Shown here: piece by piece, positions 1 through 40,631 of the stretch
How positions within the stretch are numbered: the first letter of the stretch is position 1
Layout of the letters: each line of letters opens with the position of its first letter
DNA from: Coriobacteriales bacterium
Lineage (GTDB): Bacteria; Actinomycetota; Coriobacteriia; Coriobacteriales; UBA8131
DNA: 40,631 bases
Assembly (NCBI GenBank): GCA_031263105.1
Contig: JAISGJ010000142.1
Location: 1-40,631, forward strand
Direction of reading: 5' to 3'
The notes under the pieces: generated by a model
Databases searched by the model: none
What the model saw: the letters and a program-made list of their open reading frames with translations, nothing else
What the model was told of the DNA's origin: nothing
Program-made: the position numbers and the translations under genes

Positions 1-2206
1 CGTCGGCCTCGGCGTCGGCGAGGCCGTCGCTCCACTCGAGGTAGCCCTCGCGGGCCTCCCGTATCTCCTCCGTGAGCTCCTCGACGGTCCTCCTGTTGCG
101 CTCGAAGGCGGCCTCGGCCTCGTCGAGCTCGGCCGCCACGCGCCCCGCCTCCTCCGACGTCGCCCTCTCCTCGTCGGTGAAGGCCTCGTAGCGCGCCCGC
201 AGGTCGTCGACGGCCCTCCCCTGGGCGCGGGATGCCTGCGTGAGCCCGGCGTACTCGTCGCCGAGGCCGGAGGTCTTCGTGGCGACGAGCGCGACGACGC
301 CCGCCAGCGCGGCCAGCGCGACGGTGACGACGGCCACGGGGTTCGTCGCCCAGGCGAGGCTCAGGGCCTTCACCGCGAACGTCAGCACGTTCGTGCTCAC
401 CGCCGCGAGCTTGGCGCCCGCGCTGTTGGCGGCGGTCGCCGCCGTGTTCGCCCCCGTCGCAGCGGTCGCCGCCGCCGTCGCGGCCGTGCTCGCGCCCGCC
501 GTGACGATGCCCCCCTTGTTCGCGACGTCGAGCGCGGCCCGGGCGGCGGCGTTCGCCCTCATCGCGTCGGATATCGTGCGGTACCCCGTCACGACCTTCG
601 CCGTCAGGGGCATGAGCTTGCCCATCGCCATGTTGACGGGCCCTATGGCCGCGGCACTCAGGACGAACATGTTGACGGCGGCGCGTGCGCCGTCGCTCAG
701 TCCCGCATAGCCCTCGGCCATGCCCGTGAGGGCGTCGAGGAATGGCCCTGCGTCCTTCACGAGCCCGTTGATGGCGCCGAGCATGGGGCCGCCCATCTCG
801 GCGGCGATGTTCTTGAGCCGGTTGAGGAGCATCGCGCCCTGCGACTCCGTCGTGGCGTAGCGGGCGGCCGCCTCCTTCGAGAGCGCCGTGTTCTCGTCCC
901 ATGCCCTGTTGGCGGTCGAGACCGAGCGCCCGAGCAGGTCGGACGCGCCGGAGAGGCGCTTGAGCATGTCGGTCTGCCGAAGCCCCGTCACCCCCAGCCC
1001 GTCGAGTATGACCCCGAGGTTCTCGCCCTCGGCCTTCGCGCCGGACATCCCTGCCATGACGGCCTGGAACGCCCCGAGCGCGTCCCTCCTCCACAGGGCG
1101 CTGAACTCGCCCACGGACACGCCCGCGAGGCCCGCCCACGTCGCGAGGGAGTCGGCGTTGGTGGCGACGTCCGTGTCTATCCTCGACAGCGTGGCCGACA
1201 CGGCGGAGCCGCCCGCCTCGGCCTCGATGCCGACCGAGGACAGGGCCGCCGACAGGGCGAGCACCTGCTGCTCGCTCAGGCCCACCTGCGAGCCCGCGCC
1301 CGCGATGCGCATGCCCATCCCCATGATCCTCGACTCGGTGGTCGCCGAGCTGTTGCCCAGGTCCACGAGCGTCGACGCGAGGCGGCCCAGGTCGCCCTGC
1401 GCCATGCCGGTGATGTTGGCGAACTGCGCCATCTCGGTCGCGGCCTGCTCGGCCCCGAGGTCCGTGGACACGTCGAGGTCGGCCACCGTCGATGCGAAGC
1501 CCTCCAGCTCGCCCGTCGCGATGCCGAGCTGGCCCCCGAGGGCCATGATGTCGGCGACCTGCGCGGCGCTGACGACCTTCTGCTCGCTCATCCCGGTGGC
1601 GGCGGCCCTGAGCTCGGCGTACTCCGCCTCGGTCGCGTCGACCGTCTTGCGCACCCCCGCGAACGCGCTCTCGAGCTCAAGGGCGTACTTCACGGACTGC
1701 TGCCCGACGGCGGCAAGGCCCGCCGTGATCGCAGACGCGCCCTTCCCGAACGCCATCATGGCGTCCGACCTGCCCGCGAGCTCGACGATCTTGTCCCCTG
1801 CGGTCGCGCTGTTCGTGTCGATGCGCGCGATCTGCTCCGCCGTGTCGGAGAGCTGGCGCGCGAAGGTGCGCAGCTGGCTCTCCGCCGTCGCGACGTCGCC
1901 TTTGAAGGCCAGGTACTCGCTCTGGTCGATCTTCCCCTTCCGGAACAGCTCCTCGACCTTCTCCTCGGCGGACTTCAGCGCGACGAGCTTTCTGGACGCC
2001 TCCTCGACCCTCTTGGAGAGCACGTGGTGCCTCTGCGCGAGCAGGTCGGCGGAGGCCGGGGAGAACTTGAGGCCCCTGTTCACGCCCGCAAGCTCCTTGC
2101 CGAGCGCGGACGCCTGCGTCTTCGCGGAGGCGAGCGCGGCCCCGACGTCGGTGGTGTCGGCGCCTATCTTGACGGTTATGCCCTTTACCTTCGCGCCTAG
2201 CGCCAT
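1..2206 (-). CDS. Phage tail tape measure protein (TP901-like), truncated by window edge
   Basis: Read from the reverse strand: ATG at 2206, MALGAKVKGITVKIGADTTDVGAALASAKTQASALGKELAGVNRGLKFSP. Typical TMP N-terminus, Ala-rich, downstream of the tail chaperone; no stop seen before position 1. Confidence 0.9.
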   Translation of the reverse strand, partial: MALGAKVKGITVKIGADTTDVGAALASAKTQASALGKELAGVNRGLKFSPASADLLAQRHHVLSKRVEEASRKLVALKSAEEKVEELFRKGKIDQSEYLAFKGDVATAESQLRTFARQLSDTAEQIARIDTNSATAGDKIVELAGRSDAMMAFGKGASAITAGLAAVGQQSVKYALELESAFAGVRKTVDATEAEYAELRAAATGMSEQKVVSAAQVADIMALGGQLGIATGELEGFASTVADLDVSTDLGAEQAATEMAQFANITGMAQGDLGRLASTLVDLGNSSATTESRIMGMGMRIAGAGSQVGLSEQQVLALSAALSSVGIEAEAGGSAVSATLSRIDTDVATNADSLATWAGLAGVSVGEFSALWRRDALGAFQAVMAGMSGAKAEGENLGVILDGLGVTGLRQTDMLKRLSGASDLLGRSVSTANRAWDENTALSKEAAARYATTESQGAMLLNRLKNIAAEMGGPMLGAINGLVKDAGPFLDALTGMAEGYAGLSDGARAAVNMFVLSAAAIGPVNMAMGKLMPLTAKVVTGYRTISDAMRANAAARAALDVANKGGIVTAGASTAATAAATAATGANTAATAANSAGAKLAAVSTNVLTFAVKALSLAWATNPVAVVTVALAALAGVVALVATKTSGLGDEYAGLTQASRAQGRAVDDLRARYEAFTDEERATSEEAGRVAAELDEAEAAFERNRRTVEELTEEIREAREGYLEWSDGLADAEAD

Positions 2207-2207
2207 G

Positions 2208-2478
2208 TCATGCGATCCTGTCCATGTCGTCCTGCGTCGCGCTGCGGGCCGCCCCTGCGGCCGGGCCGCACCCGAGCACCGCCGCGAGCGTCCCGAGCGT
2301 CATGCAGTTCATCTCCTCGAACGCAAGCCCCGCCCGCTTGCCCGCCATGAGGAGGTCGAGCAGGAGGCGGGGGTCGGCGGGGGCGTCGGCCCGCGCCGCA
2401 TCAGCTATCCACGCCAGCAGCGGGTCCCCCTGCGGCTGCGGCTCCCCCGTCCCCGCCCCCGTCCTCGGGGGCGGAACG
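2208..2478 (-). CDS. Tail assembly chaperone C-terminal extension (gpT-like), probably reached by +1 frameshift
   Basis: Open frame ...DPLLAWIAD...LLMAGKRAGLAFEEMNCMTLGTL...SATQDDMDRIA* between the chaperone and TMP; it is +1 relative to the upstream ORF. Confidence 0.65.
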
Positions 2479-2769
2479 AAAGAAGCCCCTGTTGATCTCC
2501 TCGACGACGGGGTCGAAGAGCGCGGGGTCGGCGAAGTCGATGTCGGCCAGCATCGCCGCCCACTGCTCGAACGAGGGGAAGGGCCCCGGGTACTTCGCCG
2601 TCCTCGCCATCGCCCACGTGCACTTGAGCAGGATGTAGCGGTCCCCGTCGAGGCGGCAGCGGTCGATGTCCGGCAGGATGCCGCTCCCGAACTCCTGCTC
2701 GTAGAAGAGGCCCGTCAGGGGGGACGCCGACACGGGCATCGGCAGCCCCCCTATCTCGAAGGTCCGCAT
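2401..2769 (-). CDS. Tail assembly chaperone (gpG-like)
   Basis: MRTFEIGGLPMPVSASPLTGLFYEQEFG...VEEINRGFFRS...; lies between the major tail gene and TMP. Confidence 0.8.
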   Translation of the reverse strand: MRTFEIGGLPMPVSASPLTGLFYEQEFGSGILPDIDRCRLDGDRYILLKCTWAMARTAKYPGPFPSFEQWAAMLADIDFADPALFDPVVEEINRGFFRSAPEDGGGDGGAAAAGGPAAGVDS

Positions 2770-2780
2770 GCGCGCGCCCG

Positions 2781-3356
2781 TCAGCCCTGGGCGACGGTCT
2801 CGGGCACCGCCACCGCCGAGAACCACGCGTCGTAGGCCGTGGCCGTGGCCGTCGCGTACTCGAGGGACGCCTTGACGACCCTCCTGCCGTCGAACGTGAA
2901 GGGCAGCGCGGATATGCTCGCGGACTCGGTCTTGGGCGTGGTCTGCTCGCCCTGCGTCTCCCGGCTCTCGGCGGGGCGCGCCATCTTGACGTTGTAGAAC
3001 ACGTAGCGCCTCCCTGCGGCGTCGCCCTGCACCTCGTAGAGCAGGGCGAACGGCGCCTGCACGTCGTCGGGCCCCTCGAGTGCCAGGCCGTTGTCGTCGG
3101 TGCCGAACCCGAGCAGCGCGGCCTTCGCGGCGTCGTCGATGTAGGCGAGCTCCAGCGAGCCCTTGTAGCCGTTGTTGGCCGTCATGGTGAAGTACTTGGC
3201 GTCGTCGGCGTAGAACGAGCTCTCCTCGCCCTCCGGCGTCAGCTCCAGCGACACCGCGCCGGGGAGCTTGACCGGCGTGGCGTATGTCCCGCCCTCCTCG
3301 TCCAGCACCGCGTAGTGGGCGTTCCGGAGCCCGTACCTGATCTTGTTGGCTGCCAT
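2781..3356 (-). CDS. Major tail tube protein (phi13 family)
   Basis: NKIRYGLRNAHYA, PGAVSLEL, FYADD, NNGYKGSLE and FALLYEVQGD motifs. Confidence 0.92.
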   Translation of the reverse strand: MAANKIRYGLRNAHYAVLDEEGGTYATPVKLPGAVSLELTPEGEESSFYADDAKYFTMTANNGYKGSLELAYIDDAAKAALLGFGTDDNGLALEGPDDVQAPFALLYEVQGDAAGRRYVFYNVKMARPAESRETQGEQTTPKTESASISALPFTFDGRRVVKASLEYATATATAYDAWFSAVAVPETVAQG

Positions 3357-3359
3357 CTC

Positions 3360-3695
3360 TCAGTCTCCAATCGTCGTCGTCGTGTAGGAGGTCAGGGTCG
3401 TCCCCTCCTCCGCTATCCATGTCTCGTCCTTCGCCCACGCGCCGCCCGCGCCCCTGAGCGCCTGCTCCACGCCGCGCTCCGCCTCCGCCTGCCCGCCGCC
3501 TGCGGAGGGGCCGTCCGTGTAGAGCTCCACGGCCCACGTGCGGACGGGCGCGTGGTTGCCGTCGTCCGCCATCAGGTCGCGGGACCCGTGGGGACGGTAG
3601 ACGACGTAGGGGAGCGCGGTCTCCTCGAGGAACGCGTTGCGCGCCACGGGCATGCCCGTGCCCCTGAGCGCCTCCTCGAGGTCGTGCTCCCTCAT
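3360..3695 (-). CDS. Tail completion/terminator protein
   Basis: MREHDLEEALRGTGMPVA...LPYVVY...ADD...VELYT...ETWIAEE; ATGA overlap with the upstream gene; synteny. Confidence 0.75.
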   Translation of the reverse strand: MREHDLEEALRGTGMPVARNAFLEETALPYVVYRPHGSRDLMADDGNHAPVRTWAVELYTDGPSAGGGQAEAERGVEQALRGAGGAWAKDETWIAEEGTTLTSYTTTTIGD

Positions 3696-4078
3696 GTCGC
3701 AAGCCCCGCTATCGCCTCGGCGGCCCTTCGCGGGAACTCCTCGGCGCACCTGTCGGCTGCGGGCGCGATATGGGGGACGCCGGGCACGCGCCCCGTCCCG
3801 CCCCGCTTCATGTGCCCGTGCTCGAGCAGGTGGGTGAGCTGGGGCCTGTTCCGGTTGTAGACCGTCGCGACGTGCCCGTTGCCCCTGTCCGACTTCTCAT
3901 AGGTCCATGACCCGGCGTACCGCCCTGTGCGCCTGGGCGACGCGGCGGACACCTCGGACGCGCACTCCAGGGCGGCCCTGTTCGCCGCGTCGTCGAGTGC
4001 GCCCGCCAGTGCGTACCCGTACTCGCGCAGGACCGCGTCGACGGCGGCCGCGAGCCCGTCGGGCGCCACGTCAGGCAT
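3692..4078 (-). CDS. HK97 gp10-family protein
   Basis: SPRRTGRYAGSW, YNRNRPQLTHLLEHGH and PHIAPA motifs. Confidence 0.88.
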   Translation of the reverse strand: MPDVAPDGLAAAVDAVLREYGYALAGALDDAANRAALECASEVSAASPRRTGRYAGSWTYEKSDRGNGHVATVYNRNRPQLTHLLEHGHMKRGGTGRVPGVPHIAPAADRCAEEFPRRAAEAIAGLAT

Positions 4079-4394
4079 CGGGTGCCTCCTTCCCGTCGGG
4101 CGCCTTCCCCACGTCGGACGCCCGCCTCTCGCAGGTGAGCCACACCTTCTCGCCGCGCGGCTGCACCCTCGCGACCGTGTGGCGGGCGCCGTCGATGAGG
4201 ACGTGCCGCTCGCCCCGGTACTCGGCGGCGTGCAGCTCGAGCCTGCGGGCGTCCCTTATGCCCAGCGCGCCCGCGCGCTGCGACAGCACGAGCAGCTCGG
4301 ACGAGTCCACGCGCAGCTCGTTCGCGAACACTCGGCGCGAGGGTGAGCCCGCGCCGCCGTCCGAGAGGGAGACCGCCCTGTCAAAGCGCGCCAT
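4071..4394 (-). CDS. Head closure / head-tail adaptor protein
   Basis: RRVFAN...EYRGERHVLIDG...WLTCER; synteny. Confidence 0.75.
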   Translation of the reverse strand: MARFDRAVSLSDGGAGSPSRRVFANELRVDSSELLVLSQRAGALGIRDARRLELHAAEYRGERHVLIDGARHTVARVQPRGEKVWLTCERRASDVGKAPDGKEAPDA

Positions 4395-4686
4395 CGTCGC
4401 CCCCGTTGTGCCTGGAGCTCAGGGCGAGCTCCTTCACGATCTGCCGGTAGGAGCGCCGGTACCTCTCGCTGTCCGGGTTGTCCAGGCCCCACGACGCCTT
4501 CGCGTAGGTGACGACCGCCAGCTTGACGAGGGGGTCGAGGCCCGGGCCGTCGCCGTCCGCGAGCACTTCGGCGGACACGCCGGCCCGCTCGAGGTCGGCG
4601 AGCGCCGCCGCGACGAGGTCGGAGACCTCGCCGTCGAAGGCGTCCGTCGTCAGGCGGAGCGCGAGCCTCACGTCGTCGAGCAGCAC
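4381..4686 (-). CDS. Head-tail connector (gp6-like DNA packaging protein)
   Basis: LLDDVRLALRLTTDAFDGEVSDLVAAALADL...AVVTYAKASWG; directly after the capsid gene. Confidence 0.85.
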   Translation of the reverse strand: MLLDDVRLALRLTTDAFDGEVSDLVAAALADLERAGVSAEVLADGDGPGLDPLVKLAVVTYAKASWGLDNPDSERYRRSYRQIVKELALSSRHNGGDDGAL

Positions 4687-4702
4687 GCCGTCACTCTCCC
4701 GC

Positions 4703-5869
4703 TCAGCCCAGGGCGGGCCCGATGACGATCTTCACGAAGCAGTCGCTGCGCATCGGCAGCGCGTCGAACTTCGCGAAGCCGCCGAAGATGCGCTTGCGGT
4801 TCGTCACGTCGATGTCCTGCAGGATGTTGGGGGCCTCGAACTCGTTGGCCCCTATCTCTGCGGGCTTGCCCACCCAGATCACGCCGTCGGGCACCGCGTC
4901 GTCGACCTTGACGGCGGCGGTGTAGGCCCTGCCCGCGACGAGCGGGCTCTCCGTCATCGTGTTGTCCAGGTACAGCGGCCGCCCGATGCCGTCCTGCACC
5001 CCGGCGACCTCGTTGTAGACGGTCGCCTGGCTGGCGTACATGGCCGTCAGCCCGTCGCCCCGGATGAGGGACAGGGCACGGCGGACGACGTCGTCCGTGA
5101 GCTCCTCCGCCTCGATCTTGTTCCCGCTCGCGATCCCGTAGGTCGCGGCCTCGAGCTGCGCGTAGAGCAGGGCGTTCTCGGCGTGCAGGATTCGCGCGAT
5201 GATGTGGTTGACGAGCCAGCCCTCGAAGGCGTCGATGGACTGGATGCCCATGTTCGCCGATATGACGGCGTGCTTCAGGATGTCCTTGCCGTGAATCGGC
5301 ACGGTGTCGAAGCTGTCCTGGCTGTCGGCGTTCGCCTCGCCCTCGGACTTGACCGCCGCGTCGCCTGCCGTGGTCGCCTTGTGGCGGGGCACCTCGTACT
5401 GGGACGTGAAGTGGTCGACCGTCACGTCGTCCAGCAGCGTCCTGGTCGACAGCACCAGCTCCTTGATGGCGTTCTGGGTCTGGAGCGGGACGAGCGCCCC
5501 CGTGTTCGACGTCAGGAACGTGAACGCGCGCCTCTCGGCGTCCGTCATCTCCGTGCCGCCGCGTATGTCCAGCCCGCTGCGGGACGCGAGGTCCTTGAAG
5601 AACGCACGGCGGTACTCGGCGCCCGCCGGGTCGGGGGCTGGCTCGGAGACCTGGACGCCGCTGAAGCGGGCGACCGGCACGGTCGGCTCGGCGCCCGTGG
5701 CGATGCGGTCGCGCAGCCCCCTGCGCGCCTCGGCCTCGGCCTCGAGCCGCCCCCTGCGCTCGGTCAGCGCGTCGACCTCGGCGCTGAGCGCGTCGACGTC
5801 GCCGCCCCCGTCCCTCAGCTCGGCCTCGATGGCGGCGAGCCTCTCTGTGATCTGTTGGTGCTCGTTCAT
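4703..5869 (-). CDS. Major capsid protein, HK97 fold with N-terminal scaffold (delta) domain
   Basis: ATG 5869 overlaps the protease stop (ATGA); coiled-coil N-terminus, AEYRRAFFKDL, GALVP; about 388 aa. Confidence 0.92.
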   Translation of the reverse strand: MNEHQQITERLAAIEAELRDGGGDVDALSAEVDALTERRGRLEAEAEARRGLRDRIATGAEPTVPVARFSGVQVSEPAPDPAGAEYRRAFFKDLASRSGLDIRGGTEMTDAERRAFTFLTSNTGALVPLQTQNAIKELVLSTRTLLDDVTVDHFTSQYEVPRHKATTAGDAAVKSEGEANADSQDSFDTVPIHGKDILKHAVISANMGIQSIDAFEGWLVNHIIARILHAENALLYAQLEAATYGIASGNKIEAEELTDDVVRRALSLIRGDGLTAMYASQATVYNEVAGVQDGIGRPLYLDNTMTESPLVAGRAYTAAVKVDDAVPDGVIWVGKPAEIGANEFEAPNILQDIDVTNRKRIFGGFAKFDALPMRSDCFVKIVIGPALG

Positions 5870-6486
5870 GTCCTCGTCCTTTCGATCGCAAGGATTGCCA
5901 GTGTCCTCTTGCGCAGGATGTCGCTCCGCATCCGCTCGCGCCCGATCGCTCCGTCGGCCCATGCGCGCGCGCTTATGGACGTCTTGTCGTTGGCCGGGAT
6001 GGAGACCGGCGCGACGTCGTACACCTTTCTAACACGGTCGATAACACGGGTCACCCGCTCGACCTCCCCTCCGTCGCCGTATGTCTTCTCCTCGTGCTCC
6101 TCGGATACCGTGAACGCCCACGACATCCTCGTCACCAGGCCCGCGCGTATCTCCTCGAACATGTCGCGCGCGGCCCGCGAGCGGCTGAGGTCGGCGGACA
6201 CGGCGAGCCCGTCCGGCGTCACGCTCACCGCGAGCGTGCCGTTCGACGTGCGCGCCATGACCTTGCCCTCGTGGTCGTAGCGCAGCACCACGTCGCTCAT
6301 GTCGCAGCCCTCGAACGCCTCCGGCCCGGCCACGCGCTCCCACCAGCGGCCCCAGAGCCGGTACGGCTCCCAGTTGGCGGCGACGCCCTCGACCGCCTGC
6401 GCCTCGCCCTCCGACCTGCATGCGACCGGCGCCGCGAACGCGCGGTACTCCCGCCCCGCCCCGCCGCCCGCCTTCTCCTCATCCAT
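5866..6486 (-). CDS. HK97-family prohead protease
   Basis: DVVLRYDHEGKVMARTSNGTL, MSWAFTV and VYDVAPVSIPAND motifs. Confidence 0.93.
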   Translation of the reverse strand: MDEEKAGGGAGREYRAFAAPVACRSEGEAQAVEGVAANWEPYRLWGRWWERVAGPEAFEGCDMSDVVLRYDHEGKVMARTSNGTLAVSVTPDGLAVSADLSRSRAARDMFEEIRAGLVTRMSWAFTVSEEHEEKTYGDGGEVERVTRVIDRVRKVYDVAPVSIPANDKTSISARAWADGAIGRERMRSDILRKRTLAILAIERTRT

Positions 6487-7648
6487 CCTGGTCTCCTTTC
6501 ACGGTCTCCGATATGTCCGCGTACTCCCTGCGTATCCAGTAGGCGTCCCCGCCCGGGACGGGCCCCAGCCCGAACATCGCCCGCGCCTCGTTCGCGCTGA
6601 GCATCCCCCGGTCGCGCATCTGCGTGGCGAAGGCCAGGCGCGAGGCGGTGGTGGCGTACTGGAGGCGCGAGTCCGAGAGCACGACGCCGGGCGCGTCGCC
6701 GCCGGGCGCCGGGGCGCCGGCGCCCGGAAACGTCATGTTGGAGAGCACGAGGGAGAGCTGCGTGGCGAACGGCTCCACCTCGCCCTCGTAGAAGGCGTTC
6801 CAGGCCGCCTCGTCGAACCTGTTCTGCAGGATGTCCGCGTTCACGCCGAAGTAGCCGTAGACGTTGTCCTCGATGAGCCTCTGCTGCGCCGCGTCGACGA
6901 GGTAGGGCCTGGTGTGGAGCTGCTTGACGTCGTCGTACTTGTTGTCGGCGAACACGACGCCGCCGTTGGCCCGCGTCGAGAGGTTCTCGGCCACGAACCG
7001 CTTGCGCTCCCTCTCAAGGTCCTCCGGGCGCACGTTGGCCGACACCCTGACGAGCAGGCGGGTGGTCGCCGACGCCTTGATGCCCTCGACGATCCCCTGG
7101 GCCTGCGTGTCGATGAGCTCCAGCGTCGTCCTGAGCGGCCCGTTGCCGTCGCCGAAGAGCGCGTCGCGGTACTGGTGCGACGTCATGACCCCGACCTTCG
7201 AAAGCTCCAGCGCCGCCCTCTCGCCGCCCGCGAAGCCGAAGCGCAGGAACAGCTCGCCGCCGTGCTCGACGGCCTCGGCTGACGAGGGCAGGACGGGGTA
7301 GTACCCGCAGACGCGCTCGTCCGTCGCCGTCAGGAGGGGGACGATGAAGGCCGTGGTCTCCATCTTGTAGATGGTCGCCACCCGGTAGAGGAACTTGTAG
7401 GTGTCCTGCCACGGGTTGGGGCGGGCCCTGAGCGCGCGGTCGAGCGCGTCGTCGCCCCTGACGGAGGGCGTGAGCTTCGCGCACGCCTTGGCGAACGCGT
7501 GCACGGCGCTGCGCACCAGCTCCTTCTCGTAGAGCTCGCCCGGGCCCGACCGGAAGACGGGCGTGTATCCGCCCAGGTCGCGCCAGGCGCCCGCGTCGCG
7601 CGCCGCGGACCTGCCCCTCCTCCCGAAAAGCCTGTCGAGCAGGCCCAT
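6479..7648 (-). CDS. Portal protein (HK97 family)
   Basis: MGLLDRLFG start; PNPWQDTYKFL; NEARAMFGLGPVPGGD. Confidence 0.93.
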   Translation of the reverse strand: MGLLDRLFGRRGRSAARDAGAWRDLGGYTPVFRSGPGELYEKELVRSAVHAFAKACAKLTPSVRGDDALDRALRARPNPWQDTYKFLYRVATIYKMETTAFIVPLLTATDERVCGYYPVLPSSAEAVEHGGELFLRFGFAGGERAALELSKVGVMTSHQYRDALFGDGNGPLRTTLELIDTQAQGIVEGIKASATTRLLVRVSANVRPEDLERERKRFVAENLSTRANGGVVFADNKYDDVKQLHTRPYLVDAAQQRLIEDNVYGYFGVNADILQNRFDEAAWNAFYEGEVEPFATQLSLVLSNMTFPGAGAPAPGGDAPGVVLSDSRLQYATTASRLAFATQMRDRGMLSANEARAMFGLGPVPGGDAYWIRREYADISETVKGDQDG

Positions 7649-7660
7649 GCGCCGCCTCCT

Positions 7661-9349
7661 TCAGATCATGGCCTCGTAGCCGCCGGGGTCGTCGTGCAAA
7701 AGCACGTAGGCGTCGAGCAGCGCCGCGAACCCGTCGATCCTGTACTGCGCCCTATTGTCCTTCTTGCTTAACATGAGGTTCCCGTTCTCGTCGACCTTGA
7801 CCGCCGCGTTGCGCATGCACCACATGTCCACGGGGTTCTGGTTGTGGACGAGGAGGCCCGCCCGCATGTCGGCCTTGAGCGCCTTGAGCGGCACGGACTC
7901 GGTCTTGGCCCCCTGCCGCACCTCTATGGCGTTCCTCTTGCCGAGGAAGGCCTGCAGCTCCTCCAGCAGGTGCGACTCGAAGCCCCAGCGGTCGTAGCCC
8001 GCCCGGTAGACGTATGTCCCGGTCTCCTCCTGGAACTCGCGCAGGTAGGCGACGACGGCCCGCTTGTCGATCTTGTTGCCGGGGCACGTGCGTATGAGCC
8101 CGCGCTCGACCCACCGGTCGTAGGGGACGCGGTCGCGCCCCTCGACGGACCCCGCCCTCGCCTGCTCCTCCAGCACGGCCTCGGGCAGCCAGTACATGCT
8201 CGACACGTAGATGCGCGGGTCCACCGAGCCGTCGGGCAGCCGCCTCTTCATGAGCAGGGACACCGCCGTGAGGTCGGTCGTGCTCGACAGGTCTATGCCC
8301 GCTATCGCGTAGCGGAAGCCCATCTCGCGCATGTCGAAGGTCGCGGGGTTCTCGATGTCCTCCCAGGAAAGGAACGCCGTCGCGCTGTTGACGAACAGGT
8401 TGAAGTCCTTGCACAGCACCGTGCTCAGGAACGACGGGTCGGCCTTCGCCTTCCCGACGCATCCGCGCAGGAAGTCGGCCCTCTTTATCGTCCCGAGCCC
8501 GGGGTTCGCCTTCGCCCAGGCGCCCTCGTCCTCCCACTCGCCGCGCTCGTCGAGCTCGTAGACGACGGGCAGGAAGCGGTCGTCCCGTATCCTGCCGTCG
8601 AGCCACTCCGACGCGTAGCGGTACTGGTCGTCGAAGATGGACTCGCGCGTGAACCCGTTCGTGGTGACGGTGAGCAGCAGCGGCTGCCTGCGCGAGCCCA
8701 TGCCCTGCTTCACCAGGTCGTAGATGTCCCGGTTCGTCATGGCGGACAGCTCGTCGATGACGGCGCCGTGGACGTCGAGGCCGTCGAGCGACCTGGAGTT
8801 CGACGCGAGCGCCCTGATGGTCCCCATGTTGCGCTCGCAGTACAGGTCGAAGGCGCGCTTGCGCACGCGGGCCCTGAGCGCGGGCGACTGGAGCACCATC
8901 TTGTGCGCGGCGTCGAAGCCGAGGCGCGCCTGGTCGTACTTGGTGGCGACGTTGTAGACCTGCGGGGAGCCCTCGCCGTCCATGACGAGCAGGTACAGCT
9001 CGACGGCGGAGCAGAGCGTGGTCTTGCCGTTCTTGCGGGCGACGAGGACGAAGGCCTCCTGGAAGCGCCGCAGCCCCTCGTCGTCCACGAAGCCGAAGAG
9101 CGTCTGCACGATCGCGCGCTCGAACGGCTCGAGCACGAGCGGCGAGCCGAGGCGCCCCGAGGGCTGCCTGCAGAAACGCTCTATCCACGCCGACGCGCGC
9201 CGCGCCCTCGCCGCGTCGAAGTGCCACCTGCCGGGGCTGTCGTGGTCGTCGAGCAGGCGGCACGCCAGCCTCCTGAGCTTCCTGCATGCGACGACCTCGC
9301 CGGAGCGCACGCCGCCCCAGTACGTGAGGAACCAGTCGGGCTCACCCAT
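7661..9349 (-). CDS. terL: Terminase large subunit
   Basis: Walker A VARKNGKT, Walker B VIDE, nuclease motifs GIDLSSTTDLTA and RIDGFAALLDA. Confidence 0.96.
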   Translation of the reverse strand: MGEPDWFLTYWGGVRSGEVVACRKLRRLACRLLDDHDSPGRWHFDAARARRASAWIERFCRQPSGRLGSPLVLEPFERAIVQTLFGFVDDEGLRRFQEAFVLVARKNGKTTLCSAVELYLLVMDGEGSPQVYNVATKYDQARLGFDAAHKMVLQSPALRARVRKRAFDLYCERNMGTIRALASNSRSLDGLDVHGAVIDELSAMTNRDIYDLVKQGMGSRRQPLLLTVTTNGFTRESIFDDQYRYASEWLDGRIRDDRFLPVVYELDERGEWEDEGAWAKANPGLGTIKRADFLRGCVGKAKADPSFLSTVLCKDFNLFVNSATAFLSWEDIENPATFDMREMGFRYAIAGIDLSSTTDLTAVSLLMKRRLPDGSVDPRIYVSSMYWLPEAVLEEQARAGSVEGRDRVPYDRWVERGLIRTCPGNKIDKRAVVAYLREFQEETGTYVYRAGYDRWGFESHLLEELQAFLGKRNAIEVRQGAKTESVPLKALKADMRAGLLVHNQNPVDMWCMRNAAVKVDENGNLMLSKKDNRAQYRIDGFAALLDAYVLLHDDPGGYEAMI

Positions 9350-9782
9350 CCGGGTACTCTGCGTCGAACTCGGCGAGCTCGTCGGCCCCGTCCGTGCCGC
9401 CCGCGCTGCGCTGCACGGCGAGCAGGTGCCTCTGGATGTTCTGGTACACCCGCACGAGCTCGCCGTAGCGCCTCATGTCCGGCTCGGCGTCGGCGCGTAT
9501 CTCGTCGAGGCGCACGGCGACGAAGGCCGCGTTCTCCACGAGGTCGGCCACCCCCTCGCGCGTCTCCCTGTCGACGCGGGACAGCATCGCCTCCAGGGCT
9601 CTCCGCTTGGCCCCTACGCGCCTCGACTCCGCCGCCTTGGCGGCCCACGCCGCGCGCTCCCCGGCGCTTCGGTGCCCCTTCCCCCCGTCCTTGCCGCGTC
9701 CGCGCCCCCCGTTCCTCCCTGCCTCGACCGAAGGGCCGGGACGCCCCTCTTTCAGGTCTTTCGCCCCGTGCGCCCCGGTCAT
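9342..9782 (-). CDS. Probable terminase small subunit
   Basis: Helical protein between HNH and TerL (LVENAAFVAVRLDEI...YGELVRVYQNIQRHL...DELAEF); start codon uncertain. Confidence 0.7.
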   Translation of the reverse strand: MTGAHGAKDLKEGRPGPSVEAGRNGGRGRGKDGGKGHRSAGERAAWAAKAAESRRVGAKRRALEAMLSRVDRETREGVADLVENAAFVAVRLDEIRADAEPDMRRYGELVRVYQNIQRHLLAVQRSAGGTDGADELAEFDAEYPDG

Positions 9783-10165
9783 CCCGGCCCCCTTTCCCGG
9801 ATTTTTTTCCGTCGCGCATAAAATTTGAGCTCCAGCGCCGGTGCCACGTGGGCAAACGTTCCCGCGCCGCAGGGGGGGCATACGCCCCCGTCCGCGCCGA
9901 AGGCGACGGGCGCGCGCGCGCAGGCGAGCGCGCCCCCGGGCGCGTGCTGCTCCGCATGGCAGCGGCGGCACAGGAGCTGGAGGTTGTCCCATGAGAGGGT
10001 GACGGACGCGTCGTGGATGTTGTTTGGCGTGAGGCGGCGGACGTGGTGGACGACGTCTGCGGGCGACAGGCACAGCTCGCAGAGGCGGTGCCTGCTTGCG
10101 GCATACGCCTCGCGCGTGCGCCGCCACGCGGCGGACGAGTAGAACTTCTCTGCGAACGGCCTCAT
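9779..10165 (-). CDS. Terminase-associated HNH endonuclease
   Basis: FYSSAAWRRTR...LCELC...VVHH...NLQLLCRRCHAEQH; upstream of TerS as in cos phages. Confidence 0.92.
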   Translation of the reverse strand: MRPFAEKFYSSAAWRRTREAYAASRHRLCELCLSPADVVHHVRRLTPNNIHDASVTLSWDNLQLLCRRCHAEQHAPGGALACARAPVAFGADGGVCPPCGAGTFAHVAPALELKFYARRKKIRERGPG

Positions 10166-10178
10166 GCCCGGGATTGTA
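10163..10178 (-). promoter_or_regulatory. Putative leaderless late promoter (-10 TACAAT, 7 nt before the HNH ATG)
   Basis: Reverse strand GG-TACAAT-CCCGGGC-ATG; no Shine-Dalgarno between the -10 and the ATG. Confidence 0.5.
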
Positions 10179-10187
10179 CCGGGGACG

Positions 10188-10592
10188 TTAACGCAGGTCA
10201 GGCCCCCTTCGCGCCGCCGACGCCTGCGCGGAGAGCGAGCGTTCCCTGCGGCGCAGCCCCGCCACCAGCAGCGCCTCCTCGGCCTGCGCTATGCGGCGCC
10301 TGAGATGGCACGCCTCGCACAGCTCCCGGGCCGCCGCCTCCCTGGACGCAGTGTGGACAGGAGCGTTCCCGCACTCGACGCACAGGCCGGGCGCTGCGGG
10401 CGGGCGCGTCGACAGCGATATTGCGCGGCGGGAGGCGAAGGCCTTGACGGCGCCCACGGAGACCCCGAGGCGTGCCGCCAGCGCCCTCGCCCCGTCCCGC
10501 GCGTGCTTCCTGACGTAGGTCTCCTCCGCCTCGCTCCACCTGTGTTTTTTAACGGTTCGGTTACAAATAGGGCGTTTGTAACTTAGTTGCAT
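10188..10592 (-). CDS. HTH/SANT-like protein with C-terminal Zn finger; candidate late transcription regulator
   Basis: HRWSEAEETYVRKH...LAARLGVSVGAVK plus CVEC...LCEACH; last gene of the early operon. Confidence 0.6.
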   Translation of the reverse strand: MQLSYKRPICNRTVKKHRWSEAEETYVRKHARDGARALAARLGVSVGAVKAFASRRAISLSTRPPAAPGLCVECGNAPVHTASREAAARELCEACHLRRRIAQAEEALLVAGLRRRERSLSAQASAARRGPDLR

Positions 10593-10603
10593 GGCCGCGC
10601 CCC

Positions 10604-10834
10604 TTAGAGGACGAGGAGGAGGAGGAGGAGCGGCACCAGGAGGAACGGGAGCAGGACGACGCCGACGGCGATCAGCACGCCCGCGACGATCGCCGCCCAC
10701 AGGGACACGTTCACGAGCGACAGGGCCACCACCTTCGCCCACGCCCACGACGCCTCAAGGAGCACGCGCAGCCGCCCCTTGGCCTTGGCCGCGCCTCCGT
10801 CCGGCCTCGCACCGTCGCCCTCAGCCGCATCCAT
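10604..10834 (-). CDS. Small membrane protein
   Basis: MDAAEG...WAWAKVVALSLVNVSLWAAIVAGVLIAVGVVLLPFLLVPLLLLLLVL; very hydrophobic C-terminus. Confidence 0.5.
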   Translation of the reverse strand: MDAAEGDGARPDGGAAKAKGRLRVLLEASWAWAKVVALSLVNVSLWAAIVAGVLIAVGVVLLPFLLVPLLLLLLVL

Positions 10835-10913
10835 CCCTCTCACCGCCTTTCCTCGATGCCTCGGATGATAGCGTATCCCCGCCCTTGGGTAAACCCCTCC
10901 GCCCGTCGCACCG

Positions 10914-11522
10914 TCACCGCCCGTCCCGCCCCTCGCCCCGCAGCGCGTCAAGGTCGCCCGAGTGCATATCCGCCACCCTGATTGGTTCCCAGTCCTCGCA
11001 TCCGCTGTACGCCAACTGCGTGGGAGCCCTCCGCTTCAGGCAGCGCGGCTCCCAGTTGTCGTGGCCCAAATGCCAGTGCTCGCAGAACCAGCCGCAGTCG
11101 CCGCACACTCTGTCCTCGTCCTCGCTCATGCCCGAGTGGTCGCCCTCCGTCCCCGGCCCGTACACGACCGGCACCCCGTACAGCAGCGCCGCCATGTGCT
11201 CGACGCGGCAGCCGTCGGCGGACTCCCACCCGCCGAGGAACACGGCCACGTCGGCCCTGCTCATCACCTGGATCGAGTGGCCGAGGTAGTACAGCGCCCT
11301 CCCGTCGCCGTTGTCGGCGAACTCCGTGCAGATGCTGTCGACGGCCTCGTAGCCCCATGTCTCCCTGACGTGCTCGGCGTGCGCCGCCCACTGCGCCCGC
11401 ACCTCGTCATAGCTCGCCCCCCGCATCGGGAACGACAGGAACGCCCGCTTGCCGGTCCTCTCTGTCATCGCTGTCTCCTCTCTCGTCGTCTCCCCGGTCA
11501 TGCCCGTCTCCTCTCGCCTCAC
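10914..11522 (-). CDS. DUF4406-like (nucleoside deoxyribosyltransferase-fold) protein with Cys-rich C-terminal extension
   Basis: AFLSFPMRG...YLGHSIQVMSRADVAVFLGGWESADGCRVEH...YGVPV; then CGDCGWFC...C...C. Confidence 0.75.
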   Translation of the reverse strand: MRREETGMTGETTREETAMTERTGKRAFLSFPMRGASYDEVRAQWAAHAEHVRETWGYEAVDSICTEFADNGDGRALYYLGHSIQVMSRADVAVFLGGWESADGCRVEHMAALLYGVPVVYGPGTEGDHSGMSEDEDRVCGDCGWFCEHWHLGHDNWEPRCLKRRAPTQLAYSGCEDWEPIRVADMHSGDLDALRGEGRDGR

Positions 11523-12034
11523 AGCGCCATCGCCTCCTGCACGTGCTCACGTCGCCTCGACACCCCGGCCATGAGGCACAGCCAGTGCGTCGTGCCCTTG
11601 CGCCCGGAGCGCGTCCCGAACAGCGGCTCCCACTCGATGGCGGCGAGCAGCTGCGGGAGCGTCACGTGGCACTCCGACCACTTGACGACGAGCACGCCCT
11701 CGTGCCTGAGCACCCTCATGCACTCCCTCACGCCCCGCCTCACCTCGTCCTCCCACCTCTCGGGCAGCACCCCGTACTTGGCCCGGAGGTACCCCGAGCC
11801 CGCCCGCAGCAGGTGCGGCGGGTCGAACACCGCGAGCGCGAACGCGCCGTCCTCGAAGGGCAACGTCTTGAAGTCGCACACCACGTCCGGGGCGACGGAG
11901 ACCTCGCGCTCGACGCCCCTGTCCATGACGCGCCACGTGCCCTCCCGCGCGTCGCAGTAGACGGCGTGGGGGTTGCGCTTGTCGAACCACATCATGCGCG
12001 ACCCGCAGCAGGCGTCCAGCACCGGCGCGGTCAC
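11519..12034 (-). CDS. Phage SAM-dependent (DNA amino-type) methyltransferase
   Basis: GTG start; VLDACCGSRMMWFDK, DFKTLPF, VFDPPHL, RVLRHEGVLVVKW. Confidence 0.88.
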   Translation of the reverse strand: MTAPVLDACCGSRMMWFDKRNPHAVYCDAREGTWRVMDRGVEREVSVAPDVVCDFKTLPFEDGAFALAVFDPPHLLRAGSGYLRAKYGVLPERWEDEVRRGVRECMRVLRHEGVLVVKWSECHVTLPQLLAAIEWEPLFGTRSGRKGTTHWLCLMAGVSRRREHVQEAMAL

Positions 12035-12486
12035 GACGGCACCCCCGCCAGCGCCCGGGCCCGCCTGAAGACCTCGCGGACGGTCTCGGACGCGTGCGAC
12101 GGCGACCTTGGCTCCCACTCGCCGAGGCCAGCGACGAACCCCTCCAGGGCCTCCCAGGAGTCGGGCGCGGACGGGGTGCGCAGGACGCAGGCGCGGACGG
12201 TCGCGGGGAACCCCCCGAAGGAGACCCAGCACCAGTTCCCGCACACCGCAAGCAGGGTGCCGCGCCCGCCCTCGCCCCCGTCGCCGTGCTCCACCGCGTC
12301 GCCCGGCCTCGCCCCGCTGCCGTCCCCGAGGGCGACGGGGCCGGGGTCGAAGGCGCCCTCCAGCTCGCACTCCCGGGAATCTTCGGCGCACATGTCATAG
12401 CCTCTGCCGACGTCGTTGTGCACCTCTGCGGCCGTCTTCCTGTCGATCCATTCGTCGACCCTGTCCCTGTCCAGATAGCCCGCCAT
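12031..12486 (-). CDS. Hypothetical phage protein
   Basis: Coupled ORF in the early operon (GTGA overlap with the methyltransferase). Confidence 0.65.
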   Translation of the reverse strand: MAGYLDRDRVDEWIDRKTAAEVHNDVGRGYDMCAEDSRECELEGAFDPGPVALGDGSGARPGDAVEHGDGGEGGRGTLLAVCGNWCWVSFGGFPATVRACVLRTPSAPDSWEALEGFVAGLGEWEPRSPSHASETVREVFRRARALAGVPS

Positions 12487-12487
12487 G

Positions 12488-12994
12488 TCACTCTCCCGTC
12501 TCGTCGTCGGTCGCGTCGTCCGGAAGCCCCAGGTCGCCCGCCCTGTGCGACTGGCGCGCGTAGGGCAGCAGCGCCCCGCGCAGCCCGTCGAAGCGCGGGT
12601 CGTCGCACTCGAGCGCCCAGACGTGCGCCGAGAGCTGCGCCGCGAACCCGAACGACACCTTGGCGCCCCTGGAGCCGCACCACAGCGGCCAGGACGAGTA
12701 GTCGAGGTCGGCCCGGCTCAGGTCGGCTTCGCTCAGGTCGGCTTCGCGCAGGTCGGCCCCGCTCAGGTCGGCTTCGCGCAGGACGGCGCGGCTCAGGTCG
12801 GCTTCGCGCAGGTCGGCCCCGCTCAGGTCGGCCCGGCGCAGGACGGCCCGGCGCAGGTCGGCCCGGCGCAGGTCGGCTTCGCGCAGGTCGGCGCGGCTCA
12901 GGTCGGCGCGCTCGCCCTCCTCGCCGCCGGTCCCGAGCCACAGCGCGTGGGCGGCGAGCGCGCCGCGCAGGGCGCCGGGGGTGTGCCCGGTCAT
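12488..12994 (-). CDS. Pentapeptide repeat protein
   Basis: About 14 A(D/V)LXX repeats between HALWL...GERADL and DYSSWPLWCGS; 15-bp tandem repeats at ~12705-12910. Confidence 0.9.
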   Translation of the reverse strand: MTGHTPGALRGALAAHALWLGTGGEEGERADLSRADLREADLRRADLRRAVLRRADLSGADLREADLSRAVLREADLSGADLREADLSEADLSRADLDYSSWPLWCGSRGAKVSFGFAAQLSAHVWALECDDPRFDGLRGALLPYARQSHRAGDLGLPDDATDDETGE

Positions 12995-13128
12995 GTCGTC
13001 AACCTCGTTTCCTGCCGCGCCCTCATCGCCGTCTCCTCTCCTGATGGGCAAAAACCCGTAATTACACCTTTAAGGAACGCGACGCCGCCTGCCTGCGGGA
13101 ACGCGCCGGGCGTTTCCGCGCCCCTCAT
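12991..13128 (-). CDS. Short linker ORF (45 aa)
   Basis: MRGAETPGAF...ETRLTT*; ATGA overlaps at both ends. Confidence 0.35.
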   Translation of the reverse strand: MRGAETPGAFPQAGGVAFLKGVITGFCPSGEETAMRARQETRLTT

Positions 13129-13727
13129 GGCCCCTCCCCGCCCCTCGCGCCGCCCTTCCGCGCCGCATCGGCCCGCCGCCCGGCCGCCGCCGCCGCGACC
13201 GCCAGGGCCGCGCACGCCCTGCCCGCCTCGCCCGCCCCGTGCAGGCCGAGCTTGGCCATGGCCGCGTGCTCGGCCCCGGTCGTCAGCATGAGGTTGCCCA
13301 GCGCGACGTTGGACCTGTCGCCGTCCTTGAACACGACGTTGCAGCCCTCCGGGACGGGGCCGTTGGCCTCCTCCCACACGAGGCGGTGCGCCTGGCGCCA
13401 GCCGAGGCGCGACAGCCCCGGCCCCTCGGAGGCCGCGACCTTGCGCCACAGGTAGCCGTCCCGCCGCGCCTCGGAGCCGAGCGGGAGGCTGTTGTGCGGG
13501 ACGTTCCCGGCCCTGAAGCGCCCCCGGTTCGCCGGGCTCCCCGGTGGCGCGCCCCTGACGCCGGACAGGACGCGCCAGCGGGCGGCGAAGTCCTTGACCT
13601 GCGCCGGCGTGATCGGCCTCCCGAACCTCTCCTCGAAGGCGGCGCAGACCTCGGCCCTCCAGCGCCCGGGGATCGCCCCGCGCAGGAAGGCGCGCTCCTC
13701 CTCCGTCCACCTGCGGGCGCGGCTCAC
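13125..13727 (-). CDS. HNH endonuclease (HNH_3 type)
   Basis: WTEEERAFL...GRFRAGNVPHN...WRQAHRLVWEEANGPVPEG...FKDGDRSNVALGNL. Confidence 0.88.
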   Translation of the reverse strand: MSRARRWTEEERAFLRGAIPGRWRAEVCAAFEERFGRPITPAQVKDFAARWRVLSGVRGAPPGSPANRGRFRAGNVPHNSLPLGSEARRDGYLWRKVAASEGPGLSRLGWRQAHRLVWEEANGPVPEGCNVVFKDGDRSNVALGNLMLTTGAEHAAMAKLGLHGAGEAGRACAALAVAAAAAGRRADAARKGGARGGEGP

Positions 13728-13966
13728 CTGCCGCCCCCGTCCAGCATCGGCGGCAGGGCGAGGTCGGCCCCCAGCGCCTCGTCCTTGAGCCTCGTCGCCG
13801 CAAGGGCGAGGTTGCCGTTGGCGATCACCTGCGACGCGACCCCCGTCACCGCCCTGGCGCGGCGTATCTCGGCGTCGAGCTCCTCGCCCTCCAGCGACTC
13901 GTCGTTGATCCTCTCCAGCGCCTCGAACAGGTGGTTGTTGAGGTCGCCCAGCGTGTTCCTCGTCAT
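13724..13966 (-). CDS. Conserved small phage protein
   Basis: MTRNTLGDLNNHLFEALERINDE...EIRRARAV...QVIANGNLAL; commonly found upstream of HNH_3 genes. Confidence 0.8.
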   Translation of the reverse strand: MTRNTLGDLNNHLFEALERINDESLEGEELDAEIRRARAVTGVASQVIANGNLALAATRLKDEALGADLALPPMLDGGGR

Positions 13967-14178
13967 CTCCCGTCCTTCCTTTCGCACGTTCCCCGCCCTC
14001 GCCCCGCGAGGGGCCTCATCATATCGGCGGTCGTGTTGCGAAACACAGAGCCGCACAGGAGCGTCCAGCCGCCCGGCACGGCCCTCGTCACCACGCCCGC
14101 CTCCCAGCGCCCCCGAGGGCGGCGCTGCACCTCCACGGCGTCGCCCGGCGCGTAGGCCGGCGCACGTCCCATGCCCAT
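13963..14178 (-). CDS. Small hypothetical protein (possible SH3/Tudor-like beta fold)
   Basis: YAPGDAVEV...GRWEAGVVTR; coupled at both ends. Confidence 0.5.
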   Translation of the reverse strand: MGMGRAPAYAPGDAVEVQRRPRGRWEAGVVTRAVPGGWTLLCGSVFRNTTADMMRPLAGRGRGTCERKDGR

Positions 14179-14900
14179 CACCCGGCCTTGCCGCGCAGGC
14201 GGGCGATGAGCGTGCCGAGGCCCTGCGGGGCGCCCGCGCGCGCGCCGTCGTCCGGTGCGCCGTCGCAGAGGACGGCGCTGTCCTGTGCTGTGCCGGGCGC
14301 GGCCCGTGGAGAACCCGCCCCGCACTGTCCCGAGAAAGAAAGACTCATAGGTGAGTCTTTCTCTTCCTTCTTTCCTTCTTTGGCATGAGCACTCACTGAG
14401 GACTCACTGAGCGCCCCCCGGGCGCCGGGGTTTTCCACAGGCGGCGGGGACGCCTTCCCGCCGTCGGCCATTATGCCGTCCGAAGGATGCTCACTGAGTG
14501 CTCCGTGAGTGCCCGGTGAGTCCTCACGGAGCCTGTCCGCGAGCCTCCTGAACCCGCCGGGCAGCCTCTTCCCCGGCGTGCCGCTCCTCTTGCCCGAGGG
14601 GCGGTTGACCTTCTGGTAGTTCAGGAACTTCGGGATGACCCCGAGGACGCCGTCCGGGGAGTCGTGCGCGACGATGCAGCCGACGGCCTCCAGCTCGGCG
14701 AGGTGCGCGGCGACGTCGGCGGCCGTCACGTCGTCGCCGTCGAAGTACAGCGCGCGGCGCATCCTCCCCGGCTGCGCCTTGAACACGCCCACGTCGTCGG
14801 ACATCTGCCACAGCCCGACGAACGTCAGCCTTGCGGCGACCGAGACGCGCCCCAGGCTCTCGGACTCCCAGAACTCCTCGCTGACCACCCGCTTCCTCAC
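14178..14900 (-). CDS. Phage replication initiator protein
   Basis: GTG start; RKRVVSEEFWESESLGRVSVAARLTFVGLWQMSDDVG...IPKFLNYQKVNRPS; iterons in the 3' half. Confidence 0.75.
   Translation of the reverse strand: MRKRVVSEEFWESESLGRVSVAARLTFVGLWQMSDDVGVFKAQPGRMRRALYFDGDDVTAADVAAHLAELEAVGCIVAHDSPDGVLGVIPKFLNYQKVNRPSGKRSGTPGKRLPGGFRRLADRLREDSPGTHGALSEHPSDGIMADGGKASPPPVENPGARGALSESSVSAHAKEGKKEEKDSPMSLSFSGQCGAGSPRAAPGTAQDSAVLCDGAPDDGARAGAPQGLGTLIARLRGKAG
14337..14531. other. Putative phage replication origin (iterons, DnaA box, inverted repeat)
   Basis: CTCACTGAG-like 9-mers at 14392, 14403, 14490, 14501, 14512 and 14523 (11-bp phasing); TTTTCCACA at 14431-14439; 11-bp inverted repeat 14337-14362. 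Confidence 0.7.
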
Positions 14901-15916
14901 GCCTGCCCCCAACCCAGCCGGGACACGGCCTCGGCCTTGCTCCGCTCGTCGGGGTGCAGGTATATGTTGGCGGTCGTGGACACGTTCGAGTGCCCGAGTA
15001 TGTCCGCGATCGTCTTTATGTCGACGCCCTCCTCCAGAAGCAGGGTCCCGCAGGTGTGCCTGAGGCCGTGGAAGCTCAGCTCCGGGTGCCCGCAGGCGGC
15101 GATGAACCGCTTGAACCACACGCCGTAGCCGCGCTTGCAGGGGACGTCGGCGCGCGTCCTGCCCCCGGGTATCAGCCAGCCCTCCGGCGCGAGCCTCTCC
15201 AGCAGCGCGGCGTGCTCGGGCGGCAGCGGCACGGAGCGCCGCGAGGCCCTGCTCTTGGTCGGCCCCGCGTCGGTCACCCAGCCCGTTCCCCCCTTGCCCC
15301 TGTAGGTGCGCACCCCGCGCTCGACGCGGACCGTGCCCCCCTTGAAGTCGAAGTCGGCCCTGCGCACGCCGCAGACCTCGCCGATGCGCAGCCCCGCGAG
15401 CCCCAGCAGGCAGCCCAGGGCGTAGCGGCGGGCGCTCTGCGCGTGGGCGGCGCAGACGGGCCCCTCGGAGCCGTCGAAGGGCGCCTCCGGGTGCTCCGCC
15501 GTGCGGACGGCGGCGGCGAGGACGGCCTCGGCGCCCTCGCGGTCGAGGCACTTGGGGACGCGGGGCGCGTCGTGGTCGCGGCAGCGGGGCATCTTGAAGC
15601 GGTACACGGCGGGGGCCGTGTAGCCGACCGAGGCCCCGTAGCGGTGGATGCTCGCCATCACGAAGGCCGTGCGCCGAAGCGTCGACGTGGCGTAGCCCAC
15701 GGGCTCCCCCCTCCTGCGCTTGCGGTGGCGCTGCTCGGCGACCGCGTATATCCCGCGCTGCAGCGCGGCGTGGCCGACGTCGGCGACGTCCAGCCTCCCC
15801 ATCGCGGGGACGATGCGGCTCCGGACGTCGGCGCGGTACTGGTCGTAGGTGGTCGGGGACACGCTCGGGGCGGCGTGCCCGTCGAGCCACTCGTGGGCGA
15901 GCTCGGCGAAGGTCAT
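14897..15916 (-). CDS. Tyrosine recombinase/integrase family protein inside the early operon
   Basis: SAM-like N-domain (TFAELAHEWL...SPTTYDQY); GLRIGE, TKS, FHGLRHT, LGHSNVSTTANIY, giving the full R-K-H-R-H-Y set. Confidence 0.92.
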   Translation of the reverse strand: MTFAELAHEWLDGHAAPSVSPTTYDQYRADVRSRIVPAMGRLDVADVGHAALQRGIYAVAEQRHRKRRRGEPVGYATSTLRRTAFVMASIHRYGASVGYTAPAVYRFKMPRCRDHDAPRVPKCLDREGAEAVLAAAVRTAEHPEAPFDGSEGPVCAAHAQSARRYALGCLLGLAGLRIGEVCGVRRADFDFKGGTVRVERGVRTYRGKGGTGWVTDAGPTKSRASRRSVPLPPEHAALLERLAPEGWLIPGGRTRADVPCKRGYGVWFKRFIAACGHPELSFHGLRHTCGTLLLEEGVDIKTIADILGHSNVSTTANIYLHPDERSKAEAVSRLGWGQA

Positions 15917-16425
15917 TGCCAGTCCCCCCTCCCCAGCCACTGCCCGGCCCTCTGCGGCCAGTGCCTCGCGGTGAGGCACCCGGGCGGCACGGGGGGCAGG
16001 AGCAGCATGTCGACCGCCGAGCGGCGCACGTGGAGCTTGCGCCTGAGCGCGGGGTACAGCGCCCGGAGGTAGCGGGCCAGCGCGGGCCAGAGGTTGTGGT
16101 CGAGGAGGAACATGGCGGAGGACGCGGGGCTCCAGCCCATGCGCACCATGAGGGAGCGGACGTCGCCGCGCCAGATGCCGGGCACGGAGGGGTCGTCCAG
16201 CGCCCTGTGGAGCACGTCGGCCAGTATGCGGAAGCGGCCGGGGTCGGACACGATCCACCTGTGGGCGGCGTCCACGTAGATGCGGGCCTGCGCGGTGCCG
16301 GGCCCGGCGGCGAGGAGCTCGTCGATCGTCATCTGGCCGGGCGGCGGCCCCTGCGGGGGCGCCGCCGCCCTCGCGGCGCCGCCCGCCCTGTGCGCGTCCG
16401 GGCGGCGCGGGCCCCGCCGGCTCAT
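15913..16425 (-). CDS. Hypothetical phage protein
   Basis: Coupled ORF; DHNLWPALARYL...RRSAVD. Confidence 0.65.
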   Translation of the reverse strand: MSRRGPRRPDAHRAGGAARAAAPPQGPPPGQMTIDELLAAGPGTAQARIYVDAAHRWIVSDPGRFRILADVLHRALDDPSVPGIWRGDVRSLMVRMGWSPASSAMFLLDHNLWPALARYLRALYPALRRKLHVRRSAVDMLLLPPVPPGCLTARHWPQRAGQWLGRGDWQ

Positions 16426-16739
16426 GACGCGGCCCCCGGGCCGGGGACGCCCGCGACCCACTCGGGGACGGGCCGGCGGCACTCGCCGTCGCCGCAGGGC
16501 CCCGCGACGTAGACCGCGACGCCGTCCGGGCTCCCGGGCGCCGGCTCGACGACCGCGACGGAGGCGACGGGCGTGAGCATCGCGGTGCTGCGCGCCGCCC
16601 GCGCCGCCTCCCCGAGGTCGTCGTAGCCCCCCTCGAGGGCATGGGCGCGCCGCCGGGGCGCGCCGTCCTCGCCCTCCTCGTCGCGCACGACCCATATGCG
16701 CCAGCGCGGCGACCGCGCCGCGCCCTGCCTGTCATCCAT
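16422..16739 (-). CDS. Hypothetical phage protein
   Basis: AAGGAG RBS; ATGA overlap downstream. Confidence 0.6.
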   Translation of the reverse strand: MDDRQGAARSPRWRIWVVRDEEGEDGAPRRRAHALEGGYDDLGEAARAARSTAMLTPVASVAVVEPAPGSPDGVAVYVAGPCGDGECRRPVPEWVAGVPGPGAAS

Positions 16740-16769
16740 CCGGGACTCCTTCCTCTCCGTTTTCGCGCG

Positions 16770-16997
16770 TCACGCCGCCGGGCCGTGCGGCGCCGGGGCC
16801 GGGGCCGCACGGCCCGCCCCTTCCCGCACGGCTGCGACGGGCGGGGCGGACGTGTCCGTCGCCGCCGCTGCAGGGGCCTGGGGCGAGGGGCGGCTCCCGC
16901 AGGCCCCTGCAGCGACGAGGACGGAGGCCGTGAGCAGCGCCAGCGCCCACGCGAGGGCGCGCTCCCGGCGCGAGAGGGGCACGGGGACGCCGCTCAC
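16770..16997 (-). CDS. Small membrane protein or lipoprotein
   Basis: GTG coupled start; RRERALAWALALLTASVLVAAGAC, a lipobox-like ending. Confidence 0.45.
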   Translation of the reverse strand: MSGVPVPLSRRERALAWALALLTASVLVAAGACGSRPSPQAPAAAATDTSAPPVAAVREGAGRAAPAPAPHGPAA

Positions 16998-17200
16998 GCC
17001 CGCCGCCCCTCGCGCCGCGCGCCCCGCAGGGCCCTCGCGCGGTCGCGGGCGGCGTGGCGCGTGGCCCGCCTCCACCACTCGCGCTCGTGCGCCGCGCAGC
17101 AGAACACCGTGCGCCTGTCGGCCCCGTCCGTGACGGCGACCGCCCTCCCGCACTCGCGGCAGCCGAACGAGCGCAGGGGCACGGGCGCCGCGTCAGCCAT
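16994..17200 (-). CDS. Small Zn-finger protein
   Basis: FGCRECG...DRRTVFCCAAHEREWWR. Confidence 0.7.
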   Translation of the reverse strand: MADAAPVPLRSFGCRECGRAVAVTDGADRRTVFCCAAHEREWWRRATRHAARDRARALRGARREGRRA

Positions 17201-17738
17201 GGCTGCGCTCCCTCGTCGGCATGAACGCGAACACGCCCTGCAGGTCGCCCGGGCCCGGCAGCACCCTGACTATGGCCGTCGCCCCCGCGCCGAACGAGAG
17301 CGGCGGCGCGCCCCAGGCCGCCAGCCGGGCGGGCGCCCTCCCGGTGACCAGCTCCGCCAGCACCGCGTAGGACCGGGGGTCGAACGCCACGGACGGGAGC
17401 GCGCCCGCCTCCCTCGCGCACAGGTCGGCGACGAGCGCGTCGACGCTCGCGGCGAGGCCGCCTTCGGGCGGGCGATGCGGGAGCGCCAGGAGCGCGCCCT
17501 CCGTGAGGATCCTCTCCTCCATGGGCGTGCTCCCGAGCCTCGCGCAGGCGAGCCACCTCTCCAGATCGCGGCGCCCGACGTCCCTGTCGGCGACGCCGTC
17601 CCCGTCCATCTCGACGACCGCCAGCTTGTACCCGTCAGTGGCCATCAGGCGCCCGCCCCCCACCATCAGGCGCCCGAGCCTCTCGCCCGTGCCGACGACC
17701 TTGAGCAGCGCGGCGACCTGCCGCTTGCTGAGGATCAC
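17193..17738 (-). CDS. Protein resembling part of a DNA sliding (beta) clamp
   Basis: GTG start; LMATDGYKLAVV and C-terminal FAFMPTR echo DnaN motifs; only 181 aa. Confidence 0.5.
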   Translation of the reverse strand: MILSKRQVAALLKVVGTGERLGRLMVGGGRLMATDGYKLAVVEMDGDGVADRDVGRRDLERWLACARLGSTPMEERILTEGALLALPHRPPEGGLAASVDALVADLCAREAGALPSVAFDPRSYAVLAELVTGRAPARLAAWGAPPLSFGAGATAIVRVLPGPGDLQGVFAFMPTRERSHG

Positions 17739-17929
17739 GGCACCCGCCCCCCGTCCCTCCCGGCCCGCCAGGCCTCGTACTCGGCCCGGCCCTCCTCGGT
17801 GCGCAGCGCGTCCGCGATCTGGCGCGCCATCCTGTCCGTCCACCACGCGGGCGGGCGCCATGTCCCCGGGCCCGCCGTGACCCCGGGCAGCGCCAGAGCG
17901 CCCTCCGTCGCCTCGCGTGTCGCCCTCAT
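17735..17929 (-). CDS. Small hypothetical phage protein
   Basis: MRATRE...MARQIADALRTEEGRAEYEAWR; starts within the junction repeat. Confidence 0.6.
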   Translation of the reverse strand: MRATREATEGALALPGVTAGPGTWRPPAWWTDRMARQIADALRTEEGRAEYEAWRAGRDGGRVP

Positions 17930-18168
17930 GCGGCACCGCCTTCCTCGGACGGTCCCGCCAGCGCGGCGGCGGCCAGCGCCGCCCCCGGTGTCCTGCGAAG
18001 TCTCATGGCACCACCTGCTTTCTGGTATGCTCTTCCGCAACAGGAAGGCCGCGCCGCCCATATGAGCAGCTGCACGAGCAGCGCGGCGAGGAACCCGGCG
18101 GCACCGCCCCACACGGTCGCATGGACCACGGTCCTCACGTCGATGTCCCTGCGCGGCCCCGCTGACAT
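17926..18168 (-). CDS. Small membrane protein
   Basis: VVHATVWGGAAGFLAALLVQLLIW helix; ends GGAA* in the junction repeat. Confidence 0.55.
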   Translation of the reverse strand: MSAGPRRDIDVRTVVHATVWGGAAGFLAALLVQLLIWAARPSCCGRAYQKAGGAMRLRRTPGAALAAAALAGPSEEGGAA

Positions 18169-18270
18169 CTATCCCGCCGCCCTTGCTATCAGCTGCGCGA
18201 CCAGGTAGCCTGCGGTCGCGGCCAGGACGCCCATGGCGAAGTACCTGATGCGAATCCGGTCGTCCCTCAT
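18169..18270 (-). CDS. 33-aa single-TM peptide
   Basis: MRDDRIRIRYFAMGVLAATAGYLVAQLIARAAG*; starts in the junction repeat, next ATG follows immediately. Confidence 0.55.
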   Translation of the reverse strand: MRDDRIRIRYFAMGVLAATAGYLVAQLIARAAG

Positions 18271-18926
18271 GCGGCACCGCCCGTCCCCTCGCGCCGTATA
18301 ATGGGCCGTGAGGCATATCTGGCTCCGGACGAAAGGAGACGGGCGGCATGGAGAAGCTGACGCGTGAGCTCAGGGACTTCCTGTATGAAATATCGCCCCA
18401 CAGCGGCGAGCGCCACTATCTCAGGATCAGGTTCGGCGGGCTTCCCTGCGAGGACGTCTTCCAGCAGACGCAGATGGTCGTCGAGCTGAGGAGGAAGGGG
18501 ATGCTCCACATCTCCGAGCCCCTCGACTCCGTCGAGTTCGTCGCCGTCCCCCCTGAGCAGCCGCCAGCAGGCGGCATCGTGGTGGGTTACGCCGACGGCG
18601 GGACCCGGACCGTGAGCTTCCCCCCTGGGTTCACGCTCACCTCCGACGGGAGGAGCTACCGGAAGGAGGCTCGAAAGCAGGCCGCGCTCTGGGTCCTCGG
18701 CATCGTGCTCACGGCCGTCCTCAGCGGGTTCTTCGCGTGGGTGTTTGTGGCCGTAGTCCCGTGGTAGGTCCCTCACCAGTATGGGGCCGTCCCACCCATG
18801 GTTCTTGCCGACGAACGCCGCCGTCTCCCTTGCGCGCCCATGGCCGGAGTCCCGGAAGTCGTACCAGACGATGCTGCAGAGGGGTCCGTCGGCAAAATAC
18901 TGGGCGCGGTACCATCTGTCCCTCAT
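18267..18926 (-). CDS. Lytic-strand ORF (219 aa) fully overlapping the antisense gene 18348-18767
   Basis: Starts and stops in consecutive junction repeats; N-terminus MRDRWYRAQYF...WYDFR is paralogous to 19503-20156. Confidence 0.55.
   Translation of the reverse strand: MRDRWYRAQYFADGPLCSIVWYDFRDSGHGRARETAAFVGKNHGWDGPILVRDLPRDYGHKHPREEPAEDGREHDAEDPERGLLSSLLPVAPPVGGEREPRGEAHGPGPAVGVTHHDAACWRLLRGDGDELDGVEGLGDVEHPLPPQLDDHLRLLEDVLAGKPAEPDPEIVALAAVGRYFIQEVPELTRQLLHAARLLSSGARYASRPIIRREGTGGAA
18297..18347 (+). promoter_or_regulatory. -10 box (TATAAT) and RBS (GAAAGGAG) for the antisense gene
   Basis: TATAAT at 18297-18302; the paralogous CATAAT is at 19533-19538 with an identical RBS. Confidence 0.6.
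18348..18767 (+). CDS. Antisense accessory gene: soluble (possibly wHTH-like) domain plus C-terminal TM anchor, paralog 1
   Basis: Strong RBS and own -10; FTLTSDGRSYRKEARKQ followed by WVLGIVLTAVLSGFFAWVFVAVV. Confidence 0.8.
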   Translation: MEKLTRELRDFLYEISPHSGERHYLRIRFGGLPCEDVFQQTQMVVELRRKGMLHISEPLDSVEFVAVPPEQPPAGGIVVGYADGGTRTVSFPPGFTLTSDGRSYRKEARKQAALWVLGIVLTAVLSGFFAWVFVAVVPW

Positions 18927-19261
18927 GCGGCACCGCCTTTCTCGGAAGAGTCCCGGTCGGGCTCGTACTGGGCGCTCAGGGACCCGCCGACGCGCCATCC
19001 CAGGAGAAGGCCGCCACCTGCGGCGAGGACGTACAGGAGAGCCTCGCGCGCATAGTCTTCGAGCGGGGACAAGAAGCTCACGACGATAAAGCCGAGCCAT
19101 AAGCAGAAGGCCTGGGACCTCGCGTCCTTTGCGGAGAACTTCCCGGTAAGCTTAATCGCGAGCTTTTTCCGGAGAGACATGGCGGTCAAGGTGATCACCG
19201 TGAGGGCGGCCGCAAAGTAGGCCACCGAAAAGACTGCCTCGAACATGGTTGCCTCGCTCAT
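18923..19261 (-). CDS. Membrane protein (about 3 TM)
   Basis: MSEATMFEAVFSVAYFAAALTVI...AFCLWLGFIVVSFL...ALLYVLAAGGGLLLGW; lower GC; coupled at both ends. Confidence 0.6.
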   Translation of the reverse strand: MSEATMFEAVFSVAYFAAALTVITLTAMSLRKKLAIKLTGKFSAKDARSQAFCLWLGFIVVSFLSPLEDYAREALLYVLAAGGGLLLGWRVGGSLSAQYEPDRDSSEKGGAA

Positions 19262-19506
19262 GACGCGCCCCCGTACAGGATGTCCAAACGCTCGACATGA
19301 ATCCCGAGACAGAAGCCTGCGAAAAAGGCATAGAAGACCGCAACGGCAACATGGAACACGGCGAACCCAATCACCCCTGAACACATAAGGGCAACAGCAA
19401 GGAACGCAGAGGAGGCACATGCCAGCAAGCAGAGAACGACGGGGATGATGTCTGACCCACGGGACTCCCCGTACTTCCTGTAATACCTGTAGTCGAAGGC
19501 CCTCAT
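19258..19506 (-). CDS. Membrane protein (2 TM)
   Basis: MRAFDYRYYRKYG...IIPVVLCLLAC...VIGFAVFHVAVAVFYAFFAGFCLG. Confidence 0.6.
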   Translation of the reverse strand: MRAFDYRYYRKYGESRGSDIIPVVLCLLACASSAFLAVALMCSGVIGFAVFHVAVAVFYAFFAGFCLGIHVERLDILYGGAS

Positions 19507-20156
19507 GCGGTGCCGCCCGTCCCCTCGCGCCGCATAATGGGCTGTGGGGCATATCTGGCTCCGGACGAAAGGAGACGGGCGGCATGGAGAGGCTGAACGG
19601 GGAGCTCAGGAGGTTCCTGTACGGGATCGCGCCACACGCCGAGGAGGCCGGCTACCTTCCCGAGCGGTACAAGGGCCTGCCTTACGAGGACGCAAGCAAG
19701 GGACTCCAGATGTTCGATGCCCTTGAGAGGAAGGGCATGGTCCACGGCTCCGAGCAGACCAGGGCGACCAGATACGGGGCAGGCCCCTCTGCAGTCCGCA
19801 CCCGGTCCGGGCTCCTCGTCAGCTACGGCGGCGACACGACGCCCGAGCTCAGGTTCCCGGAGGTGTTCTGGGTCACCTACGACGGGGAGAACCATCGGAA
19901 AGAGTCTCGAAAGCAGGCCGCGTCTTGGCTTTTCGGCATCCTGCTCACAGCCGTGCTCGCAGGGCTCTTCGCGGCGGTATTCGCCGTAGTCATCCGGTAG
20001 CCTCCTCAGAGAGAACAGCCTCCCGTACCCGCCCCACTTCCCACAGTTCTCGGCGTACCGCCGCGCCTGCTCCATGTCGCCCCCACGGAAGTCGTACCAG
20101 AGCGTCTCACCGAAGTTGGGCGGGAAGTAGCCCGCCCTGTAGTAGCGCGGCCTCAT
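19503..20156 (-). CDS. Lytic-strand ORF (217 aa) fully overlapping the antisense gene 19584-20000
   Basis: ATGA-coupled to cro; MRPRYYRAGYF...LWYDFR; ends REGTGGTA* in the next repeat. Confidence 0.55.
   Translation of the reverse strand: MRPRYYRAGYFPPNFGETLWYDFRGGDMEQARRYAENCGKWGGYGRLFSLRRLPDDYGEYRREEPCEHGCEQDAEKPRRGLLSRLFPMVLPVVGDPEHLREPELGRRVAAVADEEPGPGADCRGACPVSGRPGLLGAVDHALPLKGIEHLESLACVLVRQALVPLGKVAGLLGVWRDPVQEPPELPVQPLHAARLLSSGARYAPQPIMRREGTGGTA
19584..20000 (+). CDS. Antisense accessory gene with C-terminal TM anchor, paralog 2
   Basis: Aligns without gaps to 18348-18767 (MExLxxELRxFLY, GLPxED, LxRKGM, RKExRKQAAxW, GIxLTAVL). Confidence 0.8.
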   Translation: MERLNGELRRFLYGIAPHAEEAGYLPERYKGLPYEDASKGLQMFDALERKGMVHGSEQTRATRYGAGPSAVRTRSGLLVSYGGDTTPELRFPEVFWVTYDGENHRKESRKQAASWLFGILLTAVLAGLFAAVFAVVIR

Positions 20157-20413
20157 GCGGCACCGCCTCCCGCGTGGCCGTTGCGGTCGTCGGCAAGGCA
20201 AGACTTGATGTTAATTAAACCAACATTCAAGCTCAAAAAAATATCATTAATCGAACAGCCGATAAAATTGCAGACTGCTTGAGCTTGGGACACGCTCATT
20301 GCTTCCGGAAACTTTTCGTACTGCGAGTAAGTCTGACGCGAAACGCCAAGGTGGTCAGCAACTGCGAGCATCTTAATGCCCCTGCTTTCTCGCATTTCTT
20401 TTAGTTTGCTCAT
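20153..20413 (-). CDS. cro: Cro-like XRE HTH regulator
   Basis: LKEMRESRGIKMLAVADHLGVSRQTYSQYE...IGCSINDIF; divergent from cI. Confidence 0.88.
   Translation of the reverse strand: MSKLKEMRESRGIKMLAVADHLGVSRQTYSQYEKFPEAMSVSQAQAVCNFIGCSINDIFLSLNVGLINIKSCLADDRNGHAGGGAA
20208..20226. promoter_or_regulatory. Distal operator-like site inside cro
   Basis: ATGTTAATTAAACCAACAT matches the intergenic 19-bp palindrome. Confidence 0.6.
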
Positions 20414-20435
20414 ACCACTCTCCCTTCTCCTTGTT

Positions 20436-20499
20436 ATGTTAATCAAATTAACATTGCTATGTCAAGCAAATTATCCTAAAATGTCAAAATATTTTACAG
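20436..20499. promoter_or_regulatory. Lysis-lysogeny switch: three 19-bp operators over divergent promoters
   Basis: ATGTTAATCAAATTAACAT (20436), ATGTCAAGCAAATTATCCT (20459), ATGTCAAAATATTTTACAG (20481). P-cI TTGCTA-17-TAAAAT; P-cro TTGACA-18-TAACAT on the minus strand. Confidence 0.75.
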
Positions 20500-20512
20500 G
20501 GCAGGAGTTCAT

Positions 20513-21142
20513 GTGTCTGTTTCGTCAAACATAAAGCGTTTACGACTTGCTGCCGACATGACGCAAGAGCAGTTGGCCGAAAGGCTCGGCGTCACACGCC
20601 CCACGGTCACCCAGTGGGAAACCGGATGGTCTCAACCTCGGATGGGGATGATTGAGCGGCTGTCCGAAGAATTTAGGGTGAAAGCATCGGAGCTTGTGGA
20701 TGCCCCTCTTCCACCCGGCGCCATCGTCCCCACGCCCGTCGAGACGGTGCCCGTCCCCGTCTACGGGCGCATAGCGGCCGGGGAGCCCTTGGAGATGTGC
20801 GAACTCGTCGAGGAGGTGGAGGCGCCCGCCACGAAGCGCGAGAGACACCCCTACGCGTACTTCCTCATCGTCTCGGGCGACAGCATGAACAACGAGATAC
20901 TGGACGGGCACCTCGCCCTCATAGACCCGAAGGCGGAGGTCAGGAACGGCGACACCGTGGCGGTCAACGTCAACGGCTACGACGCGACGCTGAAGGTCTG
21001 GCACAGGACGTCCAACAGCGTCATCCTGTCCCCCAACTCGACCAACCCGGAGCACAGGGACATCGTGATAGACGAGACGAGCCCCGACGCGCCCAACCTG
21101 CGCGTCCTCGGCAAGAAGGTGTGGGCGATGTACCCGGAGTGA
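20513..21142 (+). CDS. cI: CI-like repressor (XRE HTH plus S24 autopeptidase)
   Basis: MTQEQLAERLGVTRPTVTQWETG; cleavage site IAAG; GDSM serine; TLK lysine. Confidence 0.94.
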   Translation: MSVSSNIKRLRLAADMTQEQLAERLGVTRPTVTQWETGWSQPRMGMIERLSEEFRVKASELVDAPLPPGAIVPTPVETVPVPVYGRIAAGEPLEMCELVEEVEAPATKRERHPYAYFLIVSGDSMNNEILDGHLALIDPKAEVRNGDTVAVNVNGYDATLKVWHRTSNSVILSPNSTNPEHRDIVIDETSPDAPNLRVLGKKVWAMYPE

Positions 21143-21174
21143 GGGACAGACAAGGTAGAAGGGAGCGCCATAAC

Positions 21175-21936
21175 ATGAACGAGGGTACCGTGGGTGTCGA
21201 AACGGCCGAAGGTGACGCTGGACCGGAGCCGCCCCAAGATCCGGAGCAGAAAATCGTCGTCATAGACACTGAGACCACGGGGCTCTCAAAGGGCAAAGAC
21301 GAGGTGCTCCAAGTCGCCATCATCGATTCCGAAGGAGGCGTGCTGCTCCATGAGCTGATAAAGCCAGAAAAACGGAAGAGCTGGCCTAAAGCCGAAGAGA
21401 TACACGGAGTCTCACCGGCAATGGTGAAGGATGCGAAGCCGCTTGTCGACTACGCCGACAGGATTGTGGAGATAGTCAACGAAGCCGACATCGTGATCGG
21501 CTACAACGTGGAGTTCGACCTCGAAATGCTCTTTTCTGGCGGTGTTCCACTAGACCTGCCCAACATCAAAGCCTTCGACGTAATGAAGGAGTTCGCGGAG
21601 GTCTACGGTGACTTTGACGAGAGGCGATGCGACTACCGATACAAAACCCTGAAAGTCTGCGCAAACTACTACAAGTACAAGTTCGACGCACATGACGCCC
21701 TCGCAGACGCGAGGGCCACTCTTTATTGCTATGGGCAGATGGAGGACCGTCTGCGCAAAAAGAGAGAGCAAAGGGAACAGCAACAAATACGGGAGCGAGC
21801 AGATGCAGACGCGCTAATCGCAAAAACGAACGCGGAAAACCGAAGCAGTGGCATCGTTGCCATCATGGTCGCCGTCCTCGTACTCGCGTGTGCCATTTGG
21901 TCATGCGTGTCATGCAGCGCCGTGCTCGGCGGATAG
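21175..21936 (+). CDS. DEDDh 3'-5' exonuclease with coiled coil and C-terminal TM helix
   Basis: VIDTETTG, IGYNVEFD, AHDALADA motifs; then RKKREQREQQQIRE and GIVAIMVAVLVLACAIWSCV. Confidence 0.88.
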   Translation: MNEGTVGVETAEGDAGPEPPQDPEQKIVVIDTETTGLSKGKDEVLQVAIIDSEGGVLLHELIKPEKRKSWPKAEEIHGVSPAMVKDAKPLVDYADRIVEIVNEADIVIGYNVEFDLEMLFSGGVPLDLPNIKAFDVMKEFAEVYGDFDERRCDYRYKTLKVCANYYKYKFDAHDALADARATLYCYGQMEDRLRKKREQREQQQIRERADADALIAKTNAENRSSGIVAIMVAVLVLACAIWSCVSCSAVLGG

Positions 21937-22046
21937 ACGACAGTGGAGAAGGGGAAATCGGTGAAACGCTTGCCAATGCGCATGGCCGTGTACTATAGTG
22001 GGACACGTGATGAGGCTGCAGGGACATGTCGCTGCAATCCGCAAAG

Positions 22047-22077
22047 AGCCGCAGTCAGCACGCTGACGCGGCTTTTT
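22047..22077 (+). terminator. Intrinsic terminator-like hairpin upstream of the integrase
   Basis: AGCCGCAGTCAGC-AC-GCTGACGCGGCT followed by TTTT. Confidence 0.6.
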
Positions 22078-22094
22078 ACGTTCTGGAGGGGTTG

Positions 22095-23597
22095 ATGAAA
22101 AAGCCGTTCAAGGCCGTGATATACGCACGCTACTCCTCGCACGCCCAGCGCGAGGAGTCCATCGAGGACCAGCTGAGGGTCTGCCGCGCGTATGCGGAGC
22201 GCGAGGGCTACGCGGTCGTGCGCGAGTACTGCGACGCGGCCCTCACGGGGCGCAGGGACGACCGCCCCGCCTACCGGCGCATGCTGGCCGACAGCGCCGA
22301 GGGGCTGTGCGGGCAGGCGGCCATCGTCTACAGGACCGACCGCATCGCCCGCAACCGCATGGACGCGCTCGTGTGCCGCGCCACGCTCAGGAAGGGCGGC
22401 GTCAGGCTCCTGAGCGCCACCGAGGCCATACCAGACACCCCCGAGGGCATCCTCATGGAGAGCTTCCTGGACGGCTACGCGGAGTACTACTCGGCGGTGC
22501 TGGCGCAGAGCGTAAGGCGCGGCATGGAGGGCAACGCGCTCAAGTGCATGGCAAACGGGGTCACGCTCTTCGGCTACGACATATCGTCCGGCCGCTACGT
22601 GCCCGACCCCGTGACGGCCCCCCACGCGCGGATGGTGTTCGCCGAGGCTGCGGCGGGCGCGCGCCTTGTGGACATATGCGCGCGCCTCAACGCGCAGGGG
22701 GTCACGACCATGCGCGGCAGGCCGTGGGCGCGCTCGTCGCTGCACCGGATGCTGGACAACGAGAAGTACGCCGGCGTGTACAGGTTCGACGGCGTGCGCA
22801 TAGAGGGCGGGATGCCCGCACTCGTGGACAGAAGGACGTTCGAGGAGGCGAGAAGGATGGCAGGGACGAGGAAGCGGGCCGTGCGCAGCGGGGCCCCGGC
22901 GTACATCCTGACCGGCAGGGCGTACTGCGGCCACTGCGGGGCGACCATGGGCGGCAAGGGCGCCAACGCCAAGGGCAGGCACTACGGCTACTACGCCTGC
23001 AGCTGCGGCAGGGGCTGCGAGAAGCGCCTGGTGCCGCAAGAGGAGGCCGAGGGCGTCGTGGCGGCCCTCACGCGGGCGCTCGTCTGCGACCCGCAGGCCG
23101 TGGACGCGATAGCGGAGGCCGTCGTCTCGTACCGCGACGCGCACCGGGGCGAGGGCGTCGCCGAGGAGCTCAGGGGCAGGCTCGCCGACGCGGGGCGCAG
23201 AGCGGCGAACCTCCTGAAGGCGCTGGAGTCCAACTACTCGGACGCCGTCGCGGAGCGCGTCGCGGCCCTGGGGGAGGAGCAGGACGCGCTCAGGCTCAGG
23301 CTGGCCGAGGAGGAGTCCGTGCTGCCGTCCGTGACGCGCGAGCACGTGGTGTGGTGGCTCTCGCGGATGGAGGGCAAAGACGACGGCGAGCTCGTCGATG
23401 CCCTGGTTTCCAAGGTCACCATGACGAACCATGACAAGCACAGCAATATGCTTGAGATTGCATATAACTTCAAGGAAGACGGGGAATACTACATAATAAG
23501 GGTGGAAGATACGGTTTCGACTTTGGAACGCTTGGTGGGCCGTCGGGGACTCGAACCCCGGACCTTGGGATTAAGAGTCCCCTGCTCTACCAACTAA
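22095..23597 (+). CDS. Large serine integrase
   Basis: IYARYSS catalytic Ser, DRIARN, recombinase domain (NEKYAG), Zn ribbon CGHCG...YYACSC..C, coiled coil; GGAGG RBS before ATG 22095. Confidence 0.95.
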   Translation: MKKPFKAVIYARYSSHAQREESIEDQLRVCRAYAEREGYAVVREYCDAALTGRRDDRPAYRRMLADSAEGLCGQAAIVYRTDRIARNRMDALVCRATLRKGGVRLLSATEAIPDTPEGILMESFLDGYAEYYSAVLAQSVRRGMEGNALKCMANGVTLFGYDISSGRYVPDPVTAPHARMVFAEAAAGARLVDICARLNAQGVTTMRGRPWARSSLHRMLDNEKYAGVYRFDGVRIEGGMPALVDRRTFEEARRMAGTRKRAVRSGAPAYILTGRAYCGHCGATMGGKGANAKGRHYGYYACSCGRGCEKRLVPQEEAEGVVAALTRALVCDPQAVDAIAEAVVSYRDAHRGEGVAEELRGRLADAGRRAANLLKALESNYSDAVAERVAALGEEQDALRLRLAEEESVLPSVTREHVVWWLSRMEGKDDGELVDALVSKVTMTNHDKHSNMLEIAYNFKEDGEYYIIRVEDTVSTLERLVGRRGLEPRTLGLRVPCSTN

Positions 23598-23608
23598 GCT
23601 AACGGCCC
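23533..23608 (-). tRNA. tRNA-Lys (anticodon CTT)
   Basis: GGGCCGTTAGCTTAGTTGGTAGAGCAGGGGACTCTTAATCCCAAGGTCCGGGGTTCGAGTCCCCGACGGCCCACCA; 76 nt with encoded CCA. Confidence 0.97.
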
Positions 23609-23784
23609 AAGAACACACAATTGTCAATCCTGCACGCAGTGGCGCAGGTCCCCTGCTCTTCCAGGGGGCGGCCGCAGGCGCCCGCCCGACCTCGGTACAA
23701 ACGCCACAACGTGGCGTTTGCCTGACCCTCGGTCCCAACTAAGCTAACGGCCCAAGAACACATAATTGTCAATCCTGCACGCAG
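23590..23784. repeat. 50-bp direct repeat of the tRNA 5' end plus leader, with an interrupted tRNA fragment
   Basis: 23590-23639 vs 23735-23784, one mismatch. Confidence 0.9.
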
Positions 23785-23818
23785 GGGACGCACCTTGTGC
23801 GTCGATGCGCGAATTGGA

Positions 23819-23847
23819 AGTATAGCGGTTTAGCGTCGCGGCGGCAA
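23819..23847 (-). promoter_or_regulatory. Sigma70-type promoter for the tRNA
   Basis: TTGCCG-17 bp-TATACT on the minus strand. Confidence 0.65.
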
Positions 23848-23896
23848 GGTTTGTTACAATGCTCAAGGCAATACTCAAGGGAATCTCACGGGAGCG

Positions 23897-24163
23897 GTTA
23901 CTGCTCACGCCCCGCTGTCATCCCGAGCCTGCCGAGGGATCTTCAGCCGCGCAAGCGGTCGACTGCGGGCGGATGCGCTTCGACCTGCTGGCGGCTGCTT
24001 CGCGTTCCGTGGGCCTGTCGGCCCGTCCTCGCTGAGAACAGTCCGCCGGACTGTTCTCCGGGCGCTCGAACCCAAGGATTCCTCGGCTGCGGGGCTTCGC
24101 CCCGGAGTTTACCCTGAGCGCAGCCGAAGGGCTCGGAATAACAGTGAGGGTACGGACAGCAAC
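23897..24163. repeat. MITE/REP-like palindromic element, copy 1 (with nested hairpins)
   Basis: TGTCATCCCGAG...GAGGGATC...GGATTCCTCGG...CTCGGAATAACAG; homologous to the elements at 26816 and 33863. Confidence 0.75.
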
Positions 24164-24223
24164 GGAGCGCACCCAAGGAAGCGCTTTCAACACGCGCGAG
24201 GACGTTACAGAGAAGGAGTGTTC

Positions 24224-24895
24224 ATGGTAGACGAGGTACAGGCTTCTTTTGATGCCCGGGCGACCGCCTATGACGCCAACAGGCGCAGTCTTATCCCCCA
24301 TTTCGACGAGTTCTACCGTATCGGCGTGGAGGCGCTTGCCTACTGCGACCAGTCGCCGCGCGTGCTGGATCTCGGGGGCGGAACGGGGCTCTCGACGTCC
24401 TTCCTCCTCGGGCGCTACCCTGATGCGCGTGTGACCCTGCTCGACTTCTCGAACGAGATGCTCGCCGTTGCCCGCGAGCGCTTCAAGGACAACCCCAACA
24501 TAGACTTCAGAGTGAGAGACTATCGCAGCTTCCCCTTCGACGAGCGCTTCGACCTCGTCATCTCAGGGCTCTCGATCCACCACCTCACGGCGGACGAGAA
24601 GCGAGAGCTTGCCGTGAGGGTCTTCGGGCTGCTCGAACCCAACGGGGAGTTCTTCAATGCCGACCTGGTCAGCTGCGAGGACGAGCGACTGGAACAGGAG
24701 ATGCACCGGCAGCTGCAGGGCTTCCTGCGCCAAGGGCTGTCCGAGGACGAGGTGCAGCGCTTCGTCAGCAGCCAGCGCCTCGACAGGCCGGCACCGCTCG
24801 AGAGCCAGCTCTCCCATCTCCGCTCAGCAGGCTTCAAGGTCGTCGAGTGCCTGTACCGCCACCTGATATACGGCGTGTTCTACGCGCAGAAGTGA
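24224..24895 (+). CDS. Class I SAM-dependent methyltransferase (CmoA-like)
   Basis: RVLDLGGGTG, LLDFSNEML, FDLVISGLSIHHL; AAGGAG RBS. Confidence 0.9.
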   Translation: MVDEVQASFDARATAYDANRRSLIPHFDEFYRIGVEALAYCDQSPRVLDLGGGTGLSTSFLLGRYPDARVTLLDFSNEMLAVARERFKDNPNIDFRVRDYRSFPFDERFDLVISGLSIHHLTADEKRELAVRVFGLLEPNGEFFNADLVSCEDERLEQEMHRQLQGFLRQGLSEDEVQRFVSSQRLDRPAPLESQLSHLRSAGFKVVECLYRHLIYGVFYAQK

Positions 24896-24934
24896 CCGAC
24901 GAGGCGGGCTCTGCATCGCGGGCTCGACGCAGTC

Positions 24935-26659
24935 TCAGCGCCTGCCCAGCTCCTCGCGCAGTGCCGGCTTGGTGGGGTATTCGGCCAGTATCTTGTCGCG
25001 CAGCATGTGGGCACGCCCACTTCCTAACGCTGCGCTGTAGCGGTCGAGCTTGCCTCGCAGTTCCCCGTACTGCTTCCGCGTATAGGCTGCCCTTGCAAAC
25101 GCGACGATCTCGCCCACAAAGAGGGAGTCGACCTCCTTCTCGTTCTCAGGCAGAAGATACGAATAGAGGCTGAAGACCGAAAGCGGGTGGGACTTGCAGT
25201 ACTTCATGATCCGTGGCTTGAGCTCCTCGTGCTTCAATACCTCCAGGTACCTGGTGGCCCCCCAGCCCCTGCCGGACTCGAGTTCGTCGAGCAGCGCGTT
25301 GCGCTCCGCCACCCACTCGCGCCTCGCGGTGAGCGCCTTGAGCTCCTGGTAGTACTCCAGGCCCTGCCCGTAGCCCGCCAGATACAGCTCCCGTGCCGTG
25401 CGCCTTTGGTTGGCCTCGTCGCCGAGCTGCACATAGATGTCATGCTCTTTGACCCTCCAGTTGCCCCCGAGCTGCATCGGCGCCTTGCCCGGCACGTCCT
25501 CGCCACGGCACAGCCGCAGCGCCTTCTGAAGATCCCCTTCGCCGAGAGCCGCCTCGAACAGCGTCTCGCGGAAGCCCTCGTTCCCCAAATGCTTGGACAT
25601 ATATGAGAAAGCGGCCTTTGCCCCCTCAGCCACCACCAGTATCCGTTCACGGAGATTCTCGATCCGCTCCCTCTCAGAGCGGCAGTTGTAGTCGTTAGCC
25701 CTCTTTCCTCCCAACGCCTTGGTGCGGGCATCCAGAAAGCCGTCCATCTCCTTCCTCAACGCCGGATCCGTGGCCGACTCGGCGCACTCCCCTAAAATCC
25801 GATAACACCAGTCACTGTCGTATCCGCCGCTCAGGGACACGGCGAAGGAGAAGACCCGCGCGAAGCACCTCGCCCTCTCCTCTTCGCCCAGCTGCCCCGC
25901 CCTTTTCAGCCCCTTGCCCAAGGACTCGACCGCCTCCTCCATCGCGCCCTCCACGTATTCGTAGGAGTCGCTGTCGAACGAACCCTTGAACTCCAGCATG
26001 ACCTTGAGCGTCGCGAGTGAAATGTCGATAAACGCCCCCACGTCGCCCTTCTTCAAGCTCTCCTTTGCCAGCCTTCGCGCCTTCGCCACGCCTTCGAAGG
26101 CCTCGTTGGCGTGGTACCAGTCGATGTACTCGCCCTCAGAGGCACCGATGAGGGAGGACACCATGAGCTCCCTTGCATAGGCTGCGGCATCGACCTCATC
26201 GTCCCCGACGTCCCTGAAGCGAAAGACCATCTCGTCCTTCAGCGCCTGGTTCGAGTTCAGCATCCCCATCATAAGGGAGACAAGATCGGGCTTCTCCATT
26301 TTGTCGAACAGCGCCTCGAGGTCCACGTCCGGACGGCTCCTGCCCTTGCGACACCCTGTGCCGGGCGCACGCTCCGAGCCGACGACGCGCTGCTCCCGAA
26401 TGGCGTACAAGACGGCCGCGACATGCTTGCAGAATGCCTCGCGGTCGTAGGGGCAGTCGCAGGACGCGGCATCGACCTCGTCGCCGTCGACCTCGACCTC
26501 GACGTTGTAATACGTGCTCCCCGCAACCTTCGCCGTCCATCTGGCACCGTCCTGCCGCAGCAGCTTGACGTGGCCGTCCTCGAAGTAGGCCCAGCCGCGA
26601 TCCAATATCCTCCGGCTGAAGATGCGCTCGAACGTATGAAGACCCATCGACTCAGACAT
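24935..26659 (-). CDS. SWIM zinc-finger protein with helical C-terminal region
   Basis: ILDRGWAYF...AKVAGS...SCDCPYD..FCKHVAAVL; ends YPTKPALREEL. Confidence 0.88.
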   Translation of the reverse strand: MSESMGLHTFERIFSRRILDRGWAYFEDGHVKLLRQDGARWTAKVAGSTYYNVEVEVDGDEVDAASCDCPYDREAFCKHVAAVLYAIREQRVVGSERAPGTGCRKGRSRPDVDLEALFDKMEKPDLVSLMMGMLNSNQALKDEMVFRFRDVGDDEVDAAAYARELMVSSLIGASEGEYIDWYHANEAFEGVAKARRLAKESLKKGDVGAFIDISLATLKVMLEFKGSFDSDSYEYVEGAMEEAVESLGKGLKRAGQLGEEERARCFARVFSFAVSLSGGYDSDWCYRILGECAESATDPALRKEMDGFLDARTKALGGKRANDYNCRSERERIENLRERILVVAEGAKAAFSYMSKHLGNEGFRETLFEAALGEGDLQKALRLCRGEDVPGKAPMQLGGNWRVKEHDIYVQLGDEANQRRTARELYLAGYGQGLEYYQELKALTARREWVAERNALLDELESGRGWGATRYLEVLKHEELKPRIMKYCKSHPLSVFSLYSYLLPENEKEVDSLFVGEIVAFARAAYTRKQYGELRGKLDRYSAALGSGRAHMLRDKILAEYPTKPALREELGRR

Positions 26660-26815
26660 GCGAGCTCCCCGCTCCTTGCAACGTGAACGCCGGATGACCC
26701 TGTCGACCGTGGCTGCCAACAATCGAGTGCAAGTGTATCACGGCACCTGCCTCTCGTGCGCCCCCTCGCTCCGCCAAGGCATCGTTCGTCGCAGGGTCGT
26801 CGCAGCTACTGACGT

Positions 26816-26971
26816 GTGTTCACACCCCCACTGTCATCCCGAACCTGCCGAGGGATCCTCGGCCGCGCAAGCGGTCGACCGCAGGTCGGAGGGCCCCCTG
26901 GCCTGCCGTTGGACACTGCGTGTCCAAGGATTCCTCGGCGGAGCTCGGAATGACAGTGGGGGTGTGAACAC
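26816..26971. repeat. MITE/REP-like palindromic element, copy 2
   Basis: 27-bp terminal inverted repeats GTGTTCACACCCCCACTGTCATCCCGA / TCGGAATGACAGTGGGGGTGTGAACAC. Confidence 0.85.
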
Positions 26972-26995
26972 CTACTGGCTCAATGCCGCGCGTCC

Positions 26996-27340
26996 TCATA
27001 CCGCCATGGCGACCTCATCGGGCTGAATGCCGAGGCCCTTCTGAAGAACGGACCACGACTCGCCGAGATCGTAGCTGAGATTGTCCGCATAATAATCAAG
27101 AAGCGTGCAGGCGACGGCGAAGACCTGGGAGGGCGTCGCATCCTTGTCGGTGCCCACTATCTGCGCCCAGGCATCCTTCCAGTCCGCGTATTCCGCCGGG
27201 TCGGCCGACACGTACTCATCGGACTTGAACGTATAGGGACTCAGGTCGCTGAGCATGTCGCCGAGGTCGTCGAGCCTGTTCGCCTCCCAATACTCAAAGA
27301 GAGTATCGAACATTGCATAGTACGCTTCCTTCATGTGCAT
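26996..27340 (-). CDS. Putative polymorphic-toxin immunity protein
   Basis: AYYAMF..LFEYW...DDLGDMLSDL...SADPAEYADW; directly downstream of a toxin-like fragment. Confidence 0.6.
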   Translation of the reverse strand: MHMKEAYYAMFDTLFEYWEANRLDDLGDMLSDLSPYTFKSDEYVSADPAEYADWKDAWAQIVGTDKDATPSQVFAVACTLLDYYADNLSYDLGESWSVLQKGLGIQPDEVAMAV

Positions 27341-27341
27341 A

Positions 27342-27500
27342 TTACTCGCTCCTATTGGGGTTTCTATTGAATCCCGTCACGTCGTCCCAAGGCCTTGGCA
27401 TTGGATTGACGCCCGCCTCTCTGATAACTCCGTCTCGCTCCCTTACCCAGACCTGCGTGCCGTCAGGATTCTCCTTTGCGTACCAATTGATTCCCAGTGC
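27342..27500 (-). pseudogene. Remnant of a polymorphic toxin C-terminal domain
   Basis: Manual translation: GINWYAKENPDGTQVWVRERDGVIREAGVNPMPRPWDDVTGFNRNPNRSE*; no ATG with RBS at its 5' end. Confidence 0.55.
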
Positions 27501-27898
27501 ATATGCAACTATTATAGCATAATTGCCTATCAGACATGATGTCGCTGCCGTCCCTTTGTCCTGCGTGTCCAGGGCCTTTGGGTACGTAGGGCAGGGTCGT
27601 GTAGGGTAGATAGTGCGATACGCAAGACAGTACAGCCCGCTTTAGCGGGCTGCCTAACACGATTAAAAGATGGCAGGCGATTAAATCATCGTCTCCCTAG
27701 TGGTCGCGTTTGTTGCTCATGCAGGGATTATAGCATGCCGCCCGTCACGACGCGGCATTCGTCGATACCTGGAAGACGAATCAACCTCCTGACGCACAAT
27801 CGGTTGACAGCAGCGCTTGGATTCTTTGGGATATGGTAGAATTCCGCTGTAAAACGGTTTTCGCCTTATGGCTTAGAGTGCCTCTGAAAGGGTTGACG

Positions 27899-28228
27899 AT
27901 GCTCAAAGTCCAGGTTCTTATGGATGACAACAAGATAGCACGTGAGAAGAAGTACGATGTCGACAAGATCCATCGTGCGGTGGACAACGTGTTCACAAAG
28001 AAATATGGCCTGATCAAGAATCGAGACGGGTTCTACCTTGAGCGCGGAAACGCGTCTGATTACGCCAACTTTTGGAACGCGATACTGCTGCTCAAGGATC
28101 AGCCTTGGTTCCTAGACAACGTGAAGACCTGGCTCTGGTTCAACAGCGACGATTCTCCCGACCCCAAGGACTTCGCAGTCGAGGACCTGCGGGAGCACTA
28201 CGCAGCCAAGCAGAGAGCATTCGCCTGA
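27899..28228 (+). CDS. Putative antitoxin upstream of vapD
   Basis: Stop 1 nt before the vapD start; QPWFLDNVKTW resembles the VapD C-terminal PW motif. Confidence 0.6.
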   Translation: MLKVQVLMDDNKIAREKKYDVDKIHRAVDNVFTKKYGLIKNRDGFYLERGNASDYANFWNAILLLKDQPWFLDNVKTWLWFNSDDSPDPKDFAVEDLREHYAAKQRAFA

Positions 28229-28229
28229 A

Positions 28230-28589
28230 TTGGCTGTCCAGAAGCGGAGGAAGGCAGTCAACTTCGACCTCGACACGGCGACGTTGCGCCAGTTCTTTGG
28301 CGAGTCCGGCAGGCGGGGCGTCTACGCCAGAATCGGTCGTTTCCTGAAGAAACACGGATTCGAGCACCGCCAAGGCTCTGGGTACCAATCAGTGAGTGTG
28401 ATGAGTGAGGCGGAAGTCAATGACACGATCGTCTCCCTCTATGAGGCTCTGCCTTGGATGATTGACGCCGTGCAGAAGCTGGACGTGACGAACATCGGGG
28501 TCAACTACGACATGCACACCATCGCCGTCAGACAGATTGAGAACAAACGCAAGAACATAGCTGACGAGATAGTTGACGTGCTGATATAG
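28230..28589 (+). CDS. vapD: VapD-family (Cas2-like) nuclease/toxin
   Basis: AVNFDLDT, Y..IGRFL..HGFEHRQGSGY, PWMIDAVQKLDVTNIG. Confidence 0.85.
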   Translation: MAVQKRRKAVNFDLDTATLRQFFGESGRRGVYARIGRFLKKHGFEHRQGSGYQSVSVMSEAEVNDTIVSLYEALPWMIDAVQKLDVTNIGVNYDMHTIAVRQIENKRKNIADEIVDVLI

Positions 28590-28880
28590 ACTTCTCTTTG
28601 CGTATCATCAATAGTGCCATAATCGTATCACTATGAGACGATTGCCACAGGACTGATGATACGGTGCTGGCAACCGCTGGCAACGCAGAGCTGGTGGTCG
28701 AAGCTCATCTGCAAAATCGTGTGGGGCCTTCCAGATTCAGGAGTGATTCGGAAGCGCTATATTGTCTAAACCGTGCTCTTTTTCAGGAACGCGCTGGTCA
28801 GGGCGCACTATCGCAACGGGGCAGCGGGGGTGCTCCCCACCGACGCCCAGGAAAACGACACCTTCGCCACAGGGATGCGC

Positions 28881-29354
28881 TCAGTTGAATCTCCCCAGCC
28901 TGGCGTTGAGCTTGTTGACCTCGTTGCGCCAGTAGAGCCAGATCGATAGCCAGATGATCGCGTAGAGCGCCACGAAAAAGAGCAGGTAGAGGGCCAAGGC
29001 GAGGGGCGAAAAGGGTATCCAGCCGCAGAAGACCGCAATGGCCACGATGGCCGGAGCAATGAGCAGGAAGTGAGTCAGCGTCTGGCGGGCGAGGCTCCAC
29101 GTGCTGAGTTTGAAGATATGGTTGGCGGCCATGCACAGCACGCCGTAGAGGGCGCAGAGCAAGGTCTGCAGGCTAAAGGCGGCCAGCTCGTTGGGGATGC
29201 GCCCCAACAGCGTCGGCGTCACGGCGTGCAATGCGCCGTCACCCACAGACAGCGACGCCAGCAACATGGCCACCGTTCCGAAGGCAATGCCGATGGGCAA
29301 CCCGAGCAGGGCCTGCCTGACGGCTTCCTCGCGACCTGATGTTCTCATCTCCAT
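28881..29354 (-). CDS. DUF3021-family membrane protein
   Basis: 4 TM; WSLARQTLTHF, GWIP, YAIIW...VNKLNARL; downstream of LytTR. Confidence 0.85.
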   Translation of the reverse strand: MEMRTSGREEAVRQALLGLPIGIAFGTVAMLLASLSVGDGALHAVTPTLLGRIPNELAAFSLQTLLCALYGVLCMAANHIFKLSTWSLARQTLTHFLLIAPAIVAIAVFCGWIPFSPLALALYLLFFVALYAIIWLSIWLYWRNEVNKLNARLGRFN

Positions 29355-29372
29355 GGTATGTCCTCCTGCCTC

Positions 29373-29840
29373 TCAAGCTCCCAGGTAGTCCTTGATTGCG
29401 CGGACGTTGCGCCGCGAGACATAGGCATACGTGCCGTTGTCCAGCTTGAGGTTGATGGTGCCGCTGATGCTCAGCTCGAAGCTCTTGACTTTGGCGAAGT
29501 TGACGATCTCGGAGTGCGACACCCGGATGAAGCCGGTGTTCTTGAGCAGCTCCTCCAACTCATAGAGCCGCTGTTTGACACGGATGTCCCCCTGTCTGGT
29601 CTGGGCCTGGACCGTCTGACCCTGGGTAAAGAAACGGTAGATGCCATCGAAGTCCAGCAGCACCGTCTCGTCCTCCCTGAAGCCCAGCAGGCGTCGCTCG
29701 CTTGGTCGTTGCACCTGTCGGCCTTCGCCTTTGATCCTGTCGACCAGCTCCTGGATGTCGCCATCGACCGCAGCCGTATGGATGAGGATGCGCGGAACCT
29801 GCGCCTCCTCGTCCAAAATTATCTCGAGCCGGTATTCCAT
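29373..29840 (-). CDS. LytTR-family transcription regulator (no receiver domain)
   Basis: RLYELEELL...FIRVSHSEIVN...YVSRR. Confidence 0.92.
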   Translation of the reverse strand: MEYRLEIILDEEAQVPRILIHTAAVDGDIQELVDRIKGEGRQVQRPSERRLLGFREDETVLLDFDGIYRFFTQGQTVQAQTRQGDIRVKQRLYELEELLKNTGFIRVSHSEIVNFAKVKSFELSISGTINLKLDNGTYAYVSRRNVRAIKDYLGA

Positions 29841-30154
29841 GGCACCTCCCACCTACTTGAGAATTCGACACTACGACGATTATAGGCCATGCCCCAAGCT
29901 GCATCATGACTGCCGATAACCATTGTAGAATCGGAGGAGAAAATCGGGGCAACCGGTATATAAGTGGTCGAATTCTACATGTAGTTGGCAATCCGGCCCG
30001 CCGAGACCGCCGAAAACCAAGCTGGCAACAGGTTATCCGGGCAATCCGCCCAGTTGTCGCCATGCGCAACATCCCCCTGCAGAAATCCCCTAATCTGCAC
30101 ACTGCAAGGAACTGTAAGGCTGGATCGTTGCCATGAGAATACGGAGGTAAAGAA

Positions 30155-30925
30155 ATGAGAGAGTTGGCACGTGCAGGGGGACTGGCGGTCCGCTACGGGC
30201 AGACCTTGGCCGTCGACGGCCTGTCGTTTGCCGTCAACGAAGGCGAGGTGCTGGCCGTGATCGGCCCCAACGGCTCGGGCAAGACCTCGGCTGTGGAGTG
30301 CCTGGAGGGCCTGCGTCAGCCCACCCGAGGCACAGTGCACGTCTTTGGACTCGACCCGCATGCGGAGCGTAGGGCAATCTACTCCCAGCTGGGCGTGCAG
30401 CTGCAGGACGTGAGCTACCCGGACAAGATCAGGGTCGGCGAACTCTGTCGGCTGTTCGCGTCCTTCTACCGTCAGCCTGCCGATTGGCGCGCACTGCTGG
30501 AGCAGCTGGATCTGGGCGACAAGGCCAGGCGCCCCGTCGATAGGCTCAGCGGCGGCGAGCGCCAGCGCCTGAGCGTCCTGTTGGCACTGTTGCCACGACC
30601 CAGGATGCTGATCCTCGACGAACTGACAACCGGCCTTGACCCGGAGGTCCGTCGCAGCCTCTGGCACAGCCTGAAGGAGCTGCGAACTGCCGGCCTGGGC
30701 ATCCTGTTGGTCTCCCACTCCATGGACGAGGTCGAGGCCCTCGCCGACCGGGTGCTCTTCATGCTGGCCGGCAAGGCCCTCTATTACGGCGAGTTGCCGG
30801 GCCTGCGCACCTACGCTCAGGCCGTCCTGCCACCGCACGAGTACGACCCCCGGATGTCTCTGGAGGACCTCTACCTGTCCCTGGTGCCCAAGAGGGGCGC
30901 CCTCACCATGGAGGTGACACGATGA
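30155..30925 (+). CDS. ABC transporter ATP-binding protein
   Basis: GPNGSGKT, LSGGERQR, ILDELTTGLD, VSH. Confidence 0.95.
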   Translation: MRELARAGGLAVRYGQTLAVDGLSFAVNEGEVLAVIGPNGSGKTSAVECLEGLRQPTRGTVHVFGLDPHAERRAIYSQLGVQLQDVSYPDKIRVGELCRLFASFYRQPADWRALLEQLDLGDKARRPVDRLSGGERQRLSVLLALLPRPRMLILDELTTGLDPEVRRSLWHSLKELRTAGLGILLVSHSMDEVEALADRVLFMLAGKALYYGELPGLRTYAQAVLPPHEYDPRMSLEDLYLSLVPKRGALTMEVTR

Positions 30926-31680
30926 CGCTCAGGGCCTTCGTCACTGCTGTGGGCACCGAGGCGCTGCTCTATCTGCGCGGCTTCTTCGGCCCGTTCTTCA
31001 CGTTCGTCTTCCCGCTGCTGATGCTGGTGCTCTTTGGGAGCATCTACGGCAACGAGCCCACACCTTTCTATAATGGCCTGGGGGCGATGGATGCCAGCGT
31101 TCCTGCGTATCTGGGGCTGGTCGTGGCGGTCAACGGCCTGATGACCCTGCCGCTGACACTGGCGGAGTATCAGGACAAACGGGTCTACAGGCGCTTCGAC
31201 GCCACGCCCTGCGGCAAGGGCGGCGTCATCCTGGCCCAGATCACCCTCTGCCTCGTCTCCTCGATACTGGGCGCTGCCGTGATGCTCGTGGCCGGAGTCG
31301 TCCTCTACGACATACAGATCACCGGCTCGCTGCTGACGATCGCCGCCGTGACACTGCTCTCCCTGACGGCGATGTTCGCCATCGGCTTCTTCATCGCCTC
31401 GGTGCTCAGGTCGGTGAAGGCCGTCAATCTGGTCAGCTACATCGTATTCTTCGTCATGATGTTCATATCCGGCGCCACCCTGCCGCACGAGATGTTCCCC
31501 GAGGGCGTGAAGGCCTTTGCCGGCGCCCTGCCCCTTACCCATGTGGTGCGACTGTCCAAGGACGCCTTTCAGGGCGTGAGCCTGCTCACTGACTGGGTGT
31601 CGCTGCTGGTGCTGCTGGGCGTCACTGCGGCATGCGGCCTGCTGGGCCTCCTCCTCTACCGCCGCCGCCGCTGGGCCTGA
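30922..31680 (+). CDS. ABC-2 type permease
   Basis: FFTFVFPL, RRFDATP, FISGATLP, LPLTH; about 6 TM. Confidence 0.92.
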   Translation: MTLRAFVTAVGTEALLYLRGFFGPFFTFVFPLLMLVLFGSIYGNEPTPFYNGLGAMDASVPAYLGLVVAVNGLMTLPLTLAEYQDKRVYRRFDATPCGKGGVILAQITLCLVSSILGAAVMLVAGVVLYDIQITGSLLTIAAVTLLSLTAMFAIGFFIASVLRSVKAVNLVSYIVFFVMMFISGATLPHEMFPEGVKAFAGALPLTHVVRLSKDAFQGVSLLTDWVSLLVLLGVTAACGLLGLLLYRRRRWA

Positions 31681-31880
31681 TGCCATGCCTGTCGTTCTTC
31701 TTGTGCCCTCGACGTGATTTGAATGCCTATGAAGCTTCTGCCTGCGTTGGTTGTTTTGGATGACAGGGACAGGCCACACATGTCGAACCATTGTGCGGCC
31801 TTGCGCCTGACGAGGAGCGCTCTTGCCTTCAGCGCAGTGCAAATCGTCAGACAGGCAGGAAGCGCCCTCGCATCCCCCGC

Positions 31881-33152
31881 TCACAGCCCGAAGCGCAGCA
31901 CGAGGTACACGCCCGAGATCGCAACGGAGAGCGCCATCAGGGGGGCGCCGACCTTGAGGTACTCGATGAAGGTGAGGGGGTGGCCCTCGCGGTTGGAGAT
32001 GCCTGAGAGCACGACGTTGGCGCTGGCCCCGATCAGGGTCCCGTTGCCGCCGAGGCAGGCGCCGAGCGAGAGCGCCCACCAGAGCGGCTCGACGTCGACG
32101 CCGCCCTCCCCCATGGCGAGCAGGGCGGGGATCATCACCGCGACAAAGGGGATGTTGTCCACTATCGCGGAGATGACGGCGGAGGCGATGAGTATCGTCA
32201 GTATGGCGACGACCTCCTGCCCCTGTGTCGCGGTGATGAGGAGCTGCGCGAACATGTCGATGACGCCGGTCTCGACCAGGCCGCCGACGACGATGAAGAG
32301 CCCTCCGAAGAAACCGAGGGTCGACCATTCGACGCCAAGGACGACCTCCTCGATATCCTGGCGCCCGATGAGCATCATGAGGGCGGCCCCGGACAGGGCG
32401 ATCACCGAGGACTCGAGGTGCAGCATGCCGTGGAGCATGAAGGCGACGACGACCAGCACGAGCATCACGATGCTCTTTATGAACAGGCTCCGGCTTGCGA
32501 TAAGCCCGCTCTCGTCAAGCCCCGTGATGCGCTCGCGCAGCTCGCTTGCAACCGCCATCTTCCGCCCATAGAGGAAGCGGAAGCACGCGAGCATGGCGAC
32601 GAGGACCACCGCTACGGCGGGCGCGTCGACGGCGACGAAGTCGAAGAAGGTGAGGTCTGCCGCAGAGCCTATCATGATGTTGGGAGGATCGCCTATGAGG
32701 GTCGAGGTCCCGCCGACGTTGGAGGCGATTATCTGCGTGACGAAGAAGGGGACGGGGCTGAGGCGGAGCTCCTTGCATATCATGAAGGTCATCGGCCCTA
32801 CGAGCAGCACCGTCGTCACGTTGTCGAGCAGGGCGGAGAGCAGGGCGGTGATCACCGCGAGGGCGACCATGATGAGCCACGGGTCGCCCTTGACCAGCTT
32901 CGCCGCCTTGATGGCGACGTACTCGAAGATGCCGGAGCGCCTCATGACGGCGACGAGGAGCATCATGCCCACGAGCACGCCGAGCGTGTTGAAGTCGATG
33001 TGCGCAAGGCTCGCCTCGAAGGGCACGATGCCGCTCACCATGATGACGACCGCCCCCAAGAGGGCGGCAAGGGTGCGGTGTATCTTCTCGCTCACGATAA
33101 GGGCCATGACGCCGACGAAGACAGCGATGGCGGCTATCTGGACTGCGGTCAC
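31881..33152 (-). CDS. ArsB/NhaD-family anion permease
   Basis: LLDNVTTVL, NVGGTSTLIGDPPNI, DNIPF, GGNGTLIGASANVV. Confidence 0.92.
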   Translation of the reverse strand: MTAVQIAAIAVFVGVMALIVSEKIHRTLAALLGAVVIMVSGIVPFEASLAHIDFNTLGVLVGMMLLVAVMRRSGIFEYVAIKAAKLVKGDPWLIMVALAVITALLSALLDNVTTVLLVGPMTFMICKELRLSPVPFFVTQIIASNVGGTSTLIGDPPNIMIGSAADLTFFDFVAVDAPAVAVVLVAMLACFRFLYGRKMAVASELRERITGLDESGLIASRSLFIKSIVMLVLVVVAFMLHGMLHLESSVIALSGAALMMLIGRQDIEEVVLGVEWSTLGFFGGLFIVVGGLVETGVIDMFAQLLITATQGQEVVAILTILIASAVISAIVDNIPFVAVMIPALLAMGEGGVDVEPLWWALSLGACLGGNGTLIGASANVVLSGISNREGHPLTFIEYLKVGAPLMALSVAISGVYLVLRFGL

Positions 33153-33198
33153 GCGGCATCAGCTCCCAAGGGCAGTATCGGCTGCACGTCTGCTCCGG

Positions 33199-33573
33199 TC
33201 AATCGGCACTCGCCTTGCCCGGAGCACCGGGGGGCTTGGGGATGCCGGGGGCGCCGGGGGGCTTGGGGATGCCGGGTGCGCCGGGTGCGCCGGGTGCGCC
33301 GGGGGGCCTGGGCGCGCCCGGCATCCCGGGAGCACCAGGAGGCCCCGGAGGCCTGGGCGCCCCGGGCGCACCAGGGGCGCCCGGCATCCCGGGAGCGCCC
33401 GGGGCACCCGGCATCCCGGGCGCTCCGGGCATCCCGGGGACTGCGGGCATGGCGGCCGCGATCTCCTCCGCCGTGGCGCCGCAGCCCGAGCACTCCATGG
33501 CTGTGAAGGGGTTCTTGGCCCCACATTTCGGGCAGGTTATCTCCGAACTCACACTTGCAGGCCTGAAACACAT
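33199..33573 (-). CDS. Zn-ribbon protein with Pro/Gly-rich collagen-like tail
   Basis: MCFRPAS...CPKCG...CSGCG followed by (G-X-P)n. Confidence 0.75.
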
Positions 33574-33626
33574 GAACGCTCTCTCTCCTCCTCTGTCTGT
33601 CGAGAACACGGTGCGGTGCGCAGAGC

Positions 33627-33782
33627 TTACTGCTTGCGGAACTTGTCCATCCTCTGCTGGTAGTCCCGGTAGTACTCCTCCATGCGCTCTTCCCTCGACT
33701 TCGTGATCCTTGCCCTCCGCAGCACAAGGCCCGCCACGAAAAAGATGACGCCTACCAGCGCTATCGCTATATAACCGTCCAT
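33627..33782 (-). CDS. Small single-TM protein
   Basis: [23 protein letters not shown]...; GGAG RBS. Confidence 0.6.
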
Positions 33783-33862
33783 ATCGACGACTCCCTCATA
33801 CGCGTTGGCGGGCGTGCCTCGGGCTCCGCCCGCCAACATCCTGCTCACTCTTGCTGCACGGC

Positions 33863-34100
33863 CGTTACTGAGTTCACACCCCCACTGTCATTCCGAGCCC
33901 CGCCGAGGAATCTTTGGACACGCAGTGTCCAACGGCAGGTCGGGGGGCCCTCCGACCTGCGGTCGACCGCTGGCGCGGCCGAGGATCCCTCGACAGGCTC
34001 GGGATGACAGTGGGGCTCGGGGTGACAGTGGGGCTCGGGGTGACAGTGGGGGCCGGGATGACAGTGGGGGGGTCGGGGTGACAGTGGGGTGTCAGTAACG
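33863..34100. repeat. MITE/REP-like element, copy 3 (inverted), with tandem ~18-bp expansion
   Basis: Reverse complement of copy 2; five units of about CTCGGGRTGACAGTGGGG at 33998-34089. Confidence 0.85.
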
Positions 34101-34152
34101 CGCGGCCCCAGCCGCCGCCAGGGAGGGCTGTGTGCCAGAAGGCCCAGAAGGG

Positions 34153-35592
34153 CTAGAAGCCCATGAGCATGCTGACGAGCGGCAGCCAGAGCGTGCAGAG
34201 AACGATCAGGAGCGGGACGGTGAACCAGCCCTTCTTCAGCCATTCTCCCATGGTGATCCAGCCCTTCTCATAACAGATGAGCATGATCGAATCCACCGGG
34301 ATGACCGTGGTGACGCCGCCCAACGTGCCGCCGATCATGGCGATCACCGCACCGTTGACGCCCGTCACCGCCGCCAATGCCATGATCAGGGGCAGGGCCA
34401 CCGACACCGTCGGCGGGCCGACCGGGATGCAGATATGCAGGAAGGCCGTGACCGTGCAGGCCACCAGCACGACGACGAGCATCGGCCAGGCATCGGCGCC
34501 GACCAGCACCGTGTTCACGAACCAGGCGGCGACGCCGGTGCCCACAAGGCCGGCGGAGAGGGCCGTGACCCCGGCGATCATCATGATCACGTCCCAGCCG
34601 ATGTTCTTGTAATAGTCCTTCTTGGAGATCAGATCTATGCCGGGAACGAAGGCCACGATGGCGGCCACGAAGCTGATCATCATCATGTTCAGAGAGGTGA
34701 TCCAGGTGGTGGAGATCATCAAGCCCACCACGATGACGAACCAGACGATGATCTTGACCTCATGGGCCGAGATCTTGCCGAAACTGCTGATCTGCTCCTG
34801 AACCTTCCTGATGGCGTCTTCAGAGACGGGCTCGCACTTGAAGACCTTGATCAGCCAGAACGCGGTCAGACAGGTGGCCACCAAGGCCATCGGAACGCCC
34901 ATGACCATCCAGTCCAGGAACGTGACGCGGACGCCCATGAACTGCTCGACCATGGTCATGCACAGGATGTTCAGGGAGTTGCCCATGGGGGTGCCGATGC
35001 CGCCGATGGCGGCGGCGGCACCGCAGCCGATGGACAGGGCCTTGGCCAGCTGGGAGTTGCCCTTGACACCGCCGTTGGCCTCCACGATGGAGATGGAGAG
35101 GCCGACGAAGATCGCCGAGGCGGCCAGGTCGGAGACGAACATCGAGAGGACGGCGTCGGCGAGCATGATGCCGAAGATCAGCTTCGCCGTGCTGCCCTTG
35201 GACCAGGAGAGCGCGACGTTGGCGATGCGGTACGGGATAGGCGAGGCCATCACCGCCCCGGACAGGGCGAAGACGAACAAGCAGAAGAAGACCACCGACG
35301 ACGTGGTCGCCCCATAGACGTCGGCTATCGGGATGACGCCCGAGAAGGGCAGCAGAACCAAGATCACCAGGACCGAGACGATGAACGGGATCGCCTCGGT
35401 CACCCAAAGGACGATCAGGCAGGCCAGGATGCCTACGGCGGCGATGGCGGGCCTTTCAAGGCCCTCGGGCACCGGGCACACAAACGCGAAGAACAGATAC
35501 ACGGCTGCTGCGACGATCCACGCAATCAGCTTCTTCATACTGAAGGGCACGGTACCCTTGGCAATGCTCGCTGATATCTCAGTTGCACTCAT
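34153..35592 (-). CDS. SLC13/DASS-family permease
   Basis: LWVTEAIP, AAAIGGIGTPMGNSLN, VTFLDWM, IGWDVIMM. Confidence 0.9.
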   Translation of the reverse strand: MSATEISASIAKGTVPFSMKKLIAWIVAAAVYLFFAFVCPVPEGLERPAIAAVGILACLIVLWVTEAIPFIVSVLVILVLLPFSGVIPIADVYGATTSSVVFFCLFVFALSGAVMASPIPYRIANVALSWSKGSTAKLIFGIMLADAVLSMFVSDLAASAIFVGLSISIVEANGGVKGNSQLAKALSIGCGAAAAIGGIGTPMGNSLNILCMTMVEQFMGVRVTFLDWMVMGVPMALVATCLTAFWLIKVFKCEPVSEDAIRKVQEQISSFGKISAHEVKIIVWFVIVVGLMISTTWITSLNMMMISFVAAIVAFVPGIDLISKKDYYKNIGWDVIMMIAGVTALSAGLVGTGVAAWFVNTVLVGADAWPMLVVVLVACTVTAFLHICIPVGPPTVSVALPLIMALAAVTGVNGAVIAMIGGTLGGVTTVIPVDSIMLICYEKGWITMGEWLKKGWFTVPLLIVLCTLWLPLVSMLMGF

Positions 35593-35884
35593 AGTGTTCC
35601 CTCCTTATTGTCGGTAAGTCGATATCCTTAGTACCTGCGGCTTTCTCCGGTGCCCGTCGCGCCCTCTGTCGCACCGCAGGCGACGGCAGTGCGCCGCATG
35701 ATGGGCAGGTGCCGCTGCCCTCGGTCTCCTCGGTGCCGCCGGCATCCGTCCGCTGCCGCACGTCTCGCACCGAGAGGCCCGGAGGCGGAATGCCCGAGGG
35801 CCTGCTCAATGAGAACTCCGTATTGACGAACCTGCCGCACCTTCCGCAGAACGAGCAAAACGCACCACAACTGCTCACACGCAC
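35579..35884 (-). CDS. Small Cys-rich protein in the oxidoreductase operon
   Basis: CGAFCSFCGRCG...PPPG...CPSCG; AAGGAG RBS. Confidence 0.55.
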   Translation of the reverse strand: MRVSSCGAFCSFCGRCGRFVNTEFSLSRPSGIPPPGLSVRDVRQRTDAGGTEETEGSGTCPSCGALPSPAVRQRARRAPEKAAGTKDIDLPTIRREHYECN

Positions 35885-35970
35885 CCATCTCCTTTGCGAG
35901 AGGGGAATGCGGCGCCACTCCCTGGCCTTCGTCGCATTCCCCAGCTTCGAGTCAGCGTGCCCCCGACGAG

Positions 35971-36306
35971 TCAGGGAATGAAGATCGCCGCCTTGTTGCC
36001 TTTCTCCTCAAGCTTCCTTGCGCACTCCTCGATGGTCCCGAACTCGAGCACCTTGGCCTGGCAGCATTGGACACAGGAGGGAAGCTCGCCTTTCGCGACG
36101 CGCTCCTCGCAGAGGTCGCACAGCTCGGTCGGGAGTGCGACGTAGTCCCAATGCCAGGAGCCGTCCGCGTGCTGGCGCGGCCTGTCCTCAAGGACCTTGA
36201 TGCCCCAGTCGTCCACGCTCAGCTCAAGCTCGTTGCGACACGCGATTTCGCAGCTGTGGCAGCCGGAGCAGAACTCGTAATTGATGTAGATGGCGTTTTG
36301 GGCCAT
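35971..36306 (-). CDS. 4Fe-4S ferredoxin-type subunit (short DmsB-like)
   Basis: MAQNAIYINYEFCSGCHSCEIAC...CDLC...PSCVQCCQA. Confidence 0.9.
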   Translation of the reverse strand: MAQNAIYINYEFCSGCHSCEIACRNELELSVDDWGIKVLEDRPRQHADGSWHWDYVALPTELCDLCEERVAKGELPSCVQCCQAKVLEFGTIEECARKLEEKGNKAAIFIP

Positions 36307-36329
36307 TGCTGTGCCTCCTTCGTTGTCTC

Positions 36330-38744
36330 TCAAGCCCTGACGAGCTTGTCCTCGGGGCGCCATACCTGCTGCACGGTGAACACCTTCGCCCGGCTGGGCT
36401 CGACGGTGTCCGCTGCGTCGGTCGGGTCGTTGGGGCCGCCTTCGCCATCGACCTTGGCGAGCTTGACGATCATCTGCTTGAACGTGTTGCCGAACCCCAG
36501 CTTGCCGTTCACGCTGTTGGGCATCAGCATGTTGATGTTCGCCTTCCAGTTGCCGAACAGGTTGGGCTCCGCGCCTTCTTCCTCGGGATACCACCAGCCG
36601 TGCATCGCATGGGCGACGCCTTCCTTGATAGTGGGCACCACGTGCGCACGCTGGCGGACCTTGGCGTAGGGCGACTCGATCTCCACCCAGTCGTTCTCGT
36701 TGATGCCCAGCCTCTCTGCGTCGCGAGGGTTGATATCCAGCTGCGGGTAGGGGGTGAGCTGGCGCAGGCTCGGCACCTGCTTGTGCTCGGAGTGGAAGAA
36801 CTCCTGCCGGCGGGCACCGGTCGTCAGGATGAACGGGTACTCCTTCATGAGCTCCGGCGTATGCTCGGGCCCATAGGCCGGATAGTCGAAGTACGGCAGC
36901 GGGTCCTCGCCCCAGTTCGCGTAGGCGTAGGAATACAGCTCCACGCGACCGGTTGTCGTGGGGAAGCCGAGCTGCCCGTCGGGGCGCAGCTTGCCCACTG
37001 CGAACTTGTAGTACGGCTCGTTGCTCATCACCGTGACCTTCTCGCGCAGCGTGGTATAGGGCAGCCAGCTCCGCATGACGTGGAAGTTGTTGTAATCCTC
37101 CTCGGTCTCGAAGCGGTTCCAGAAATCGGGGAAGGTCCTCTTGCCCACCATCATCATGATCTCGACGTCGCTCTTGCACTCGCCCACCTGGACGCACTTG
37201 TTCTGGGCACCGTAGAAGGAGGCGTTCAGGCCGTAGTGGGTCACGACCATGCCGTCATGCTCGATGGTGCTGGCCACAGGCAGGAAGACGTCGCAGCAGC
37301 TCATGGTCGTCGGATTCATGAAGAGGTCGCAGGCGAAGTTGAAGTCCAGCTTCTTCAGGGCCTTGTGCCAGCGCTGCGGCTCGGCCGAGATGGCGGTGCC
37401 CACGGGGTTGGAGCCGACGAACAGGGCCATGTGCATCTGGTAGGGGTCGCCGGTCTCCAAGGCCTTGATGAACTCGTCGGGATGCACGGTCCACATGACG
37501 GCACCCACGGCGGGATACTTGTCGACGCCGATGCGCTTGGTGTTCCAGCACTCCTCGCTCATGATGCCGTTCTTGATCGCCAGCGCCAAAGTCGAGTCGG
37601 TCTCGTCGTCCACCTTCTCGTCGGAGGCTATGGCGCCGCCGTCACGCACGGCGTTGCCTTGGTCGTCGCCCATGCCGAGCGTCGTTCCGCCGGGAGCGTC
37701 CAAAAAGCCCGTGATGGTCATCAGGGCGATGAGGCACTGGCCGAGCTGCGTGCCGTTGGGGTTCTCATCGACCGACAGCCCCCAGGCAAGGCTGGAGGGC
37801 TTGGCGTTGCCGTAGAGGCGTGCCGCCCGCCAGATCTGCTCCTCGGGCACGCCGCAGATCTCCGCCGCACGCGAGGGCGGCATGTCCTGGACGCGCTGCA
37901 CCAGCTCGTCGTAGCCGTAGGTCCACATGTCGATGAACTCGCGGTCGACCAGGTCGTCGTGCGCCAGGACATAGATCCAGGCCATGGCCATGGCGGTGTC
38001 GGTGCCGGGACGGACCTGCAGCACCTCCTCCGCCCTCGTGCCGATCCAGGTGATACGCGGGTCGACGCAGATGATCTTCGTGCCGAACCGGATCATCATC
38101 TCGATGATGGCGTGGCCGTACATGCCGTCCGGGTTGCTGCGCAACGGCTCCTTGCCCCAGAGCACGATGACCTCCGGCGGCACCCAGCCCTCATGTTCGT
38201 AACGGTCCTCGAACTTCATGGCATAGTCGATCTCCGGGTAACCGCCGCCGATCATGAAAGCGGTGTTGGACATCCTCGGCCCGTAACAGGACCAGCCGGC
38301 CTGGGCATAGCAGGAATTGGGCGAGCCGAAGACCAGGTTCGCCCATTGGGGGTACCAGTTGTTCGCCTCGCGGCCGGTGCCCCCAAAGACGCAGATGGTC
38401 TCCCCGCCGTACTTCTCGATGATCTCGTTGGCGTTGGTGGCCACGATGTCGATCGCCTCGTCCCACGAGCACTGCTCCCACGTGTCCTTTCCGCGATCCT
38501 CCTTGGCGCGCTTCAGAGGATGGGTGACACGGTCGGGATGGTAGATGTACTCCTTCAGCGCAAGGCAGCGGGGGCACAGGGAGCCTTTCGTGATGGGATG
38601 CTCGGGGTCGCCCTCGACCTTTGTCACCCTGCCGTCCTTGACGTGCACCTGGAGGCCGCATCCGACCGGATGGCATCCAGGCGGCGACCAGGCGCAGGTC
38701 CTATAGACGGTCTCGTCGCCGACTTGCCTCTTCCACTCTGTCAT
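36330..38744 (-). CDS. Molybdopterin-dependent oxidoreductase catalytic subunit (DMSO reductase family; catechol-dehydroxylase-like clade)
   Basis: RTCAWSPPGCHPVGCG, LCPRC, YHPDR, RPGTD, FFHSEH, INPRDA, HGWWYPE; no Tat signal seen. Confidence 0.93.
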   Translation of the reverse strand: MTEWKRQVGDETVYRTCAWSPPGCHPVGCGLQVHVKDGRVTKVEGDPEHPITKGSLCPRCLALKEYIYHPDRVTHPLKRAKEDRGKDTWEQCSWDEAIDIVATNANEIIEKYGGETICVFGGTGREANNWYPQWANLVFGSPNSCYAQAGWSCYGPRMSNTAFMIGGGYPEIDYAMKFEDRYEHEGWVPPEVIVLWGKEPLRSNPDGMYGHAIIEMMIRFGTKIICVDPRITWIGTRAEEVLQVRPGTDTAMAMAWIYVLAHDDLVDREFIDMWTYGYDELVQRVQDMPPSRAAEICGVPEEQIWRAARLYGNAKPSSLAWGLSVDENPNGTQLGQCLIALMTITGFLDAPGGTTLGMGDDQGNAVRDGGAIASDEKVDDETDSTLALAIKNGIMSEECWNTKRIGVDKYPAVGAVMWTVHPDEFIKALETGDPYQMHMALFVGSNPVGTAISAEPQRWHKALKKLDFNFACDLFMNPTTMSCCDVFLPVASTIEHDGMVVTHYGLNASFYGAQNKCVQVGECKSDVEIMMMVGKRTFPDFWNRFETEEDYNNFHVMRSWLPYTTLREKVTVMSNEPYYKFAVGKLRPDGQLGFPTTTGRVELYSYAYANWGEDPLPYFDYPAYGPEHTPELMKEYPFILTTGARRQEFFHSEHKQVPSLRQLTPYPQLDINPRDAERLGINENDWVEIESPYAKVRQRAHVVPTIKEGVAHAMHGWWYPEEEGAEPNLFGNWKANINMLMPNSVNGKLGFGNTFKQMIVKLAKVDGEGGPNDPTDAADTVEPSRAKVFTVQQVWRPEDKLVRA

Positions 38745-39046
38745 ACTCTTTCCCTTCGTCTCGGTCTCGAACATACCTGCCCGACAAGCGCGCACGTCCA
38801 CGATGCACGCCCACGAGAAAACGATGACCACATCGTAGGGAGGCCTCCGGGCGACACGTCGCAGGATGCAGGTGATTTCCTTGGGAGATTCCCCCCAAAC
38901 ATCGTCTTTAGCCGATGATTTTTACGAATTCCCACGTCATGCCGGTATTCGGAAACGTCTTCTGGATGCCTTTCCGCAATCGCATACCGTATGATTGGAC
39001 GGGAGCACAGAAGTAGTCCAAGTATCCATACAAGGGAGAGGCCGAC

Positions 39047-40631
39047 TTGGAGATAAAGCTACCCGGCATCAGGATCGACAGCAGCGAGGAGGCGCAGTTC
39101 TCCCTCGGCAGGCTCTCGCCTTCCCTGACCGTCGGATTCGGCATCCATTGGGCCTGGGTCTATCTGGTCATGTTCTCGGGGGATCTGTTCTACTTCTCCG
39201 GCAAAGGAAGCGCCGAGGAGACGACCCTGATGTTCTATATGGCCTCCCTCGCCTTCTTCGCCCTCGCGCTCCTTGCCTATGCGGTCGCCTTCAGGCCGCT
39301 TCGCAGGCTCTTCTTCACCCGAGAGGTCCGCTATACCATACGTGCCGTCGGCGCAGGGCTCACCTGCGTAGGGACGCTGTTGGTCGCTCTGGCCGATGCG
39401 GGGACGGCCCTGGGGCTGCTCGCCCTCTGGGCGGGTGCGGCATGCGCCGGCGTAGGCTCCGTCATCCTGCTCATGAGCCACGGCATCTCGTTCGGGCAGT
39501 GCGACATCGCGACCATCACCACCTCTACGGCCGCAGCGCTTGTTGCGGGCATGTTCGCCTATGCCCTGCTCCTTGAGATGGCGGCGGCAGCTCCCCTTGC
39601 AGCATTCGTCGTCACGGCGCTGTTGCCTTGGGCGGAGTGCTACTGCCTCTACAAGAACAGCTCGATCCTGATAGACCGGCTCGAGTTCTCGCAGACCACG
39701 CTCAAGATACGGCGGGGGCCGTTCGCACTGCGCATCGGCGTTCCCGGCCTCCTGTTCGGCTTCGTGCTCGGCATCATGCGCACATCGGCCCTCGGCGTGC
39801 TGTCCGACGCTGAGAGCAGCTCGCTTCGCATCCTGGGCATTGTCGGGGCATGCGTCCTCACAAGCGCGCTCATAATGATCGTCCTGCTCACTCAGAAGCA
39901 GCGGCTCAACTTTCTCTTCCGTCCGCTCGCGCCGCTTGTGGCCCTCATCCTGCTCGGCTCCAGCCTGTATGCCGGCGAAACGTCCGTTACCTGGGTACTG
40001 ACCGTGCTCGGGGGCTACCTGCTGCTCGAAAACGCCATGTGGATCAACTACAGCGACATCATGCAGCGCTACCGCATATCGCCCTTCATCGTTTTCGGCT
40101 TCGGTCGGGGGACGCTGGCCCTCGGAACCCTTGTCAGCGTGTTCGTGACGAGCGCCTGCGACCTAGGGCCGATCGGGCAGCACACCGTGCTGTGCGTCAT
40201 GCTGACCGCCATCCTGTGGGCCTACGTCGCATTGCCGCAGGAAGACGACATCCGACGCCTTCTCATACAAGGGAGCGAGGGTGCCGCCGACTCGATCGGG
40301 GGCGAAGGCAGGGCGTCGTCGAACGGACAGGCCGCCCAGTCGCCGAGCGGCTGGTTCAAGCGCAAATGCGGCATGGTCGCAGACCGCTACCTCCTCTCCC
40401 GCCGCGAGACGGAGGTCCTGTTCCTGCTGGCCAAGGGGCGCAACGCGGCACACATCCAAAAACAGCTGTACATCTCTGACAGCACCACACGGACTCACAT
40501 ACGCCACATCTACAAGAAGCTCGACATTCATACCCAACAGGCGCTCATCGACATGATAGACTCCCTTGAGCTGGCCGAGCCATCGGTCAGCCGACTGGCC
40601 GCCCCATCAGTCAGCCGGTACGACCCCCCCC
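39047..40631 (+). CDS. Multi-TM LuxR-family regulator (runs off the window end)
   Basis: TTG start after AAGGGAG; GFGIHWAWVY, many TM helices, C-terminal LSRRETEVLFLLAKGRNAAHIQKQLYISDSTTRTHIRHIYKKLDIH in the same frame. Confidence 0.9.
   Translation, partial: MEIKLPGIRIDSSEEAQFSLGRLSPSLTVGFGIHWAWVYLVMFSGDLFYFSGKGSAEETTLMFYMASLAFFALALLAYAVAFRPLRRLFFTREVRYTIRAVGAGLTCVGTLLVALADAGTALGLLALWAGAACAGVGSVILLMSHGISFGQCDIATITTSTAAALVAGMFAYALLLEMAAAAPLAAFVVTALLPWAECYCLYKNSSILIDRLEFSQTTLKIRRGPFALRIGVPGLLFGFVLGIMRTSALGVLSDAESSSLRILGIVGACVLTSALIMIVLLTQKQRLNFLFRPLAPLVALILLGSSLYAGETSVTWVLTVLGGYLLLENAMWINYSDIMQRYRISPFIVFGFGRGTLALGTLVSVFVTSACDLGPIGQHTVLCVMLTAILWAYVALPQEDDIRRLLIQGSEGAADSIGGEGRASSNGQAAQSPSGWFKRKCGMVADRYLLSRRETEVLFLLAKGRNAAHIQKQLYISDSTTRTHIRHIYKKLDIHTQQALIDMIDSLELAEPSVSRLAAPSVSRYDPP

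Follow-up and report, generated by a model that had tools for sequence, protein, structure and literature searches.

Setting of the array

Downstream of the cro-like gene of a prophage, a 17-base sequence recurs among small, overlapping genes. Does this repeat serve as a junction at which cassettes are added or exchanged without loss of coupling, is it a regulatory or recombinase site, or is it the idle relic of a duplication? A sequence-only reading had proposed a plug-in hotspot, possibly using a nearby tyrosine recombinase. We analysed the window of 40,631 nt (the whole stretch of DNA under study). The array lies on the cro side, in the early operon of a temperate phage that has integrated into the genome of a termite-gut member of the Coriobacteriales. 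The neighbouring genes needed below are:

20153..20413, minus strand, cro-like HTH gene (Pfam HTH_3, E 1.7e-9)
14897-15916, tyrosine recombinase gene, 2 kb from the array
22026-23597, serine recombinase gene, the integrase of the prophage

Four promoter-like sites were found, all in the cI-cro region. No sigma-70-like promoter or terminator pattern was found within the array or at any repeat copy.

Ribosome site, stop and start within one repeat

The five minus-strand copies that had been described, with successive spacings of 341, 656, 580 and 650, were all recovered, four of them exact and one with 2 mismatches. The duplex energies given here were predicted against the 16S rRNA tail of a genome of the same order.

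20151..20167, minus strand, R1, exact; cro stop and A1 start; duplex -14.1 kcal/mol
19501..19517, minus strand, R2, 2 mismatches; A1-frame stop and B1 start; duplex -11.8 kcal/mol
18921..18937, minus strand, R3, exact; C1 stop and A2 start; duplex -16.3 kcal/mol
18265..18281, minus strand, R4, exact; A2-frame stop and B2 start; duplex -12.6 kcal/mol
17924..17940, minus strand, R5, exact; C2 stop and D start; duplex -15.8 kcal/mol

All copies share one orientation and lie within 17924-20167, in the early operon; no array-type copy was found in the structural genes or in the rest of the genome. In shuffled sequences, matches at up to 3 mismatches averaged 0.68, and five were reached in 1 of 100 shuffles. 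When the source genome (250 contigs, 86% complete) was scanned at up to 2 mismatches, just two unrelated sites were found outside the array, on other contigs. A backward control pattern had 8 matches in the same genome.

Within the 17-mer, 7 nt pair, with one mismatch between them, to the 16S rRNA tail; a spacer of constantly 4 nt comes next, then ATGA and two last bases. In ATGA the stop codon of one gene and the start codon of the following gene overlap, and the last two bases of the repeat belong to an AGG second codon. The upstream ORFs read the TGA as an in-frame stop in five cases out of five (tails ...GGAA or ...GGTA, then the stop), and the downstream ORFs, in frames backed by GC3 phase, all begin at the ATG of the repeat (ATG-AGG). 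This bears out the earlier statement that each copy ends one gene and starts the next. The predicted duplexes at the repeats (-11.8 to -16.3 kcal/mol) compare with -18.6 for cro and -13.3 for portal, and all are stronger than that at the non-R junction of C1 (-8.6). The remaining three junctions of the string also have overlapping or abutting stops and starts (ATGA, TAG-ATG and GTGA), and the eight-gene string appears to be kept coupled by the stop/RBS/start repeat.

Exact copies are 17/17 identical, versus 6-12/24 in the 24-nt flanks, the R2/R4 island excepted; the flanks of R1 and R3 reach 12/24 against a background of 6.6. The final ~45 nt of cro are GC-rich and similar to the tail of C1, and the break between low and high GC in the immunity module lies ~35-45 nt upstream of R1, not at R1. 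Folding of the five repeat contexts (z -2.1 to +0.9) gave no structure in common, and a hairpin at R2 and R4 only.

Homology between the two units switches at the repeat

The cassette genes are as follows:

19503..20156, minus strand, A1, lytic-strand ORF with GC3 phase; frame ends at the TGA in R2
19258..19506, minus strand, B1, small membrane protein of 82 aa, with hydrophobic windows and GC3 phase
18923..19261, minus strand, C1, small membrane protein of 112 aa; a non-R ATGA overlap couples it to B1
18267..18926, minus strand, A2, paralogue of A1, likewise reading through over P2
18169..18270, minus strand, B2, single-helix membrane peptide of 33 aa
17926..18168, minus strand, C2, small membrane protein of 80 aa
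17735..17929, minus strand, D, 64 aa, first gene past the array

C1 had a sub-threshold match to Phage_holin_2 (E 3.3e-4), and D and E overlap by GTGA, in surroundings that resemble a degenerate R. The similar beginning that had been noticed in four cassette-initial ORFs is real: A1, A2, B1 and B2 share an N-terminal motif. The A ORFs have 217 and 219 codons, with a coding signature (GC3) limited to about the first 60, and their N-terminal parts are 42% identical (E 1e-11). Their tails are antisense, in codon register, to P1 and P2 on the plus strand, and codon bias alone is expected to keep this frame open (P ~0.89 each).

The whole region has a period in which C-type tail, R and A head alternate with A tail, R and B head, with R1 and R5 as outer copies, R3 as junction copy and R2 and R4 as inner copies. 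In local alignment, the A/P interiors of the two units are homologous (z ~100), while the B/C interiors have no nucleotide homology between units (z ~0). Homology is high up to R2/R4 and gone past them; it therefore switches at the repeat. The description of diverged interiors between near-identical boundaries therefore covers two unlike cases, A/P being clearly homologous and B/C not. The layout of R1/R5, R3 and R2/R4 is the product expected of unequal crossing-over between two flanking copies.

An old duplication in place, with fast drift of the small membrane genes, accounts for the B/C result equally well. One ancient tandem duplication of junction-A-P-junction-B-C would then have been followed by divergence, and the repeat would have been idle in the gain and loss of cassettes, its constancy being due solely to its merit for initiation. 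The periodicity agrees with this, as do the last 32 aa of C1 and C2 (41% identical), the N-terminal motif of B, and the lack of variant arrays among the matches listed. Contigs of three runs contained no repeat-to-repeat joint, which also fits, but these contigs break at a 38-bp identical stretch (18325-18341 and 19561-19577). We nevertheless consider such a relic unlikely, since tandem duplicates at 47% protein identity would be hard to retain in a size-limited phage genome, and relatives differ in module number (see below). Furthermore, a duplication ending exactly on pre-existing junction copies would itself imply recombination at those copies.

Antisense P genes and conserved islands

Each A frame runs across a gene on the opposite strand, the start of which forms part of a conserved island:

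19584..20000, plus strand, P1, antisense gene with GC3 pattern; winged-helix-like N-terminal domain and C-terminal membrane helix
18348..18767, plus strand, P2, paralogue of P1 (47% identity)
19501..19596, unit 1 island: first P1 codons, P1 ribosome site, CATAAT -10-like box (19533-19538) and R2
18265..18360, unit 2 island: first P2 codons, ribosome site, TATAAT box (18297-18302) and R4

P1 and P2 are members of a real gene family (39 representatives) with a conserved -10-like box. The model of P1 had a pLDDT of 88, and its best fold matches were PadR/MarR-like and weak (E of at least 0.03). No terminator of P1 or P2 was recognisable by pattern search. From their sequence, the P genes would be self-promoted, repressor-oriented 'morons' for predicted membrane-anchored winged-helix-like proteins, with a presumed expression and function in the lysogen. 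Morons of temperate phages were reportedly described by Juhala et al. 2000; PMC3029335 uses the term. Like morons, P1 and P2 are additional genes that sit in an operon, each bring a -10-like box and point the same way as the repressor gene. They differ from morons by lying antisense inside a lytic-strand frame, by having no recognisable terminator and by being paired with a small convergent ORF.

The two islands are identical at 90 of 96 positions. Because both R2 and R4 end such a 96-nt island, they are parts of a longer conserved element. In the lytic-strand RNA a 16-bp stem was predicted at the unit 1 island, and the hairpins of the two islands have 15-16 bp, with arms at 19511-19525 and 19570-19584 in unit 1 and at 18277-18289 and 18334-18346 in unit 2; the z-scores were modest (-2.1 and -0.8). 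The Shine-Dalgarno part of R2/R4 lies within this hairpin, and the pairing strand is the antisense of the P ribosome site. Since the hairpin would bury these Shine-Dalgarno sequences, B1 and B2 are probably translated only if ribosomes cross the P antisense region in the A frame.

Modules in relatives

A second locus with at least two copies of the 17-mer was found in none of 34 family genomes. In IMG/VR, 37 loci with the 17-mer were all single-copy; metagenome contigs held at least 120 such loci, and the 80 among the matches listed were all single-copy. The relatives that could be compared (L055, L056 and the viral contig G791) are distant Coriobacteriales, no close phage relative having been found.

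A homologous module occupies the same place in these relatives, after cro or after an antirepressor gene following cro, once in L055, once in L056 and twice in G791. L056 and G791 differ in module count though their flanks are nearly identical. In module 1 of G791 the P ORF is lost, with breakpoints at the ORF ends and not at the 25-27-nt inverted repeats; module 2 has a 168-aa gene unrelated to P (hhalign probability 5%). Cargo thus varies behind a common head and inverted repeat. B2 is kin to the small ORF facing P in relatives (47% identity over 32 aa with that of L056). The two diverged tandem modules that G791 has independently, and the differing module counts of L056 and G791, argue against an idle duplication relic. 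The idea of a hotspot was therefore upheld in part: the post-cro site is variable in distant relatives, but no other multi-copy 17-mer locus was present among the matches listed.

The modules of the relatives open with a junction of like design and other sequence, and their conserved edges are the junction head and 25-27-nt inverted repeats. This counts against our main reading, in which the exchanges occur at the 17-mer. The homology of L055 and L056 begins ~40 nt upstream of the start codon, not at the start codon. The inverted repeats adjoin both the P -10 box and the small-ORF ribosome site; between the alpha and beta types, the two arms co-vary.

The repeat could also be a regulatory site, its 10-bp quasi-palindromic core (4+2+4) being bound by a phage or host factor that would gate each cassette. 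The winged-helix domain of P is one candidate, although its fold matches are weak, and an RNA-acting factor, as proposed for start-associated sequences, is another; the 17-mer would then be a short counterpart of the inverted repeats of relatives, which abut the P -10 box and have co-varying arms. The spacer (CCGC) and the GG after ATGA, in the second codon, are conserved though not needed for rRNA pairing, which hints at some further constraint on the repeat. In addition, the changes in R2 (central TG to CA) are the exact reverse complement of the repeat centre, and 15 nt separate R2 and R4 from the -10-like boxes of P1 and P2 downstream of them. However, 4+4 bp would make a short operator palindrome, no promoter is near three of the five copies, and the 17-mer is missing, at up to 5 mismatches, from the cI-cro intergenic region, which has its own 19-bp palindromes. 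We hold this explanation to be distinctly unlikely. The same absence led us to reject a repressor site of the stoperator type; stoperators of cluster A mycobacteriophages are described as transcriptional in PMC3203893.

The suggestion that the tyrosine recombinase uses the repeat found no support: the repeat has no recombinase core-site architecture, and nothing links the two. It would imply an integron-like system in which this enzyme inserts, excises and shuffles cassettes at the repeats. The cassettes are indeed bounded by direct repeats near a tyrosine recombinase gene, and L055 and L056, which also encode a serine or tyrosine integrase, gave a partial tblastx match to it (~48% over 40 aa). 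Yet the repeat is without two inverted binding arms around a 6-8-bp spacer, and its double role as ribosome site and stop/start pair explains most of its conservation. The recombinase gene does not adjoin the array; it shares 4 nt (14897-14900) with the start of the replication-initiator gene. Integrons have an attC site that is an imperfect palindrome of 57-141 bp, an adjacent attI/integrase unit and promoterless single-gene cassettes. The array has neither an attC-like palindrome nor such an adjacent unit, and its cassettes hold an internal, promoter-bearing antisense gene. The inverted-repeat-bounded modules of relatives are equally oriented in four cases of four. No circles or deletions were seen in the contigs, which is weak evidence because of their break at the 38-bp stretch. 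Altogether, a site-specific system is highly improbable.

We regard as very unlikely a last possibility, that the post-cro region is a dedicated cassette platform in this group of Coriobacteriales temperate phages. Each module would comprise a lytic-strand small ORF and a convergent, self-promoted gene for a membrane-anchored protein, with edges formed by the 17-mer here and by the co-varying inverted repeats in relatives. A phage factor (the tyrosine recombinase or P) would recognise the repeats and move, invert or gate modules, and lytic read-through across the P antisense region would act as a lysogenic/lytic switch.

Proposed mechanism

The reading that we favour, with moderate confidence, is that the repeat is a portable translational-coupling junction that also offers short homology for unequal general recombination. 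Ribosomes ending one cassette would restart on the next, so that cassettes could sit in the operon without a promoter of their own. Ribosomes reading the full A frame would open the hairpin at R2/R4. The two units, each made of A/P and B-C, would result from unequal homologous recombination between junction copies, in sister genomes or, more likely, in two diverged related phages. The junction is proposed to have been kept identical because it works as an initiation site. From the architecture we infer that exchange took place at the 17-mer; the architecture and the relatives together suggest that recombination was general and homology-driven rather than site-specific.

Comparison with known systems

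Among the closest known systems are those that Pope et al. 2011 (PMC3203893) describe from cluster K mycobacteriophages, the start-associated sequences (SAS) and extended SAS. As described there, these too are short asymmetric repeats, in many copies and one orientation, confined to non-structural genes of temperate actinobacterial phages. They take the position of the ribosome site, with a Shine-Dalgarno core and conserved bases unable to pair with rRNA; the upstream stop is sometimes inside the repeat, and the host genome contains few of them. Inverted repeats immediately precede about half of the SAS copies, which recalls the hairpin before R2/R4. The 13-bp consensus given in PMC3203893 differs in sequence, so the 17-mer would be an analogue of SAS, not a member. 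Unlike SAS as described, it includes the start and the overlapping stop, and it has five copies in 2.2 kb in a Coriobacteriales host.

Clark et al. 2001 is said to be the lambdoid source paper for boundary sequences. The concept of short conserved boundary sequences at phage mosaic junctions is cited in PMC3029335. There, as here, gene boundaries share a short conserved sequence that lies next to diverged or unrelated modules and would provide homology for general recombination, and the relatives compared here vary in how many modules they have and in the cargo between conserved edges. The 17-mer departs from that concept in that exchange is deduced from the architecture, and in that the edges in relatives are inverted repeats and a junction head. 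Arbiol et al. 2010 (PMC2839356) present the PeSL (promoter-early stem-loop) cassettes of T4-type phages, in which non-essential ORFan genes of a plastic region lie between recurring small regulatory elements; crossover at these elements is proposed to shuffle modules. Mini-circles, formed when adjacent repeats recombine, are a further mark of PeSL cassettes. PeSL elements are transcriptional (a strong sigma-70 promoter and a stem-loop terminator), whereas the 17-mer, with neither, would act on translation.

Meaning of the array

The array adds a fresh example to the old notion of gene exchange between phages at short, conserved sequences on module boundaries. Clean natural cases of gene addition to a phage without breaking operon expression are few, and in this array a single boundary element serves as stop, ribosome site and start. 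The layout, a lysogen-oriented gene nested antisense in a lytic reading frame, is seldom described, and the sole visible purpose of the lytic A frame may be to ferry ribosomes to the next junction. The locus also defines a small unannotated family of predicted membrane-anchored winged-helix-like prophage proteins beside the immunity switch, and it gives the start-associated sequences of actinobacterial phages, which lack an explanation, a case that can be tested.

The prophage and its junction repeat

The window contains a prophage with the following features.

22026-23597: serine integrase; the ORF end overlaps a tRNA-Lys gene
next after the integrase, ahead of the CI repressor: RNase T-like exonuclease
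20513-21142, plus strand: S24-type CI repressor
20153-20413, minus strand: Cro-like HTH gene
early genes past the array: tyrosine recombinase, replication initiator, HNH endonuclease, methyltransferase
last in order: terminase, portal and capsid genes

The likely attachment site is the tRNA-Lys(CTT) gene (23533-23608), with which the serine integrase ORF overlaps at its 3' end. Read depth in sequencing run X1 was about 25 up to 23476 and more than 1300 beyond it (23476-24500), so this last stretch is common to many organisms in the sample. The early region also carries a gene for a pentapeptide-repeat protein (12488-13051; Pfam Pentapeptide, E 1.2e-26).

The minus-strand genes of the array run in the order cro, A1, B1, C1, A2, B2, C2, D, E. 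A scan of the window confirmed the five minus-strand copies of a 17-bp stop/start repeat (the 17-mer) reported by the sequence-only reading, as well as their spacings (341, 656, 580 and 650, from R5 to R1). Four copies are exact (R1 at 20151, R3 at 18921, R4 at 18265 and R5 at 17924), while R2, at 19501, has two mismatches. The shuffle expectation was 0.68 matches at three mismatches or fewer, and the next-best site in the window had at least four. The repeat forms five of the eight junctions of the gene string; the other three are overlapping or abutting stop/start pairs (ATGA, TAG-ATG and GTGA). Every gene starting at a repeat copy was supported by GC3 phase. The D/E junction (the GTGA overlap, 17735-17760) and the ribosome site of the portal gene (7643-7659) resemble a degenerate repeat. 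The 17-mer may be one form of a ribosome-site style favoured by the phage.

In the source genome (an assembly of 250 contigs, 86% complete), the 17-mer was confined to this locus; two unrelated sites with two mismatches elsewhere did not exceed the count for a backward control pattern. Among 33 other genomes of the same family we found one site with a single mismatch. The scan of IMG/VR gave 37 loci, every one single-copy and none related by tblastn. Metagenome contigs gave at least 120 loci, and the 80 listed were all single-copy and unrelated. The loci retrieved from these two collections did not encode proteins of the window, chance integrase matches aside. On unrelated contigs, the 17-mer fell on a stop/start junction in 34 of 105 distinct contexts, an uncontrolled count that we do not take as evidence. 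The only runs containing the stretch were termite-gut metagenomes of one study, and no RNA run was among them.

Antisense P genes and the A reading frames

Two plus-strand genes lie antisense to A1 and A2.

19584-20000, plus strand: P1, with the GC3 > GC1 > GC2 pattern of real genes
18348-18767, plus strand: P2, with the same pattern

GC3 phase indicated that the coding strand of most of the 217- and 219-codon A ORFs is plus, not minus. The coding signature of the A frame is limited to about 60 codons, over which A1 and A2 are 42% identical, and the long A tail is the codon-aligned antisense frame of P, with a chance of staying open of about 0.89 given the codon usage of the prophage. GC3 phase and this expected openness led us to reject the long A ORFs as ordinary proteins of 217-219 residues. 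The sequence-only reading had the repeat ending gene A; this holds for the reading frame, but the stop is largely a by-product, because the tail is an antisense frame so likely to remain open. No homologue of the A N-terminal domain was found, and none of the cassette proteins reached threshold in Pfam, PHROG or PADLOC.

P1 and P2 are 47% identical and are members of a small family, with 39 representatives of about the same length; the closest relatives are P0002-P0004, encoded on short JGI contigs. The AlphaFold model, built on 17 family members (pLDDT 88), consists of three helices plus a wing, a small region of beta structure and, at the C-terminus, a long helix. Its top PDB matches were PadR/MarR winged-helix regulators, though weak (E 0.03 or worse), and a structure search of the Atlas gave the same lead. 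As sole query, P1 found no homologue in the word-indexed protein database, no related locus in the locus search and one weak match only among 401 genomes of the order. The locus search with the P-family alignment found nothing in three collections, and that with E gave one weak partial match (E 5e-4 over 21 residues). With the P-family profile, we detected homologues in 2 of 272 sister-family genomes; the 33 other genomes of the source genome's own family had none.

Ribosome site and predicted hairpin

Because the source assembly has no 16S gene, we used the 16S 3' tail of G218, a complete genome belonging to the same order. Over the 22 nt before each start, the predicted duplexes with this tail were -14.1, -11.8, -16.3, -12.6 and -15.8 kcal/mol for R1 to R5, respectively, compared with -18.6 for cro, -13.3 for the portal gene and -8.6 for the non-repeat junction before C1. 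Bases 1-7 of the repeat and the purines preceding them form a duplex with the rRNA tail that contains one mismatch, and are followed by a 4-nt spacer, ATGA and GG. This layout of ribosome site, start and stop therefore explains 11 of the 17 bases, and six are left over.

The ribosome site of P1 and P2 is related to that of the repeat and has the opposite orientation, which creates inverted repeats of 13-15 nt with 44 nt between the arms. In the lytic-strand RNA, a stem of 15-16 bp is predicted to hide the Shine-Dalgarno part of R2 and R4 (fold z -2.1 and -0.8). Translation through the A tail would melt this stem, and the ribosome would then halt at the TGA overlapping the start of B; such opening is our proposed reason why coupling matters here.

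The TG -> CA change in R2 (19501-19517) turns the central bases of the 10-bp quasi-palindrome in the repeat into their exact reverse complement and makes R1 and R2 a perfect inverted pair of 10 nt. A hairpin-templated switch would produce it.

Sigma-70-like promoter patterns were found only between cI and cro, and no copy of the 17-mer carried a terminator pattern. The repeat was rejected as a promoter or terminator since neither pattern is present at its copies, and as the CI/Cro operator since the cI-cro control region has no copy of it but palindromes of its own. In that region, a 19-bp palindrome occurs in two copies, 228 bp apart and 85% alike. One (20436-20454) overlaps the promoter-like site of cro, and the other (20208-20226) falls where the low-GC part of cro ends, in its final codons, at the break between low and high GC. 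We regard both as likely CI/Cro operators, which could allow looping.

Modules in distant relatives

No close relative of the phage was found, the phage collection giving zero blastn matches. The two P-profile matches, L055 and L056, are distant Coriobacteriales relatives in which the P homologue is located near the start of the cro-side operon, in the orientation of the repressor gene. It follows a cro-like gene in L055, and is separated from it by an antirepressor-like gene and a further ORF in L056. Facing P in both is a convergent 35-aa single-helix ORF with an N-terminal match to the motif pointed out by the sequence-only reading, and the start junction of this ORF has the same design (purine-rich Shine-Dalgarno stretch, GC-rich spacer, ATGA). 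A scan with this junction retrieved G791, a viral contig of 32.6 kb (93% complete; locus L265), in which the small ORF and the next early gene are nearly identical to those of L056. The modules are bounded by inverted repeats.

L055, 9766-9790 / 10337-10361: 25 nt, 100% complementary, 546 nt between arms
L056, 2032-2058 / 2604-2630: 27 nt, 85% complementary, 545 nt between arms
L265 (G791), 8506-8532 / 8304-8330 and 7866-7890 / 7175-7199: modules 1 and 2

In L055 and L056, the two arms adjoin, respectively, the small ORF's ribosome site and a TATGAT box ahead of P; homology between the two loci begins at the left arm and fades past the right one. In module 1 of G791 the P ORF is deleted, leaving 175 nt between the arms instead of 545. 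The deletion (L265 8304-8400 versus L056 2180-2600) is nearly precise, from near the start codon to the last few codons; the leader and -10 box are retained, as are both inverted repeats. Module 2 has a repeat of the L055 type (96% complementary, 666 nt between arms) around a 43-aa membrane ORF facing a 168-aa gene, which is not of the P family (hhalign probability 5%) and has no Pfam match. All four modules share one orientation. Thus, this site holds either one or two modules with varying cargo, and different cargo can lie between the same edge sequences.

The inverted repeats fall into two sequence types whose arms co-vary, and L055 and G791 have different cargo within repeats of one type. 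The module-flanking repeat had no further occurrence in G218, and the beta type was absent from the source genome. These repeats may serve for binding, for recombination or as an RNA stem. Together with the palindromic core of the 17-mer and the unexplained conservation of its spacer and second codon, their co-variation keeps alive the explanation that the repeat is a regulatory site.

History of the array

The array consists of two units of [A/P][B C]. Aligned with each other, these were 48-76% identical over A/P and 24-39% past R2/R4, and matched at 90 of 96 positions in an island (19501-19596 and 18265-18360) that spans the first P codons and a -10-like box up to R2/R4.

18297-18302: TATAAT, -10-like box of the unit 2 island
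19533-19538: CATAAT, -10-like box of the unit 1 island

In local alignments against shuffles, the A/P interiors had z of about 100 and the B/C interiors about 0. At the protein level, B2 resembles the small ORF of the relatives, and C1 and C2 have only their last 32 residues in common. The 24-nt flanks of the copies retain periodic similarity (background 6.6, sd 2.2): upstream, 23/24 for R2-R4 and 12/24 for both R1-R3 and R3-R5; downstream, 12/24 for R3-R4. The GC-rich tail of cro resembles that of C1, so the periodic structure starts about 24-45 nt left of R1. The low-GC immunity module was thus joined at that point, not at the repeat.

The copies lie at both ends of the array, at its mid-array junction and once inside each unit, exactly as unequal crossing-over between two flanking copies gives; the partners could have been sister genomes or two diverged phages. 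Contigs of runs X1-X3 over 9000-24500 showed no repeat-to-repeat joint, but they break at a 38-bp identical stretch and are blind to deletions. Three contigs of X2, from a second sample of that study, hint in combination at related phages that are arranged differently. A low-depth one connects sequence up to 12737 with sequence from 19512, inside R2; one agrees with 18054-18148 except at 4 positions and then continues in the recombinase gene; and one of 151 nt has the same sequence as cro over 20205-20355.

Comparison with known systems

The sequence-only reading had proposed a hotspot at which recombination at the repeat exchanges cassettes, possibly through the nearby tyrosine recombinase. 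Variation in module number and cargo at this site in distant relatives agrees with part of this proposal. A dedicated site-specific system is unlikely, because the repeat lacks a core-site architecture, the recombinase belongs to the replication module and contigs, the only material examined, contained no excision products. Tyrosine recombinase-like genes lie in the early/replication module in the window (14897-15916), L055 (16902-18281) and L056 (7865-9019), in prophages that also carry a separate integrase (serine in the window). The window gene shares 4 nt with the start of the replication-initiator gene and gave only a partial tblastx match with L055 and L056.

Among described elements, the start-associated sequences of cluster K mycobacteriophages come closest: asymmetric 13-bp repeats located 3-7 bp ahead of the start codons of non-structural genes, with a Shine-Dalgarno core, further conserved bases and, in about half of the cases, inverted repeats upstream (PMC3203893). 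PeSL cassettes (PMC2839356) fit more loosely, since their promoter and terminator are absent from the repeat. A role of the repeat as a crossover point fits the concept of short conserved boundary sequences (PMC3029335). Our preferred interpretation of the repeat is a portable translational-coupling junction.
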